Positions 1-64,000 of a DNA stretch of 64,000 nt are shown here, in pieces. Each line of letters starts with the position of its first letter. The first letter of the stretch is position 1. The position numbers and the translations under genes were made by a program. Under the pieces are notes generated by a model, which saw nothing but the letters and a program-made list of their open reading frames with translations, was not told the DNA's origin and did not search any database. Origin of the DNA: Candidatus Dadabacteria bacterium CSP1-2 (lineage in GTDB: Bacteria; Desulfobacterota_D; UBA1144; Nemesobacterales; CSP1-2); the NCBI GenBank assembly GCA_001443445.1, contig LDXN01000001.1, positions 49,290 to 113,289 on the forward strand, in the 5' to 3' direction.

Positions 1-839
1 ACGACAAAGGGGAAAGGGTAAATCTAGCAGGCCCTTCCATACCTGTAGAAATAATTGGCCTATCTGGGGTGTCAGGCGCCGGAGACCGATTCTACGTGGT
101 TAAAGACGAAAAAATTGCAAAGCAAATAGTTCAGCATAGGGTGCTCAAAGAAAGAGAGGTTCTAGCTGCAAAAGCAAGGAAACTCTCGCTTGAGGATCTA
201 TTTGGTTCACTAAAGGAAGGGGAGACTAAAGAATTGCCGCTAATTCTAAAAGCCGATACTCAGGGTTCTGTTGAGGCACTTAAGGAAGCAATAACAAAGC
301 TAAGCACTGATAAATGTCGCGTGAAGATAATACACGGAGGAGTTGGGGCTGTGAATGAAACTGACGTAGTTCTTGCAAGTGCCTCTAATGCCGTAATCGT
401 AGGGTTTAATGTACGCCCTGATGTGAAAGCGATTGAAGCGGCAGAGAGGGAAAGGGTTTCACTTGAGCTTCATATAATAATCTATGATGTTGTTGACAGA
501 ATAAAGAAGGCGATGGAAGGTCTTCTTGAACCTGTGATTAAAGAAAGAATTGTCGGGCATGCCGAGGTTAAAGCCACCTTTCATGTTTCAAAGGTAGGAA
601 CCATTGCAGGGTGTTATGTATCAGACGGTAAGGTTACTAGAGGCAGCAGTATTAGGGTAATTAGGGATGGTGTCCTGACTTTTGAAGGAAAGATATCATC
701 CCTTAAGCGTTTTAAAGAGGATGTTAGAGAGGTTCAAAGTGGATACGAATGTGGAATCGGAATTGAAAATTTTAATGATATAAAGGTTGGAGATACATTT
801 GAAGTCTATACATTTGAGGAGATTAAGCAAAAACTTTAG
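1..839 (+). CDS. infB: translation initiation factor IF-2, C-terminal part (5' end outside window)
   Basis: The open frame runs from the window start to 839. The C-terminal domains of IF-2 are recognisable, e.g. 'VGFNVRPD', 'GECGIGIENFNDIKVGD'. This is the usual position upstream of rbfA. Confidence 0.9.
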   Translation, partial: DKGERVNLAGPSIPVEIIGLSGVSGAGDRFYVVKDEKIAKQIVQHRVLKEREVLAAKARKLSLEDLFGSLKEGETKELPLILKADTQGSVEALKEAITKLSTDKCRVKIIHGGVGAVNETDVVLASASNAVIVGFNVRPDVKAIEAAERERVSLELHIIIYDVVDRIKKAMEGLLEPVIKERIVGHAEVKATFHVSKVGTIAGCYVSDGKVTRGSSIRVIRDGVLTFEGKISSLKRFKEDVREVQSGYECGIGIENFNDIKVGDTFEVYTFEEIKQKL

Positions 840-970
840 CCCATTGGAAGATTTTAAGCTACTAAATATATTGCTCGCTGTCTAAGGGATTGTAATAAAT
901 AATATAAATAAAACATTAATATTTCTTAGGGTTAGATTCGATATTTATCACTATAGCTTTAAATATGTAA

Positions 971-1261
971 ATGGTAATTGGTGCACTAAGAATCGAGCTC
1001 TACATTGATGGAAACAGATCCCTAAAGGGAAAGAGACAGATGTTAAGAAGCGTAATTCAAAGGGTGAAATCAAGGTTTGGGAATGTTTCAATATCTGAGG
1101 TTGATTCTCAGGACCTATGGCAAAGAGCAACGATCGGGGTCTCTTTTGTAAGCAATGATGCGCCTTATGTAAACTCCGTACTTGATCAGGTTTCGGGATT
1201 TATAGAGTCAATGGGAATTGTTCAGATTGTAAGTCGTGACCTTGAAATCATTCACTTTTAG
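971..1261 (+). CDS. DUF503 family protein (YlxP-like)
   Basis: 96 aa with 'DLWQRA' and 'SLKGKRQMLRSVIQRVKSRF', motifs typical of DUF503. It occupies the conserved slot between infB and rbfA. Confidence 0.8.
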   Translation: MVIGALRIELYIDGNRSLKGKRQMLRSVIQRVKSRFGNVSISEVDSQDLWQRATIGVSFVSNDAPYVNSVLDQVSGFIESMGIVQIVSRDLEIIHF

Positions 1262-1628
1262 GAGAAGCAAAGCCTTGGGGATTGGATATAAACGAACGGT
1301 TAGGGTTGGAGATTTAATCCTCCGAGAAATCTCTCAAATGATTATAAAGGGGGAGATAAAAGACCCACGCGTTTCCTCTGTTGTTCTTACAGGTATAAAG
1401 GTTACAGATGACTTAAGCCTTGCGAGGGTATATTTTACCGTTATGTCGGATGGTATTGGGAAGGAAGAAGCCTTAATTGGTCTTCAAAGTGCGACCGGTT
1501 TTATAAAAAGAGAGCTTTGGAAAAGATTAGGAATAAAGAGAATTCCAGACTTGAGGTTCGAGTTTGACACAGTACTTGAAGAGGGTTACAGAATTGATGA
1601 ACTTATAAAAGGAATAAAGGTTGAGTGA
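1236..1628 (+). CDS. rbfA: ribosome-binding factor A; start uncertain (alternative TTG near 1276)
   Basis: Aligns with RbfA: 'IKDPRVSSVVLTGIKVTDDLSLARVYFTV...GFIKRELWKRLGIKRIPDLRFEFD'. The N-terminal 13 aa of the longest ORF overlap the DUF503 gene, so the real start is probably downstream. Confidence 0.85.
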   Translation: MTLKSFTFRRSKALGIGYKRTVRVGDLILREISQMIIKGEIKDPRVSSVVLTGIKVTDDLSLARVYFTVMSDGIGKEEALIGLQSATGFIKRELWKRLGIKRIPDLRFEFDTVLEEGYRIDELIKGIKVE

Positions 1629-2631
1629 TCTAGAGAAAATACTTAGTCTAATTTCGACTGGAAAAAGATTTCTAATTACATCCCATGAAAACCCGGATGG
1701 CGATGCCATAGGCTCGATGCTTGCTATTGGTCTAGGCCTTGAGAAGATCGGGAAAGAGATTATTTATTACAATAAAGATGGCGTTCCTTTACTGTTAAGA
1801 TTCCTTCCCCACTCAGAGAAGGTGATTTCATCATTAGATGATGTTCATGTAGGCTTTGATGCTACTTTCGTTGTTGACTGTACTGATACAAGCAGGGTTG
1901 GTGTGAAATTTGAGGACTTTAAAAATAGAGGGAGATGTGGAGTCACTATTCTAATAGACCATCATCAAACATCTAAACCCTCTGCAGATTTGTACATCCT
2001 TAATCCAAGTGCCTCAGCTACGGGAATGATAATCTATTCGCTTTTAAAAACTCTATCCCTTCGACTGGGCTCAGGGCAGGCCTTAAAGATTACTCCTGAT
2101 GTAGCAATGAATCTATATACCTCAATCCTTGTTGATACTGGATCATTCAGATATTCGAACACCATCCCCGAGGCATTTGAGATTGCAGCAGAACTTGTCG
2201 AACTTGGAGCAAGTCCTTGGGAGATATCACAGGCCCTTTATGAAAGTGAATCCATTGGTAAGCTTAAACTACTTGGATGTGTTCTACCAACGCTTGAAGT
2301 TACTGAAGATGGGCGTATTGCATCCGTTGTAGTAAATAGGGATATGTTTAAGGCAACTGGGACTAGTAAAGAAGATACAGAAGGATTTGTGAATTTCCCT
2401 AGATGTATAAACGGTGTAGATGTTGCTGTCCTTTTTAGGGAAGAAGAACCTAGTGAGAATGGGTCAAGATGGAAAATAAGTCTAAGGTCAAAGGGAAGCG
2501 TCAACGTTGCACAAATAGGCGAGAGGTTCGGCGGAGGGGGACACGAAAGGGCAGCAGGATGCACTATCTCTGGAACCTTGGCAGAGGCAAAACGATTGCT
2601 ATTTAGCGCTATCAAAGAAGTGCTCCAATGA
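1621..2631 (+). CDS. nrnA: DHH-family phosphoesterase, NrnA-like (oligoribonuclease/pAp phosphatase)
   Basis: 336 aa. DHH motifs 'ITSHENPDGDAIGS' and 'LIDHHQ' plus a DHHA1-like C-terminus 'GGGGHERAAG'. The TTG start overlaps the rbfA stop. Confidence 0.8.
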   Translation: MSDLEKILSLISTGKRFLITSHENPDGDAIGSMLAIGLGLEKIGKEIIYYNKDGVPLLLRFLPHSEKVISSLDDVHVGFDATFVVDCTDTSRVGVKFEDFKNRGRCGVTILIDHHQTSKPSADLYILNPSASATGMIIYSLLKTLSLRLGSGQALKITPDVAMNLYTSILVDTGSFRYSNTIPEAFEIAAELVELGASPWEISQALYESESIGKLKLLGCVLPTLEVTEDGRIASVVVNRDMFKATGTSKEDTEGFVNFPRCINGVDVAVLFREEEPSENGSRWKISLRSKGSVNVAQIGERFGGGGHERAAGCTISGTLAEAKRLLFSAIKEVLQ

Positions 2632-3539
2632 ATGGAATGGTAATCTTAGACAAAGAAAAGGGTGTTACATCTCAGAAGGTGGTGATGGAGGTTAAAAGGG
2701 CACTCAAGATAAAGCGCGCAGGGCATACAGGGACACTCGATCCATTTGCTACGGGTGTTCTTCCTATATGTTTGGGTGATGCAACAAAGCTTGTTCCATT
2801 TTTGGATGATAGCATCAAGGAATATGAAGCGGTATTGCGGCTTGGTATCGCGACGGACACCATGGATGAAACGGGAAAGGTTTTGTATGAGAACAAGGTT
2901 ATAAAATTAACCCTAAGCGATATCCTTGATGTCTTCTCAAAATACAAAGGTGAGGTTAGACAAACCCCACCAATGTTTTCTGCAGTAAAGAAAAACGGGG
3001 TTAGGCTGCATAAACTTGCAAGAAAAGGAATAACACTCCCTAGGGCTTCGCGGACTGTATTCATTGAGGAGCTAAAACTACTAGGCTACAATCAACCTTT
3101 TATTAGATTTTTTGTAAGGTGCTCGCGAGGGACATATGTTAGGGTTTTGGGGTCTGACATAGCAACTGAACTTGGATACGGTGGACATCTAACAGAACTT
3201 AGAAGGATTAGAAGTGGTATGTTTAAGATCGTAGATGCCCAATCCCTGGAAGATCTTAAATCCGGGAATCTTAGGTTAGTTCCTATGCTAGAGGCTATTT
3301 CTAACATCAAAGAGATACATGTCACGGATAAAGTTGCAGAACAAATAAGAGAGGGTAAACAGATCAGAAAATCCGATTTGACTTGGCTGGACATGGAGGA
3401 GTTTGAAGCAGGGGAAAAATTAAAGATTTGTAAAGATACGGAGCTTGTTTCTGTAGCCCAAGCACTTGTTGGGACTAACGACTTATATAAACTAAATGAG
3501 AGAGACGTAGTAATCAAACTTTTGAGGGTTTTTAATTGA
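2628..3539 (+). CDS. truB: tRNA pseudouridine(55) synthase
   Basis: 303 aa with 'GHTGTLDPFATGVLPICLGDATK' (catalytic Asp motif) and a PUA-like C-terminus. It sits between nrnA and rpsO. Confidence 0.9.
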   Translation: MNGMVILDKEKGVTSQKVVMEVKRALKIKRAGHTGTLDPFATGVLPICLGDATKLVPFLDDSIKEYEAVLRLGIATDTMDETGKVLYENKVIKLTLSDILDVFSKYKGEVRQTPPMFSAVKKNGVRLHKLARKGITLPRASRTVFIEELKLLGYNQPFIRFFVRCSRGTYVRVLGSDIATELGYGGHLTELRRIRSGMFKIVDAQSLEDLKSGNLRLVPMLEAISNIKEIHVTDKVAEQIREGKQIRKSDLTWLDMEEFEAGEKLKICKDTELVSVAQALVGTNDLYKLNERDVVIKLLRVFN

Positions 3540-3593
3540 AATAGAATTAGGGAACGCATAAAGGTCTTTGAAATTTTAATCGGTTAATAAACT

Positions 3594-3697
3594 GGGTAGT
3601 CCAACAGTCTTGCTGGTGGACGGCAACGAGCAAGCATGTCCTGAGTAGTTCGATCAGACTCACCACAGGCTTAGTCGAAGGGACTCGTCGCCTACCC
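3594..3697. repeat. dispersed palindromic repeat (MITE family B copy) in truB-rpsO spacer
   Basis: Terminal inverted repeats GGGTAGTCC...CGCCTACCC. Internal 'CTTGCTGGTGG', 'GTCCTGAG' and 'GTCGAAGGGA' motifs are shared with copies at 20484-20612 and 34897-34966 (reverse orientation). Confidence 0.7.
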
Positions 3698-3766
3698 TAT
3701 GTTTCTATTATCCCTTTAGTAAATCAGGTATATATGCGTTCCATACTGAAAAAAGGAGGAATTTCG

Positions 3767-4036
3767 ATGGCTATTTCAAAAGAAGAAAAGCAGCAACTGA
3801 TTGGTGAATTCAGAATTCATGAGAAAGATGGCGGTTCACCTGAAGTGCAAGTTGCAATACTTACACAGGGCATTGAGGAGCTTTCAAAACACATTCAGTC
3901 AGCTCCTAAGGACTTTCATTCTAAGCGTGGGCTTCTTCAGATGGTTGGTAAACGAAGGAAGCTTCTTCGTTACCTCAAAAGATTGAGTCCTGGGAGGTAC
4001 CAGAATCTATTAGGAAAGTTAGGTCTTAGAAAGTAA
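3767..4036 (+). CDS. rpsO: 30S ribosomal protein S15
   Basis: 89 aa, 'MAISKEEKQQLIGEFRIHEKDGGSPEVQVAILT...'. RBS AAGGAGGA lies 7 nt upstream. Confidence 0.95.
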   Translation: MAISKEEKQQLIGEFRIHEKDGGSPEVQVAILTQGIEELSKHIQSAPKDFHSKRGLLQMVGKRRKLLRYLKRLSPGRYQNLLGKLGLRK

Positions 4037-4094
4037 AAAGCAAGATGCAGGATACACAATACATGCATCATTAATTTGAGGAGGTAGTATCATA

Positions 4095-6206
4095 TTGGTT
4101 AATGAATTAAGACGTATAAAGGCTCAGATATTTAGAAGGGAGCTAGAGATTGAAACGGGGCGATTAGCAAAGCAGTCTCATGGTGCTGTTCTAGCACGTT
4201 ACGAAGGGACTGCTGTTCTGGCTACTGTTGTAGCAGCTAATGAAAAGACAGAGGGTGAAGATTTTCTTCCTTTGACTGTAAACTACCAGGAAAAGGCTTA
4301 TGCGGCAGGAAAAATTCCTGGGGGATATTTTAAAAGGGAAGGGCGTCCAAGCGAAAAGGAGGTACTGACTTCAAGGCTTATAGACCGGCCTATCAGACCT
4401 CTCATTCCAAAGGATTTTACCTATGCTACTCAAATATTAGTTACGGTGCTTTCAGCGGATCGGGATAACGACCCGGATGTTCTTTCAGTGACAGCGGCTT
4501 CAGCGGCCCTTCTTGTGTCGGATGTTCCTTTTGATGGCCCAGCGGCAGCAGTGAGAGTAGGCCGAATAAATGGAGAGTTTATCTGTAATCCGACTAGAGG
4601 TGAACTTGAAAAAAGTGAGATGGATATAGTTGTAGCTGGAACAAAAGATGCGATAGTAATGGTTGAAGGGGGTGCAAATGAGGTACCTGAGCAAGATATG
4701 GTTGAAGCCCTTTTATTTGCGCATAGATGCATCCAGGAGTTCGTAAAACCTCAAGAAGACTTGGTGAGTGGATTAAGCATAGAGAAAAGAGAAGTACCTA
4801 CTCTAATTAGTGATCCTGCTCTTTCTGAAATATTGGTCTCATTTGCTAAAGAGCGACTAAGACAGGCTATAAGGGTATCATCTAAGGTTGAAAGAAGAGA
4901 AAGCATCCAAGCGGTATTGAAAGAAACCATTCAGACATTATCATCTGATTTTTCTGGAGATGAGAATCAAATTACTAAGTTATTCGATGCACTAAAGAGG
5001 GAGATAGTGCGTGAACTTGTAATTCAAGACAAAAGAAGGATCGACGGTAGGGATTATACGGACATAAGACCTATAAGTGGAGAGATAGGCTTTCTCCCAA
5101 GGACTCATGGTTCTGCCCTTTTTACAAGGGGTGAGACCCAGGTTGCGGTTATATCAACTTTGGGAACGACTTATGATGAGCAGAGAATAGATGCTCTTGA
5201 AGGGGAGCTGACAAAAAGATTTATGCTTCACTATAACTTTCCCCCATTTAGTGTAGGCGAGATTGGAAACCGCCTTGGTCCGGGTCGGAGAGAAATTGGG
5301 CATGGAGCCCTAGCCGAAAGGGCTCTTCTTTCGGTTCTTCCACCTAAAGAGAAGTTTCCTTATACGATTCGAGTTGTTTCTGATGTACTTGAATCAAACG
5401 GTTCCTCCTCAATGGCTACTGTTTGTGGAGGGAGTCTATCACTCATGGATGCGGGCGTTCCTATAAAAGCGCATGTTGGTGGAATTGCGATGGGGCTCAT
5501 TAAGGAAGAAGATCAATTCGTTATTCTTTCAGATATTCTCGGGGATGAAGACCAGTTGGGTGATATGGATTTTAAGGTTGCAGGCACTCTTTCTGGCGTA
5601 ACTGCGCTTCAGATGGATATTAAGGTTAAAGGGATTACTAAGGAGATACTCACAAAGGCGCTTCAGCAGGCATACGAGGGAAGGGTTTTTGTGATTGGAA
5701 AAATGAATGAAATAATTAGAGAGCCAAGGCCTGATATTTCATCTTATGCTCCACGAATACTTACGATTCAAGTAAAACCGGAGAAGATTAAGGACGTTAT
5801 AGGACCTGGTGGAAGGATGATAAAGAAGATAATTGAGGCAACGGGGGTTGCGATAGACATCGAGGAAAGCGGCAGGGTGAACATTGCATCTTCGAGTAAA
5901 GAAGCCTGTGATAAGGCCGCAGAGATGGTTAAAGAGATTGTACAGGAAATAGAGGTAGGTAAGGTATATCTTGGAACAGTTAAACGAATTCTTGATTTTG
6001 GAGCAATAGTGGAACTCTTCCACAATACAGACGGGCTTGTTCACATTTCAGAGCTTGCTCCAACTAGGGTGAGAAAGGTTTCAGATATTGTAAGAGAAGG
6101 GGATGAGATACTTGTAAAATGTATAGGTGTAGAAAATGACGGGAAAATTAGGCTTAGCAGAAAAGAGGCATTAGAGGAAAATATAGAGGATTATAGAAAA
6201 ACCTAA
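4095..6206 (+). CDS. pnp: polyribonucleotide nucleotidyltransferase (PNPase); TTG start
   Basis: 703 aa with two RNase PH domains, a KH domain and an S1 domain ('[20 protein letters not shown]'). GGAGG lies upstream of the TTG start. Confidence 0.9.
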
Positions 6207-6310
6207 GCGATTAGTCGTTAACCGTAAGTCGTAGTTCTTTAGAAAATCATCAGAGTAATGTAGCGGTGACCTTCAGGTCGCCATGTAGAGACGTGCCATA
6301 GTGAAGCATT

Positions 6311-6340
6311 GGCGGGGTTGGAAAACCCCGCCTATCTTTA
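6311..6340 (+). terminator. hairpin GGCGGGGTTGGAAAACCCCGCC followed by T-rich tract, downstream of pnp
   Basis: 10-bp GC-rich stem, 4-nt loop, then 'TATCTTTA'. A related hairpin occurs at 38180-38207. Confidence 0.55.
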
Positions 6341-6344
6341 ATTC

Positions 6345-7298
6345 ATGGAAGTCCTCATATCCAAAAATTCAGTGACAAAAGACAAACCCAAATTACTAGT
6401 TATCTTAGGTCCCACTGCAGTAGGAAAAAGTAAAGTTGGCATTGAGATCGCAAAAAGAATCGGTGGAGAAATCGTCAATGCCGACTCCCTTCAAGTCTAT
6501 AGATATCTGGATATAGGTACAGCAAAGCCGCTGAAAGAAGAGCATAAGCAAGTTCCTCATCATCTGATTGATATAATTCATCCCAACAAGGAATTTAACG
6601 CCGGGTTGTATAGAAAAACCGCGGTGGAAGTAATTAGAGATCTTCATAAAAAATCTACTAAGATGATTCTTGTTGGTGGGACTTATCTTTATGTTCGCGT
6701 TCTTCTTTATGGAATTATTGAGGGAATTTCCGCCGATATGGAAATTAGAGACCGACTTAGGAAGCTTAAATCTGCTTTTGGCATCTCTTACATTTACGAA
6801 AAATTAAAGTCTTTTGATTCTGAATCTGCTAGTCGGATTCATCCCAATGACTATGTAAGAATTGAACGGGCGCTCGAAGCTTACTATCTCACAGGATCAA
6901 GGATGTCAGAGCTTCAAGAGAAACATGGATTTAAAGAGAATGAGTACGAGGTTCTAAAGATTGGACTTTTTGAAGAAAGGGAGATTCTTAGAAAGAGGAT
7001 AGATGAAAGAGTTGATAGGATGTTAGAGGAAGGACTCGTCGACGAGGTGAAGAAACTCCGGGAGATGGGTTTTGGAAAAGATTTAAAGCCTATGCAGTCA
7101 ATAGGTTATAAGCAAATAAACCAATACTTGGATGGAGAGATTACAGTTGATAGGGCTATAGAATTAATAAAGCGTGACACAAAACGTTTTGCCAAGCGTC
7201 AGATGACATGGCTCAGAAAAGACAAGGATATACACTGGTATCACCTCCCCGAGGGTTTGGAGAAAATTATCAACGAGGCTGAAATTTTTCTAAATTAA
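6345..7298 (+). CDS. miaA: tRNA dimethylallyltransferase
   Basis: P-loop 'ILGPTAVGKS', 'DIGTAKP', and a C-terminal 'RQMTWLRK' typical of MiaA. Confidence 0.85.
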   Translation: MEVLISKNSVTKDKPKLLVILGPTAVGKSKVGIEIAKRIGGEIVNADSLQVYRYLDIGTAKPLKEEHKQVPHHLIDIIHPNKEFNAGLYRKTAVEVIRDLHKKSTKMILVGGTYLYVRVLLYGIIEGISADMEIRDRLRKLKSAFGISYIYEKLKSFDSESASRIHPNDYVRIERALEAYYLTGSRMSELQEKHGFKENEYEVLKIGLFEEREILRKRIDERVDRMLEEGLVDEVKKLREMGFGKDLKPMQSIGYKQINQYLDGEITVDRAIELIKRDTKRFAKRQMTWLRKDKDIHWYHLPEGLEKIINEAEIFLN

Positions 7299-7339
7299 AA
7301 ATTTATTTGAGTGAATAATCATACACTGTGTCATCAGTG

Positions 7340-7410
7340 GTTCGGGTTTCGTGATGCGTGCATAGTGAATCTTATATCAAATCACAAACCACGATCTACG
7401 AACCACGGTT
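7340..7410. repeat. REP-like 'CACGAA/TTCGTG' palindromic element (family F)
   Basis: 'AGTGGTTCGGGTTTCGTGAT' pairs with 'ATCACAAACCACGATCTACGAACCAC'. It shares 'AGTGGTTCG' and 'TTTCGTGAT' with the copy at 13088-13150. Confidence 0.6.
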
Positions 7411-7421
7411 CACTACTTAAA

Positions 7422-7796
7422 TTACTTTCCCAATATCATCTTTATTGAAACAATAAGTAGCAGTACGCCGAATATTCTCTTTAACATAGGGTCGGAAACA
7501 TGGTGAACAAGGACTGCGCCTAGATAAGCACCGATTATAAAACTCACTGCGATAAATGCTGCCATGTATAGATTAACATTACCTTCTTTAAAGTATTTTA
7601 TTGCTCCCAAAATAACAACCGGAGCTGTGAGAACTGCTAGAGAAGTACCCTGTGCCTGGTGTTGGGTGAGATGAAAAAAGTAGACCATGGCTGGAACCAT
7701 TACAAGCCCACCACCTATTCCAAAAAAACCACTTGCTATACCGGCTACTAAGCCTATAAGAACAGATCCAATTGTTACCATTTCTTTAACCTCCAA
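7422..7796 (-). CDS. TauE/SafE (DUF81, TSUP) family membrane protein, half-size (4 predicted TM)
   Basis: 124 aa: 'GFFGIGGGLVMVPAMVYFF...GTSLAVL'. It covers only one of the two repeats of full-length TSUP proteins. Confidence 0.65.
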   Translation of the reverse strand: MEVKEMVTIGSVLIGLVAGIASGFFGIGGGLVMVPAMVYFFHLTQHQAQGTSLAVLTAPVVILGAIKYFKEGNVNLYMAAFIAVSFIIGAYLGAVLVHHVSDPMLKRIFGVLLLIVSIKMILGK

Positions 7797-7947
7797 CTCG
7801 TATTGATACGCTATGATATTGGATAAACTTTAAGAGCTTAAAAGGGTTAAGCCATTCAAAACTATTGTTAGATTTAGTGCCTTTTCTCTTTGTTCAATTT
7901 TATAATATCAATTCTATAAATAAATCGTGGATTCAAAAAAGAATTGT

Positions 7948-8072
7948 CATTGCGAGCTTTGCGGTCCCCTAACTGCCCTCCCTTATTTATCCCTACCACA
8001 GATCCCAGCGAAGCAATCTCAACAACGGTCAAGAGACTGCTCGGGACTTCGTTCCTCGCAATGACAGGCATC
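7948..8072. repeat. MITE family A copy (TIR TGTCATTGCGAG / CTCGCAATGACA)
   Basis: Terminal inverted repeats plus an internal 'GCGAAGCAATC' motif. Related copies at 8921-9042, 22963-23135 and 59462-59554. Confidence 0.7.
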
Positions 8073-8108
8073 ATTATTCACAATCAAAAAATCGAATTGG
8101 TATAATTC

Positions 8109-8753
8109 CTACTGAACTTGCAATTTCAAGTCGTTACCTGACTCTCTATTTTGTAGTTGTTTGTAAATTGCTTCCGCCTCACTAGACTTACCCAATTTTT
8201 CTAGTGAGAATGCAATATGGAGTTTGGCTTGATTCCTATATGGATTTTTCTCTTTATCAAGTTTTGATAGATAATCTATTGCTTGTTGCAAGTTTCCGTT
8301 GTCAAAACTCGCTGTGCCTAAAGTAAGATATGCAGCATCATTAAGCATTGGATCCTTTACACCGCTCTTTAGAAAATCATTGAGCAGGTTTATAGCCTCG
8401 TCATAGTTTTCGGTATTGTAGTTAATTAAGGCTGCATAGAAAAGAGCTATCTTAGAAATATCGGCTCTGGGGTATTCTTTTTTTAAAGATATAAACTTAT
8501 TTAGTGCTTCTTCATAGTTTTCCTTTTGGTAACTTGCCATGGCTTCGCTAAAAAGGGAATTAGCAGCTAAACCGTATCTTTCATTAATAATAACTCCAAT
8601 TAAAGCTCCGGCTATTACTATTAGTATTGCACCAAAAACGATTAGTATTTTCCTATAATTCTCTGATGTAATAACGATTGCTTTAGCAATGAATTCCCTA
8701 AACCTATCCGGCTTTTTTAGTTCCTTTGGAGTTACCTTTACCTTTTTTGCCAT
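8109..8753 (-). CDS. membrane-anchored tetratricopeptide-repeat protein (YfgM-like)
   Basis: The N-terminus 'MAKKVKVTPKELKKPDRF' is followed by one TM helix and TPR-like repeats ('AEAIYKQLQ'). The longest ORF extends to 8783, but the MAKK start at 8753 is more plausible. Confidence 0.65.
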   Translation of the reverse strand: MAKKVKVTPKELKKPDRFREFIAKAIVITSENYRKILIVFGAILIVIAGALIGVIINERYGLAANSLFSEAMASYQKENYEEALNKFISLKKEYPRADISKIALFYAALINYNTENYDEAINLLNDFLKSGVKDPMLNDAAYLTLGTASFDNGNLQQAIDYLSKLDKEKNPYRNQAKLHIAFSLEKLGKSSEAEAIYKQLQNRESGNDLKLQVQ

Positions 8754-8920
8754 GCCGAAATTATATATATTAACTACTACCAACGCAAGTTGGTCTTGCC
8801 CTGAAGGTTATAAATAATAGTATGAAAGCAGATTTAAAGAAATGAAAAACACTGCAGCAAGCTGCAGGGTATCGGCGCAGAGACTGAAAAACTCTTTGGT
8901 ACAGCATTGACAATACCATG

Positions 8921-9042
8921 AACTGTCATTGCGAAGGAGTGAAACGACTGAAGCAATCCCTTGATTTATAAATGCAGAGTGGGTGTAAAGCACAAGTCAA
9001 GTGTTAGCGAAGGATTGCTTCGCTAGTGCAATGACGGTGGTA
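8921..9042. repeat. MITE family A copy
   Basis: 'CTGTCATTGCGAAGGAG...CTGAAGCAATCC...GGATTGCTTCGCTAGTGCAATGACGG'. Both the internal and terminal inverted repeats are present. Confidence 0.7.
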
Positions 9043-9276
9043 AACCTGTAGTTAGCTACAGGAAATTATCTAGTTAAAAGATAACCCTTACTTTATTTAA
9101 AATAGAGTGGATGGCACTTAAGTACTGTAGGGTCCTCCAGTTTATGCAATTTCTATCACAATTTTTTGATTTGGTTTGTTATTACAGGATTATATATGGT
9201 AATAACATACCGATTTGTAACCTTACTTGCGGTTTTACTGTGAGAAAGCTAAAATATCCTTAGGTGTATTATTCAA

Positions 9277-10602
9277 ATGAGAAAAAAAATATTTGTGTTA
9301 GTATCTGTTTTTGCTTTCCTTTTTCTCTCTCTGAATTCTCGCTCAGATTCTGATAAAAAAATAATCCTTATTGAAATTGATGGAACAATCAATCCCGCCA
9401 CATTGGATTACATTCGGACGGGAATCGAGCATGCTGAGAAAAACTCTGCCGAGGCTTTGGTAATTCTTCTAGATACACCCGGTGGGCTTCTTGCATCTAC
9501 TAAGGAGATTGTTAAGCTAATTTTGAATTCACCTGTTCCAGTTGTTATATATGTTTCTCCAAGCGGAGCTACGGCTACTTCGGCAGGCGTTTTCATTACA
9601 CTTTCTGCGAATATTGCGGCTATGGCAGAGGGGACAAGTATTGGCGCTGCTCATCCTGTGATGATTTCTCCAGGCGGTGGCGGGGGACAAGGTGACACTG
9701 ATAAAGAGGATAGTGAAAGAAAAAAGTTTAGTGAAAAGGTTGAAAACTTCGCTTCTTCATTTATAGAGAGCATTGCCCAAAAGCGTAAGAGAAATGCCAA
9801 ATGGGCAATAGAGGCTGTAAGGAATAGCGCCTCAATCACTGAGACTGAGGCCTTAAACAAGAATGTTATTGATCTTATTTCCCCTGACCTAACAGACCTC
9901 ATTAGCAAGATTAATGGACGCCAGGTTGACATTCCTAGTGGTAAGAAGGTGCTTAATACAAAAGGGGCGCTCGTTGAAAGACTTGATATGAATGTTAAGC
10001 AAAAGTTAATTGATACTCTTAGCACCCCCGATATTGCCTTTCTTTTAATCTCCCTTGGTTCACTGGGGCTTCTTATAGAATTTTATAATCCGGGTTTGAT
10101 CTTCCCAGGTGTTGCGGGGGCAATATGTCTTCTACTTGGCCTTGTTTCACTACAGATACTTCCATTTAATTATGCTGGTCTTGCACTTCTTATTCTTTCA
10201 ATCATACTTTTCGCCTCTGAGATCTATGTGACGAGTTATGGACTACTAAGCATTGGAGGAATAACTAGTTTCATATTAGGAGCCCTTCTTCTATTTGATA
10301 CACCTGAATCGGATGTTAGGGTGGGATTCAGTGTGGTAATAAGCGCTGCTTCTGCAATCGGACTCTTCTTCCTTTATGTCGGCTACTATCTTCTAAAGGC
10401 CCAGCGCTCTAGTCTATCAGTGGGATTTGAAGGCCTTCTGGGAGAAGAGGGTGTTGCTACAACCAAAATAGAAAAAGACGGTAAGATTTTTATTCATGGT
10501 GAGTACTGGGATGCTGAAAGTGAGGAGACAATTGGTAAAGGTGATAAAGTAAAGGTGATTGAAGTCAAAGGTAATTTTAGATTAAAGGTAAAAAAGACTT
10601 AG
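9277..10602 (+). CDS. nfeD: NfeD-family membrane-bound ClpP-class serine protease
   Basis: 441 aa: signal peptide, ClpP-like domain 'DTPGGLLASTKEI', several TM helices and a C-terminal OB fold. It sits immediately upstream of the SPFH gene. Confidence 0.85.
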   Translation: MRKKIFVLVSVFAFLFLSLNSRSDSDKKIILIEIDGTINPATLDYIRTGIEHAEKNSAEALVILLDTPGGLLASTKEIVKLILNSPVPVVIYVSPSGATATSAGVFITLSANIAAMAEGTSIGAAHPVMISPGGGGGQGDTDKEDSERKKFSEKVENFASSFIESIAQKRKRNAKWAIEAVRNSASITETEALNKNVIDLISPDLTDLISKINGRQVDIPSGKKVLNTKGALVERLDMNVKQKLIDTLSTPDIAFLLISLGSLGLLIEFYNPGLIFPGVAGAICLLLGLVSLQILPFNYAGLALLILSIILFASEIYVTSYGLLSIGGITSFILGALLLFDTPESDVRVGFSVVISAASAIGLFFLYVGYYLLKAQRSSLSVGFEGLLGEEGVATTKIEKDGKIFIHGEYWDAESEETIGKGDKVKVIEVKGNFRLKVKKT

Positions 10603-10626
10603 GTTTCAAATAGGAGGAATATAGCC

Positions 10627-11373
10627 ATGTCTGCTATTTTTATATTTGTTGCTTTCATAATACTTTTTATCCTTGCAGGGATTAGGGTTTTAAATGAGTA
10701 CGAGCGTGGGGTGGTATTTAGACTGGGTCGAATTATCGAACCAAAGGGACCAGGGCTTAGATGGATAATTCCTGGGGTTGATAAGATGTTTAAAATTGGT
10801 CTTCGTGTAATTACCTTGGAGGTACCCTCACAGGATGTTATAACTAGGGACAACGTTTCTGTTAAGGTTAATGCAGTTGTTTACTTTCGTGTCGTTGATC
10901 CTGTTAAGGCTATAATTCAAGTGGAGAACTATCTTTATGCAACCTCTCAGCTTGCACAAACAACTTTAAGAAGCGTCCTCGGACAGGTAGAACTTGATGA
11001 CCTTCTTTCTGAAAGAGAAAAATTGAACATACGGCTTCAGGAGGTGCTCGATAAACATACAGATCCTTGGGGAATGAAGGTTTCTCTCGTTGAAGTAAAG
11101 TTCGTTGACCTTCCTCAAGAGATGCAGCGTGCAATGGCTAAACAGGCCGAAGCCGAAAGAGAGAGAAGAGCTAAGGTTATAAATGCTGAAGGAGAGTATC
11201 AGGCAGCAACTAGGCTTGCAGAGGCCTCAGATATACTTTCTCGGAATCCGATGTCGCTCCAGCTTAGGTACCTTCAGACTCTTATCGAAGTATCATCTGA
11301 AAAGAATTCCACACTTGTCTTTCCGATTCCAATTGATCTTCTCAGACCCTTTTTTGACAAATCCTCTAAGTGA
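10627..11373 (+). CDS. SPFH/band-7 (stomatin/prohibitin-like) protein
   Basis: 248 aa: '[14 protein letters not shown]', '[18 protein letters not shown]', coiled '[19 protein letters not shown]'. Classic NfeD-stomatin operon partner. Confidence 0.9.
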
Positions 11374-11406
11374 TAAACTGGTCTAATTCGATAAAGTACG
11401 GTATAG

Positions 11407-13068
11407 ATGCTACATAGATCCCTTTCCCTACTAATCCTTCTGGTTTTCACTCCAGTTTTGATTTCATGTAAGCCCGGCGGTAGCGAGACAAAATCATCTA
11501 GCGAAGAGTACTCAAAATACTCAGATACGGAGCCTGCTGAAGGTGACTGGCTTATTTATCATATTGGTGCAGAGCCAGCCACACTAAACCCCATCACAGC
11601 AACAGATGCGTATCAATCTATTGTGAATGCTGGAAACATTTATGAAACTCTTGTTAAACGAGATAATGAGACTCTTGAAATCATTCCTCTTCTAGCTGAT
11701 AGATGGGAGATTTCAGAAGATAAACTCGTCTACACCTTCTTTATCAAAAAGGGAATCAAGTGGCATGACGGTGTTCCATTTACCTCACATGACGTGGTTT
11801 TCTCATATGAGAAAATAATGGATCCAAAGGTTGATGCTCCTCATCTTAGAAATTATTACCAAGACATAAAAAGGGTTGAAGCCCTTGATGACTATACCGT
11901 TCGGTTTACATATTCTAGGCCCTACTTTTTGGCGCTTGAGTTCTGTGGCGGAATGGACATAGTTCCAAAGCATATATTTGAGAAGGGCGATTTTAATACT
12001 AATCCTGCGGGAAGGCACCCGATTGGAACAGGCCCGTATAAGTTTATAAAATGGGACACTGGAAAAGAGATAATCCTTGAGAGAAACGAAAGTTACTGGG
12101 GGGAAAAACTTAATATTAAACGAATTATATTTAAGATAATTACCGACCCTACAGTTACACTCCAAGTACTTAAGCGTGGTGAGATTGATTTTTCTGGTCT
12201 TACTCCTATACAGTGGTCGAGGCAGACTTCTTCAGAGCGTTTTAAAAAACACTTCGAGAAGCTAAGCTATTTCACACCGAACTATAGTTTTATAGGCTGG
12301 AATATAAATTCACCTTTCTTCTCGGATACACGTGTGAGAACCGCAATGACCTATCTTGTAAATAGAAAAATGATTCTCGAAAAAATTCTGTATGATCTAG
12401 GTGAGGTTGTAACAAACCCATTTTATATAAATAGCCCTGAGTATGACAAATCAATAAAGCCTTATCCATATGATTCTTCAACGGCAAAGCAACTCCTTGA
12501 CGAGGCTGGATGGGTTGATCATGATGGTGATGGAATCAGAGATAAAAAAGGAGTTAAGTTTGATTTTGAGTTTTTACTTCCTAGCGGTTCTGTTACGGGG
12601 GAGCAGATTTCAACGATATTGAAAGAAGAACTCAAGAAGGTAGGAATCAGGATGAATATAAGAAGGCTTGAATGGGCAGTATTTACAAAGCAGCTCGATG
12701 AAAGAAAATTCGATGCAGTGACCCTTTCATGGGTTATGGGTGTAGAGTCTGACCCATATCAAATCTGGCATTCCTCTCAAGCTGAAAGAGGATCTAATTT
12801 TGTGGGATTTAAAAATAAAGAGGCTGATCAATTAATAGAACAAGCCCGAACAGAATTTAACAGAAAAAAGAGGATAGAGCTTTATAGAAGGTTTGCTGAA
12901 ATTGTTTATCAAGATCAGCCGTACACTTTTCTCTTTTGCCGTAAATCAACGGTAGCCCTGCAGAGAAGATTCAAAGGGGTTAAGGTTCATCCACTCGGAT
13001 TAGACCCGCTTGAGTGGTTCGTGCCACTTCCTCTACAAAGGTATGGAGAAGTGGCTATGAGTCACTGA
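11407..13068 (+). CDS. oppA: oligopeptide ABC transporter substrate-binding lipoprotein (SBP family 5)
   Basis: 553 aa with lipobox 'VLISC' and the family-5 SBP fold. It precedes oppBCDF. Confidence 0.85.
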   Translation: MLHRSLSLLILLVFTPVLISCKPGGSETKSSSEEYSKYSDTEPAEGDWLIYHIGAEPATLNPITATDAYQSIVNAGNIYETLVKRDNETLEIIPLLADRWEISEDKLVYTFFIKKGIKWHDGVPFTSHDVVFSYEKIMDPKVDAPHLRNYYQDIKRVEALDDYTVRFTYSRPYFLALEFCGGMDIVPKHIFEKGDFNTNPAGRHPIGTGPYKFIKWDTGKEIILERNESYWGEKLNIKRIIFKIITDPTVTLQVLKRGEIDFSGLTPIQWSRQTSSERFKKHFEKLSYFTPNYSFIGWNINSPFFSDTRVRTAMTYLVNRKMILEKILYDLGEVVTNPFYINSPEYDKSIKPYPYDSSTAKQLLDEAGWVDHDGDGIRDKKGVKFDFEFLLPSGSVTGEQISTILKEELKKVGIRMNIRRLEWAVFTKQLDERKFDAVTLSWVMGVESDPYQIWHSSQAERGSNFVGFKNKEADQLIEQARTEFNRKKRIELYRRFAEIVYQDQPYTFLFCRKSTVALQRRFKGVKVHPLGLDPLEWFVPLPLQRYGEVAMSH

Positions 13069-13087
13069 ATCATATAGATTGTCTATG

Positions 13088-13150
13088 TGGAGTGGTTCGT
13101 GATTAGTGTTTCGTGATTCGAACCACGAGCCACGATTCACGAATCACGAT
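13088..13150. repeat. REP-like 'CACGAA/TTCGTG' hairpin element in oppA-oppB spacer (family F)
   Basis: 'TGGTTCGTGATTAGTGTTTCGTGATTCG' is an imperfect inverted complement of 'AACCACGAGCCACGATTCACGAATCACGA'. The element lies between the oppA stop and the true oppB start. Confidence 0.65.
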
Positions 13151-14152
13151 ATGAGAACCTATTTACTAAAACGTTTATTCCTAATTATACCAACGCTTCT
13201 GGGTATAACCCTTGTCACCTTCTTTGTCATTCAGCTTGCCCCAGGAAACCCTGTTTCGAGAAAGCTCCAGGTTGGTGAAGGAGTTAAAGCTGAGGCTATT
13301 ACGAAGGATATTATAGAGCAGACTAAAAAGTTATATGGTCTTGATAAACCGATTTACATACGCTACTGGATATGGTTGAAGCAAATAGCTACTCTAGATT
13401 TCGGTCGCTCATATAAAGACCATCGCCCTGTAATTCAGAAAATCGCAGAAAGGCTACCTGTAACCCTTTCTATAAATATTATTTCAATATTACTTGTTTA
13501 TATCATTTCGATTCCACTTGGTGTTTATTCTGCTGTCACACAGGGGAGTATCAGAGATCGAGCTATCACATTTTTTCTTTTCGCGCTTTATTCAATCCCA
13601 AGTTTCTGGCTTGCTATGGTTTTAATATACTTTTTGGGTGGCGGTGAGTTTTGGGATGTTTTCCCAATCTATGGAATCCTTTCTCCAGGGGCAGAGAACT
13701 ATCCATTTTTAAAAAAGCTTCTAAATTTTCTCTGGCATATTACTCTTCCAGTGATTTGCCTAACGTATGGAGATTTAGCTTACCTTTCACGTTATCAGAG
13801 AGGAAGCCTTCTTGAGGTTCTTCGCTCAGAATTTATAAGAACAGCGCGGGCAAAGGGACTCACAGAGTCAAACGTTATATTCAAGCATGCCCTTAGAAAT
13901 GCCCTAATACCTATAATTACAATCGTTGCATCGGTACTACCAGCTATGATTGGAGGAAGTGTAATAATAGAAAGTATTTTCTCTATTCCTGGAATTGGGC
14001 AGCTTGGTTTTGAAGCTGTGCTCTCGAGGGATTATCCAGTTATAATGGCGATTGCTACCATATCGGCCTTTCTTACTCTTATTGGAATATTAATATCAGA
14101 TCTGGCTTACGTGATGGTAGACCCAAGAATAAGCTTTGAAGGAAAAAGATGA
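13151..14152 (+). CDS. oppB: oligopeptide ABC transporter permease
   Basis: 'MRTYLLKRLFLIIPTLLGITLVTFFVIQ' matches the OppB N-terminus. The longer GTG ORF from 13106 would translate through the REP element. Confidence 0.9.
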   Translation: MRTYLLKRLFLIIPTLLGITLVTFFVIQLAPGNPVSRKLQVGEGVKAEAITKDIIEQTKKLYGLDKPIYIRYWIWLKQIATLDFGRSYKDHRPVIQKIAERLPVTLSINIISILLVYIISIPLGVYSAVTQGSIRDRAITFFLFALYSIPSFWLAMVLIYFLGGGEFWDVFPIYGILSPGAENYPFLKKLLNFLWHITLPVICLTYGDLAYLSRYQRGSLLEVLRSEFIRTARAKGLTESNVIFKHALRNALIPIITIVASVLPAMIGGSVIIESIFSIPGIGQLGFEAVLSRDYPVIMAIATISAFLTLIGILISDLAYVMVDPRISFEGKR

Positions 14153-15186
14153 ATACTCAAGTTGTGGGTGTTAGCCAAGTATATCAGCCAATTCCAAAAA
14201 GCCCTGGTTACTGGGGTACTGTCTGGATTGAGTTCAAAAAAGATAAATTAGCTATGACGGCGCTATGTGTGATACTGTTCCTTTTCATTGTTGCAATCTT
14301 CTCTGACTTTATAGCGGGGAATAAACCAATATTTCTTAAATGGAATGGGAAGATGTATTTTCCAGTCCTTTTCGAATACAAGGAGTTGTTCAATGTAGAT
14401 TTTAAAGAGCTTACTGAGAGCCTACCTAAAGATAATTTTGCTGTATACCCACCTATAAGATACAGTGATACTGAGTATGACCTTCTATCTGTTCTCTCCC
14501 CGCCAACTAGGTCCCATCTTTTTGGAACAGATGACAGGGGCCGTGATGTGTTAAGCCGGATGATTCATGGTACAAGAATATCGCTCTCGATTGGTTTTGT
14601 CGCCGTTGGAATTGCAGTAGTGATTGGGATTTTCTTGGGTGTGATTGCAGGATACTATGGAGGGATAACCGACTTTATTGTTTCAAGGCTTTTTGAGATA
14701 ATGATAACTTTCCCTGTATTTTTTCTTATTCTTACAATACTAGCATTTAGAGACCCTAGTATTTACAACATTATGATTGTTATTGGAGCAACGGGATGGA
14801 CAGGGATAGCGAGGCTTGTAAGAGGAGAGTTTCTACGATTAAGGAAGTATAGTTATGTAGAGGCTGCGATTGCTCTAGGAAGCCCTGATTTTAGGGTTAT
14901 GTTAAAGCATATGCTGCCGAATGCTTTTGCCCCAGTTTTGGTTGCTTCTACATTTGGAGTAGCTGGAGCAATTTTGGTAGAGTCTGCATTAAGCTTTCTT
15001 GGGTTTGGTGTTCCACCACCAGAGCCGAGCTGGGGGGATGTACTTTCACAATCTCAGAGGTATGTGGATTTTGCCTGGTGGCTTGTTCTATTTCCTGGGG
15101 CGGCTATATTTACCACAGTAACCGCTTTTAATTTGGTTGGTGAGGGGTTTAGAGATGCTATTGATCCAAGGTTAAGGGGGAGATAG
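14149..15186 (+). CDS. oppC: oligopeptide ABC transporter permease
   Basis: 345 aa; BPD-transporter motif 'EAAIALGSPDFRVMLKHMLPN'. Confidence 0.9.
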   Translation: MNTQVVGVSQVYQPIPKSPGYWGTVWIEFKKDKLAMTALCVILFLFIVAIFSDFIAGNKPIFLKWNGKMYFPVLFEYKELFNVDFKELTESLPKDNFAVYPPIRYSDTEYDLLSVLSPPTRSHLFGTDDRGRDVLSRMIHGTRISLSIGFVAVGIAVVIGIFLGVIAGYYGGITDFIVSRLFEIMITFPVFFLILTILAFRDPSIYNIMIVIGATGWTGIARLVRGEFLRLRKYSYVEAAIALGSPDFRVMLKHMLPNAFAPVLVASTFGVAGAILVESALSFLGFGVPPPEPSWGDVLSQSQRYVDFAWWLVLFPGAAIFTTVTAFNLVGEGFRDAIDPRLRGR

Positions 15187-15265
15187 GTCTGACTTTTAAG
15201 GTAATACATGATATTTTAGATCGCTATAGTTCAATCTCGCAAAGTGAGGGTAAAGGCAACGTCTT

Positions 15266-16300
15266 ATGAGAAATATTGTTGAAATAAAGGATCTGAGGGT
15301 ATCGTTTGGAAGCAACGGGGAAAGACTTGAAGCCGTGAGTGGCATTTCGATTTCCGTTCCTGAAAGGTCTACAGTCGGAATAGTAGGAGAAAGCGGTTGT
15401 GGAAAAACGGTGACAGCACTTTCAATCATGCGACTCATTCCAGAACCAACCGGAAGGGTTGACGATGGTGAGATAATATTCGATGGCGCGGATCTACTAA
15501 AGCTTTCGGAAAGAGATATGAGAGCGATTCGTGGGAACAGAATCTCTATGATCTTTCAGGAGCCTATAAGCTCTCTTAATCCAGTTTTTTCGATTGGGGA
15601 ACAGATTGGAGAGGCTATCAGAACTCATCTTAAGGTATCTAAAAGAGAGGAAAGGGAACGTGTTTTAGAGCTTCTAAGACTCGTGAAGATACCAGAACCT
15701 CATAAGAGACTAAACAGTTATCCACATGAGTTGAGCGGTGGAATGTGTCAGAGGGTGATGATTGCAATGGCTCTATCGTGTAATCCAGAGCTTCTTATCG
15801 CAGATGAGCCTACAACAGCACTCGACGTTACAATTCAGGCTAGTATCCTAGAATTAATTAGCGAACTTAAAGAAAAAATAGGGATGTCCATTCTTCTTAT
15901 TACACACGATCTTGGAATAATCTCCGAGGTTGCAGACAAGGTTTATGTTATGTACGCAGGGAAGATTGTAGAAGAAGCACCAGTGATAAATCTATTTAAG
16001 AATCCTCGTCATCCATATACTGTAGGGCTTATGAACTCAGTTCCTAGCTTGCATAGCAGGAAGGAAAGGTTAAGGGCGATTCCCGGAATCGTTCCGGGTT
16101 ATAAAGACCTTCCGATAGGGTGCAGGTTTCAGGATAGATGTCCAATGGTAATAGACAAATGTAGAATTTCTGAGCCACCTCTTAGACAGATTGAGGATGG
16201 GCATGTCTCTGCTTGCTTTAGGGCGGAGGAGGTAAGCCTGGGCTTTTTAAATGAAGCTACAGCTAAAAGCGAGAAGTTAAGGAATGAGGAATGGCAATGA
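15266..16300 (+). CDS. oppD: oligopeptide ABC transporter ATP-binding protein
   Basis: Walker A 'GESGCGKT', signature 'LSGGMCQR', and an oligopeptide C-terminal Cys cluster. Confidence 0.9.
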   Translation: MRNIVEIKDLRVSFGSNGERLEAVSGISISVPERSTVGIVGESGCGKTVTALSIMRLIPEPTGRVDDGEIIFDGADLLKLSERDMRAIRGNRISMIFQEPISSLNPVFSIGEQIGEAIRTHLKVSKREERERVLELLRLVKIPEPHKRLNSYPHELSGGMCQRVMIAMALSCNPELLIADEPTTALDVTIQASILELISELKEKIGMSILLITHDLGIISEVADKVYVMYAGKIVEEAPVINLFKNPRHPYTVGLMNSVPSLHSRKERLRAIPGIVPGYKDLPIGCRFQDRCPMVIDKCRISEPPLRQIEDGHVSACFRAEEVSLGFLNEATAKSEKLRNEEWQ

Positions 16301-16439
16301 GGAAGTAATAACATTTTTAATGTAAATATGATTAGAACATTAACGGTAAAAAAGCAGATGGTAGGAACGGCGGGATCTGGGGTAGTGATCAAGAGGGAGG
16401 GTAGTTAGGGAACCTCTTCCAGCCGTGAATAGGTCGCGC

Positions 16440-16530
16440 TAGTCCTGTCCTGAGCCGAAGCCCTGAACCCTTCGATACCTCAGGATAAACTCCGTGAAGG
16501 GTCTGTCGAAGGAATGGCGGTCCTACTGAT
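16440..16530. repeat. MITE family B-related repeat in oppD-oppF spacer
   Basis: 'GTCCTGTCCTGAGCCGAAG...TGTCGAAGGAATGGCGGTCC'. Shares the GTCCTGAG and TCGAAGG core motifs. Confidence 0.55.
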
Positions 16531-16538
16531 AAACTTCT

Positions 16539-17507
16539 ATGGAACTTAGAGAACTAGTAAGAATTGAAAAACTAAAAAAATTCTTTCCTGTAAAGTCAGG
16601 TGTATTCTCTCAAGTAGATAATTACGTAAAAGCCGTTGACGGGATAGATTTAAGTATATTTGAAGGTGAGACACTTGGGCTAGTGGGAGAAAGCGGGTGT
16701 GGCAAGACAACACTTGGAAAGACTGCTATAAAACTACTTGAGCCTACCGAAGGCGTTATTTTCTTTAATGGACGAGATATAACTAATTTGAATTCTGGTG
16801 AGATGCGTCGCCTAAGACGCGAGATGCAGATAATCTTTCAGGACCCTTATGGATCACTTAATCCGAGGATGAAGGTTGAAAGTATTGTAGGTGAGGGACT
16901 TACGATACACAATATAATTCCTAGAAAGGAAAGAAGAGCCGAGGTTAAGAGGCTTCTTGAAACTGTAGGTCTCAGGGAGGATGTGCTTTTTCGTTATCCA
17001 CATGAGTTCAGCGGGGGGCAGCGTCAGAGAATCGCAATAGCTCGTGCGCTTGCTGTAAAGCCTAAGTTTATAGTTTGCGACGAGCCAGTTTCATCCCTTG
17101 ACGTTTCAGTTCAAGCACAGATAATAAACCTCCTTCTTACACTTCAAGAAGAATTCAAGCTTACATATCTTTTTATATCTCATGACCTTCGTGTCGTGAG
17201 GCATATTAGTGACAGGGTATCTGTAATGTATCTAGGAAAAATAGTAGAACTGGCTGAAAGTGAGGAACTATACAAAAATCCGCTTCATCCCTACACTCAG
17301 GTTCTGCTTTCTTCTGTTCCTATTCTGGATCCAGAGACGAAGAGAAAGATTATAATTCTCCCCGGTGATGTCCCAAGCCCGATTGATCCACCTTCTGGAT
17401 GTAGGTTTCATCCCCGGTGCCCGATTGCGGTTGAAAGATGCAAAAATGAGGAGCCGGTATTACGAGATGTTGGTAGAGGGCACATGGTTGCTTGTCATCT
17501 AGTTTAG
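16539..17507 (+). CDS. oppF: oligopeptide ABC transporter ATP-binding protein
   Basis: Walker A 'GESGCGKTT', 'FSGGQRQR', and a C-terminal 'CRFHPRCP' motif. Confidence 0.9.
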
Positions 17508-17587
17508 ATAGGAGAATAGGAATCAACTTGCAAATACCCTTTCTTGTATTATATTTTAGAAAACAAATTGTAGTTTAAAAATATAAA

Positions 17588-18103
17588 ATGAAAATTAGAG
17601 TATCCGATATGGGTGAATCCGGACTACATATAAAAACGTTTAGAAAGCCTGAATGGCTTACCAACATTCCTGAGCTTTCTTCAGATGAAGGGGATACCCA
17701 TCTTTCTTCAAACATCAATGTTGATCTTCTTCTAACGAAAGTATTAAAAGAAATCTCAGTTCGCGGAAATATTTGGTTCTCGATTGAAACACCATGTGCA
17801 AGGTGCCTCGATACAATGGATTTAATTCTCGAACCAGAGGTGAATTTGATTCTTCTGCCCGAATATCTTCCGCACGAAAAGGATGAAGATATTGATTTTG
17901 AGACTTACAAAGGAGATGAGATTGATCTAGGTGGTTATCTTCGTGAGCTTATTGCTATGTCTTTGCCTATAAAGGTACTCTGCGTTGAGGAGTGCAAGGG
18001 ACTCTGCCCCAACTGCGGTGTCAACTTGAATCTAGAGGAGTGTTCTTGCAAAGATAATTGGGTTGACCCTAGGTTTGCAGTCCTTAGAAATCTGAAGGTT
18101 TAG
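17588..18103 (+). CDS. yceD: YceD/DUF177 family protein (23S rRNA accumulation protein)
   Basis: 171 aa with a C-terminal 'CxxC...C.C' cluster 'CKGLCPNCGVNLNLEECSC'. Conserved position upstream of rpmF-plsX. Confidence 0.85.
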   Translation: MKIRVSDMGESGLHIKTFRKPEWLTNIPELSSDEGDTHLSSNINVDLLLTKVLKEISVRGNIWFSIETPCARCLDTMDLILEPEVNLILLPEYLPHEKDEDIDFETYKGDEIDLGGYLRELIAMSLPIKVLCVEECKGLCPNCGVNLNLEECSCKDNWVDPRFAVLRNLKV

Positions 18104-18296
18104 GATTAAATTTCAGACAAGAATTGACAAAAATGATCACGAATGAAAATAGGCGGGATGCAGGATACAAGATTCAGGATGCATGATACATGATAAAAGA
18201 TGTAACTTTCATGCATCTTGCATCATTTTATTCGTATAAATTCGTGTTCGTTTCTGCCTAAGTAGTTACGTTTAGAAGCTAAAAGAGGAGATTATA

Positions 18297-18479
18297 ATGG
18301 CGCTTCCAAAGAGAAAACCTTCTAAGTCCAAGTCAAGAAAGCGACGGACTCACTACAAGATTTCCAATCCGAGCCTTTCTTTATGTCCCAATTGTAATGA
18401 GCTTAAACCTCCCCACAGGGTTTGTCCACACTGTGGGTTTTATAAAGGAAGGACATTCAAAAAAGCAGCGGAGGAGTAG
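18297..18479 (+). CDS. rpmF: 50S ribosomal protein L32
   Basis: 60 aa: '[21 protein letters not shown]...[22 protein letters not shown]'. Confidence 0.95.
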
Positions 18480-18486
18480 GAGGATA

Positions 18487-19503
18487 ATGAAGATCGCTCT
18501 TGATGCAATGGGCGGGGATTTTGCTCCAAGGGCAGTGGTTGAGGGTGCTCTTCTAGCGGCAAGGGAAATTGAGAGCTCTGTAATTCTTGTTGGGAAAAAG
18601 GATGAGATTACAAGAGAATTATCTCAATTTGGAGAGATGGGAAAAGAAAAGATAGATATTGTTCATGCATCTCAAGTAGTTGAGATGAAAGAACCAATCG
18701 CAAAAGCTATACGAAAATCCGACTCTTCTATTAAGGCTTCAGCAGAACTTGTCAGAAGAGGAGAAGCAGATGCGTTTGTGAGCATGGGGCATTCAGGAGC
18801 GGTAATGGCATTGGGAATGATTACCCTAGGGAAAATTAGCGGTGTTGAAAGACCTGCCTTATGCGCTGTAATCCCTACATTGAAAGGTTCTGCTGTTTTA
18901 ATTGATGTAGGGGCTAACGTCGACTCAAAACCAATCAACTTGGTTCAGTTTGCAATTATGGGCGAGGCGTTTGCGAGAATCATCCTAGAGCGTGAAAATC
19001 CAAAAGTAGGCCTTCTCAGCAACGGCGAAGAGGAGATTAAAGGGAATGAGATCACAAAGCGTACTCACTCCCTACTAAAGGAGTGCTCGATCAACTATAT
19101 AGGTTATGTAGAGGGAAAGGACCTCCTATTAGGCGATATAGATATAATAGTTTGTGATGGATTTATAGGGAACATTATACTCAAAATGGGTGAGGGCTTC
19201 GTTGAGCTTTTGCCAAAATTTATAATGAAAAGGGCGTTAGGCAATTCAGAAATAGCGAGATACCTACCTTCTCTTGAGGAATTTGAACACTTGATCAGAG
19301 AAAAATTTGACTATAATGAATATGGGGGTGCACCTCTTTTGGGAGTAAAAGGTATATGTATTGTGGGTCACGGAAGATCAAAAGCGAAGGCTATAAAAAA
19401 TGCGATTCGGATGGCGGAGGAATTCATAAAGCGCGACTTGGTAAATAAGGTTGAGAAAGAGTTCACGGCTAATATTAGGCTAAGTAGAGATTTAACGAAC
19501 TAA
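18487..19503 (+). CDS. plsX: phosphate acyltransferase PlsX
   Basis: 'MKIALDAMGGDFAP' is the PlsX N-terminus. The longest ORF from 18397 overlaps rpmF, so the internal ATG at 18487 is preferred. Confidence 0.9.
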   Translation: MKIALDAMGGDFAPRAVVEGALLAAREIESSVILVGKKDEITRELSQFGEMGKEKIDIVHASQVVEMKEPIAKAIRKSDSSIKASAELVRRGEADAFVSMGHSGAVMALGMITLGKISGVERPALCAVIPTLKGSAVLIDVGANVDSKPINLVQFAIMGEAFARIILERENPKVGLLSNGEEEIKGNEITKRTHSLLKECSINYIGYVEGKDLLLGDIDIIVCDGFIGNIILKMGEGFVELLPKFIMKRALGNSEIARYLPSLEEFEHLIREKFDYNEYGGAPLLGVKGICIVGHGRSKAKAIKNAIRMAEEFIKRDLVNKVEKEFTANIRLSRDLTN

Positions 19504-19515
19504 GACTTAAATTCT

Positions 19516-20460
19516 ATGAAGGCATTTGTATTTCCAGGGCAGGGATCACAATATGTAGGAATGGGGCAAGATCTTTACAAGGAATTTCCCACTGCAAGAA
19601 GAACCTTCGAAGAATCAAGTGAGGTACTTGGGTTAGATATGGCAAAACTCTGTTTTGAGGGAGACTCGAAGGATTTAAGACTCACGGAAAACACGCAGCC
19701 TGCCATTCTTACTGTTAGTGTTGCTGCTTGGCTGGTGCTTGACGAGGAAACGGGTATTAAAGCTGATTTTCTTGCGGGTCATAGCCTTGGTGAATACTCT
19801 GCCCTTGTTGCAAGCGGAGGGCTTGATTTTAGAGATGCTGTTTTAGTTGTTAGAAAGCGTGGGGAATACATGCAGGCTGCAGTTCCTGATGGCGTAGGTG
19901 CTATGGCTGCTATTCTCGGTCTTTCCAAAGAGAAAGTGGAAGAAGCGTGTAGGGAGGCTTCTCAAGACGGTCTGATAGTTAGCCCGGCTAATTTTAATGC
20001 ACCTGGTCAGGTTGTGATATCAGGTAATAAAGAAGCGGTTGAGGAAGCCTGTGCATTGGCAAAATCAAATGGAGCAAAAAGGGCTGTACTTCTCGAAGTA
20101 AGTGCTCCATTCCACTGTGCGTTAATGAACACTGTTGCAAAGAGATTGGAAGAGGTTTTAAGCCAAGTTGATATCTTCGAACTTGAAGTCCCTGTTGTAT
20201 CGAATTACGAAGCAAAACCGAATAAGGATTCATCTAGGGTGAAGACTCTTCTTATAGACCAGGTTGCAAACCCGGTGAGATGGGATGATTCGGTTAATAT
20301 GTTATATGAAAGCGGTGTTAGGGAGTATGTTGAGATTGGGCCTGGTAATGTGCTTTCTGGTTTAATAAAAAGGACTGTTTCTAATATTTCAGTTCTTAAT
20401 TTTGAAAAAATTGAACAACTCAAATCTCTCAAAGAAAGATGGAAAACACTTAAATTATGA
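19516..20460 (+). CDS. fabD: malonyl-CoA:ACP transacylase
   Basis: 'FPGQGSQYVGMG' and 'GHSLGEYSAL' active-site motifs. Confidence 0.9.
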   Translation: MKAFVFPGQGSQYVGMGQDLYKEFPTARRTFEESSEVLGLDMAKLCFEGDSKDLRLTENTQPAILTVSVAAWLVLDEETGIKADFLAGHSLGEYSALVASGGLDFRDAVLVVRKRGEYMQAAVPDGVGAMAAILGLSKEKVEEACREASQDGLIVSPANFNAPGQVVISGNKEAVEEACALAKSNGAKRAVLLEVSAPFHCALMNTVAKRLEEVLSQVDIFELEVPVVSNYEAKPNKDSSRVKTLLIDQVANPVRWDDSVNMLYESGVREYVEIGPGNVLSGLIKRTVSNISVLNFEKIEQLKSLKERWKTLKL

Positions 20461-20483
20461 AGTAAGGGATGTTTGGTATAAAG

Positions 20484-20612
20484 CGGTCATGAGCAAGCCT
20501 GTCCCGAGTTCGGTCGAGGGAACTCGTGACCTACCCAATATGGGGAAATAAAATAAAAATCGGGTAGTCCGCCAGTCGTCTCGCCTGAGCTCGACGCAGG
20601 CTTGCTGGTGGC
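20484..20612. repeat. MITE family B copy (two abutting half-elements)
   Basis: 'GTCATGAGCAAGCCTGTCCCGAGTTCGGTCGAGGGAACTCGTGACCTACCC' followed by 'GGGTAGTCCGCCAGTCG...GCTTGCTGGTGG'. Confidence 0.65.
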
Positions 20613-20621
20613 TTAAGGAAA

Positions 20622-21368
20622 ATGGCAGAATTTAAAGATAAGGTAGCGCTTGTAACAGGCTCGTCAAGAGGTATTGGAAGGGCTGTAGCACTTGAGTTAG
20701 CTTCACGTGGTGCGTTCGTTATCGTTAACTATGCCCAAAACGAGGCTGCGGCAAGGGAAGTACTATCTACGATAGGAAATTCTGGAGGAAAAGGCGAGAT
20801 TAGGCATTTTGATGTAGCTAATACAACCGTAGTTCAGGATGAAATTGGGAAGATAGGAGAGCAATTAGGCGGACTTCATATACTAGTAAATAACGCAGGC
20901 ATTACAAGAGACGGTCTTATAGTACGGATGAAGGAGGAAGATTGGGATGTGGTTCTTTCCATTGACCTGAAGGGTGTATTTAATTGTACAAGGGCTGCTG
21001 CGAAGATTATGATGAAGCAGAAATACGGAAGGATCATAAATATTGCTTCAATCATAGGGGAGATGGGAAATGCTGGGCAAGTCAACTATTCAGCCGCAAA
21101 AGCTGGTATAATAGGATTTACTAAATCTGCTGCAAAGGAACTTGGCTCTAGAGCAATAACGGTAAATGCAGTGAGTCCAGGGTTTATTGAGACTGATATG
21201 ACACGTAATCTTCCTGAGAATATTAGGAATAAATATGTGGAAGGTATTCCACTTGGGAGGTTTGGAACTCCAGAGAATGTTGCAAAGGTAGTAGCATTTC
21301 TTGCATCTGATGATGCATCTTATATCACAGGAGAAGTTGTAAGGGTAAATGGCGGGCTTTATACTTGA
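20622..21368 (+). CDS. fabG: 3-oxoacyl-ACP reductase
   Basis: 'GSSRGIGRAVA', 'NNAG', and the 'YSAAKAG' SDR catalytic motif. FAS II context. Confidence 0.9.
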   Translation: MAEFKDKVALVTGSSRGIGRAVALELASRGAFVIVNYAQNEAAAREVLSTIGNSGGKGEIRHFDVANTTVVQDEIGKIGEQLGGLHILVNNAGITRDGLIVRMKEEDWDVVLSIDLKGVFNCTRAAAKIMMKQKYGRIINIASIIGEMGNAGQVNYSAAKAGIIGFTKSAAKELGSRAITVNAVSPGFIETDMTRNLPENIRNKYVEGIPLGRFGTPENVAKVVAFLASDDASYITGEVVRVNGGLYT

Positions 21369-21395
21369 AAAACAAAAATTTGGGAGGAATTAATT

Positions 21396-21647
21396 ATGGG
21401 AATTCAACATGAACAGGAAATAGTTGGCAAGGTGAAGAAGATGGTTGCTAGTCAGCTTGGAAAGTCTGAGGATGAGATATCTCTCGAATCGGCATTCATC
21501 GAGGATTTAGGTGCAGATTCACTTGACCTGGTGGAGCTAGTCATGGCGATGGAGGACGAATTTGGTGTAGAAATCTCTGACGAAGATGCACAGCGCATTA
21601 TAACGGTTCAGGATGCGATAAGCTATGTTCTGGAGCGTCGGAAGTAA
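21396..21647 (+). CDS. acpP: acyl carrier protein
   Basis: '[19 protein letters not shown]' phosphopantetheine attachment motif. Confidence 0.9.
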
Positions 21648-22882
21648 TGAAAAGAAGGGTAGTTGTAACCGGAGTCGGGCTTATAACCCCACTTGGCACG
21701 GGAAATGAAAAAAGCTGGAAAGGAATCTGTGAGGGACATCCGGGGATAAGGCGGATTCAAAAGTTCGATCCTTCGGTGCTCAAGACACAGATAGCTGGTG
21801 AGGTTCTTGATTTTGATCCTGTTAATTTTATGGATCCTAAGGAGATAAGAAGAAGCGATCCATTTATTCAATACGCTGTTGCAGCTACACAACTATCTCT
21901 GAATGATGCTGGTCTCGAAATTACGGAGGATATTTCTCCGGACGTTGGGACTTTTGTGAGTTCCGGAATCGGGGGGCTTGATTCATTTCAGAAAAATGTG
22001 ATAGAGATGCATGAAAGGGGGCCTTCACGGGTATCACCATTCTTCATTCCTTCAATGATTGCAAATATGGCTTCTGGATACGTATCAATATTCTTCCACG
22101 CTAAGGGACCTAATAGCTGTACAACCACCGCATGCGCAGCGAGCGCACATGCAATTGGAGATTCGGCAAAGATAATTGAAAGAGGTGATGCGGATGTGAT
22201 GATAGCAGGAGGTACAGAGGCGCCGATTCTTCCTGTTGCGATAGCAGGATTTAACTCAATGAAGGCACTATCAACTAGGAATGAAGAACCGCATCGTGCT
22301 TCCCGGCCTTTTGATAAAGAACGGGACGGGTTTGTAATGGGTGAAGGCGCTGGGATTTTAATCCTAGAGGAGCTTGAGTTTGCAAAAAAACGTCGTGCAA
22401 GGATTTATGCAGAAATAATTGGATATGGTATGAGCAGCGACGCTTATCACATTACATCTCCTTCACTTGATGGCCCAGTTAGGTGTATTAGAAGGGCCCT
22501 ACGTGATGCTCAGCTAAACCCAGAGGATATTGATTATATAAATGCCCACGGAACATCTACTCCTCAAAACGATGTCAATGAAACACGTGCTGTAAAAGAG
22601 GTTTTTAATAGCTATGCCTATAAACTCCCGATAAGTTCAACAAAATCCATGACAGGGCATCTTCTCGGCGCAGCGGGAGGTATTGAATCTGCCTTTACAG
22701 TTCTTGCTTTGTATAATGGGATTATTCCGCCAACTATCAATCTTGAAAATCCTGATCCTGACTGCGATTTAGATTACGTTCCCAACGAGGCAAGAGAGAA
22801 AAAGATAAAAACTGCCCTTAGCAACTCATTTGGTTTCGGTGGGACAAACGCAAGTTTGGCTTTTAAGATGTTCGACGACTGA
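21647..22882 (+). CDS. fabF: 3-oxoacyl-ACP synthase II
   Basis: 411 aa; active-site Cys 'TACAASAHAIG' and 'HGTSTPQND' motifs. TAATG overlap with acpP. Confidence 0.9.
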   Translation: MKRRVVVTGVGLITPLGTGNEKSWKGICEGHPGIRRIQKFDPSVLKTQIAGEVLDFDPVNFMDPKEIRRSDPFIQYAVAATQLSLNDAGLEITEDISPDVGTFVSSGIGGLDSFQKNVIEMHERGPSRVSPFFIPSMIANMASGYVSIFFHAKGPNSCTTTACAASAHAIGDSAKIIERGDADVMIAGGTEAPILPVAIAGFNSMKALSTRNEEPHRASRPFDKERDGFVMGEGAGILILEELEFAKKRRARIYAEIIGYGMSSDAYHITSPSLDGPVRCIRRALRDAQLNPEDIDYINAHGTSTPQNDVNETRAVKEVFNSYAYKLPISSTKSMTGHLLGAAGGIESAFTVLALYNGIIPPTINLENPDPDCDLDYVPNEAREKKIKTALSNSFGFGGTNASLAFKMFDD

Positions 22883-22962
22883 GAGAGTATTCTTACATAG
22901 TTTGGATAACAAAGCTGATATTTTAACTTGATAATTCCTTACAATATACTACGTGGGTTCAA

Positions 22963-23135
22963 CTGTCATTGTGAGCACATTCACTTAGTTCAGTGTAAAC
23001 TCCGCGAAGCAATCTTACACGGGGTGTCATTCCGAACCTTGTCCTGAGCCGTGAGCCCTGAGCATGTCGAAGGGGCAGGGGAAGGAGCAGTGAGGAATCT
23101 CAATCAGATTGCTTCGGTTTCCTCAAATGACCAAA
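22963..23135. repeat. composite full-length MITE (family A ends + family B core)
   Basis: Order: GTCATTGTGAG, GCGAAGCAATC, GTCATTCCGAACC, GTCCTGAGCCGTGAGCCCTGAGCATGTCGAAGGGG, GATTGCTTCGG, CTCAAATGAC. The nested inverted repeats contain the motifs of both shorter families. Confidence 0.65.
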
Positions 23136-23280
23136 AGGACTCTGTGTTAGTATGACGATACCCTTCAGCTTGCTGTAGTAAGTTTCATTCCACAATCATT
23201 AAAACATTCCTAAATATTTTTCTCCTGTATGTTAAGATCAACAACTCATTATAAAATTGCCGGTTAAATAGGACTGATAC

Positions 23281-23969
23281 ATGATAAAAGAGTTTGCCGA
23301 AAACTTGTGCCTGGTCGAAGATGAAAAATTCTCGGTTGGGGGTTTGCAAATTGGAAGCCGCATGACGATAGTTCGTATGAATGATGGCAATTTATTTGTT
23401 CATTCACCAATAGCACTTTCAAAAACAATAAATGACTCAATTGATTCCATTGGTAAACCAAGATTTATTATCGCACCTAACACTATGCACCACCTATTTT
23501 TGAAACAATTTTATGATCAATATTCAGATACAGAGCTTTATATAGTGCCGGGACTAAGGAAAAAGTGCCCTGCTCTCTCACATGCAAAAGATTTAGTGGA
23601 TGGAACGGATTACCCATGGAAAAAGGAAATTAAACAACATCATGTTAAGGGAATAACCAAATTAGAAGAGGTTGTATTCTTTCACCCACAGAGTAAGACA
23701 CTGGTATTAACTGATTTAGCTTTTTATATAACTTCTGAAAGATCTTTGTTTACATGTTTGTTCTTTCGTTTAAATGGTGTGTATGATAAGTTTGGTCCGT
23801 CGAGAATATTCAAGCACTTTATTCTAAAGAACAAATCTGAATTCAAAAAATCACTCGATTACATTTTGACTTGGAATTTTGAAAGAATAATCATCTCACA
23901 TGGGAAACTTATCAAAAAAAAAAGAAAAAAGAAAAAAGAAATGATGTTTTTGCTGAAGCTTTTAAGTAA
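23281..23969 (+). CDS. DUF4336-like (metallo-beta-lactamase-fold) protein; probable frameshift in A10GA6GA6 tract
   Basis: Motifs 'FIIAPNTMHHLF', 'VVFFHPQSKTLVLTDLAFYI', 'WNFERIIISHG'. After the poly-A run at 23915-23940 the family-like C-terminus 'NDVFAEAFK*' is in another frame and ends at 23969. The 24078-ending ORF tail ('KKKRKKKKEMMFLL...') looks artefactual. The region is AT-rich. Confidence 0.55.
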
Positions 23970-23971
23970 AT

Positions 23972-24151
23972 CTAATGTTCCAGTTCACGGCAGAGATCAA
24001 TTACTTCTTTTATTCGTGGATAAAGTTCATCTAGTGTTTTGGCCTGAGTATAGCAGCTTTTTAACGAAGGCACTGTAGCTACGTAGTATCCGTTCTCATC
24101 CTGCTCAATTAAAACGGTTAAAGTACGATGTCTTGTTCTTATTTTACTCAT
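23972..24151 (-). CDS. HicB-like (UPF0150) antitoxin-family small protein, orphan
   Basis: 58 aa: 'MSKIRTRHRTLTVLIEQDENGYYVATVPSLKSCYTQAKTLDELYPRIKEVIDLCRELEH'. It fits the HicB N-domain pattern (IExDEdGgYVAxVPeLpGCxTQGdTleEa). Too short for the ORF track. No intact hicA partner is adjacent. Confidence 0.6.
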   Translation of the reverse strand: MSKIRTRHRTLTVLIEQDENGYYVATVPSLKSCYTQAKTLDELYPRIKEVIDLCRELEH

Positions 24152-24363
24152 TTTTCTATTCCATGTTCATGTTTTCAAAGCTTTCGATTAGTATAGTACA
24201 AGTAAATTTTGGTATCAACAAAACACAGGAAAGGTGGAGAGTTAGGTTGTATCTCTTTCAGCTAATTTCAGATCTAGTGTAAGATAAATTTTCATATTTA
24301 CACTCCTAGTATATAATACAATTATGTGTATTTGTAAGCTTGAATCATAATGGGAGAAAAGTA

Positions 24364-27075
24364 ATGGCTACAAATAATCCTTTTGATACTATTGCGTCCC
24401 TTAAAACCAGTTTCGAAACGGTTAAGTTCTACTCCCTAGAGCGACTTGGAAATGCTTTAAAAGTTGATATTTCACGATTGCCCTTTTCAATTAAAGTTCT
24501 TATAGAAAACGTTCTTAGGCACTGTGATGGACATCTAGTAACTGAAGACGATGTTAGCGCGATTTCGCATTGGAATGCTAAAAAATCCGAAGGAAGTGAG
24601 ATACCATTTTTACCTGCACGTGTTGTACTACAGGATTTTACAGGAGTTCCTTGCGTCGCGGATTTGGCAGCAATGCGTTCTGCTGTGCACAAAATGGGCG
24701 GAGACACAAAGCGGATAAATCCCATCGTCCCCGTTGATCTTGTGATTGACCACTCAGTTCAGGTTGACTATTTTGGTTCGCCCTCCGCTTTTGAGGCTAA
24801 TGTTGAAAGGGAGTTTGAACGTAATCGTGAGCGTTATGGTTTCCTAAGGTGGGCACAGAAGGCGTTTGATAAATTTAGAGTGGTGCCGCCAGGAACAGGC
24901 ATAGTCCATCAGGTTAATCTCGAATACCTAGCAAAGGTTGTTCAGTCAAGTGGAATGAATGGTGATACCGTTGCATTTCCTGACACCCTAGTCGGGACTG
25001 ATTCCCATACCACAATGATTAATGGCCTTGGAGTATTAGGTTGGGGTGTTGGGGGAATTGAAGCCGAAGCCTGCATGTTAGGCCAGCCACTTTACATGCT
25101 TATCCCGGAGGTTGTTGGTTTCAAACTAACCGGTGAACTGGTGGAAGGTGCTACGGCTACCGACCTTGTGCTTACTGTGACACAGATGTTGAGACAAAAA
25201 GGTGTTGTAGAAAAGTTTGTAGAATTCTTTGGCCCTGGTTTGAGCCGTCTAAGCCTTGCAGATCGAGCAACTGTGGCTAATATGTCACCAGAGTATGGGG
25301 CAACCATGGGTTTCTTTCCTGTAGATGAAGAAACCCTTAATTACCTTCACGGAACCGGTCGCGATAAAGAACTTGTTGAACTGGTTGAATACTATACAAA
25401 GACACAAGGGCTTTTCAGAACTGATGATATGCCAGATCCAATCTATAGTGAGGTTTTAGAGCTAGACATGAGAACAGTTGAACCATGTCTTGCTGGCCCT
25501 AGGCGTCCACAGGACAGAGTGCCTCTTAAAGAAATGAAAAGGTCTTTCGTAAGTGTACTAAAGAGTTACCTTACGGAGCAGAAGGAGGGTGTTCAAGGTA
25601 CAGGTGTTGGGGAAAGGGTTGAGGTAAAGATGAATGGGCATAAAGCGATGCTGACTCATGGATCTGTTGTTATTTCAGCTATTACGAGTTGTACAAACAC
25701 ATCCAACCCCTCGGTTATGATAGGTGCAGGACTCTTGGCAAAAAAGGCAGTCGAACAAGGTCTTGAGGTGAACCCCGCTGTCAAAACAAGCTTAGCGCCA
25801 GGATCACGTGTTGTAACAGACTATCTCAAGGAATCAGGGCTAATGCCTTATCTAGAGGCATTGGGGTTTCATCTAGTCGGTTATGGTTGCACGACGTGTA
25901 TTGGGAATAGTGGGCCACTGCCAGAACCAATAGCTGAGGCTGTGAAAAAAAATGATCTAACCGTCGCTGCTGTTCTAAGTGGGAATAGAAACTTTGAGGG
26001 TCGTATTAATCCACTTTCCAAAATGAGCTATCTTGCATCGCCGCCGCTTGTAGTGGCGTATGCGCTAGCTGGTACAGTAAATATTGATATGTTGAATGAA
26101 CCGTTGGGTGTGAGCCGTAGCGGCAAGCCCGTATATCTTAAGGATATCTGGCCAAGTCAGAATGAGATTCGTAACGCAATTGAAAAAGCTCTGAAACCTG
26201 AGCTTTTTAGAGGTCAATATGCACATGTCTTCGAAGGTGATGAGCGATGGAAAAAATTATCTACCCCTGAAGGTAACCTGTATAAGTGGGATGCGGAATC
26301 AACCTACATCCAGGAGCCGCCATTCTTTAAAGATCTCTCGCCGGAGCCACAAGCTTTGCAGGACATCAGGGGAGCACGCGTCCTTGCGTTACTTGGAGAT
26401 TCTGTGACTACCGATCATATTTCACCCGCCGGGGATATACCGGTAGATGGTCCGGCCGGGAAATATCTAATTGATTGTGGTGTAACAAAGAGGGAATTTA
26501 ACAGCTTTGGTTCACGGCGCGGTAACCATGAGGTTATGATTCGTGGAACCTTTGCAAATATTAGGATTAAGAATTTAATGGTACCAGGCACTGAAGGCGG
26601 CTGGACTATTTATATTCCAACGAATGAAAAAATGAGCATCTATGAGGCTTCGATGAAATATAAAACTGAAAGTATTCCGCTCATTGTTATAGCAGGGAAG
26701 GAATACGGAAGCGGCAGCTCACGCGACTGGGCGGCAAAGGGTACAATGCTTCTTGGTGTTAAAGCAGTAATCGCTGAGAGTTTTGAAAGGATTCATCGAA
26801 GCAACCTTGTAGGAATGGGGGTACTTCCGCTTCAGTTTAAACCCGGTGAGAGCCACGAGACGCTCAATTTGACAGGCTTTGAAGAATATGACATAGAAGG
26901 AATTACCAAACAACTTAAACCCCGTAAAGAGGTTACGATTAGGGCACGGAGAACTGATGGCAGTGAAATTAGATTTAAAGCGATATGCCGCCTCGATAGT
27001 CTAATTGAAATAGAGTACTATCGTAACAGCGGAATTCTCCAGACGGTGCTTCGTCAAATGCTTAAGGTGAGCTGA
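24364..27075 (+). CDS. acnA: aconitate hydratase A
   Basis: About 900 aa with '[16 protein letters not shown]' and the 'CTNTSNPS' / '[10 protein letters not shown]' Fe-S ligand motifs. RBS GGGAGAAAAG. Confidence 0.9.
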
Positions 27076-27272
27076 AGCAGATATTCTCCAAGAGCAATTC
27101 CCATTAATTCCTATACGATGGCTGGAATCATAAAGGGTACTGGACTCAGCATCGAGGAATTTAAAAAAGCTTTTATGATGGTGGGAGAGAAAATCTAGCA
27201 AAGCAGATTTGTTTTTCTTTCAAATCCATGTATATTCAATTTCCTAAAAATATATAAGAGAGGAATTACGTC

Positions 27273-28532
27273 ATGTCGTCGTTTACACCGTCAAGCGAAG
27301 GTCAAAAAATCAAAATTGATCAAAAAAAGAATGAACTTCAAATTCCAGATAACCCTATCATTCCTTTTATAGAAGGTGATGGAACAGGGCCTGATATATG
27401 GCGGGCTTCTCAGCGTGTGTTTGATGCCGCAGTTAAAAAGGCATATAACGGCAACAAGAAGATAGTGTGGTTTGAGGTTCTTGCTGGTGAAAAGGCATAC
27501 AATAAACTTGGAAACTGGCTCCCTGATGAAACGCTTGAGAATATAAAGGGATATATAGTCGCCATAAAGGGACCTCTTACAACTCCTGTGGGTGGAGGTA
27601 TTAGGAGTTTAAACGTTAGTCTAAGACAACTTCTTGATCTTTATGCCTGTGTGCGTCCTGTTAGATACATTAAAGGGACCCCTTCTCCTGTAAAAAAACC
27701 TGAACTTATGGATGTAGTGATTTTTAGAGAAAACACTGAGGATGTTTATGCTGGGATCGAGTGGAAAAGCGGCTCTCCTGAGGTAAAAAGGCTTTTAAAG
27801 TATTTAAAACGGAATTTCAAAGTGAATATTCGCGAAGATTCTGGAATTGGAATTAAACCGATAAGCGCTTTTGGCACAAAGAGGCTTGTTAGAAAAGCTA
27901 TTAAGTACGCACTTGCAAGAGGTAGAAAGAGCGTAACAATCGTTCACAAGGGAAACATCATGAAGTTTACTGAGGGTGCGTTTAGAGAGTGGGGCTATGA
28001 GCTTGCTCGAGAGGAATTTGGTCATGTTACGATTACGGAGGATGAACTCTGGACAAAGTATGATGGCCGGATGCCTGAAGGGAAGCTACTAATTAAAGAC
28101 AGGATTGCAGATAATATGTTCCAGCAGGTTTTAACAAGACCAGATGAATATGATGTAATTGCAACACCTAACCTGAATGGTGATTATCTCTCCGATGCAT
28201 GTGCTGCCCAGGTAGGTGGGCTTGGAATGGCTCCAGGTGGAAACATTGGAGATTTCTATGCAGTATTTGAAGCAACACACGGAACAGCGCCAAAATATGC
28301 GGGACAGGACAAGGTGAATCCAGGCTCTGTAATACTTTCGGGTGTTATGATGTTTGAGTATCTTGGCTGGCAAGAGGCCGCAGATATGATCATTAAAGCC
28401 ATGGAGAAAACAGTTTCTGAAAAAAAGGTCACTTACGACCTACATCGTCAGCTTGAAGGCGCTAGACTTCTCAGGTGCTCCGAGTTTGGAGATGCGATTA
28501 TATCTAATATGGATTCGGTACAAGGTGAGTAG
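27273..28532 (+). CDS. icd: isocitrate dehydrogenase (NADP-type, homodimeric)
   Basis: 419 aa: '[15 protein letters not shown]', '[19 protein letters not shown]'. Confidence 0.9.
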
Positions 28533-28684
28533 ACGATTTATATCATTTCCAGGCCATTTCATATTGGCATCTTTCCCTACATAATGTATGGCTTTTAATA
28601 CGAAGACAACCCTTGTTATTCATGATATAGAGCTTTGAATATCTCCGCTACACCCTGAATATATTTTCATGCCCTGTATAAGAC

Positions 28685-28713
28685 TTGACACATTGAAGTT
28701 GTAGATTATGCTA
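28685..28713 (+). promoter_or_regulatory. candidate sigma-70 promoter for mdh (TTGACA-16/17-TATGCT)
   Basis: A TTGACA hexamer at 28685-28690 with a -10-like TATGCT 16 nt downstream, about 50 nt before the mdh start. Confidence 0.35.
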
Positions 28714-28759
28714 ATCATAGATTTCTATTCGGAGTGAAAATCAAGCATAGGAGTGAGCA

Positions 28760-29701
28760 ATGAGCAGACCAAAAATCTCAGTAATCGGTGCGGGAAACGT
28801 AGGTGCTTCTGCTGCCTTAAAATTAGCGGAACTCGAGCTTGGAGATGTTGTTCTTGTAGACATTGTAGAAGGCATGCCTCAAGGAAAGGCGCTTGATTTA
28901 ATGCAGATGCGTCCTGTATCCGGGCGCGACGTTAATATTATCGGGACAAATGGTTATGACGAGACAGAAGGGTCAGATATTGTAATAGTAACGTCAGGCA
29001 TTCCCCGTAAACCAGGAATGAGCCGTGATGATCTTCTTTCAACCAATACTAAGATTGTAAAACAGGTTACTGCAGAAGTGGCAAAAAAATCTCCAAACTC
29101 AATCTTAATTCTCGTTACAAACCCACTTGATGCAATGGTATACGTAGCATATAAGGTGAGCGAATTCCCAAAGCAAAGAATAATGGGAATGGCTGGAGTT
29201 TTGGATTCGGCTAGGTTTAGGACCTTTATCGCAATGGAGCTTGGTGTGTCCGTAGAAAATATACATGCGTTTGTTCTTGGAGGACACGGAGACGATATGG
29301 TTCCACTTGCAAGGTGTACTACGGTTGCAGGTGTTCCGATTACGGAGCTTATGTCTAAGGATAGGGTTGATGCTTTAATTCAGAGAACCCGCGATGGTGG
29401 CGCTGAAATTGTTAAACTCTTAAAGACGGGAAGTGCATTTTATGCACCTGCTGCTTCAACTGTAGAGATGGTAGAGGCGATACTTAAGGATAAAAAGAAA
29501 ATCCTCCCTTGTTGTGTTCTCGCAGAAGGTGAATATGGAATTAACGATACTTTTGTTGGTCTTCCTGTTAAGCTTGGAAGAAGTGGGATTGAAGAAATCT
29601 TGGAGATAAAGCTCACGCCCGAAGAACGTGAAGCGCTTCACCTTTCGGCAAGCCACGTTAGAGAGCTTTGTAACAGGGTGCATGAACTGGGGGAGCTTTA
29701 A
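28760..29701 (+). CDS. mdh: malate dehydrogenase (LDH-like family)
   Basis: 313 aa: '[13 protein letters not shown]', '[16 protein letters not shown]', 'LGGHGD'. Confidence 0.9.
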
Positions 29702-29853
29702 GGAATTTGGTTGGTAAAACAAGGTTATCTAGTTAAATGACTTTACAGAGAAGTACAATTCAGTTAATAAATCTTGCTCCATTTATAATCTAAGAATTAT
29801 AAACATAACTAAAAAATGATTATTGGTTCTCATCAAGGTGGTTCACATAAAGA

Positions 29854-31620
29854 ATGGGTAATTACGAAACTTATAAATATGATGTTGTTGTAGTCGGTGG
29901 AGGTGGTGCCGGGCTAAGGGCCGCCATTGCGGTTGCGGAGACAAATCCAGCCCTAAAGGTAGCTCTAGTGAGTAAGGTTTACCCGATGCGCAGTCACACG
30001 GTATCGGCTGAGGGAGGAGCCGCCGCAGTAATTAAGGAAAACGACAGCTTCGACGAGCACTGCTCGGACACAATTCTGGGAAGCGACTGGCTTGCCGATC
30101 AGGATGCTGTCGAGTTGTTTGTCAAAGAAGCGCCCAGTGAGATGATTCAACTTGAACACTGGGGTTGTCCATGGAGCCGTGAGCCAAACGGCAAGGTAGC
30201 CGTACGTCCCTTTGGCGGAATGAAAATCGAGCGCACCTGGTTTGCCGCTGATAAGACAGGCTTTCACATGCTTCATACGCTCTATCAGACCTCCCTTAAG
30301 TACGATAACGTCACCCATTTCGACGAGTGGTTTGCGACCAAGGTCCTCGTCGAAAATGGACGCTGTCAGGGGATCACTGCCCTAGAATTGCGCTCTGGTC
30401 AAATACGAGTTATTGCCGGTAAGGCCGTTATTATCTGTACAGGAGGTGCAGGACGCGTTTTCCCATTCACGACAAATGGGGCGATTAAGACCGGAGATGG
30501 AATGGTCATGGCCTATCGGGCTGGGGTAGCTCTCAAAGACATGGAGTTTGTCCAATACCATCCAACTGGTCTTCCCGGAACAGGAATCCTCATTACCGAG
30601 GCAGCTCGCGGAGAAGGGGGCATCTTAGTCAACAAGGATGGTTACCGCTATCTGCAAGACTACGATTTGGGTAAGCCGCTTGAGGTTACAGATTCCCGCC
30701 ATCCAGTTAAGAAGACAATGGAACTCGGCCCCCGTGATCGCTTAAGCCTAGCCTTCATGAAGGAGGTAGAGAAGGGGCGCACGCTATCAGGGGCATATGG
30801 TGAGTACGTTCACCTCGATCTCAGGCATCTCGGTGAAAAAAAGGTTGATAAGAAGATACCGTTTGTGCGGGAGCTCTCAACAAAGTATGCGGGGATTGAC
30901 CCTGTCTACGAGCCTATTCCCGTTCGGCCAGTCGTCCACTATATGATGGGCGGCGTTGACACTGATATAGACGGGGCAGCTTCGATGCCGGGTCTCTTTG
31001 CTGCAGGAGAGGCAGCTTGTGTCTCGATCAACGGAGCAAATCGGCTTGGCTCCAATTCGCTGACTGAGCTTTTGGTCTTCGGGGCAATAGCTGGACGGGC
31101 AGCAGCAAGGTTTGCAACTGAACATCCCGAACTTGATCTCACTGCTCTCCAGAAACAGGGAGCCGACGAACAGGAGAGGATCGCAAAGAATTTTATTCGT
31201 AAGGATGGAGGCTATGAACGCGTAGCCACTCTTCGGCAGGAGATGACGAGAACCATGGAGTCTGGTGCCGGTATTTACCGCTCTGAGACAAGCCTAAAAG
31301 AAACTTGTAATAAGCTGGCTGAACTCAGGGGTCGTTTTTCTAATATCCTTATTGAAGACCGGAGCCTCAGCTTTAATACTGAACTCACCTCAGCCCTGGA
31401 GCTTGACCTCATGCTCGATGTTGCTCAGGCGATAGCGCATAGTGCTCTTGCCAGAACTGAGAGTCGCGGCTCGCATCAACGAACCGATTACCCGGATCGC
31501 AACGACGAAAAATTTCTCAAGCACTCGCTTGCCTTTCGCACTGATGGCGCGCCCCGGATCGAATACAAGGATGTTATCATTACACGCTGGCCCCCGGCTG
31601 AGCGTGTATATGGGAGGTAA
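29854..31620 (+). CDS. frdA: fumarate reductase/succinate dehydrogenase flavoprotein subunit
   Basis: 588 aa: FAD motif '[14 protein letters not shown]', 'SHTVSAEGG', and the 'HYMMGGV' / 'RTESRGSH' C-terminal motifs. It precedes frdB, frdC and frdD. Confidence 0.9.
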
Positions 31621-31635
31621 ATTCCAATCGAATAT

Positions 31636-31672
31636 GTAGAGACGCATTGCAATGCGTCTCTACGTTATTTTT
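31636..31672 (+). terminator. intrinsic-terminator-like hairpin between frdA and frdB
   Basis: A perfect 12-bp stem GTAGAGACGCAT-TGCA-ATGCGTCTCTAC followed by GTTATTTTTAA. Confidence 0.6.
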
Positions 31673-31686
31673 AATCGGAGCAGAAA

Positions 31687-32442
31687 ATGGAAAAGACGAT
31701 GAAATTGGAGATATTTAGGTATCGTCCGGACCAGGAGGATCAACCGAGGTTTCAAACGTACGAAGTTCCCTTTAGGGAGGACTGGGTAGTTCTTGATGCG
31801 ATCAACTATATCAAGGATGAAATTGACGGGACGCTTTCCTACCGTTGGTCCTGCCGTATGGGTGTGTGTGGGAGTTGTGGAATGATGGTAAACGGTATTC
31901 CGAAGCTCACGTGCGCCACTTTTCTTAAGGACTACTATCCGGACAAGATTCGGGTAGAGCCGCTCACAGGGTTTCCCGTACAGCGAGACCTTGTGATAGT
32001 TATGGATGACTTCATCCATAAACTCAGAGAGATAAAGCCGTGGATAATTCGGCGTGAGGGCGAGGAGAAGCCAATTGAGGGGGGGGAATACCTACAGACC
32101 CCAGCCGAACTCGAACAGTACAAGCAATACTCGATGTGCATAAATTGCATGCTTTGCTACGCAGCATGTCCTGTATATGCTCTTGACAACACGTTCGTTG
32201 GTCCGGCAGCCATTGCGCTCGCACAACGCTATAACATGGATTCCCGAGACCAGGGACGGGACCAGCGTCAGGAAATCATCGCGAGCCACGAAGGCATTTG
32301 GGAATGTACCTTCGTCGGCGAGTGCAGCGTAGTCTGTCCTAAGGCTGTAGACCCTGCGGGAGCTATCCAGAGATCAAAAGTATCGAGCACAATTGACTGG
32401 TATAAGGAAGTGCTAATACCATGGGGGGGAAAGAAGAGATGA
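31687..32442 (+). CDS. frdB: fumarate reductase/succinate dehydrogenase iron-sulfur subunit
   Basis: 251 aa: 2Fe-2S '[15 protein letters not shown]', 4Fe-4S '[12 protein letters not shown]', 3Fe-4S '[12 protein letters not shown]'. Confidence 0.9.
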
Positions 32443-32822
32443 AACCTTATCGCCGACCTGTTCCAAACACGTGGTGGCTTGAGCGGCGCTCCTACTTCCT
32501 TTTTATAGTCCGTGAGCTGGCGTCGGTCTTTGTGGCGGCGTATAGTGTCTTTTTGTTGCTGGTCATCTACAAGCTTGGCCAAGGACCTGAGGCTTATGAA
32601 GGGATGATTGAACTTCTCAGGTCGCCTGCCCTTATAGTTTTTCACTTAGTCGTCCTTGCGTTCGCAGTTTATCACAGCATTACCTGGTTCAACCTTACTC
32701 CGAAGATCCTTGTTCTGTTTGTTGGAGAAGTGCGAGTCCCGCCACTCCTTATCGCCGGAGCTCATTACTTCGCTTGGCTGGTTCTTTCGGCCCTAGTGGC
32801 CTGGGTCATATTGAGGGCATAA
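32439..32822 (+). CDS. frdC: fumarate reductase membrane anchor subunit C (E. coli FrdC-like, heme-less type)
   Basis: '[31 protein letters not shown]' aligns closely to E. coli FrdC '[31 protein letters not shown]'. ATGA overlap with frdB. Confidence 0.85.
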
Positions 32823-32824
32823 CT

Positions 32825-33175
32825 ATGAGCAAATCAAACGAACCAATCTGGTGGTCTTTGTTTGCGGCGGGAGGTGTTGTTTCTGCGTTCTTCGTCCCAA
32901 TTCTGATAATTATAATAGGTATCGTCTTACCATTTGGCTTAGTAGGAGACGAACCATTTGTCTACGAGCGGATACACGGTGCCGTTTCTCATCCGGTGAC
33001 AAAGCTTCTTCTTTTCTTTCTTATTGTGCTTACTTTCTTTATCTGGGCTCATCGCTTTCGCTACACGCTTGTTCACATGGGGCTGCACAAGGCACGGTCT
33101 GTCATCTCAGTCTTTTGCTATGGCAGTGCTATAGTCGGCACAATCCTCACAGCTATCATACTCTGGCAGATTTAA
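32825..33175 (+). CDS. frdD: fumarate reductase membrane anchor subunit D (FrdD-like)
   Basis: 'MSKSNEPIWWSLFAAGGVVSAFFVPILIIIIGIVLPFGL' aligns to E. coli FrdD '[37 protein letters not shown]'. The longer ORF from 32774 overlaps frdC. Confidence 0.85.
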   Translation: MSKSNEPIWWSLFAAGGVVSAFFVPILIIIIGIVLPFGLVGDEPFVYERIHGAVSHPVTKLLLFFLIVLTFFIWAHRFRYTLVHMGLHKARSVISVFCYGSAIVGTILTAIILWQI

Positions 33176-33333
33176 AAAAACCCGTAAGTATTTAGCCACG
33201 AATTATCACTAATAAGCGGATTTTGGATTATGGAACATAGCGATTTCGGGTTTTGAATTGGAGAGTAAAACATTAGCTACAGAGATCACGAAGAACACAG
33301 AGAAAAGATTAAAAAATGAATTTTAGTTCGTAG

Positions 33334-33370
33334 GGGCGAACGGCCGTTCGCCCTAAAGGTTTGTTTTTTC
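33334..33370 (+). terminator. terminator hairpin GGGCGAACGGCCGTTCGCCC + T-run after frd operon
   Basis: A perfect 20-bp palindrome followed by TAAAGGTTTGTTTTTTCC. A related hairpin 'GGGCGAACCTTGCGTTCGCCC' occurs at 38044-38064. Confidence 0.6.
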
Positions 33371-33426
33371 CCCTTTCTGTGTCCTCTGTGGCTAAACAGT
33401 TATCTTAATTAGGAGGAAGAACAACT

Positions 33427-34590
33427 GTGAATATCCATGAATACCAGGCGAAAGAGTTGCTGGCAAAGTATGTCCCAGCAGGAAAGGTCGCTTTTACACC
33501 TGAAGAAGCTTATCAGATAGCTCAGGATCTAAGATGTACAAAACTCGTTGTGAAGGCACAGATTCATGCGGGTGGAAGAGGCAAGGGAGGAGGAATAAAG
33601 CTTGCCAATAGCCCTGATGAGGTAAGACGAATCGCTTCGGAGATGCTCGGTATGCGTCTTGTCACTCATCAAACAGGTGCGGAAGGAAAGATTGTTAGAA
33701 AGGTACTCATAGAAGAGGCCTCGGATATTGAAAGAGAGCTTTATCTAGGAGTTGTGATTGATAGGTCTACAGAAAGAATCGTTTTAATGGCAAGTCCTGA
33801 GGGTGGTGTTGAAATTGAAGAAATTGCTAGGACAAAACCAAAAAAAATCCTTAAGGAATATGTCGATCCTGCCTTAGGGCTTTTACCCTTTCAGTGTAGA
33901 AAGATTGCATACTTCTTGGGGCTTAATGGAAAAACCGCAAATAAGGCAGTGAATCTTATTTCAGGTCTATATCAAGCATTCGTAGATAATGACTGCTCAC
34001 TTGCAGAGATAAATCCACTTGTTGTTACACGTGAAGGTGATGTTCTCGCTCTTGATGTCAAGTTGAACTTTGACGATAATGCACTTTTTCGTCACCCTGA
34101 GATCGAAAAGCTCCGTGACCCAGAGGAGGAAGACCCGACGGAACTCGAGGCAAAGAAGTGGGGTCTTAGCTATGTGAAGCTAAATGGAAATATTGGATGC
34201 CTTGTAAATGGTGCTGGTCTTGCAATGGCGACGATGGATATTATTAAGTATTACGGAAGCGAACCCGCAAACTTTTTAGATGTTGGAGGTGGAGCTAGCA
34301 CTGAGCAGGTTACCCAAGCCTTTAAGATGATTCTTCGCGATCAAAATGTGAAAGCTGTGTTTGTGAATATTTTCGGCGGCATCATGAAGTGTGACACTAT
34401 TGCTACAGGAATTATAACAGCGGCTAAAGAGGTTGGGATAAAAGTACCAATTGTTGTAAGGCTTGAGGGCACTAACGTAGAGCTAGGAAGAAAGATGCTT
34501 GCTGAGTCTGGTTTAAATATTACAACAGGAGCCGATATGCGTGAGGCTGCTGCAAAGGCTGTCGCTGCGGCGGGGGGGAAGTTATCTTAG
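33427..34590 (+). CDS. sucC: succinyl-CoA synthetase (ADP-forming) beta subunit; GTG start
   Basis: '[15 protein letters not shown]' (E. coli 'MNLHEYQAKQLFARY') and the ATP-grasp domain. RBS AGGAGGA. No sucD gene follows. Confidence 0.9.
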
Positions 34591-34896
34591 TTCGGTGTTG
34601 TTTCTATTAATTTCCTTATTCACTTTAATGTAGCGGCGACCTCCGACCTCCATTCGACACGCTCCAGGACAGGTCGGGTCGCCATAAGGCATTGTAGGCA
34701 CGAACTTGTTCGTGCCAAAAATAGCACAGACAAGTCTGTGCCTACAATATTCGACAAGGGTAAAAGATGTAGTCACCATAAAGGACATGGGGAAGGCTAA
34801 AGCCTTCCACTACATTTGAAGAAAAAAGGTAGCGGAATCCTTATGACATTTGATTTGCTAAACAGGTAACAAGCTAAAAAAGGATAGGTAACGAAT

Positions 34897-34966
34897 CCCT
34901 TCGGCCAAGCTCAGGGCATGCTTGCTCGTTGCCGTCCACCAGCAAGACTGGCGGACTACCCTACCT
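34897..34966. repeat. MITE family B copy (reverse orientation of the 3594-3697 copy)
   Basis: 'CTCAGGGCATGCTTGCTCGTTGCCGTCCACCAGCAAGACTGGCGGACTACCCTACC' is the reverse complement of the 5' half of the 3594 element, with a few mismatches. Confidence 0.7.
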
Positions 34967-35136
34967 TGGTATTTATTAGCTAATTAAATTTTTCAAAAAA
35001 CGTTAGGTTTCCATTTGTGGAAGATTTTATTATCTCGTTTAACATCCCTAAAACACATAAATTATTATTAAATAAACCTTGACATTACCCCTTTGATGAT
35101 TAGCTTTAGGTAATGGAGGTTAACCACGTGAGGGAA

Positions 35137-36009
35137 CTTGCAATTCGTGATCCTTTAAAATTGTTTCTTGGAGAAATTGAGAAATATCCGGTACTTAGCC
35201 GAGAAGAGGAATATGAGCTTGCTCTTAAGCATTATGAAGAAGGAGACCTTGAGGCGGCGAGGCAACTCGTTGTTTCAAATCTTAGATTTGTTGTAAAAAT
35301 AGCCTCTCAATATACATCTTATGGGTTTCCACTACTTGACTTAATACAAGAGGGCACAATCGGCTTAATGAGGGCTATTATGAAATTCAACCCTTACAGG
35401 GGTTATAGGCTAATATCCTATGCCGTTTGGTGGATTAAGGCGAGGATTCAAAGCTATATTATGAAATCATGGAGTCTTGTAAAAATTGGAACAACCCAGG
35501 CACAGAGAAAGCTTTTTCAAAGCATTGGAAAGGCAAAGAGGGAGCTTAGCATTTCACATGATGAATTGACAAATGAAGATTTAAAAAATATCGCCGATTT
35601 TTTTGATGTAAGAGAAAAGGACGTTCTTGGTATGGAGATGAGGATGGCAGGCAGGGATTTTTCCCTTAACATGGCATCAAGCGATGATGAGAGTATTACA
35701 TACCTTGATTCTATACCTGACTCTAGAGAAAACCAGGAAGATATAATTAACTCGGTTGAAACGAACGAAATGATAGAGGAAAGCATGCAGGACGGTTTTA
35801 ACAAACTTTCTCAAAAAGAGCGATACATTGTTGAGAAGAGGTATCTTGCTAATCCACCACTTAAGCTCAAGGATCTTGGTAGCGAGCTTGGAATTTCTAA
35901 AGAAAGGGTGCGACAGATAGAATCTCAAGCACTAAAAAAGCTTCGTATGGTTGTAGAAAATCGCTTGAACCATGGTTATTCTATTGAAAAGTCTGAAACA
36001 CAAATCTAG
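35137..36009 (+). CDS. rpoH: RNA polymerase sigma-32 factor (heat-shock sigma); alternative ATG start at 35113
   Basis: Sigma-70 regions 2 and 4, plus the RpoH box '[10 protein letters not shown]' (consensus Q(R/K)(K/R)LFFNLR). GTG at 35137 is preceded by GGAGG. It sits directly upstream of dnaK. Confidence 0.8.
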
Positions 36010-36020
36010 GAGGAGATTAT

Positions 36021-37946
36021 ATGGCAAGTAAGAAGATAATAGGAATTGACCTCGGCACTACGAATTCAGTTGTTGCAATAGTAGAGGGCGGTGAACCAAA
36101 GGTTCTTATAAACGAGGAGGGTTCAAGGCTTACGCCTTCGGTTGTCGGTTTTACTAAAGATGGTGAGATTCTTGTTGGAGGACCGGCAAAGAGACAAGCT
36201 GTAGTAAACCCAGAAAATACGATTTATTCAATTAAAAGGCTTATGGGAAGGCGTTATGAAGAGGCGACTGATGAAGCGAAGCGTCTTCCTTATAAAGTAG
36301 TGAAGGCCTCCGTTGGCGATGCATGGGTTGAGGCAATGGGAAAGCAGTATTCTCCTCCTCAGCTCTCAGCATACGTGCTGATGAAACTAAAGAAGGCTGC
36401 CGAGACTTACTTGGGAGAGGAAGTATCGGAAGCAGTAATAACTGTTCCTGCTTATTTCAATGATAGCCAGAGACAGGCTACAAAAGATGCGGGAAAGATC
36501 GCAGGCTTGAATGTTAGGAGAATCATCAATGAGCCGACAGCAGCAGCGCTTGCATATGGATTTGATAAGAGAAAGGAAGGGACTATTGTGGTTTATGACC
36601 TTGGTGGTGGTACATTTGATATCTCTATCTTAGAGGTTGGTGACAATGTAATCGAGGTAAAATCAACAAATGGCAACACCCACTTGGGTGGGGATGATTT
36701 TGATAGGCGTGTTATGGATTATCTAATCAGTGAGTTCAAGAAGGAAACTGGAATTGATTTAGGTCGAGATAAAATAGCGCTCCAAAGGCTTCGCGAGGCT
36801 TCAGAGAAGGCGAAGTGTGAGCTTTCGTCAACGCTAGAAACAGAGATTAATCTTCCTTTCATCACTGCAGATGCGGCTGGCCCGCGACATTTAATTATGA
36901 AACTCACTCGATCAAAGCTTGAGCAGCTCATAGAAGACCTAATAATCGGCACGCTTGATCCCTGTCGTCAAGCCCTTAAGGATGCAGGTTTAAAGTCGAG
37001 TGACATAAACGAGATTATTCTTGTTGGAGGATCTATTAGAACCCCGTACGTTCAGAAGGTTGTAAGCGACTTCTTTGGGAAGGAGCCGCATAAGGGGATA
37101 AATCCCGATGAGGTAGTTGCTGTAGGGGCTGCGATTCAGGGCGCTGTACTTGGCGGGGAGGTAAGGGATGTTCTTCTGCTTGATGTAACGCCGCTTTCAC
37201 TGGGGATCGAGACCCTTGGCGGTGTTATGACATCAATAATCGGAAGAAATACCACTATTCCTACAAAAAAGAGTCAGATATTTACCACCGCTGACGATAG
37301 TCAGACATCCGTTGAGATTCATGTGCTCCAAGGTGAGCGTCCTATGGCTCGTGATAACAGGACTCTTGCTAGATTTATTCTTGATGGAATTCCACCCGCA
37401 CCAAGAGGAATACCACAAGTAGAGGTTGGGTTTGATATTGATGCTGATGGCATACTTCATGTAGGCGCTAAGGATCTTGCTACACAGAAGGAGCAGAAAA
37501 TGAGGGTAGAGGCATCAAGCGGGTTAAGCAAGGAGCAGGTTGAGAAGATGGTAAAGGAAGCAGAGGAGCAGGCTGAAGAGGATAAGAAGCGTCGCGAGTT
37601 TGTTGAAAATAGAAATAGACTCGACGACTTGATTTATAGAACAGATAAGAGCTTTAAAGAGCTTAAGGATAAGCTCTCTGAGGGTGATAGAAAGGAGCTA
37701 GAGGATGCACTTGAAGAGGGTAGGAAGGTTCTTAAAAGTGAGGATATAAACGAGATCCAAACGGCGATGGAGAGAATTACCAAGGCGTCCCATAAGATAG
37801 CAGAGGTTGCCTACAAACAGGCTTCAGGAACGGGGGCAGGAGCAGGAACCGGAACATACGGAGCTGGCGAGGGAACTGAGGGAGGCGAAGCAGGAAAGAA
37901 AAAGGGCGGCGATGACGTTATAGATGCTGAGTTTACTGAAAAGTAG
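36021..37946 (+). CDS. dnaK: molecular chaperone DnaK (Hsp70)
   Basis: 641 aa: '[10 protein letters not shown]', 'DLGGGTFD', '[15 protein letters not shown]', and a C-terminal GGAP-rich tail. Confidence 0.95.
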
Positions 37947-38337
37947 ATAGTATATTAAAAGCTGTTGTTTGTCACAAGGTAGCTATTGTAACCCCAATTC
38001 TATATTAAAACGCAGAACAAAATTTAGAGTCAATTTGTATTGGGCGAACCTTGCGTTCGCCCAATACGGGCAACCGCGAGGGCATTTGTTACAACATAAC
38101 ATAAGGGATCAAAGGCAATTAACGTGGCACCCCAATGTCAATTTGCAAGGATAGGCAGGACTTTCTAGTCCTTCATTGGCAGACGGGGTTAGAAAACCCC
38201 GCCTGCCCGATGTCCTTCTGTCCCAGACTTTGCTTAGTCAGCGCCGCTAGGGTTACCCCCCAATGTTTATCGCCGGATTAGATATGCAAAGATCATACGC
38301 TTTCCTCTACATGAATTTAAGACCTGAAGGGTAGACG

Positions 38338-38420
38338 AAACCTTGAGGCTTCCATTGAGTCGCGGCATGGCCTGTCCTGAGCGTGGTCGAAGGGACGCTC
38401 CCAACCTGTCATACCCGAAT
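38338..38420. repeat. MITE family B-related repeat inside 694-bp noncoding region
   Basis: 'CGCGGCATGGCCTGTCCTGAGCGTGGTCGAAGGGACGCTCC'. It sits next to other hairpins: 38044-38064, 38180-38207, 38417-38441 and 38537-38560. Confidence 0.55.
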
Positions 38421-38640
38421 GAAGTTATCGGGTATCTATACTTTTTTGGATTCCCAATAAAGACGTTTGGGAATGACAAAGCAAAATGGGTATCGAAGGG
38501 ATGGTGTTCCTACCTGTCGCGGCACATTTTTTAGGTAAAGACGCAAAATTTTGCGTCTTTACTAGGAATTTCCGTTTTTCTGAATTCTTGCTTCTTTCTC
38601 GTTTCGATGTAAAATTAGATATTTAAACAGGAGGTCTTTA

Positions 38641-38853
38641 ATGAAAGCGGGTATTCATCCAGAGTATAAAGAGGTCGTCGTCACGTGTGCCTGTGGGGCA
38701 ACATATAAAACCAGGTCAACACGCTCAGGTAACTTCACTGTGGAAATCTGCTCTAACTGCCATCCCTTCTACACGGGAAAGGAAAGAACTGCCGAAGCAA
38801 AGGGTAGAGTTGAGAGATTTAGAAGGAGATATGGGGAAAAAGAGGCTTCTTAG
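38641..38853 (+). CDS. rpmE: 50S ribosomal protein L31 (type A, Zn-ribbon)
   Basis: 70 aa: 'MKAGIHPEYKEVVVTCACG...CSNCHPFYTGK'. Confidence 0.9.
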   Translation: MKAGIHPEYKEVVVTCACGATYKTRSTRSGNFTVEICSNCHPFYTGKERTAEAKGRVERFRRRYGEKEAS

Positions 38854-38879
38854 GATTTCTCCCTATATATTAATTTCCC

Positions 38880-39000
38880 AAGATTCGTGAATCGTGATTT
38901 GGTGCTCGTGGTTTGTCCGACTGAGCCGTTTGTCCGGAGGCTTCGTCGTGAGCTCAGCCGAACGGCTCAAGACGAAGTCGAATCACGAAACCCGTACCAC
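38880..39000. repeat. REP-like 'CACGAA/TTCGTG' element with nested hairpins (family F)
   Basis: 'TTCGTGAATCGTGATTTGGTGCTCGTGGTTTG...CGAATCACGAAACCCGTACCAC' with an inner 'GAGCCGTT/AACGGCTC' stem. Confidence 0.55.
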
Positions 39001-39098
39001 TATTCACAAACCATGCACTATTCAATAAGTAATAACAGAGCTTTACAAATAAGCTATCATCGCCATATAATATAGAAAAATCATGGAGGTCACCTCAT

Positions 39099-41180
39099 AT
39101 GAAAGAGTATCCCCGTAGAAATGTAAGAAACGTAGCGATAATAGCTCATCATGGTGCTGGAAAAACCTCGCTTGCCGAAGCGATGCTTTTTCTCAGCGGG
39201 GCCACTCAGAAGCTCGGAAAGGTGGACGATGGCTCTTCCATTTTAGATTACGAATTAGAGGAACAAAACAGGAGGATGTCAATCAATTCGCATGTAGCGT
39301 TTTATGAGTGGAACGATCATTTTGTGAACCTAGTAGACACTCCGGGATTTGCCAACTTTTTGTTTGAGGCTGAAAGCGCACTCAGGGTTGTAGACGGCGC
39401 AATAGTGATTGTAAGTGCTATCACTGGAGTAAAAGCACAGACGCAAAAATTCTGGCAGGTAGCGGCGGATTTAGGTATCCCTAGGGTGCTTTTTATGAAC
39501 AAGTTGGATAGAGAGAGGGCAAGTTTTGAAAACGGTATTGCTGATATAGAAAAGGATTTAGGGATTCGGCCCGTACCTATTACGATTCCCATTGGAGAAG
39601 AAGAGAATTTTAAAGGTGTTGTAGATGTAATAGAAATGAAGGCACATATCTATGGAGAAGGTGGGAAATACTCTAACGAAAGCATCCCAAAGGATTTAGA
39701 GAGTCAGGCAAATGTATGGAGAGAAAGATTGGTTGAGTCCGTTGCTGAGATTAATGATGAATTGCTCGAAAAGTATCTAGGGGGGGAAACCTTTGATAAC
39801 GCATTAATTTACAAGATGCTAAGGGAAGGAGTACTAAACGCAAAAATAACTCCTGTTTATGTTGGCTCTGCTGTAAAGCTAATAGGAGTCAATCTGCTTA
39901 TGGATGGGGTTTGCCGTAACCTTCCATCTCCAATAGAGAGACCATCAATTAAGGCACAGAATATAAAAGGCGAAGAGGTAGAGAAAGAACCAAAGCTCGA
40001 AGAATCAATGTCTGCTTATGTGTTTAAAACTATATCTGATCCTTATGCAGGAAAGATAAGTATTATGAGGATATTTTCTGGCTCGATGAAAGCCGATTCA
40101 ACCATTTTCAACACTGGAAAAAAGTCGCGTGAGAAGATAGGTCAGTTATTCAGAATAAGTGGGAAAAAGCAATTTCCAGTTAGTCCCGCTCTATTTGGCG
40201 ACATTGTTACTGTTAATAAACTTAAGGATACTGAGACTGGGGATACCCTTTCCGATGAAGCTAATCCAATAATTATTCCTCATCAAGGCATGCCTCAAGC
40301 TGTTATATCATATGCGATTCAACCTAAGACTAGGGCGGATGAAGACAAGCTCATGTCATCACTAAGCAGAATCCGTGAGGAAGACCCAACAGTTCTATCT
40401 AGAAGGGATGAGGAAACAAAAGAGTTTCTTCTTTCTGGAACAGGACAGGTTCATGTAGAGATTACTGTAGATAAACTCAAGAATAAGTACGGCGTAAACG
40501 TGGAGATGAAAACACCCAAGGTACCATACAAGGAAACAATAAAGATGATGGCAAAGGCTGAGGGAAAATATATAAAGCAGACAGGTGGTAGAGGGCAATA
40601 TGGAGATGCTTGGCTTCAGGTTGAACCTCTTCAACGAAGCGGAGGATATGAGTTTGTTGATAGGATAGTAGGAGGTGTGATACCAAAGAACTTTATCCCT
40701 TCAGTAGAGAAGGGCGTTAAAGAGGCTATGCATAAGGGTATTCTTGCGGGTTATCCAGTAGTAGATGTTAAGGTAACGCTCTTTGATGGAAAATATCACC
40801 CTGTGGATTCTTCAGACATAGCGTTTAAGATTGCCGGCTCCATGGGCTTTAAGAAGGCGATGGAGATGGCTCAACCTGTAATTCTTGAACCTATAATGCG
40901 CGTCGAATCCATCACACCTGAAGACTGCTTAGGGGATGTGATAGGTGATATAAATGCAAGAAGAGGGAAAGTATCAGGGGTAGAGCCTCAAGCGGGGGGC
41001 CATGTCGTAAAGGCCTTGGTTCCCATGGCTGAGATTCTTACTTATGCACCTGAGCTAAGATCCATTACAAGCGGACGTGGTATGTTTTCCATGGAGTTTT
41101 CTCATTATGAAGAGGTTCCTAGTCACCTTGCTTCAAAGATTATCGAGGCAGTCTCAAAAGAAAAGGTGGCTGAAGAATGA
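39099..41180 (+). CDS. elongation factor G paralog (EF-G II-like) with non-canonical G motifs
   Basis: 693 aa with all five EF-G domains. G1 is 'AHHGAGKTS' (canonical AHIDAGKTT), switch II is 'DTPGFANF' (canonical DTPGHVDF, the catalytic His replaced by Phe), and G4 'NKLD' is intact. Confidence 0.8.
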   Translation: MKEYPRRNVRNVAIIAHHGAGKTSLAEAMLFLSGATQKLGKVDDGSSILDYELEEQNRRMSINSHVAFYEWNDHFVNLVDTPGFANFLFEAESALRVVDGAIVIVSAITGVKAQTQKFWQVAADLGIPRVLFMNKLDRERASFENGIADIEKDLGIRPVPITIPIGEEENFKGVVDVIEMKAHIYGEGGKYSNESIPKDLESQANVWRERLVESVAEINDELLEKYLGGETFDNALIYKMLREGVLNAKITPVYVGSAVKLIGVNLLMDGVCRNLPSPIERPSIKAQNIKGEEVEKEPKLEESMSAYVFKTISDPYAGKISIMRIFSGSMKADSTIFNTGKKSREKIGQLFRISGKKQFPVSPALFGDIVTVNKLKDTETGDTLSDEANPIIIPHQGMPQAVISYAIQPKTRADEDKLMSSLSRIREEDPTVLSRRDEETKEFLLSGTGQVHVEITVDKLKNKYGVNVEMKTPKVPYKETIKMMAKAEGKYIKQTGGRGQYGDAWLQVEPLQRSGGYEFVDRIVGGVIPKNFIPSVEKGVKEAMHKGILAGYPVVDVKVTLFDGKYHPVDSSDIAFKIAGSMGFKKAMEMAQPVILEPIMRVESITPEDCLGDVIGDINARRGKVSGVEPQAGGHVVKALVPMAEILTYAPELRSITSGRGMFSMEFSHYEEVPSHLASKIIEAVSKEKVAEE

Positions 41181-41185
41181 ATATC

Positions 41186-41239
41186 GTGAGGCGTTAGACG
41201 TAAAGCGTGAGGGGTAAGATGATTGTCTAACGCCTCACG
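41186..41239 (+). terminator. 15-bp perfect inverted repeat hairpin (CGTGAGGCGTTAGAC...GTCTAACGCCTCACG) after the EF-G-like gene
   Basis: Perfect 15-bp arms with a 24-nt loop. A weak T-tract follows ('GATTTATTTGTG'), so this may be a stabiliser rather than a terminator. Confidence 0.4.
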
Positions 41240-41293
41240 ACTTACGCCCTGCGATTTATTTGTGTCTTCGTAGCTAAGTGGTTAAGTATAAAA

Positions 41294-41809
41294 ATGATAA
41301 AACCCTATAATGGGATTTTTCCTAAGATACATTCAAGTGCATTTATTGCAGATAGCGCCGAGGTGATAGGAGACGTTACAATAGGCGAGGAATCTAGCGT
41401 ATGGTTTCAGACCGTCATCAGAGGAGATGTGAACTTTATCAAGATTGGAGCTAGAACAAACATTCAAGACAATAGCGTCTTGCATGTCACACATAATACC
41501 CATCCGGTTATAATCGGAAATGATGTTACAGCCGGTCACAGAGTTGTAATACATGGATGCACTATAAGTGATTGTGTTCTTATCGGGATAGGCGCAATTG
41601 TTCTTGATGGGGCAATCGTGGAAGAGAATTCAATAGTTGGTGCCGGAAGCTTGGTTGCACCGGGCTTTAAAGTTCCATCTGGAACCGTTGTAATGGGTGT
41701 TCCGGCAAAGGTAAGAAGGAAGCTAAGTCCTGAAGAGGTGATGCAAATAAAGCAGTCAGCAGCGAATTATATAGAATATTCAAAAAAACATAAGTTGGTT
41801 GGCGGTTAG
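41294..41809 (+). CDS. gamma-class carbonic anhydrase family protein (YrdA/PaaY-like, left-handed beta-helix)
   Basis: 171 aa with hexapeptide repeats: 'VWFQTVIRGDVNFIKIGARTNIQDNSVLH', 'IHGCTISDCVLIGIGAIVLDGAIV'. Confidence 0.8.
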   Translation: MIKPYNGIFPKIHSSAFIADSAEVIGDVTIGEESSVWFQTVIRGDVNFIKIGARTNIQDNSVLHVTHNTHPVIIGNDVTAGHRVVIHGCTISDCVLIGIGAIVLDGAIVEENSIVGAGSLVAPGFKVPSGTVVMGVPAKVRRKLSPEEVMQIKQSAANYIEYSKKHKLVGG

Positions 41810-41946
41810 TAATACTATACTTCAAGAACGTTATTATAGATGAAAGAAGATTACGGTGGGTGAGGTTTATGTCATATTTATGGTCGTTTATCCAATTTAT
41901 TTGCTGTTAATCCCGCTCGTGTAAAATCGATGCCTATTATTTTCCG

Positions 41947-42867
41947 ATGCGTATAGCCTCAATAGATATAGGTACAAATACATTTAGGATACTAGTTTGT
42001 GAGCTCAAAGATAAAGAGATAAAAAAGCTTTATATTGAGCGTGTAATCACAAGGCTCGGGGGTGGATTCGCTAAAGAGGGGAAAATAACCGAAGATGCAG
42101 CCAGAAGATCGCTCAGGGCCCTAAAAAAATTTGCTAAGATTATCGAACGATACAAGGTAAAGAGGGTGAGGGCTGTAGCTACAAGTGTGGTTAGAGAGTC
42201 TCAAAATGGTAGTAAGTTCTTAGAACAAGTTAAAAAAGAAACCGGAATTAAGACAGAGATAATCTCAGGTGAGGAAGAGGCACAGCTTACTGTAAATGGT
42301 GTTTTAAGATCTGTTTCTGTTGATACAAAATACAGTGTGATTTTTGATGTTGGTGGAGGAAGCACTGAGTATGTATTTGTAAAAAAGGGTCAGGTTTTAG
42401 GTCTTACAAGTACGAATCTCGGAGTTGTACATCTTTCAGAAAGATATTTGAAGACAGGTGTCCCCTCTAGCTCAGATATTAAAAATCTTTCTAAAGAAAT
42501 AGAAACGGTCTTATCTTTCGAATTATCCTGGATACCAAGTGTTTCCCCTTCCAATCTAACTTTGATTGGAACTGCAGGAACACCAACAACACTCGCTGCG
42601 ATTCAACTTGGTTTAAAAAAATATGATCCGGGTTTGGTTAATGGATTTATTCTGAAACAGGATATGCTCACCAATATCTTCAAGTCATTAATTAGGATTC
42701 CTCCGCGAGATAGGCTTAAGATACCGGGACTGGAAAAGGGTAGGGAGGACGTGATTATACCAGGTGTGTTGATCGTACTTCAAACCATGGATAGATTTTC
42801 TAAAGATACTGTCTTGGTCAGCGATGGCGGCCTTCTTGAAGGAGTGGCTTATAGTTTAATTCCATAG
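41947..42867 (+). CDS. ppx: exopolyphosphatase / guanosine pentaphosphate phosphohydrolase family (Ppx/GppA)
   Basis: 306 aa: 'IASIDIGTNTFRILV', 'VRAVATSVVRES', 'FDVGGGSTE' ASKHA-fold motifs. Confidence 0.8.
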   Translation: MRIASIDIGTNTFRILVCELKDKEIKKLYIERVITRLGGGFAKEGKITEDAARRSLRALKKFAKIIERYKVKRVRAVATSVVRESQNGSKFLEQVKKETGIKTEIISGEEEAQLTVNGVLRSVSVDTKYSVIFDVGGGSTEYVFVKKGQVLGLTSTNLGVVHLSERYLKTGVPSSSDIKNLSKEIETVLSFELSWIPSVSPSNLTLIGTAGTPTTLAAIQLGLKKYDPGLVNGFILKQDMLTNIFKSLIRIPPRDRLKIPGLEKGREDVIIPGVLIVLQTMDRFSKDTVLVSDGGLLEGVAYSLIP

Positions 42868-42977
42868 ACTATTTGCCACAGAGGTCACAGAGAGTTTTTT
42901 AATACAAAAACATATCTTTTCTCTGCTTTCTCAGTGTTCTCTGTGGCAAAAGTAGTGGCTGGACTCGAAGCTATGCG

Positions 42978-43006
42978 TTGACAATTTATGCCATGATTAT
43001 TATATT
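42978..43006 (+). promoter_or_regulatory. sigma-70 type promoter for hrcA-grpE (TTGACA-17-TATATT)
   Basis: TTGACA at 42978-42983, a 17-nt spacer, then TATATT at 43001-43006. It ends 18 nt before the hrcA ATG. Confidence 0.5.
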
Positions 43007-43024
43007 TTTCTAAGACTAGTTGAC

Positions 43025-44056
43025 ATGAATAGAGAAGAGCTATCGGAAAGAGGAAAAAGAATACTTAATTTAATAGTTAATCATCATATAAAAACTGGTG
43101 AGCCTATAGGGTCGAACGCACTTGTTAAAAGTTATGAGCTTCCATGGAGTTCAGCTACTGTAAGAACAACCATGGCTGATCTTATGAATGAAGGTTATTT
43201 GTCTCAGCCACATGTGTCTGCAGGCAGAATCCCTAGCGAGAAGGGGTTCAGGTTTTATATTGATTCATTGTTATATCCCCAGATGCTTTCTGAGAAAAAA
43301 AGGGGGGTTATAAGAAGACGCTATGAGAGAATAGAAGGCACACTTGATGAAGTTATGCATGAAACTAGTAAAATGCTTTCGGATATTTCTCGGTGTGCTG
43401 GTTTGGTAATGCTGCCAAGAGCTAGGTTAATGAATATAAAATCCACTGAATTAATAAAACTGGGAGGTAAAAAGGTTCTTTTCATTATCGTATTTGAGGG
43501 TGGATTGACTGAGAAGACACTAATAAGGATGAATAGGGAAGCCCCTGATGACATGCTAAAGATGTTGTCCCGTTATCTTAATGAGCTTGCTATAGGACTT
43601 ACGCTGGATCAGCTAAGGGTAATAGTGCTCGATAGGCTAAAATCTGAAAAGCGGCTTTATCATGAATTGGTTCTGAATTTTCTTAGGTTTAGTAGGGAAA
43701 TATATGAACAAAAGATTCAAACCGATATTTATATAAAAGGACAGACTTCTATCCTTGAGAATTCGAAATGGACTCCGCCTGAGCGTCTCAGAAAACTCCT
43801 TAAGGCTTTTGAGGAAAAAAGTGTTCTTGTAGATATACTAGACAAAGCTATGAAAGGAGAAGGAACCAGGGTGTTTGTAGGTTCTGAAATCGGGATTATG
43901 GAGGGATACAGCCTGGTTACCGCTCCATACGGTGGGGGGAGGAAGCTTGGAACGCTTGGTGTATTGGGTCCAATTCGTATGGATTATTCTAAGATAATTC
44001 CACTTGTTGATTATACTGCTAGGGTTCTTAGTGAAATAATCGCCGGGGGAGAGTAA
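43025..44056 (+). CDS. hrcA: heat-inducible transcription repressor HrcA
   Basis: 343 aa: N-terminal wHTH 'LSERGKRILNLIVNHHIKTGEPIGSNAL', conserved C-terminus. Upstream of grpE. Confidence 0.85.
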   Translation: MNREELSERGKRILNLIVNHHIKTGEPIGSNALVKSYELPWSSATVRTTMADLMNEGYLSQPHVSAGRIPSEKGFRFYIDSLLYPQMLSEKKRGVIRRRYERIEGTLDEVMHETSKMLSDISRCAGLVMLPRARLMNIKSTELIKLGGKKVLFIIVFEGGLTEKTLIRMNREAPDDMLKMLSRYLNELAIGLTLDQLRVIVLDRLKSEKRLYHELVLNFLRFSREIYEQKIQTDIYIKGQTSILENSKWTPPERLRKLLKAFEEKSVLVDILDKAMKGEGTRVFVGSEIGIMEGYSLVTAPYGGGRKLGTLGVLGPIRMDYSKIIPLVDYTARVLSEIIAGGE

Positions 44057-44057
44057 A

Positions 44058-44759
44058 ATGGATAATGACAAAAAGAAGGATGAGACCAAAGAAAATCTTG
44101 ATGTTAAAGACAGGTCTAATAATGCCAGGAATGAAGAAGAGGATACATTAGAGGAGGAAGCACTGCCTTCAGGGATAAAAGCATTTCAAGATGAGCTTGA
44201 AACGAAGAAGAAGGAGTATGATGAACTTTATGATAAATACCTGAGGGCAGCGGCAGACTTTGATAATTATAAAAAGAGGGTAGCTAAAGAGAAGGCTGAC
44301 ATTATGAGCTATGGAAACGAGGATCTAATAAAAGAGCTTCTTCATGTGCTTGATAATTTAGAACGCGCAATAGAACACTCAGAAACTGCAAAAGAAGCTA
44401 GACCAATTATAGAAGGTATAAATCTTGTACACAAGCAGTTTCTTGGCTGTCTTGAGAAGTTTGGCGTAAAGCCTATAAATGCTTCTAAAGGCGATAAATT
44501 CGATCCGAATATCCATCAGGCTATAGAGTATGAGCAATCTAGCGACATGAAGCCAGATTTGATTATATCCGAGATGCTAAAGGGTTATACCCTAAGTGAT
44601 AGGCTTTTAAGACCTTCTCTTGTGGTAGTATCGAAGGAAATTGAATTGCCTTCGCCCAATCAAAAGACCTCAGTTGAAACAGGAAATGGCTATGAGATGG
44701 GCAATTCAGGTTCAGAAGAGATCTTAGACCTGATTGATGAAAACACTGATAAAAATTAA
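44058..44759 (+). CDS. grpE: nucleotide exchange factor GrpE
   Basis: 233 aa with a coiled-coil N-terminus and 'YLRAAADFDNYKKR'. Confidence 0.9.
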   Translation: MDNDKKKDETKENLDVKDRSNNARNEEEDTLEEEALPSGIKAFQDELETKKKEYDELYDKYLRAAADFDNYKKRVAKEKADIMSYGNEDLIKELLHVLDNLERAIEHSETAKEARPIIEGINLVHKQFLGCLEKFGVKPINASKGDKFDPNIHQAIEYEQSSDMKPDLIISEMLKGYTLSDRLLRPSLVVVSKEIELPSPNQKTSVETGNGYEMGNSGSEEILDLIDENTDKN

Positions 44760-44898
44760 TCATGAAGATAGTGCATGGACCGCATATAGATTGGCGTGCA
44801 AAGAACTAGATGAAGCCTATTAGAAGATCGTTCAGTTATCGAAAATTCGAGGTGGTAAAGAAGTCTTAAGACATGGCAATCAGTTTTAGGAGAAGTTA

Positions 44899-45993
44899 TT
44901 GATGGCTAAAAGAGATTATTACGATATCTTGGGGGTTAAACGGAACTCATCTCAGGAAGAGATAAAAAAGGCTTATAAGAAGCTTGCTTTTGAATACCAT
45001 CCTGATAGAAATCCAGGAAATCCTACGGCGGAAGAGAGGTTCAAGGATATTAACGAGGCATATCAGGTTCTAAGCAACCCTGATAAAAGAGCCCAATACG
45101 ATAGCTTTGGTCATATCTCGGGTGAAGGGTTCTTTTCAGATGTTGATTTCTCAAGGAATTTTAACGACCTTTTTGGAAACCTTTTTGATGAGGTTTTTAA
45201 TGTTGGTAGAAGGCGTCGTCCTGAAAGAGGCATGGATTTAAAATACAATCTTGAGCTTACATTCGAAGAAGCCGCTTTTGGTGTAGAGAAGGAAATAATT
45301 GTCCCGAAAAGGGTGATTTGCTCGGGATGTGGTGGAGGTGGAGCTGCACCTGGGGGGGAAGTAGTATGTGTGATGTGTGCTGGTAGAGGCGAGGTCAGGT
45401 ACTCAGAAGGGTTTTTTGCAATAAGTAGAACATGTTCAAGCTGCGGTGGTGCGGGAAGAGTAATTAAGATTTCTTGCCATCGTTGTAGAGGAGAAAGGCT
45501 TATTACATCTGAGCAAACAATTAAAGTAAAGGTTCCTCCTGGTGTCAGTGAAGGGGCAAGACTAAGAATTCGTGGAGAAGGTGAGGCGGGGTATCTAGGG
45601 GGTCCGAGTGGTGACCTCTATGTCGAAATATATGTAAAAGAACACCCATTTTTCAAGCGTGAGGGAAAGGATATCTTTTGTGAAGTTCCAGTAGGTTTTG
45701 TTCAAGCTGCTCTCGGCGCAGAGATAGAAATTCCAACACTAGAGGGGAAAACTACAATTAGAATCCCACCAGGGACACAGCCTGGACAATCCTTCAGACT
45801 TAAGGGTAAGGGTGTAGCCAGCCTTAATGGAAAAGGAAAGGGTGACCTTTATATAAGGGTACAAGTAGAGGTTCCAGTTAAACTGAATTTAAAACAGAAG
45901 CAGCTACTTGAGGAGTTTGCAAGATCGGGTGAAGGTGATGAGAATCCCACAGTCAAAAAGTTTTTTGAAAAATTCCGTGAGTTATTTGGATGA
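44899..45993 (+). CDS. dnaJ: molecular chaperone DnaJ
   Basis: J-domain 'DYYDILGV...HPDRN', a G/F region and four CxxCxGxG zinc-finger repeats. Confidence 0.9.
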
Positions 45994-46938
45994 TAGTAGG
46001 GACACGTTGCAACGTGCCCCTACCTCAGGTTTCTTACACATTCTCATAAAATCAAATACATCTTTTGTATTCTTAGGGATTCCACCCTGTGCTCCTAGAT
46101 AAGTGCAATTAATTGCAGCGGTAGCTGAAGCGAAATCTAAGGCCTTTTTTATCTCCCAATTTTTGAGCCATCCATAAAGAAGCGCTCCGTGGAATACGTC
46201 TCCGGCTCCTGTTGTATCTACGGCGTCAACTTTGTATGCCGGGGTTTTAATAAGTTCATCGTTATAAATTGTAAGTGAGCCTTTAGACCCTAGTGTTACT
46301 GTTGTAACCTTTGCCTTAAACTCTTTAAGCTTTTTTATTCCTTTAGTAGGATTATTTTCTCCTGTGTACTCTCTCATAAAGTCTTGGGAAGCTATAAACA
46401 AGTCAACTTTACCTTTTAGTTCGTTAATCCCATCAATATAGTTACCTGCATCCATTGAGACCGTAATCCCTAATTTCTTTGCGATGTTGGCAGCCTCGAC
46501 GTTAGCTTCCATAAACAGTTCGTCAAAGTGAATTGCCCTAGTTTGAGCTATCAGTTCCTTTTTTAGATCTTTTGGTTTAAGTGGAGTAATAGTCCCTTTC
46601 GACCAGAAGACCGTTCGCCTACCACTTTTTTTTTCAATTGGAATAATAGAAAGTTGGGTTTTTTTGGATTTTTCTTTGATTAAACCTGAGGTATCTATGC
46701 CTTCGTTTTTAAGGTCTTGGATCAAGATTCTTCCAAGATCGTCATCTCCTACTTTCCCTATAATAGCGACTTTTAATCCTAAACGTGCAAGAACCAAAAG
46801 CGCAGTCGCTGTAGGTCCTCCGCCTCTAATAGTAACATCCTCAAATTCTACCTTTCCTTCAACGTCGGGGAAATAACGAACTTTCCCGAGGTAGTCAACA
46901 CAGACCTGACCAATTCCAACTACGTCAAGCCGGCTCAT
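45982..46938 (-). CDS. PfkB-family carbohydrate/nucleoside kinase (ribokinase-like)
   Basis: 318 aa with the '[12 protein letters not shown]' anion-hole/ATP motif and a GG dipeptide near the N-terminus. Substrate unknown. Its 3' end overlaps dnaJ by 12 nt (convergent). Confidence 0.8.
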
Positions 46939-46939
46939 A

Positions 46940-47035
46940 TGTTTTTATTTCGGTACGAATACACACGAATTTTCACGAATGAAGATTTTTTTTAGCAAAA
47001 ATAAATAATTCGTGCTCATCTGTGTCCATTCGTGG
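46940..47035. repeat. REP-like 'CACGAA/TTCGTG' element (family F) between the MoaD-like gene and the kinase gene
   Basis: 'ACGAATACACACGAATTTTCACGAATG...AATTCGTGCTCATCTGTGTCCATTCGTGG' are inverted complements. Confidence 0.55.
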
Positions 47036-47320
47036 CTAAAATTGCTTTTTGCCGCCAGCAATTGCTGGAATTATTGATACAATGTCACTTTCCTTTAGCT
47101 CCGTTTCAACCCCCTTTAGAAATCTTATGTCTTCATTATTAACGTATAGATTTATGAATCTTCTTACATTTCCACTTTCATCACAGAGCCGTTCTTTCAC
47201 CCCAGGGAACTGTTTTTCAAGCCCTTCTATGAGTTCTCGGATATTCTTAGCGTTTATTGTTACCTCATCTTTATCTCCCGTAAGTCTTCTAAGTGGGGTG
47301 GGTATTCTTACAGACGGCAT
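47036..47320 (-). CDS. MoaD/ThiS-family sulfur-carrier-like protein with C-terminal GG followed by KKQF extension
   Basis: 94 aa with a beta-grasp-like sequence ending '...IVSIIPAIAGGKKQF'. It is translationally coupled to the upstream ThrC-like gene (2-nt gap). Confidence 0.65.
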   Translation of the reverse strand: MPSVRIPTPLRRLTGDKDEVTINAKNIRELIEGLEKQFPGVKERLCDESGNVRRFINLYVNNEDIRFLKGVETELKESDIVSIIPAIAGGKKQF

Positions 47321-47321
47321 T

Positions 47322-48575
47322 TCAATTACCTCCTTTTTTTCGGCTGTTTAATCTACTATATAAGTCTTCAAACTCCTCTAGCCTTGCTCCAATGATATGG
47401 GGTTTTGATACCTTATCATAAAGAGGCTCCAGGGTTTTAAGCCCGTTTCCAGTAATTGACACAACGATTGATTCATCTCTCGGTATAATATCGTTTTCGA
47501 TAAGTTTTTTAGTCACTGCCATTGTTACACCACCTGCTGTTTCCGTAAATATCCCCTCGGTCTCTGCAAGAAGCTTCATTCCCTCAACAACCTCTTCATC
47601 TGTAACGTCTTCACCACACCCGCCACTTTCTTTCATTACCTTCATTGCGTAGTATCCATCGGCTGGGTTGCCAATAGCAAGGGATTTTGCAATTGTATTT
47701 GGTTTTACAGGTTTAAAAATCTCCCAACCGTTTTTTAATGCAGTAGTGATAGGAGAACATCCTGTTGCTTGCGCCCCATATATCTTTGTTTCTGTTCTAT
47801 CTACCAAACCTAGTTTATCAAATTCCTGTATAGCCTTCCATATTTTTGTGATCAGAGAGCCGCTTGCCATCGGTACTACAATGTGTTTTGGTAAGCGCCA
47901 TCCAAGTTGCTCCATTATTTCAAAACCAAATGTCTTGGATCCCTCAGCATAATATGGGCGTATATTAATATTAACAAATGCCCAGCCGAATTTTCCTGCA
48001 ACCTCGCTACATAGACGATTTACATCGTCATAACTACCATTAATCCCTATAAGCTTTGCTCCATAAACAGTAGTTCCAATAATCTTTGATTGTTCTAAGT
48101 CATACGGAATGAATAAATAGCTTTCAAGCCTTCCTAATGAAGAAAGCGCTGCAACGGCATTTGCCAAGTTTCCGGTGGAAGCACATGCAACGGTCTTATA
48201 CCCAAATTCCTTCGCCTTTGAAAGTGCCACTGATACTACCCTATCTTTGAATGAGAGGGTAGGGTAGCATACGGCATCGTTTTTTACATAAATCTCTCTA
48301 ACACCTAATATCCTTGCCAGGTTATCAGCTTTTAGAAGTGGCGTAAACCCTACGCATTTTCCAATGCTATTTGGCTTATCAAGGGGTAAAAGCTCTGCAT
48401 AACGCCAGATATCGGAGGACCTGTTTTTTATTACATCCCGAGAAAAAACTCTTTTTATTTCATCATATTCGTATGTTACCTCAAGTGGGCCAAAGCAAAA
48501 CTCACAGACATGAATAGGTGCCTTTGGATATTCCTTCCCGCACTCTCTGCATCTTAGTCCTTTTACATAACTCAT
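47322..48575 (-). CDS. thrC: threonine synthase-like PLP enzyme (fold type II) with N-terminal zinc ribbon
   Basis: 417 aa: 'CRECGKEYPK...CEFCFGPLEV' Zn-ribbon, PLP-lysine motif 'PTLSFKDR', Gly-rich loop 'ASTGNLANA'. Could be a genuine ThrC or a ThrC-like sulfur-transfer enzyme. Confidence 0.8.
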   Translation of the reverse strand: MSYVKGLRCRECGKEYPKAPIHVCEFCFGPLEVTYEYDEIKRVFSRDVIKNRSSDIWRYAELLPLDKPNSIGKCVGFTPLLKADNLARILGVREIYVKNDAVCYPTLSFKDRVVSVALSKAKEFGYKTVACASTGNLANAVAALSSLGRLESYLFIPYDLEQSKIIGTTVYGAKLIGINGSYDDVNRLCSEVAGKFGWAFVNINIRPYYAEGSKTFGFEIMEQLGWRLPKHIVVPMASGSLITKIWKAIQEFDKLGLVDRTETKIYGAQATGCSPITTALKNGWEIFKPVKPNTIAKSLAIGNPADGYYAMKVMKESGGCGEDVTDEEVVEGMKLLAETEGIFTETAGGVTMAVTKKLIENDIIPRDESIVVSITGNGLKTLEPLYDKVSKPHIIGARLEEFEDLYSRLNSRKKGGN

Positions 48576-48931
48576 TTCTTTCCTCTTAAAATTAATCTGA
48601 AAAGAATTACCCTTACTTTATGGTGTTGTCAAGAAATAACGGCTATTTTGTAGTTGCAAAGGTGGCTATTCCATCAATTTGAACAAATGCATATGGAGGA
48701 GTCTGGTCATCAGCGGTTAAACATACCCCTGGATCACGCTTCATATTTTTCATTCAAACTGAGTCCGCACCAGCTGTAAATACCAAATCATCTCCGTCTT
48801 TAGGGACTATTTGAAATCCACTTAAATCTTGATTCAGTTTCGTGGTAATATTTACAAAAGAATGAGGTTTTGAATTTCCTGGTTTATTGAATAATGTTTT
48901 AGTCCGATATTTAGAAAATGAGGGTGTAGTC

Positions 48932-49213
48932 ATGAAGGCTCTTTGGAAAAAAGTTGTTTTAGCTGAGAGTAAAGACACGATAGTGGTTGAGGGCAACCAT
49001 TATTTTCCACTGGAGAGTATCAAAAAAGAATATTTCCGTAAAAGTGATACTCATACTACCTGTTCATGGAAAGGGGTAGCTAGTTATTTTGACATTGTGG
49101 TCGCTAATGAGGTTAACAGAGATGCTGCATGGTATTACCCTGAACCAATGGAAGCAGCTAAGCAAATAAAGAATTACATTGGATTTTGGAAGGGTGTAGA
49201 GGTAGTTAAATAA
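48932..49213 (+). CDS. DUF427 domain protein (copy 1)
   Basis: 'MKALWKKVVLAESKDTIVVEGNHYFPLESIKKEYFRKSDTHTTCSWKGVASYFDIVVANEVNRDAAWYYPEP' shares the 'C.WKGVASY...AAW.YP.P' signature with the gene at 54548-55063. Start moved from 48887 to the RBS-preceded ATG at 48932. Confidence 0.7.
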   Translation: MKALWKKVVLAESKDTIVVEGNHYFPLESIKKEYFRKSDTHTTCSWKGVASYFDIVVANEVNRDAAWYYPEPMEAAKQIKNYIGFWKGVEVVK

Positions 49214-49293
49214 AGTTAGTTGCTCTTCAATAAATTCCAGTCTCTAGCATCATGGTTAAAAGGAACCCCACAAAGAACATAATTGAAATGAAT

Positions 49294-49899
49294 TTACACG
49301 ATATGCTTTTTGTACCAATCAATAGCGTTTTCTAGGCGATCGTTACCCCAAAATAACTCAGTGCCTACTACAAAGGTCGGAGCTCCGAAGATTCCGAGGC
49401 TTACAGCTTCTTCTGTTTGTTTGCGAAGATACTCCTTGTTTTCTGATGACTCAGCTCGTGCGATAACTTGAGATCCCTCCTGGCCAATAGAAGTTAAGAT
49501 TTCAGTGATTATTTTAGGATCTGCAATCTCACGATTCTCAGCAAAGTTGGCTCGAAACACCGCCTTAGTGAACTCTGGGCACCATCCCTCAGATGCTGCC
49601 ATGCATGCGACTCGTGCTGCCAGTAGCCCATTTCTTGGGAAATGAGACGGCTTCTTGAAGGGAATTCCATAATTGTCACATAGACGTTCTATATCGCGCC
49701 ACATATAGCGGCCCTTTAAAGGGTAGATATTAAAAGGCGAGGTATTCCATCCCTGGCTGCGGAATATCGGGCCTAGAAGAAACGGCTTCCACTCAACCGG
49801 TACCCCTGCATCTCTAGCCAAGTGTTCTATCCGCATTACGGAAAGATACGAGTAGGTGCTTGCAAACTCAAACCAGAACTGGATACCTTTCACAGCCAT
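49294..49899 (-). CDS. 2-hydroxychromene-2-carboxylate isomerase family protein (DsbA-like thioredoxin fold, kappa-GST-like)
   Basis: 201 aa: 'IQFWFEFASTYSY' N-terminus and 'FGAPTFVVGTELFWGNDRLE' C-terminus are typical of the HCCA-isomerase/DsbA-like family. Confidence 0.7.
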   Translation of the reverse strand: MAVKGIQFWFEFASTYSYLSVMRIEHLARDAGVPVEWKPFLLGPIFRSQGWNTSPFNIYPLKGRYMWRDIERLCDNYGIPFKKPSHFPRNGLLAARVACMAASEGWCPEFTKAVFRANFAENREIADPKIITEILTSIGQEGSQVIARAESSENKEYLRKQTEEAVSLGIFGAPTFVVGTELFWGNDRLENAIDWYKKHIV

Positions 49900-49959
49900 G
49901 CTTTTCTCTTATGTACAAAACTAAACGACTCAGTTATATATTGGATTTCTGCCTATCTT

Positions 49960-50655
49960 CTAATGCTTTCTAAGATAGCAATAAATAAACTTTTGCTTTG
50001 TTCCAGAAGGTGTCAAGTGCGCTTCGCTTGCACTTTCAATCAATTCAAATTCATTACCAAACTCATCATGTAGGCTTTTAGGACTGTATCTTACGACATC
50101 TAACCCACTGCATTTGGGAGGACCATCAGGAGCGAAAGTAGAAATAATTACATGCCCCCTTGGTTTCAACGACTGCTTCACTGTTTCTACATATCTTTGA
50201 CGCTCTTCAGCGCTGGTCAAAAAATGAAAGACCGCACGGTCGTGCCAAAGATCATAATAATGGTGTGGAAGGGCAACTTTTGTGATGTCAGCTTCTATCC
50301 ATGTTACTTCTTCTGCTCGTGAACCTAGCCGTTTTCTTGCGGCATTAATGGCAGCAGTTGAAATATCCAGAACCGTTATGTGTTTGAACCCACTTTCGAG
50401 TAGATCGTCAACGAGAGTCGAAGCGCCACCGCCGACATCAATTATTTGAGCAGTCTTTTCAACTCCAGTCCGTTCAATTAATCGTAACGGCGTTTGCAGA
50501 TGTTCCTGATACCAGCTTACCTGAGTCGAAGCCTTTGTCTTATAGATATTCTCCCAGTGTGATTTGCTATCCACAATATTGTCACCTTTGGCTTTAGAGG
50601 TATAAATAGGATTTGAACTCATAACAACATCAAAATTATACGTTGACCAGCACAT
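49960..50655 (-). CDS. class I SAM-dependent methyltransferase (start possibly at 50622, 'MSSNPIY')
   Basis: Motif I '[11 protein letters not shown]' and the post-I acidic 'VLDIS' of a Rossmann-fold methyltransferase. Substrate unknown. Confidence 0.7.
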   Translation of the reverse strand: MCWSTYNFDVVMSSNPIYTSKAKGDNIVDSKSHWENIYKTKASTQVSWYQEHLQTPLRLIERTGVEKTAQIIDVGGGASTLVDDLLESGFKHITVLDISTAAINAARKRLGSRAEEVTWIEADITKVALPHHYYDLWHDRAVFHFLTSAEERQRYVETVKQSLKPRGHVIISTFAPDGPPKCSGLDVVRYSPKSLHDEFGNEFELIESASEAHLTPSGTKQKFIYCYLRKH

Positions 50656-50725
50656 GTAATCAAAATTACATTTGATTCATGAGTGAGGTTAGAAAAATTT
50701 ATTACCTTTTATTAATCTTAAAAAC

Positions 50726-51007
50726 CTATATATACCGTTCAATAAAGAAATTGGCATAATACCTTGGCCAGTCAGCTCCAGGTGCCATGAGCGCCCTTTC
50801 TTTTTCAACCATCACTAGCAAATACACTAGCTCACTCTTAGTGAACTTGGCATTGAGTAACTTTGCAAGCTTCTCAAATAAATACTCTGCATACCAAAGA
50901 GGCCACTCAGGATCTTCCCCATTTGTCTTAATGAAAGCCTTATGATGCTCAGTTCCAGTTTTACGAAAAAAGTCCTCCAACTTTTCTGCGATGTCAATGT
51001 CAGTCAT
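50726..51007 (-). CDS. hypothetical protein (93 aa)
   Basis: A non-overlapping ORF with coding-like composition in a co-directional gene array. I recognise no family. Confidence 0.4.
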   Translation of the reverse strand: MTDIDIAEKLEDFFRKTGTEHHKAFIKTNGEDPEWPLWYAEYLFEKLAKLLNAKFTKSELVYLLVMVEKERALMAPGADWPRYYANFFIERYI

Positions 51008-51109
51008 AACGTTTTCTCCTTAATTTTATTGCTTTATTTAGGATAATTACATCGTTTGATTCATTTTCAAAAACTATGCTGAGAGTAAGTTATCGACAAG
51101 CTTTTTTCT

Positions 51110-51379
51110 CTAAATCTGCGTAATTAACTTATCGTAGTCAGCATGTGATCCAATCCAAAACCATATCATTACTTCGTCTTCTTGAACACCAATTGCCCGG
51201 TAGCCACGGCCTATACGGACAGAATAGATAGGTTTACTTGAATGAATTTGCTTAAAGCGAAGGCTCGGATGATATGGGTTCTTCTTCCATAACTCAAAGG
51301 CCACTTTTGCTTGGTGCTGGATATGATCTGGCAATTCCTTGAGTGCCTTACGAAAGCGATCAGTGGTATGCGAGATCAT
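51110..51379 (-). CDS. type II toxin, RelE/ParE superfamily
   Basis: 89 aa: 'FRKALKELP...AFELWKKNPYHPSLRFKQIH...YSVRIGRGYRAIGVQEDEVMIWFWIGSHADYDKL' fits the RelE/ParE-like fold pattern. 4-nt overlap with the upstream antitoxin. Confidence 0.7.
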   Translation of the reverse strand: MISHTTDRFRKALKELPDHIQHQAKVAFELWKKNPYHPSLRFKQIHSSKPIYSVRIGRGYRAIGVQEDEVMIWFWIGSHADYDKLITQI

Positions 51380-51594
51380 TGCTCATTTGAGCTAAGAGGC
51401 TTAGTTTCACCTTTTTGGAATTCGGAAATTGCTTCGTCTGCAAGTGCAGCAAGTTCATCTTGAGATTTGCTGAAAGCTTCAGCCCAACGATGTTCCGAAG
51501 CAAGTTCTTCTAAAATGATGGTGCCGATAGCATCCTGCTCACTTTCGGGCAGCTTAGAGACCTCTTCAAATGCTTTCTTTAGAAGCTTTGTCAT
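51376..51594 (-). CDS. type II antitoxin (putative addiction-module component partner of RelE/ParE toxin)
   Basis: 72 aa, acidic: 'MTKLLKKAFEEVSKLPESEQDAIGTIILEEL...RWAEAFSKSQDELAALADEAISEFQKGETKPL'. It lies upstream of, and overlaps, the toxin gene. Confidence 0.65.
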   Translation of the reverse strand: MTKLLKKAFEEVSKLPESEQDAIGTIILEELASEHRWAEAFSKSQDELAALADEAISEFQKGETKPLSSNEQ

Positions 51595-51969
51595 TGCAAA
51601 TAGTTTACCTCTCTGTAGAAAAAATATCTAATTATTTATATTAGCATGCTAGTTATTGTTACATCGTTGCAATAGTTGCAAAGGGAGATATAGAATAACT
51701 CCAAACTTATACGGCTTTGGGGTTGGGCCTTGGATTGCGAATTGTTGAGTTTAAAAAATGTATATCTTTGCATATTCAACCCGGGTAGCCTAGCTATAGA
51801 AATAGAAAAATAATTAAAAAACCATCTATTTCAAGCCTGACCCCATTTTTGCCTTTACTTCTTTATTATTTAATAATGATAGCAAGAATGGTATTGTGTT
51901 TTACTTTACACAAAAAATATAAGCTTAGTAAAAAATGCTTGCTCAAAAGTTGAGCCTTTCAAAAAGCAT

Positions 51970-53157
51970 TTATTCGGATTTAAGCCTCAATCCTTTCGGC
52001 ACAACTACACGTTCCAATAAATCAAACAGTCCTTGCACCAGAAGTGCTAGAACAGCGGCGGGGATAGCGCCTTCTAGAATTAGTCCGACATTATCAAGGC
52101 GGATTCCAGTCAGTATAGGTTGGCCGTAGCCGCCTGCGCCGATAAGCGCTCCAAGTGTTGCAGTACCCACATTAATTACCGCGGAGGTTTTAATACCGGC
52201 AAGGATTGAGCGTGAAGCCATGGGTAGTTCTACAAGTCTTAGACGTGCACCTGAGGGTAAACCCAATGCCTCTGCTGATTCACGAATTCCTACGGGAATA
52301 TCTTGAAGTCCTGTATAAGTATTCCTGACAATCGGAAGTAAGCTATAAAGAAATAGGGCTACAATAGCAGGTGCTGAGCCAATTCCAAGTAGTGGAATCA
52401 TAAACACAAGTATTGCCAACGATGGTATCGTTTGGATTATTCCAACAATTCCTAGGATTGCCTGTCCGATTTTTTCTTTCCTGTGTGACAAAATTCCTAG
52501 GGGAATCGAGATGAATATTGCAGCGGCTAGTGATATAGCAACCAGAAAAAGATGCTGCAAGGTGTTATGAACCAATCGGGTTAGAAAAGTTTCTTCTTTA
52601 GGCTCCGTGGTGATAGATAGATTTTTTTGGAGGAACTCTGAAGCAACAACACTCTCCGGTATTCCATCAAGCTTCACCTCAGCATTCATATCAATCATAG
52701 TTTTTTCTGGAATGCGTCCTTCCAATTTTAAGATGGTTTTTAGCACATCAGGGGCATGCTCCATAAGGTCTAAACGGTAAAGAAGGACTGCGTTGTATTC
52801 TGGGAAGTGATGTAAATCGTCATCTAATACCCGTAATTTATAGTAGCGGATCTCGGCATCGGTCGAATATAGATCGATGACGTCTATGCTTCCACTTTCG
52901 AGTCCTCGGTAGGCTAGGTCATGGTCTAATCCCCTTACGTTTGTCTGAGGGAGATTATAGGGTCTACGAAGGCTAGGCCAACCATCGCCACGATTCATGA
53001 ATTCGTTTGTAAATCCAAACCTAAGCTTAGGATGCTTGCGTAGGTCGGATATTTTAGTGATGCCATGTCTTTCTGCAACATCCTCCCTCATACCTATTGC
53101 GTAGGTGTTGTTAAATCTTAAAGGACGACTCATTTGAATGTTTTTCTCAGCTAACAC
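51970..53157 (-). CDS. betaine-type ABC transporter fused substrate-binding domain + permease (OpuAC-like SBD then TMD); 5' part frameshifted
   Basis: The N-terminal part is the C-terminal half of an OpuAC/ProX-like SBD, followed by a BPD permease domain ('SLLPIVRNTYTGLQDIP'). The SBD continues upstream in-frame to about 53390 ('RIKVGSKAFTESVILGEIVAQLAR...'). A signal anchor 'MVLFGTGLILALLFIANTTAG' starting near 53469 is in a different frame. Confidence 0.75.
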   Translation of the reverse strand: MLAEKNIQMSRPLRFNNTYAIGMREDVAERHGITKISDLRKHPKLRFGFTNEFMNRGDGWPSLRRPYNLPQTNVRGLDHDLAYRGLESGSIDVIDLYSTDAEIRYYKLRVLDDDLHHFPEYNAVLLYRLDLMEHAPDVLKTILKLEGRIPEKTMIDMNAEVKLDGIPESVVASEFLQKNLSITTEPKEETFLTRLVHNTLQHLFLVAISLAAAIFISIPLGILSHRKEKIGQAILGIVGIIQTIPSLAILVFMIPLLGIGSAPAIVALFLYSLLPIVRNTYTGLQDIPVGIRESAEALGLPSGARLRLVELPMASRSILAGIKTSAVINVGTATLGALIGAGGYGQPILTGIRLDNVGLILEGAIPAAVLALLVQGLFDLLERVVVPKGLRLKSE

Positions 53158-53482
53158 CTTTTTGAGTGTTTGTTCATCGCGTATATCTCTATCAGCTAAA
53201 ATTTCCTGAGTGATAGTGCCAGTATATTCAGGGTATATGTCAATTTCCCCTTTTAATAGCGCACTCCAGAGTACACGGGTTCCACCAAGCCCTTTAAGAT
53301 GTTTAACATTAGGCTCTTGGGTTCTAGCGAGTTGTGCTACTATTTCTCCAAGAATTACGGATTCGGTGAACGCCTTCGAGCCTACCTTTATTCGGTTACG
53401 GGCGGGCCTGCAGTAGTGTTAGCTATGAATAAAAGCGCTAATATTAGCCCCGTTCCGAAAAGTACCATGGATAAGGAACACG

Positions 53483-53508
53483 TAGGGGCATAGCATGCTA
53501 TGCCCCTA
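53483..53508. promoter_or_regulatory. 26-bp perfect palindrome GTAGGGGCATAGCATGCTATGCCCCTAC in opu ATPase-permease intercistronic region
   Basis: A perfect inverted repeat. Its core decamer TAGCATGCTA recurs at 51652-51661 in the TA-module promoter region. Confidence 0.5.
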
Positions 53509-53538
53509 CAATAAGAAATCAATCGACAAGTCATGCTA

Positions 53539-54297
53539 CTATTCTCCTAGAGATTCTAATGGGCTACGCTGTGCATTAATGAAACTTGTAACAAATGGAT
53601 CGGTAGGTGTGCGAACAAAATCCATTAGTGTTCCTTGCTGAACAATATGTCCATCTCTAATTAGAACAATTGAATCTCCAAAATAACCTGCCTCACCAAT
53701 ATCATGAGTAACCATTACTACGGTTTTGCCAAGTGTATGAAAAACTTCCTTTAGATCGTTCTGAAGCTCAAAACGAATTAGAGGGTCTAGTGCGCCAAGA
53801 GGTTCGTCAAGTAAAAGGGTGTCTGGGTCTAATATAAGTGCCCGCATTAAGCTAACGCGTTGTCTTTGCCCTCCGGAGATTTGGACTGGATAGCGATCAA
53901 GTGCATCAACGGGAAACTTTGTTAATTCACATAGTTCAACTATACGCTTCCCGATACGATCATTATCCCAACCAAGGTATTTAGCCATTAATGAAACATT
54001 TTCTTTTGCGGTGAGGTGTGGGAAAAGGCCACCATCTTGTATTACGTAGCCCATTCTTCGACGAATTGTAAACAAATTAATTGGTGTGAGCATTTCATCT
54101 TTCACATAGACGTTACCCTTGTCAGGTTTTATAAGTCCTATAATGAGGCGTATCAGCGTGGACTTACCGCAACCGCTAGGACCGATAACTACCGTCGTCT
54201 TATGAGGAAGGATTGTTAAATTAATTGAATCAAGCGCTCTTGTAGAGGCGTATGTTTTAGAGATGTTTTCTAGTTTTATCATGCTACGTAGCATCAA
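53539..54297 (-). CDS. betaine/choline-family ABC transporter ATP-binding protein (no CBS domains)
   Basis: 252 aa: Walker A 'GPSGCGKST', signature 'ISGGQRQRV', Walker B 'LLLDEP'. OpuAA/OpuCA-like, but short. Confidence 0.85.
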   Translation of the reverse strand: MMLRSMIKLENISKTYASTRALDSINLTILPHKTTVVIGPSGCGKSTLIRLIIGLIKPDKGNVYVKDEMLTPINLFTIRRRMGYVIQDGGLFPHLTAKENVSLMAKYLGWDNDRIGKRIVELCELTKFPVDALDRYPVQISGGQRQRVSLMRALILDPDTLLLDEPLGALDPLIRFELQNDLKEVFHTLGKTVVMVTHDIGEAGYFGDSIVLIRDGHIVQQGTLMDFVRTPTDPFVTSFINAQRSPLESLGE

Positions 54298-54377
54298 ATG
54301 TTTATCATGATTTGCAAAGGAAATAAAGTGACTTTAGTGGCTTTTGTCATAACGATTCTGTAATTAGACATGTATCC

Positions 54378-54429
54378 GGTCACGAGCAAGCCTGCCCTGA
54401 GTCAGTCGAAGGGACCCGTGACCTAGCCC
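54378..54429. repeat. MITE family B minimal core copy
   Basis: 'GGTCACGAGCAAGCCTGCCCTGAGTCAGTCGAAGGGACCCGTGACCTAGCCC'. A 7-bp stem GGTCACG/CGTGACC encloses the GTCCTGAG...TCGAAGGGA-type core. Confidence 0.65.
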
Positions 54430-54547
54430 AATATTGTACTGTGGTTGATCTTGCAAACTAATGTTAGATAGTACGCTAGTCTTGCTGGCTAGGTTATGTT
54501 ATGAATGCTGATGGTTTAAATTTTACAAGCCAAAACTCGGAACAGGA

Positions 54548-55063
54548 TTACCACTCCTCTGTTCCTGGTTCTCCCTTGAAGGGTCCCACAATGTCGCTAG
54601 TGATCCAGCCACCGTAATAAATTCCCGGTTGAGGTATCACTCTTTCATCATCAACATAGCATGCATCCATTTTTTGAGGGTAGAAAGCAATATGATCTTT
54701 GATCGATTCATATCCAGGGGTAGGGTCGGGATAAGTCCATGCGGCGTTAGCAGCTTTTTTGTCGCCAACTATTATAGTGTAATAGGAAGCAACACCCTTC
54801 CACTCACACACTGTCTTCTTCCTAGTTCTTATAAGGTTCTCAGTCTTAATATCTTTAGGAGGTATGTAATAAACAGGGGGACCGCTGGTTTCTAATACCC
54901 TTTTTGCGTTGCGCGTTTCTGCAATTACCACGTTGTTAAAGATCACCTTGATGAGCTTTGTCGTGTCCTCAATGCGGGGAGGTCGTGGGTAGTCCCAAAC
55001 AGATTCCTGACCCGGTTCTGGTTGAATACGTTTTGGTTCCATGATAATCTGCCATTTTGCCAC
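54548..55063 (-). CDS. DUF427 domain protein (copy 2), downstream of egtD
   Basis: 171 aa with 'KKTVCEWKGVASYYTIIVGDKKAANAAWTYPDPTPGY', the same signature as copy 1. Confidence 0.7.
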   Translation of the reverse strand: MAKWQIIMEPKRIQPEPGQESVWDYPRPPRIEDTTKLIKVIFNNVVIAETRNAKRVLETSGPPVYYIPPKDIKTENLIRTRKKTVCEWKGVASYYTIIVGDKKAANAAWTYPDPTPGYESIKDHIAFYPQKMDACYVDDERVIPQPGIYYGGWITSDIVGPFKGEPGTEEW

Positions 55064-55214
55064 AAAGACACTAAGACACGAAGGTTGAATCTTGAATAAA
55101 GTAGCCGGAATTCTGACTGCAGAATAAGGGTTATGAGTAGTGTCTTCTTGATTCTGAATATACTTTTATAACTCATATTATTCTTTGTGCCTTTGTGCCT
55201 TAGTGGCTGAATTC

Positions 55215-56195
55215 TTACCGGACTGAAAGATATTGCACGCTGAATTTTCCATCGTCATCAGTCCAAACATGTTTGACTTTAAAGACGTCAGAAACCAGTT
55301 GCTCAAAATCTTCAAGTGTGTACTTATAAGAATATTCGGTCAGGATTCTTTCACCCTTTTTGAAGAAGATTTCGTTGTTATTAATATGTACATACTGATT
55401 TCTTAAGCTTGTAAGATGCATCTCTATTCTTCCTTCGGAACTATTATAGAAAGCATAGTGTCTCCACTGAGCTAGATCAAAATCGGCATCCAGTTCATGA
55501 TTGAGCCGCCTAAGTATATTCAGGTTGAATTCGGCAGTAATCCCGTTCTTATCATTGTAGGCAGCCTCTAATACACTTCTTTCCTTTTTAAGATCTACAC
55601 CGATCAAAAGTCCGCCTGTCTTATCTGCTATTCTTGCAATTAGCTTAAGGAAAGTAGTTGCTTCTTTAGGGGTAAAATTTCCGATTGATGAGCCTGGATA
55701 ATATATAACCTTATGTGACCATGGGAGGTTTAAGTAAGGTAAATCCAATGGCTGAGTATAGTCTGCGCATACAGGCACAATCTTAAGTTGAGGATAATCT
55801 TTTGCAAGTGTAGTTACGGATTTCATTAAGTGCTCGGCGGAAATATCAACTGGTACATATCCAGCGGGTTCTTCAAGATGATCAAGTAATAACCGTATCT
55901 TTTTGCTGCTACCACTGCCGAGTTCTATTAAAAGACATTTTTTGCTTAGGCAAGCTGAGATTTCATCAATATATTTGTTCATAATAGTCATCTCGGTACG
56001 TGTGAGATAGTATTCTTCCAGTTCGCAAATCTGATCAAATAGCGCCGAGCCTCTTTCGTCATAAAAGAGCTTACAGGGGAGTTGCTTTTGCAGTTTTTGA
56101 AGACCTTCTGTCACCTCGGCTAGAAGATTTTCATCTTCGGGTTCAAATTTTTGTAGTGTTAGTAAATTGTTATTCATCGTTCGACTGAGGCTCAC
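55215..56195 (-). CDS. egtD: L-histidine N-alpha-methyltransferase (ergothioneine biosynthesis)
   Basis: 326 aa aligning along its length to mycobacterial EgtD: 'FYDERGSALFDQICELEEYY', 'LIELGSGSSKK', 'YYPGSSIGNFTP', 'ITAEFNLNILRRLNHELDADFDL', 'EGRIEMHL'. Confidence 0.9.
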   Translation of the reverse strand: MSLSRTMNNNLLTLQKFEPEDENLLAEVTEGLQKLQKQLPCKLFYDERGSALFDQICELEEYYLTRTEMTIMNKYIDEISACLSKKCLLIELGSGSSKKIRLLLDHLEEPAGYVPVDISAEHLMKSVTTLAKDYPQLKIVPVCADYTQPLDLPYLNLPWSHKVIYYPGSSIGNFTPKEATTFLKLIARIADKTGGLLIGVDLKKERSVLEAAYNDKNGITAEFNLNILRRLNHELDADFDLAQWRHYAFYNSSEGRIEMHLTSLRNQYVHINNNEIFFKKGERILTEYSYKYTLEDFEQLVSDVFKVKHVWTDDDGKFSVQYLSVR

Positions 56196-57507
56196 GAACG
56201 TCTTTAGCGAGCCTTATTCCCATGAATTGCCATCTTGCATTAGGTGGGAAAAAATTACGATATGTTTTTCTAATGTGAGACATTGATGTGGCGCAGGAGC
56301 CTCCGCGAAGTACCATTTGATTACTCATGAATTTTCCGTTGTACTCTCCTAATGCGCCCGGTAGGGTTTTAAATCCAGGATAGGGGATGTATGGACTCTG
56401 CGTCCATTCCCAAACATCTCCAAACATTTGCAAAAGTCCACTGCTTGAAGAATCTTGATTTAGAGCATGAGGATGAAAGTTGCCACTCTCTACAAAATTC
56501 CCTTCCATTGGTAGTTTAGATGTAGCAATTTCCCATTCAGATTCAGAAGGAAGTCTTGCACCTATCCAGCGGGCATAGGCATCTGCCTCGTAATAGCTAA
56601 CATGGGTGACGGGTTCGTCTAGATCAACTTCACGCATACCTGAAAGTGTAAAATACCACCAATGCCGATCTCTCTTTTCCCAATAAAGTGGAGCTTTCCA
56701 ATCATTTGCCTCAACGGCATACCACCCGTCGGATAACCAGAGCTCTGGTCTTTCGTAACCGCCATCTTCCATAAATGCAAGATACTCACGATTGGTCAAC
56801 AAGCGATATGCTAATTTAAAACTATTTAGATACACCTTATGACGAGGGGATTCATTATCGAAGGCAAAACCATTTCCGTCGTGCCCAATCCAATATACCC
56901 CTTCAGGGAATTGGACCCATCTCACTCCGGGTATTGTAAAAGGCCTAGGGCTATCGTGTTTAATATGAAGATAGACCGGATGGAGGGGATTAACTGAGAA
57001 CACATGTTTAATATCTGTAAGTATTAATTCTTGATGCTGCTGCTCATGATTGAGTCCGATTTCGATTACAGGTGCAATTTCCTCCATTTGTGCCAGATCA
57101 GCCTTTTCAAGAAATTCCAACATGTGCTGGTCTACATAATGTCTATAGGAATATACCTCTTCTACAGTTGGTCTTGATAAAAGCCCGCGTTCTGGGCGAG
57201 AGTGCCTTTTCCCAACCTGAACATAATAAGAGTTAAAAAGGTAGTTATACTGTGGATGTAGTGACCTATAGTGTTTATTTGCTTTATTAAGTATGAATGT
57301 TTCAAAGAACCAGCTTGTATGCGCAATGTGCCATTTTGTCGGACTAACATCAGGCATTGATTGAATGACGTAATCCTCTGTGGCAAGTGGTTTGCAAAGG
57401 GTCTCAGTGAATTCTCGAACGATTTGATATCGTTCGGCTAAAGAACTGTTAATAGAATTACTTTGATCTTTTTCTTCAACTTTTGTTATGTTTTTTTTCG
57501 TATTCAT
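56170..57507 (-). CDS. egtB: ergothioneine biosynthesis sulfoxide synthase EgtB (DinB_2 + FGE-sulfatase domains)
   Basis: 445 aa: DinB-like N-domain with 'HEQQHQELILTD' and a C-terminal FGE-like domain 'GDVWEWTQSPYIPYPGF...RGGSCATS'. Overlaps egtD by 26 nt. Confidence 0.9.
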   Translation of the reverse strand: MNTKKNITKVEEKDQSNSINSSLAERYQIVREFTETLCKPLATEDYVIQSMPDVSPTKWHIAHTSWFFETFILNKANKHYRSLHPQYNYLFNSYYVQVGKRHSRPERGLLSRPTVEEVYSYRHYVDQHMLEFLEKADLAQMEEIAPVIEIGLNHEQQHQELILTDIKHVFSVNPLHPVYLHIKHDSPRPFTIPGVRWVQFPEGVYWIGHDGNGFAFDNESPRHKVYLNSFKLAYRLLTNREYLAFMEDGGYERPELWLSDGWYAVEANDWKAPLYWEKRDRHWWYFTLSGMREVDLDEPVTHVSYYEADAYARWIGARLPSESEWEIATSKLPMEGNFVESGNFHPHALNQDSSSSGLLQMFGDVWEWTQSPYIPYPGFKTLPGALGEYNGKFMSNQMVLRGGSCATSMSHIRKTYRNFFPPNARWQFMGIRLAKDVREPQSNDE

Positions 57508-57651
57508 CTTCTTCTCACTTATTTTATATCAAATTTTCCTTGTAAATACAAGTGTACTTCTGTGCATTATCTTTACTTTAATTTCTAACTTCTTTAGGTA
57601 TTATTTATTGAAGTTTGAAAAATATATAGCTGCTATTATCAATCTATCCTT

Positions 57652-58563
57652 ATGAAAAATAATAGAATCCATGTTGTTCTTTTCATCATAACTTTGGGTA
57701 CAACTTTTTTAGCCGGGTTTCTTCAAGGTGGGAATGTCACAAGCGGAATTGCATTTTCAGCAGCCCTCATATTTATTCTAGGCGCGCATGAAATGGGGCA
57801 CTACGTTTACGGGAAAAGGTATGGTGTTGATATTACACCTCCATATTTCATCCCAGCACCGCCGGTTATTTCTCCTATAGGTACATTTGGCGCCTTTATA
57901 AAAATTAAGTCTCCCATAGCTACCAAAAGAGCCCTTTTCGACATAGGAATAGCAGGTCCTCTGGTAGGTATTTGTGCGGCAATTCCTGTAATTATAATAG
58001 GAATCAAGCTATCGAGTGTTGTTGATCCTTCGAGTCGCGAATTTGAGGGTGGGATGACCCTCGGTTCACCTTTAATTTTCTCTTTTCTTGCGGATAGTTT
58101 TTTTGGGAAGGTTCCGGATGGTAAAGACCTTCTTCTACACCCCGTTGCATTCGCAGGATGGATCGGACTCTTTGTCACTGCGCTTAACTTGATTCCAGCA
58201 GGACAGTTGGACGGCGGTCACATTATGTATGCCCTTTTTCCAAGAAAATGGCATCGTCGTGCATCTCTTTCTATGATTTTTCTCCTACTCATACTTGGTA
58301 TTGGCACTCAGCCGATTATACAACTATTACAATCGCTATGGAGAGGAATACCACTCGAATCATATAAAGATATATTTACCTTTGATGGATGGCTCGGATG
58401 GGTTATGTGGGCGATGCTACTTTCTATCATGGGGACAAGACACCCGCCTACTATGGATGATAATATTCCGCTTGATGGTAAGAGAAAGCTTTTGGGTGTA
58501 ATAGCGCTTCTTGTCTTTATCGGCTGCTTTACACCTGTGCCAATAGGTTTACCGAAATCGTAG
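57652..58563 (+). CDS. site-2 protease (M50) family membrane metalloprotease
   Basis: 303 aa, polytopic, with 'GAHEMGHYVYG' (HExxH) and 'NLIPAGQLDGGH' (LDG motif). Confidence 0.75.
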   Translation: MKNNRIHVVLFIITLGTTFLAGFLQGGNVTSGIAFSAALIFILGAHEMGHYVYGKRYGVDITPPYFIPAPPVISPIGTFGAFIKIKSPIATKRALFDIGIAGPLVGICAAIPVIIIGIKLSSVVDPSSREFEGGMTLGSPLIFSFLADSFFGKVPDGKDLLLHPVAFAGWIGLFVTALNLIPAGQLDGGHIMYALFPRKWHRRASLSMIFLLLILGIGTQPIIQLLQSLWRGIPLESYKDIFTFDGWLGWVMWAMLLSIMGTRHPPTMDDNIPLDGKRKLLGVIALLVFIGCFTPVPIGLPKS

Positions 58564-58617
58564 AAAAGAAGACTCGTTGTAACAGAAGTTCAGCGTTTCT
58601 CAAATCAGGGTTAACTT

Positions 58618-59352
58618 ATGAGTGATAAGGTTGGATTAATAACGGGCGGTGCTCGTGGTATTGGACGCGCAATTGCCCTTGCCTTGGCTAACCAAGGTTG
58701 GTCTATTGCTATTTGCTATCGAACCAGTGAAAATGAGTCTATAGAAACCATGAATGAAATAGAGCGAAAAGGATCCCGTGGCCTTCGAGTGCGGTGTGAC
58801 GTATCTGATCCCAAGGCGGCTCAGGCCTTTGTAAAGCAGGTCGAGAATGAGTGGGGACATATTGATGCCTTGATTAACTGTGCGGGGCCATACCACCGTG
58901 TTAATCTTCTCGATGAGACAATCGAAGGGTGGCACTCGATGTTTGACAATAATCTCCATCCAGTTTTTTACCTAAGCCGAGCTGTCGTTCCTGGTATGAA
59001 GGAGCGTAAATGGGGCAGGATCATAAATTTTAGTATGGCTAATGCAGATCAGCTTGTTGCTCAACCTGAAATTACAGCACACTATATAGCCAAGGCTGGA
59101 ATACTAATCTTAACGCGTTCACTTGCGCGTGTTCTTGCTCCATATGGAATAACAGTCAATTCTATATCTCCTGGTTTTATCCGTTCAGGGAGCGCGCCGG
59201 ATGAGGAGCTTGAAAAAATGGCAAAGAGGATCCCCGCTGGTTATGTAGGAAGTATTGAAGATGCTGTAGCAGTCGCATCCTTCCTTCTATCTGAAGAAGC
59301 GGGATATGTGAATGGTGCTAATATCCAACTTAGTGGTGCTTGGGGTATATAG
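58618..59352 (+). CDS. SDR-family oxidoreductase (FabG-like)
   Basis: 'GGARGIGRAIA', 'NCAG', and a 'YIAAKAG' catalytic Tyr/Lys motif. Confidence 0.8.
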   Translation: MSDKVGLITGGARGIGRAIALALANQGWSIAICYRTSENESIETMNEIERKGSRGLRVRCDVSDPKAAQAFVKQVENEWGHIDALINCAGPYHRVNLLDETIEGWHSMFDNNLHPVFYLSRAVVPGMKERKWGRIINFSMANADQLVAQPEITAHYIAKAGILILTRSLARVLAPYGITVNSISPGFIRSGSAPDEELEKMAKRIPAGYVGSIEDAVAVASFLLSEEAGYVNGANIQLSGAWGI

Positions 59353-59461
59353 TCGGAAGTTTAAAAATAACTTTTAAAAAGTATTTGAAAAATTTCTAGA
59401 TTAGGGTATAGGTATTTCACTGAGTATTTCTCATCAGCTTACGATAGGTATAAATGATGAC

Positions 59462-59554
59462 CCGTCATTGCAAGTAGAGTATTGAGAGAAGAATCAGGGT
59501 ATTGGTGCTGGGAAGGTGTTTGCCTTTCTCCCCTTGGATACTTGCCATGACGAA
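59462..59554. repeat. short MITE family A-like element upstream of gltA
   Basis: A 14-bp inverted repeat CGTCATTGCAAGTA / TACTTGCCATGACG with one mismatch. It shares the 'GTCATTGC' terminal motif. Confidence 0.5.
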
Positions 59555-59677
59555 TTTTAGTATAGCGACTGTTAGAGGTATATTTGTAAAAAAGGCTTAG
59601 CTTGTACTAAATATAAAGACTAGTTTTTTATTTGATCGTTTAAACCGAAACCCAATACACTAAAAGGAGATAGTATT

Positions 59678-60967
59678 GTGGCTAAAGAAACTTTGACGAT
59701 TACTGACAATAGGACAGGGAAAACCTACGAGATTCCTATTAACTCTGGGACTATTAGAGCGATGGATCTTCGCCAAATTAAGATCTCAGAAGATGATTTT
59801 GGAATTATGAGCTATGATCCAGCGTTGGGTAACACCGCATCCTGCAATAGTAGAATAACTTTCATTGACGGAGAGAAGGGAATTCTTCTCTATCGAGGGT
59901 ATCCCATAGAGCAACTAGCGGAAAAAAGCAATTATCTTGAAGTAGCTTACCTACTCTTATATGGGGAACTACCTTCTAAATCTCAGTATGATGCATGGGG
60001 TCACAATATTACGCATCATACGATTTTTCATGAGAACATAAAAAAGTTTATTGACGGTTTTCGTTACGATGCTCATCCAATGGGTATGCTTCTAAGTACG
60101 GTCGGAGCATTGTCTACCTTTTATCCTGAAGCAAAGAATATCTTTGACCCGGATTCGAGAAAGAAGCAATTCCATCGTTTGATTGCAAAAATGCCAACGT
60201 TAGCCGCCTTTTCTTATCGCCAAACCGTTGGCTTACCATATGTGTATCCGGATAACGATCTCAGCTACACCGGAAATTTTTTGAATATGATGTTTAAGAT
60301 GACTGAACTCAAATATAAACCAAATCGAGTTATTGAAAGAGCGATAGATATACTATTTATACTTCATGCTGACCATGAACAGAATTGTAGTACAAACGCG
60401 ATGCGCAGCGTTGGAAGTTCACTTCCAGATCCTTATTCAGCTACCGCTGCGGCAATTGCTGCACTTTATGGGCCTCTTCATGGTGGGGCAAATGAAGAGG
60501 TGCTAAACATGCTATCTGTCATTGGTTCAAAAGATAAAATTCCTGAATTTATAAAAAGGGTCAAAGCTGGTGAAGGTAGGCTAATGGGATTTGGTCATCG
60601 CGTTTATAAGGCTTATGACCCAAGAGCTAAAATCATTAAGCAGATCGCTCATGAGGTTTTTGAGGTTACAGGCAAGAATCCGCTACTTGAGATAGCATTG
60701 GAACTAGAAAGGATCGCTCTCGAGGACGATTATTTTATTAAGCGTAGGCTGTATCCCAATGTAGATTTTTACTCCGGTTTAATCTACCAAAGTATGGGGC
60801 TTCCACTAAGTATATTCACAGTGCTTTTTGCCATACCTCGTACGTCGGGTTGGCTAGCTCAATGGGAAGAGATGCTTTTAGATGAGGAGAGGAGAATAGT
60901 TCGTCCAAGACAGATTTACTTAGGTCCTGATAAGCGTGATTACGTATCAATTGAAAATAGGACCTAG
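59678..60967 (+). CDS. gltA: citrate synthase (type I); GTG start
   Basis: 429 aa: 'GYRGYPIEQL', 'HADHEQNCSTN' and 'GFGHRVYK' active-site motifs. Confidence 0.9.
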   Translation: MAKETLTITDNRTGKTYEIPINSGTIRAMDLRQIKISEDDFGIMSYDPALGNTASCNSRITFIDGEKGILLYRGYPIEQLAEKSNYLEVAYLLLYGELPSKSQYDAWGHNITHHTIFHENIKKFIDGFRYDAHPMGMLLSTVGALSTFYPEAKNIFDPDSRKKQFHRLIAKMPTLAAFSYRQTVGLPYVYPDNDLSYTGNFLNMMFKMTELKYKPNRVIERAIDILFILHADHEQNCSTNAMRSVGSSLPDPYSATAAAIAALYGPLHGGANEEVLNMLSVIGSKDKIPEFIKRVKAGEGRLMGFGHRVYKAYDPRAKIIKQIAHEVFEVTGKNPLLEIALELERIALEDDYFIKRRLYPNVDFYSGLIYQSMGLPLSIFTVLFAIPRTSGWLAQWEEMLLDEERRIVRPRQIYLGPDKRDYVSIENRT

Positions 60968-60982
60968 AAATGAAAACAAGAA

Positions 60983-62398
60983 CTATTGAAAGTTTGAGAT
61001 AGCCTTCACTGCTAGCCAAACAACACCTTTTGGATACAGTCCAAGAACTATAACTGCTAAGGTTGAAATACCAATGCTGATTTTCAAATCAATGGGAATA
61101 GATATACGGCTAGTTTCTTTTATACCCTCTTCAATATACATCTTACGTGCTATGTTTAGGTAATAGGAAAGGGCTACTACTGTTAAAAGGGCGCCAAGAA
61201 ATACTATAAAAATATAACCGGCTTCGGCAGCGGCTAAGAATATATAGAGCTTTGCCCAGAAGCCAATCACAAAAGGGATGCCTCCTAGAGAGAGAAGAAA
61301 CACAAGCATGGCTAGAGATAAGAAAGGTGAACGACGGTAAAGCCTACTATAAGAGTCAAGATCATCACTTCCTGTAGCTCTGTGCACTACTTCTGCGACA
61401 AAAAAGGCGCCCATATTGGAAAAAAGATACGCAACAAAGTAAAACACACTCATCTCTAGTCCGAATTTGGAGCCGCTTGCAAGACCAAGAAGTATATATC
61501 CGATATGAGCAATTCCTGAATAGGCAAGAAGTCGTTTAATATTTCGCTGTGGCAGGGCTAGAAGGTTCCCAACTATCATGGTTAGAGCTGAAAGCCATAT
61601 GATGTAAATTGTCCAAGTAGATGCTAAAGGCTCTAGTGCTTCAAAGAAGAACCGAAATAAAATTCCAAATCCTGCAATTTTCGGTGCAACCGAAAGAAAG
61701 GCAACAAAAGGTGTTGGCGCACCCTCATATGTATCAGGTACCCAAAATTGAAAAGGGAAAGATGCGATTTTAAACCCGAATCCAGCAAGGAGAATAATAA
61801 GGGCCAAGTTGCCTAAGGGATCATTTAACCCGATTAGCGGTTGTTCAGCAAGCCAACTTGTAGTTCCTGTTGCGGCAAAAAAGATTCCGATCCCTAAAAG
61901 TAGTAAAGCTGAGGAAACAGTTCCAAACATGAAGATCTTCAAAGCGCCTTCGACACTCCTTGGATTTTCTTTATCAAACCCGGAAAGTACATATAGCGGA
62001 ATACTCATAAGTTCGAATCCGACTAAGAGAAGGAGTAACTCTCTTGAAGAAACAGTTATCATCATGCCAAGAAGTGAGAAAAGAAGAAGAAGATAGTATT
62101 CGCCTTCTCGTCCCTTAAGTTTTTTTTCTGTATGGCTGATAGAGCCTAAAACGGCTAGTCCAGTTGCTATAAGGAAAATCTGTTTCATAGTGACTGCAAA
62201 AGAATCGCTCACAAAGGTACCTGAAAAGGCCGTTCCATAAATTGACTTTGACATACTAATTCCTAAAACAATAATTAATAAAAGAAACGATAGATAACCT
62301 AAGATCTTCTTTGTCTCTCTTTGGAGAAAAAGGTCTAAAAGGAAGATTACGAATATTCCTATAGTAAGTGCTATTTCTAAAGTGAGCAGTTTAAACAT
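60983..62398 (-). CDS. nuoN: NADH-quinone oxidoreductase subunit N-like membrane protein
   Basis: 471 aa, about 14 TM helices, with the antiporter-like 'LLAYSGIAHIGY' motif. It sits downstream of the NuoM-like gene. Confidence 0.75.
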   Translation of the reverse strand: MFKLLTLEIALTIGIFVIFLLDLFLQRETKKILGYLSFLLLIIVLGISMSKSIYGTAFSGTFVSDSFAVTMKQIFLIATGLAVLGSISHTEKKLKGREGEYYLLLLFSLLGMMITVSSRELLLLLVGFELMSIPLYVLSGFDKENPRSVEGALKIFMFGTVSSALLLLGIGIFFAATGTTSWLAEQPLIGLNDPLGNLALIILLAGFGFKIASFPFQFWVPDTYEGAPTPFVAFLSVAPKIAGFGILFRFFFEALEPLASTWTIYIIWLSALTMIVGNLLALPQRNIKRLLAYSGIAHIGYILLGLASGSKFGLEMSVFYFVAYLFSNMGAFFVAEVVHRATGSDDLDSYSRLYRRSPFLSLAMLVFLLSLGGIPFVIGFWAKLYIFLAAAEAGYIFIVFLGALLTVVALSYYLNIARKMYIEEGIKETSRISIPIDLKISIGISTLAVIVLGLYPKGVVWLAVKAISNFQ

Positions 62399-62422
62399 GA
62401 TCTATGTTTCCTCTAAGCATTC

Positions 62423-63976
62423 TTACTTTAGAACCCTCTGTAACAAATCTATTACAGAAGCATCCATCAGTTTTAAAAGTGGTTTTGGATAGAGTCCTAC
62501 TACAATTAGAACCGCTGAAAGAATTATAGGTGCAATCCACTCAACGCCAATTGCGTCCTTAAGACCATTAGGATTTTCCTTATGGTTGATCTCGGGTTCT
62601 TTCTCAGTACCGAAAAAGATCCATTTAAGAACCCGAAGCGCATAAACTGCTGTGATAAAAGCACCAAAGACTGCAGGAATCAGCCACCAGGAATGTGAAG
62701 ATTTCCAGGCTCCTAGAAAAACAAGCAATTCTGCGACAAAACCACTAAGACCAGGAAGCCCTAAGGAAGTGAGAGCGCCTATAGCAAAGAAGGTAGCTAT
62801 GCCAGGCATACGCTTTGCAAACCCACCCATTTGGAGAATTTCGCGGCTGTGTGCCTTTTCATAAATGAGCCCGACTAGGGCAAAAAGGAGTCCGGTCATA
62901 ATACCGTGTGAAAACATCTGTAGAACCGATCCATTAAGACCCATTTCGTTAAGCGTTGCGGCGCCGAGCATCACGATTCCCATGTGTGAAACAGATGAAT
63001 ATGCAACTACATACTTTAAATCCCTCTGCCACATCGCTCCAAGGGCTCCATAGACGATATTTATTACAGCAATAGTTCCAATCATAGGGGCAAGTGTTTG
63101 TGCTGCATCGGGGAAAAGTCCCATGCCTAAACGTATGATCCCATAGGCACCAAGCTTCATAAGAACTCCTGCATGCATCATTGAAGTAGCAGTGGGTGCT
63201 GCTGCATGACCATCAGGAGACCAGGTGTGGATGGGCCAAACACCTGCAAGGCTTCCAAAACCGACATACAAAAGGAGAAAGAGCCAATTTTGAACGGACG
63301 AAGGAAGAATGACCCCTTCAAGTGCTATATAGTCAAATGTTTTGAGTCCTGAGAAGCTATAGAGCCCTAGAATTGCAACTAGAATAAAAGCCGAGCCAAA
63401 AAGTAGGTAAAGGGTGAGCTTCATAGCTCCATATTCCTTACTCCCAAGGCCCATATCCATAATTGCTCTTGCAAATGGACCCTTTGCTACTATCTTGGTT
63501 GAAGAGCCCCATATCCCTATTAATAGATACATAGGAAGAACAGCGAGTTCGTAGAACAAAAAGAACAAGAAAAGGTCAAGAGAAACAAAAACTCCAAAAA
63601 CACCTGTAACTAAAAGGAGAAGTAAGATATAAAATTCTTTGCTTCTAAAGGGTATAGTCCATGATGCAAAGACCCCAGCAATTAAAATAAAACTGGTAAG
63701 TAGAATAAGTACGATGCTTATTCCATCTGCCCCTAAGTGATAACCGATTCCTAGGCTTTGAACAATCGGGATGTATTCGTTAAACTGAAATCCACCAAGC
63801 TCAGAATCATAGTATAAAGTTGCAATTATGCTTCCAAGGAACGATATAATTGAAAAACTGAGCGCAGTAAGTCTTATGGGAAGATACCATCTTTCAGGTT
63901 GAAGAAGGAGAATTACAGCTCCAATAAACGGGGAAAGTGTAATTAAAGAAAGAATAGGTAAGGTTTCGCTTGTCAT
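62423..63976 (-). CDS. nuoM: NADH-quinone oxidoreductase subunit M-like membrane protein
   Basis: 517 aa, polytopic; 'WLPDAHVEAPT'-like 'WSPDGHAAAPTATSMMHAGV' motif of complex I subunit M (ND4). Confidence 0.75.
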   Translation of the reverse strand: MTSETLPILSLITLSPFIGAVILLLQPERWYLPIRLTALSFSIISFLGSIIATLYYDSELGGFQFNEYIPIVQSLGIGYHLGADGISIVLILLTSFILIAGVFASWTIPFRSKEFYILLLLLVTGVFGVFVSLDLFLFFLFYELAVLPMYLLIGIWGSSTKIVAKGPFARAIMDMGLGSKEYGAMKLTLYLLFGSAFILVAILGLYSFSGLKTFDYIALEGVILPSSVQNWLFLLLYVGFGSLAGVWPIHTWSPDGHAAAPTATSMMHAGVLMKLGAYGIIRLGMGLFPDAAQTLAPMIGTIAVINIVYGALGAMWQRDLKYVVAYSSVSHMGIVMLGAATLNEMGLNGSVLQMFSHGIMTGLLFALVGLIYEKAHSREILQMGGFAKRMPGIATFFAIGALTSLGLPGLSGFVAELLVFLGAWKSSHSWWLIPAVFGAFITAVYALRVLKWIFFGTEKEPEINHKENPNGLKDAIGVEWIAPIILSAVLIVVGLYPKPLLKLMDASVIDLLQRVLK

Positions 63977-64000
63977 GTTTATTATTTTTCTCCTTCAAGA

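What the first reader, a model, noticed from the sequence alone, without database searches (positions are those of the whole stretch)
55215..57507. egtB-egtD ergothioneine pair in a non-actinobacterial, TCA/complex-I core genome context
Two overlapping genes have clear full-length similarity to EgtD (histidine trimethylase) and EgtB (DinB_2 + FGE sulfoxide synthase). No egtA, egtC or egtE is adjacent. A two-gene egtBD arrangement is what has been reported for cysteine-using (type II) EgtB systems. I cannot tell from the sequence whether this EgtB uses cysteine or gamma-glutamylcysteine. The pair sits at the end of a long co-directional accessory array.
Basis: partly seen in the sequence, partly recalled or inferred. 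Interest (0 to 1): 0.5.

Follow-up and report, generated by a model that had tools for sequence, protein, structure and literature searches.

The report
Ergothioneine genes with a linked importer
This is an ordinary cysteine-type (type II) egtB-egtD ergothioneine gene pair in an uncultured Thermodesulfobacteriota/Dadabacteria-like bacterium. It heads a conserved cluster with a DUF427 gene and a betaine-type ABC importer (broken here by a one-base deletion), and that importer family recurs beside five different ergothioneine/selenoneine pathways, so it may be an unrecognised hercynine/ergothioneine transporter.

Summary
56170-57507(-) is a full-length EgtB (TIGR03440, 597 bits, cut-off 360). 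55215-56195(-) is a full-length EgtD (TIGR03438, 402 bits, cut-off 291; probable ATG at 56177, giving an 8-nt overlap).

It is 59% identical to the cysteine-using Chloracidobacterium enzyme and 35% to the mycobacterial one. It carries the EgtB-II motif, including Tyr94/Tyr95 and N-F-F, and has no type-I tyrosine. No egtA/C/E is present in the 64 kb. EgtB-II has over 16,000 known members, so the pair itself is ordinary.

Here the permease gene carries a 1-nt deletion (53390/53391) that is absent from 95-99% identical relatives.

Databases name this transporter family only as "glycine betaine/osmoprotectant". Its pocket is invariant and ProX-like, not EgtU-like. It recurs next to EgtD paired with EgtB-I, EgtB-II, EgtB-IV-like, SenA or MES, and these are its only recurrent neighbours.

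My best reading is an importer for hercynine-derived betaines coupled to biosynthesis. This is untested. Overall interest is modest.

The parts
56170..57507 (-). egtB, a type II (EgtB-II) non-haem iron sulfoxide synthase, 445 aa
   Evidence: TIGR03440 597.5 bits (cut-off 360), full length; DinB_2 + FGE-sulfatase. 559 bits to CthEgtB 6O6L/6QKI against 147 bits to MthEgtB 4X8B. Motif residues S55, H60, H63, Y94, Y95, R101, R104, H154, Q157, H158, N418, F419, F420, with Q397 at the type-I Tyr position.
55215..56195 (-). egtD, histidine N-alpha-trimethyltransferase. The ORF is 326 aa from GTG; the probable start is ATG 56177 (320 aa), overlapping the egtB stop by 8 nt
   Evidence: TIGR03438 401.7 bits (cut-off 290.9); Methyltransf_33. 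40% identical to M. smegmatis EgtD, with the His-pocket residues Y45, F53, Y62, G168, N173, Y213, T220, M259, E287, S289 all conserved. Start inferred from the 320-aa relatives.
54548..55063 (-). DUF427 (PF04248) protein of unknown function. The ORF is 171 aa; the probable start at 55042 gives 164 aa
   Evidence: PF04248 123 bits. The only PDB relative is 3DJM, 'uncharacterized protein DUF427'. The gene occupies the same position in L161-L165 and lies adjacent to egtD in L002, L011, L053, L105 and L142.
53539..54297 (-). ABC transporter ATPase (ProV-like, no CBS domain); probable start ATG 54294 (251 aa)
   Evidence: PF00005; TIGR01186 proV subfamily 220 bits, below its cut-off. 98-100% identical in L162/L163. 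Always paired with the SBD-permease in related loci.
53482..53509 (.). Perfect 28-nt palindrome GTAGGGGCATAGCATGCTATGCCCCTAC between the ATPase stop and the membrane-anchor coding part of the next gene
   Evidence: single copy in the window, none expected by chance. Conserved in L162 and absent in L161. Function unknown.
51970..53534 (-). Fused OpuAC-type substrate-binding domain plus permease (N-terminal anchor, then SBD, then TMD), interrupted by a 1-nt deletion between 53390 and 53391. The 5' fragment 53388-53534 ends in TAA; the remainder 51970-53389 is in another frame without a start codon
   Evidence: PF04069 + PF00528. Three-frame reading. Intact 521-aa relatives P0001 (99%) and P0002 (95%) read ...PPVTEVKVGSK.... 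DNA alignment shows ACCGAA-TAAAGG in the window against ACCGAAGTAAAGG in L162. Coordinates.
48887..49213 (+). Second, short DUF427 paralogue in the same array (108-aa ORF)
   Evidence: The translation carries the C-x-WKG...AAW.YP motif of DUF427. A 93-aa PF04248 gene is at the equivalent place in L161.

Best explanation
The two genes encode the two committed enzymes of the short, cysteine-dependent aerobic ergothioneine pathway. EgtD trimethylates L-histidine with three SAM to give hercynine. The type II EgtB (3-His Fe(II) centre, catalytic Tyr94/Tyr95 in the lid loop) uses O2 to join L-cysteine to C2 of hercynine, giving hercynylcysteine sulfoxide. A PLP C-S lyase encoded elsewhere, or a non-specific one, releases ergothioneine. 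No gamma-glutamylcysteine branch (EgtA/EgtC) is involved.

The pair is translationally coupled. It forms the head of a conserved five-gene cluster: egtB-egtD-DUF427-ABC ATPase-(binding domain+permease). I infer that the ABC system is a binding-protein-dependent importer for a hercynine-derived betaine. The substrate could be hercynine itself, which would allow salvage and re-sulfurisation, or ergothioneine/selenoneine. In this particular genome the importer's membrane subunit is inactivated by a one-base deletion, if the sequence is correct.

Shown here: gene identities, EgtB subtype, residue conservation, cluster conservation, the deletion, and the comparative linkage. Inferred: all catalytic activities, the transporter's substrate and direction, and any role of DUF427.

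The confidence figure refers to the egtBD/type II core. For the transporter-substrate part I estimate about 0.45.
For: Core. Equivalog-level matches for both genes. EgtB gives 559 bits and 59% identity to CthEgtB against 147 bits and 35% to MthEgtB. CthEgtB is an established type II enzyme coupling hercynine and L-Cys. The EgtB-II composite motif xSHHYYRRHQHxYNFFx is matched at every mappable position. The EgtD histidine pocket is fully conserved. No egtA/C/E is in the window.

Cluster. The same order occurs in L161 (about 80% identity, with the same flanks gltA-SDR-M50 and MTase-DsbA-...-dnaJ), in L162/L163 (98-100%) and in L164/L165 (about 70%). 12 of the 80 closest EgtB-II loci from several phyla have this transporter directly after egtD, and 2 more have a circularly permuted TMD-SBD version with the same pocket type.

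Transporter side. 9 of 80 metagenome loci have egtD/egtB within a few kb, against roughly 0.06 expected under a crude null. In these loci, and in L167 and L170 from the long-contig sample below, the partner enzyme differs while EgtD is constant: EgtB-II; EgtB-I motif (L131); EgtB-IV-like motif (L149); SenA, with SenB in L170 and an uncharacterised GT1 glycosyltransferase in L099 (L099, L170); and an MES-type molybdopterin-NifS fusion (L167). Apart from the ATPase, EgtD-like and EgtB-like genes are the only families that recur as flanking neighbours of the transporter. 4 of 7 members sampled on long contigs are linked, and 1 more is truncated in the same arrangement. The best PDB matches of the binding domain are the ergothioneine-binding EgtUC, Lmo1422 and 8DP6 domains. 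The carboxylate clamp K9/T62/R137, the cage Y59/Y100/Y178/Y202/N98 and the imidazole-contacting Glu (E133, equivalent to E375) are invariant.

Deletion.
Against: Core. No activity was measured. The final C-S lyase is not identified. Three of the 17 motif positions could not be mapped.

Transporter. It fails the published ergothioneine-specificity determinants. It has Phe at G244 and the AfProX state of the F293/Y337 switch (Y59/F96). The G244F and F293Y substitutions lower ergothioneine affinity 100- and 10-fold in SpEgtUC. The residue equivalent to the thione-contacting I243 is variable (K/V/A/Q/S). In the metagenome sample (L081-L160) about 85-90% of family members show no egt gene within the available flanks. 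The pocket is the same whether linked or not, so the family could simply be a general glycine-betaine importer. Databases name it that way. The sampled loci are the most similar ones, not a random or phylogenetically independent sample. ORF calling for the neighbour clustering was crude.
Confidence: 0.85

Rival explanations
1. The downstream ABC system is a generic osmoprotectant (glycine betaine/proline betaine) importer. Its adjacency to ergothioneine genes reflects shared stress regulation or the general clustering of betaine-related genes, not a shared substrate.
For: The pocket has the AfProX (glycine-betaine) state at all three positions that the EgtU papers use to discriminate: Phe at G244, Tyr at F293 and Phe at Y337. 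Most metagenome family members sampled are not next to egt genes, and they share the identical pocket. Public annotations are 'glycine betaine'/'osmoprotectant'. Ergothioneine accumulation responds to osmotic pressure in an engineered C. glutamicum producer.
Against: The only recurrent neighbours of the family are EgtD plus one of five unrelated sulfur/selenium-inserting enzymes, in several gene orders and phyla. Intergenic gaps of about 20 nt between egtD and the ATPase in several loci suggest co-transcription. H. pylori EgtU, a proven ergothioneine importer, differs from SpEgtUC at the two thione-contacting residues, and its SSN group is described as not conserving the S. pneumoniae-type determinants. 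Failing them therefore does not exclude ergothioneine transport.
Confidence: 0.35
2. The one-base deletion in the binding-domain/permease gene is a sequencing or assembly error, and the transporter is intact in the organism.
For: Two independent assemblies of 95-100% identical relatives have the intact gene. It is the only clear frameshift seen in the window. Other assemblies in this data set show similar single breaks, namely SenB split in L170 and the ATPase split in L169.
Against: The missing G is not in a homopolymer run (GAA[G]TAA), the usual site of indel errors. The window has no N and otherwise clean long ORFs.
Confidence: 0.4
3. The EgtB is a type I, gamma-glutamylcysteine-using enzyme whose egtA/egtC partners lie elsewhere in the genome.
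For: Only 64 kb of the genome was seen, so egtA/egtC elsewhere cannot be excluded.
Against: 35% identity to MthEgtB against 59% to CthEgtB. H60 stands where type I has Asp, a YY lid loop is present, and it has N-F-F instead of N-W-D. It has Gln at the type-I catalytic Tyr position. A genuine type-I-motif EgtB from L131 aligns differently.
Confidence: 0.03
4. The DinB/FGE enzyme makes something other than the ergothioneine precursor (selenoneine via SenA-like chemistry, or ovothiol via OvoA-like chemistry), or the methyltransferase makes a different aromatic amino-acid betaine.
For: These families are homologous and cross-hit (SenA model 346 bits, OvoA 120 bits, EasF model 191 bits). CthEgtB has been described as carrying more than one activity.
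Against: All alternative models are below their cut-offs (420, 400, 205.55), while the EgtB and EgtD models are far above theirs. The SenA motif (N-E-H...H-R) is not present, and real SenA sequences align differently. No senB/senC is adjacent. The EgtD imidazole and carboxylate-binding residues are conserved.
Confidence: 0.03

Closest known systems
Type II EgtB / EgtD two-gene ergothioneine system (Chloracidobacterium thermophilum EgtB, PDB 6O6L/6QKI)
   Same: Same domain architecture. 59% identity. Identical composite active-site motif, including the Tyr-Tyr lid loop and N-F-F. egtD lies directly downstream. No egtA/C/E.
   Different: The host lineage is different (Thermodesulfobacteriota/Dadabacteria-like rather than Acidobacteriota). 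The pair is followed by DUF427 and an OpuAC-type ABC transporter in a conserved cluster, which I did not find described.
Mycobacterial egtABCDE cluster (type I EgtB, PDB 4X8B)
   Same: Same end product expected. EgtD is orthologous (40% identity, pocket conserved). EgtB is homologous.
   Different: No EgtA, EgtC or EgtE here. The sulfur donor is predicted to be cysteine, not gamma-glutamylcysteine. The catalytic Tyr is at a different place in the fold.
EgtUV ergothioneine ABC importer (S. pneumoniae SPD_1642-1643, H. pylori EgtUV, Listeria BilE)
   Same: Same transporter class (OpuAC cluster-F binding domain fused to the permease, with a separate ATPase). These are the best PDB matches. The betaine cage, carboxylate clamp and E375-equivalent are conserved. 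It has Gly at T274, as in H. pylori EgtU.
   Different: The domain order is reversed (SBD then TMD). G244 is Phe, F293 is Tyr and Y337 is Phe (the ProX state). P401 is an invariant His. The I243-equivalent is variable. It is found in ergothioneine producers next to biosynthetic genes rather than in non-producers. About 36% identity to SpEgtUC.
Archaeoglobus fulgidus ProX / OpuC-type glycine-betaine binding proteins
   Same: Four-tyrosine cage, Phe at the G244 position, and Phe at the Y337 position, as stated for AfProX in the EgtU papers.
   Different: It is fused to its permease with an N-terminal membrane anchor. It shows recurrent genomic linkage to EgtD-containing pathways. The PDB score is lower than to EgtUC (123 against 145 bits).
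Selenoneine (senABC + egtD) and MES-type anaerobic ergothioneine loci
   Same: They share EgtD and, in L099, L170 and L167, the same transporter family next door.
   Different: The window has neither SenA/SenB/SenC nor MES. Its C-S bond-forming enzyme is EgtB-II.

Membership tests
EgtB, type II (EgtB-II sulfoxide synthase) | DinB_2 + FGE-sulfatase architecture, with a full-length match to the curated EgtB equivalog model above its cut-off | tested here: met
   TIGR03440 597.5 bits against 360, profile 1-413/413; PF12867 + PF03781.
EgtB, type II (EgtB-II sulfoxide synthase) | Three-histidine iron site | tested here: met
   H63, H154 and H158 align with the conserved His of CthEgtB and MthEgtB (KWHxxH, HEQQH). 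The 3-His triad is stated as conserved in EgtBs.
EgtB, type II (EgtB-II sulfoxide synthase) | Composite active-site motif xSHHYYRRHQHxYNFFx (Kayrouz et al.), as opposed to EgtB-I xSDH--RRHQHYYNWDR | tested here: met
   S55, H60, H63, Y94, Y95, R101, R104, H154, Q157, H158, N418, F419, F420. Three positions (1, 13, 17) could not be mapped because the paper's column list is not available.
EgtB, type II (EgtB-II sulfoxide synthase) | Catalytic Tyr93/Tyr94 pair in the lid loop, and no Tyr at the type-I Tyr377 position | tested here: met
   FNSYY is conserved; NQMVLRGG here against DYRVLRGG in MthEgtB.
EgtB, type II (EgtB-II sulfoxide synthase) | O2- and Fe(II)-dependent coupling of L-cysteine (not gamma-Glu-Cys) to hercynine | not testable with these tools
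   Inferred from homology to CthEgtB.
EgtD (histidine N-alpha-trimethyltransferase) | Match to the curated equivalog model above its cut-off, better than the sister EasF family | tested here: met
   TIGR03438 401.7 against 290.9. EasF 190.9 is below its 205.55 cut-off.
EgtD (histidine N-alpha-trimethyltransferase) | Histidine-binding residues Tyr39, Phe47, Tyr56, Asn166, Tyr206, Thr213, Glu282, Ser284 (mycobacterial numbering) | tested here: met
   All are conserved: Y45, F53, Y62, N173, Y213, T220, E287, S289, plus M259 equivalent to M252.
Mycobacterial five-gene egtABCDE pathway | egtA (Glu-Cys ligase), egtC (amidohydrolase) and egtE (PLP C-S lyase) clustered with egtB/egtD | tested here: not met
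   No such domains among the window ORFs of 100 aa or more that were scanned. The only PLP enzyme passes the threonine synthase equivalog cut-off. The rest of the genome was not available.
SenA selenoneine synthase / OvoA | Score above the curated cut-off of NF041186 (SenA) or TIGR04344 (OvoA) | tested here: not met
   346.2 < 420 and 120.4 < 400. The SenA motif residues are absent.
EgtU/EgtV ergothioneine ABC importer | OpuAC-type binding domain fused to the permease (TMD then SBD), plus a separate ATPase | tested here: not met
   The components are present, but the order is SBD then TMD with an N-terminal anchor.
EgtU/EgtV ergothioneine ABC importer | Betaine cage, carboxylate clamp (K242, T296, R379) and imidazole-binding E375 | tested here: met
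   K9, T62, R137, E133, Y100, Y178, Y202 and N98 are invariant in 80/80 family members, with N98 replaced by Asp in 17.
EgtU/EgtV ergothioneine ABC importer | Ergothioneine-specificity determinants: invariant G244 and the F293/Y337 'Y-to-F switch' | tested here: not met
   F11, Y59 and F96 (the AfProX state) in essentially all members.
EgtU/EgtV ergothioneine ABC importer | High-affinity binding and uptake of ergothioneine | not testable with these tools
   Needs ITC or uptake assays.

The most novel reading that the evidence does not exclude
The SBD-TMD fused OpuAC transporter downstream of egtD, with its invariant pocket K-x-F-E-G-T-Y-T-F-N-Y-E-R-H-Y-Y, represents an undescribed and very widespread family (at least about 8,000 homologues). 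It would be a dedicated importer for hercynine-derived betaines. The most economical reading is a hercynine salvage system: it feeds externally available hercynine, the oxidation product of ergothioneine, back to whichever sulfur/selenium-inserting enzyme the host has (EgtB-I, -II, -IV, SenA or MES). DUF427, which travels with egtD and this transporter in many loci, would then be an accessory factor of the EgtB route.
Probability: 0.4. Interest if true: 0.6.

Novelty: new member of a known kind. Interest (0 to 1): 0.33.

Why it matters
The pair by itself only adds one more uncultured lineage to the long list of predicted ergothioneine producers. The linked transporter matters more.

The bacterial ergothioneine transporters described in the papers I read (EgtUV) are importers characterised in bacteria that do not make ergothioneine. 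One paper states that no ergothioneine-specific exporter has been identified in any organism. I found no described hercynine transporter in the papers I searched.

A transporter family that sits next to EgtD in five chemically different pathways gives a concrete candidate, cheap to test, for how environmental bacteria exchange or salvage these antioxidants. It also offers a first functional handle on DUF427.

Tried and rejected
- An exact-sequence look-up of the EgtB found nothing, so the genome itself is not in that collection.
- An Rfam scan of the whole window found no family at gathering score, so no riboswitch or RNA gene was detected near the cluster.
- The promoter/terminator scan of 51.5-57.8 kb gave no more sites than shuffles did. 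Only the palindrome stands out, and it is single-copy.
- NCBIfam has no model for DUF427, the M50-like gene, the DsbA-like gene or DUF6596.
- I considered the PALP enzyme at 47322-48575 as the missing C-S lyase and rejected it. It passes the threonine synthase equivalog cut-off and is followed by a ThiS-like gene.
- I considered that the L011/L015 transporters (TMD then SBD, the EgtU order) might be canonical EgtU. I rejected this because their binding domain is circularly permuted and ProX-like at the switch positions. The automatic alignment failed there, so I read the motifs by eye.
- I could not obtain residue-level alignments to AfProX or H. pylori EgtU, because only the five best PDB alignments are printed. 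I relied on the residues stated in the papers.
- The primary CthEgtB structure paper PMC7133768 is not held.
- Four literature searches for a reported link between ergothioneine/selenoneine biosynthesis genes and an ABC transporter found none. The MES paper does not mention one.
- Genome-scale questions could not be addressed with the tools: egtE elsewhere, and co-occurrence of the transporter with egtD.
Full report
**Observation.**
- The first matches NCBI's EgtB equivalog model from end to end (TIGR03440, 597.5 bits, cut-off 360). It has the DinB_2 + FGE-sulfatase architecture.
- The second matches the EgtD equivalog (TIGR03438, 401.7 bits, cut-off 290.9) and Pfam Methyltransf_33.
- The sister models fail their cut-offs: SenA 346 < 420, OvoA 120 < 400, EasF 191 < 205.55.
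- Relatives have a 320-aa EgtD. This fits the ATG at 56177 and an 8-nt ATGAATAA overlap with the egtB stop, a typical translationally coupled junction.

**Which EgtB.** Sequence answers this.
- Against all PDB chains, the best matches are the three Chloracidobacterium thermophilum EgtB entries (6O6L, 8QF6, 6QKI; 559 bits, E 1e-166). The Mycobacterium thermoresistibile type I enzyme scores 147 bits, and EgtB-IV and SenA about 105.
- In a three-way alignment, the window protein is 59% identical to CthEgtB and 35% to MthEgtB.
- CthEgtB is the structurally characterised type II enzyme that couples hercynine to L-cysteine. Its catalytic residues are two tyrosines, Tyr93/Tyr94, in a lid loop. The type I enzyme uses a C-terminal Tyr377 instead.
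- Kayrouz et al. compress each subfamily into a composite motif: EgtB-I xSDH--RRHQHYYNWDR and EgtB-II xSHHYYRRHQHxYNFFx.
- The window protein has S55, H60, H63, Y94, Y95, R101, R104, H154, Q157, H158 and N418-F419-F420. It has Gln397 where type I has the catalytic Tyr (NQMVLRGG against DYRVLRGG).
- Every position I could map is in the EgtB-II state. Three positions could not be mapped because the paper's column list is not given.
- Real type-I-motif, EgtB-IV-like and SenA sequences from other loci give different residues in the same alignment.

**EgtD.** The protein is 40% identical to M. smegmatis EgtD.
- The residues that bind the histidine carboxylate, amino group and imidazole in mycobacterial EgtD are Tyr39, Phe47, Tyr56, Asn166, Tyr206, Thr213, Glu282 and Ser284.
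- All are conserved here as Y45, F53, Y62, N173, Y213, T220, E287 and S289.

**Context and organism.** I scanned the window ORFs of 100 aa or more against Pfam and NCBIfam, skipping those that overlap longer ORFs or looked spurious.
- The plus strand from 1 to 46 kb is core genome: infB, rbfA, truB, rpsO, pnp, miaA, an Opp-type transporter, plsX-fabD-fabG-acpP-fabF, acnA, icd, mdh, frdABCD, sucC, a sigma factor, dnaK, rpmE, fusA, ppx, hrcA-grpE-dnaJ.
- Upstream of egtB and divergent from it are an M50-type peptidase, an SDR and gltA, followed by nuoN and nuoM.
- No Glu-Cys ligase, class-II amidotransferase or class-V aminotransferase (EgtA/C/E types) is present. The only PLP enzyme passes the threonine synthase cut-off.
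- The closest EgtB in GTDB species representatives is from a Candidatus Dadabacteria MAG (79%), followed by Thermodesulfobacteriota MAGs. A 91% relative of the transporter is named Thermodesulfobacteriota by NCBI. NCBI places Dadabacteria as a class in that phylum.
- The egt cluster has the same GC as the window (0.416).
- A non-actinobacterial EgtB-II is not unusual. This class is the largest, with 16,304 sequences. 64 of the 80 closest loci have egtD directly after egtB.

**The cluster extends beyond the pair.** Downstream on the same strand lie three more genes:
- a DUF427 gene (54548-55063);
- a ProV-like ABC ATPase (53539-54297);
- an ORF with an OpuAC betaine-binding domain followed by a permease (51970-53157 as listed).

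The reading frame of that last ORF continues upstream as binding-domain sequence without a start codon. A membrane-anchor-like peptide sits in another frame. Database relatives settle what happened.
- P0001 (99% identical) and P0002 (95%) are intact 521-aa proteins reading ...ANTTAGPPVTEVKVGSKAF....
- The DNA alignment shows the window has ACCGAA-TAAAGG where L162 has ACCGAAGTAAAGG. One G is missing between window positions 53390 and 53391.
- This creates a TAA stop and a frameshift between the anchor and the binding domain. An exported N-terminal binding domain needs that anchor, so the gene as sequenced should be non-functional.
- L162 and L163 are 98-100% identical to the window in EgtB, EgtD, DUF427 and the ATPase. 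The deletion is therefore either strain-specific or an assembly error. It is not in a homopolymer. I cannot decide between these.

**Conservation of the cluster.**
- L161 is a 63.6-kb NCBI MAG contig with proteins about 73-85% identical. It has gltA-SDR-M50 | egtB-egtD-DUF427-ATPase-SBD/permease-...-MTase-DsbA-DUF427-thrC-like-ThiS-pfkB | dnaJ-grpE-hrcA-ppx. This is the window's order apart from the toxin-antitoxin pair.
- L162 has the same cluster with a different toxin-antitoxin module.
- L164/L165 (transporter about 70% identical) have hisG-egtB-egtD-DUF427-DUF6596-ATPase-SBD/permease.
- Among the 80 closest EgtB-II loci, 12 have this transporter directly after egtD. They come from Thermodesulfobacteriota, several Verrucomicrobiota lineages, Nitrospirota and Planctomycetota.
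- Two more (L011, L015) have an ATPase plus a permease-then-binding-domain fusion. Its OpuAC domain is circularly permuted but carries the same pocket motifs.

**What kind of transporter.** The best PDB matches of the binding domain are ergothioneine-binding domains. These are S. pneumoniae EgtUC and its mutants (145 bits), Listeria Lmo1422/BilEB and the 8DP6 protein. AfProX (123 bits) and OpuCC (106 bits) score lower.

The EgtU papers define the binding-site residues:
- betaine cage: F293, Y341, Y419, Y443, N339;
- carboxylate clamp: K242, T296, R379;
- imidazole H-bond: E375;
- thione contacts: I243, T274;
- key ergothioneine-specificity determinants: an invariant G244 and the F293/Y337 'switch'. 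AfProX has Phe, Tyr and Phe at these three positions.

I mapped these positions using the EgtUC sequence printed. The window protein and all its orthologues have K, E, T, N, Y, E, R, Y, Y conserved. However, they have Phe at G244, Tyr at F293, Phe at Y337 and an invariant His at P401. They have Gly at T274, as in H. pylori EgtU, and a variable residue at I243. The domain order is also the reverse of EgtU.

It is therefore not a member of the EgtU family as defined. The same paper notes that EgtU homologues in the other SSN subclusters do not conserve these determinants, and that H. pylori transporters from that wider cluster still contribute to ergothioneine uptake, with lower affinity. Failing the signature therefore does not exclude the function.

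**Linkage from the transporter side.** A profile of ten orthologues retrieved 80 metagenome loci.
- The pocket is identical in all 80.
- Nine have egtD and/or an EgtB-like gene within a few kb. A crude null (one egtD in 30% of 4-Mb genomes, 10-kb window) expects about 0.06.
- After the partner ATPase, EgtD-like and EgtB-like genes are the only families that recur as flanking neighbours.

The important point is that the partners differ:

| Partner enzyme (with EgtD) | Loci | Evidence |
|---|---|---|
| EgtB-II | L105, L134, L142 and the genome loci | |
| EgtB with the type I motif S-D...N-W-D | L131 | TIGR03440 393 bits; |
| EgtB-IV/OvoA-like motif H-x-H-Y...N-W-F | L149 | |
| SenA | L099, next to an uncharacterised GT1 glycosyltransferase | 510 bits, cut-off 420; |
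| SenA with SenB (split into two ORFs) | L170 | 513 bits; |
| MES-type fusion | L167, whose transporter protein (P0080) NCBI names Candidatus Scalindua | |

In L167 an EgtD equivalog (368 bits) is followed by a 1,135-aa fusion of a molybdopterin domain and a NifS-type cysteine desulfurase. This is the architecture described for the metallopterin-dependent ergothioneine synthase MES.

Of seven family members sampled on long contigs, four are linked, one is truncated in the same arrangement and two are not linked. The constant partner is EgtD, that is, hercynine.

**Mechanism proposed.**
- Shown: the identities, subtype, residues, cluster conservation, the deletion and the linkage.
- Inferred from established enzymology: EgtD makes hercynine from histidine and SAM. 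EgtB-II, with Fe(II) and O2, couples cysteine to hercynine C2 to give hercynylcysteine sulfoxide. An unlinked or non-specific PLP lyase gives ergothioneine. The organism has complex I and a TCA cycle, so O2-dependent chemistry is plausible.
- Inferred from comparative genomics only: the ABC system imports a hercynine-derived betaine.

I favour hercynine (salvage and re-sulfurisation), or a relaxed hercynine/ergothioneine/selenoneine specificity, for three reasons.
1. EgtD/hercynine is the common denominator across five sulfur/selenium-inserting enzymes.
2. The thione-contacting position is variable, and the water-network Gly is filled by Phe.
3. Hercynine is described as a possible marker of ergothioneine oxidation, and exogenous hercynine is efficiently converted by MES-expressing E. 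coli.

I put this at about 0.4-0.45. The main rival, a generic glycine-betaine importer co-located for regulatory reasons, is at about 0.35. It is supported by the ProX-like pocket and by the majority of unlinked metagenome copies.

**DUF427.** The gene between egtD and the ATPase has only a structural-genomics relative (3DJM). It has a beta-tent fold without a zinc site.
- It keeps this position in L161-L165.
- It is adjacent to egtD in L002, L011, L053, L105 and L142, and nearby in L063, L068, L131 and L160.
- A second short paralogue lies at 48887-49213, and at the same place in L161.
- I have no mechanism to propose beyond guilt by association with the EgtB route.

**Novelty.** The pair is a new member of a very well-known kind, and standard annotation would name it correctly.
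- I found no paper reporting an ABC transporter or DUF427 linked to ergothioneine or selenoneine biosynthesis genes.
- Databases call the transporter 'glycine betaine ABC transporter substrate-binding protein' or 'osmoprotectant transport system permease'.
- NCBIfam has no equivalog for it.
- The library searched lacks most subscription-journal papers, so prior mention cannot be excluded.

**Verdict.**
The cysteine/gamma-Glu-Cys question is resolved in favour of type II.
- The finding as written is ordinary.
- The added value is the conserved five-gene cluster, the broken transporter gene, and the recurrent association of this transporter family with five distinct hercynine-consuming pathways. 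That association is a testable lead rather than a result.

Noticed in passing
window 53390-53391 (gene 51970-53534, minus strand): There is a single-base deletion (a missing G, GAA[G]TAA) relative to 95-99% identical relatives. It truncates the binding-domain/permease gene after its membrane anchor. It may be a real pseudogene or an assembly error.
   Followed up: yes
window 53482-53509: A perfect 28-nt palindrome lies directly after the ATPase stop. It is single-copy in the window, conserved in L162 and absent in L161. It scores as terminator-like but has a weak T tail. Database gene calls include it in the coding region of the next gene.
   Followed up: partly
window 48887-49213 (+): A second, short DUF427 gene lies in the same minus-strand array, on the opposite strand. 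A 93-aa DUF427 is at the equivalent place in L161.
   Followed up: partly
window 47322-48575 (-) and 47036-47320 (-): A threonine-synthase-like PLP enzyme with an N-terminal NinF-type zinc ribbon is followed, with overlapping stop/start, by a 94-aa ThiS/MoaD-like protein ending ...AIAGGKKQF. The Gly-Gly followed by a short tail may mark a sulfur-carrier protein that needs C-terminal processing. The pair is conserved in L161. It may be a protein-thiocarboxylate-dependent sulfur amino-acid route.
   Followed up: partly
window 51110-51594 (-); L162 7037-7578; L161 11918-12874: A ParE-like toxin with an upstream small ORF sits between the transporter and the conserved 93-aa/MTase/DsbA genes. The same slot holds an RHH/PemK pair in L162 and an unrelated 318-aa gene in L161, so this is a variable hotspot inside a conserved array.
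   Followed up: partly
window 33427-35112: sucC (succinyl-CoA ligase beta) is followed by about 520 nt without any sucD-like reading frame before the sigma-factor gene. The alpha subunit is not adjacent.
   Followed up: no
window 29854-33175: The frdABCD-type operon (with FrdC and FrdD membrane subunits) has GC 0.505, against 0.416 for the window. This is compositionally distinct from its TCA-gene neighbours.
   Followed up: no
window 37951-38600: About 650 nt between dnaK and rpmE has no convincing ORF on either strand, and no Rfam family at gathering score.
   Followed up: no
L011 14212-15660 and L015 14277-15839: These permease-then-binding-domain fusions lie downstream of egtB-egtD. Their OpuAC domain is circularly permuted relative to EgtUC and the window protein, yet it carries the same pocket motifs, with Ser/Ala in place of the invariant His.
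   Followed up: partly
L167 5252-12072: In this contig, whose transporter protein (P0080) NCBI names Candidatus Scalindua, the transporter pair is followed by an EgtD equivalog and a 1,135-aa molybdopterin + NifS fusion with the MES architecture. This is an oxygen-independent ergothioneine locus with the same transporter.
   Followed up: yes
L170 3819-13518: The transporter pair is flanked by a pyridine-nucleotide-disulfide oxidoreductase (PRK06370-type FAD oxidoreductase) and OsmC. Within 3-5 kb lie a MetE-like gene, SenA, SenB (split into two ORFs) and EgtD. This looks like a redox/selenoneine neighbourhood.
   Followed up: partly
L164 807-1430, L165 775-1398: hisG, the first enzyme of histidine biosynthesis, lies immediately upstream of egtB. 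A DUF6596 protein is inserted between DUF427 and the ATPase; the 432-aa ORF at the equivalent slot in L003 was not identified.
   Followed up: no
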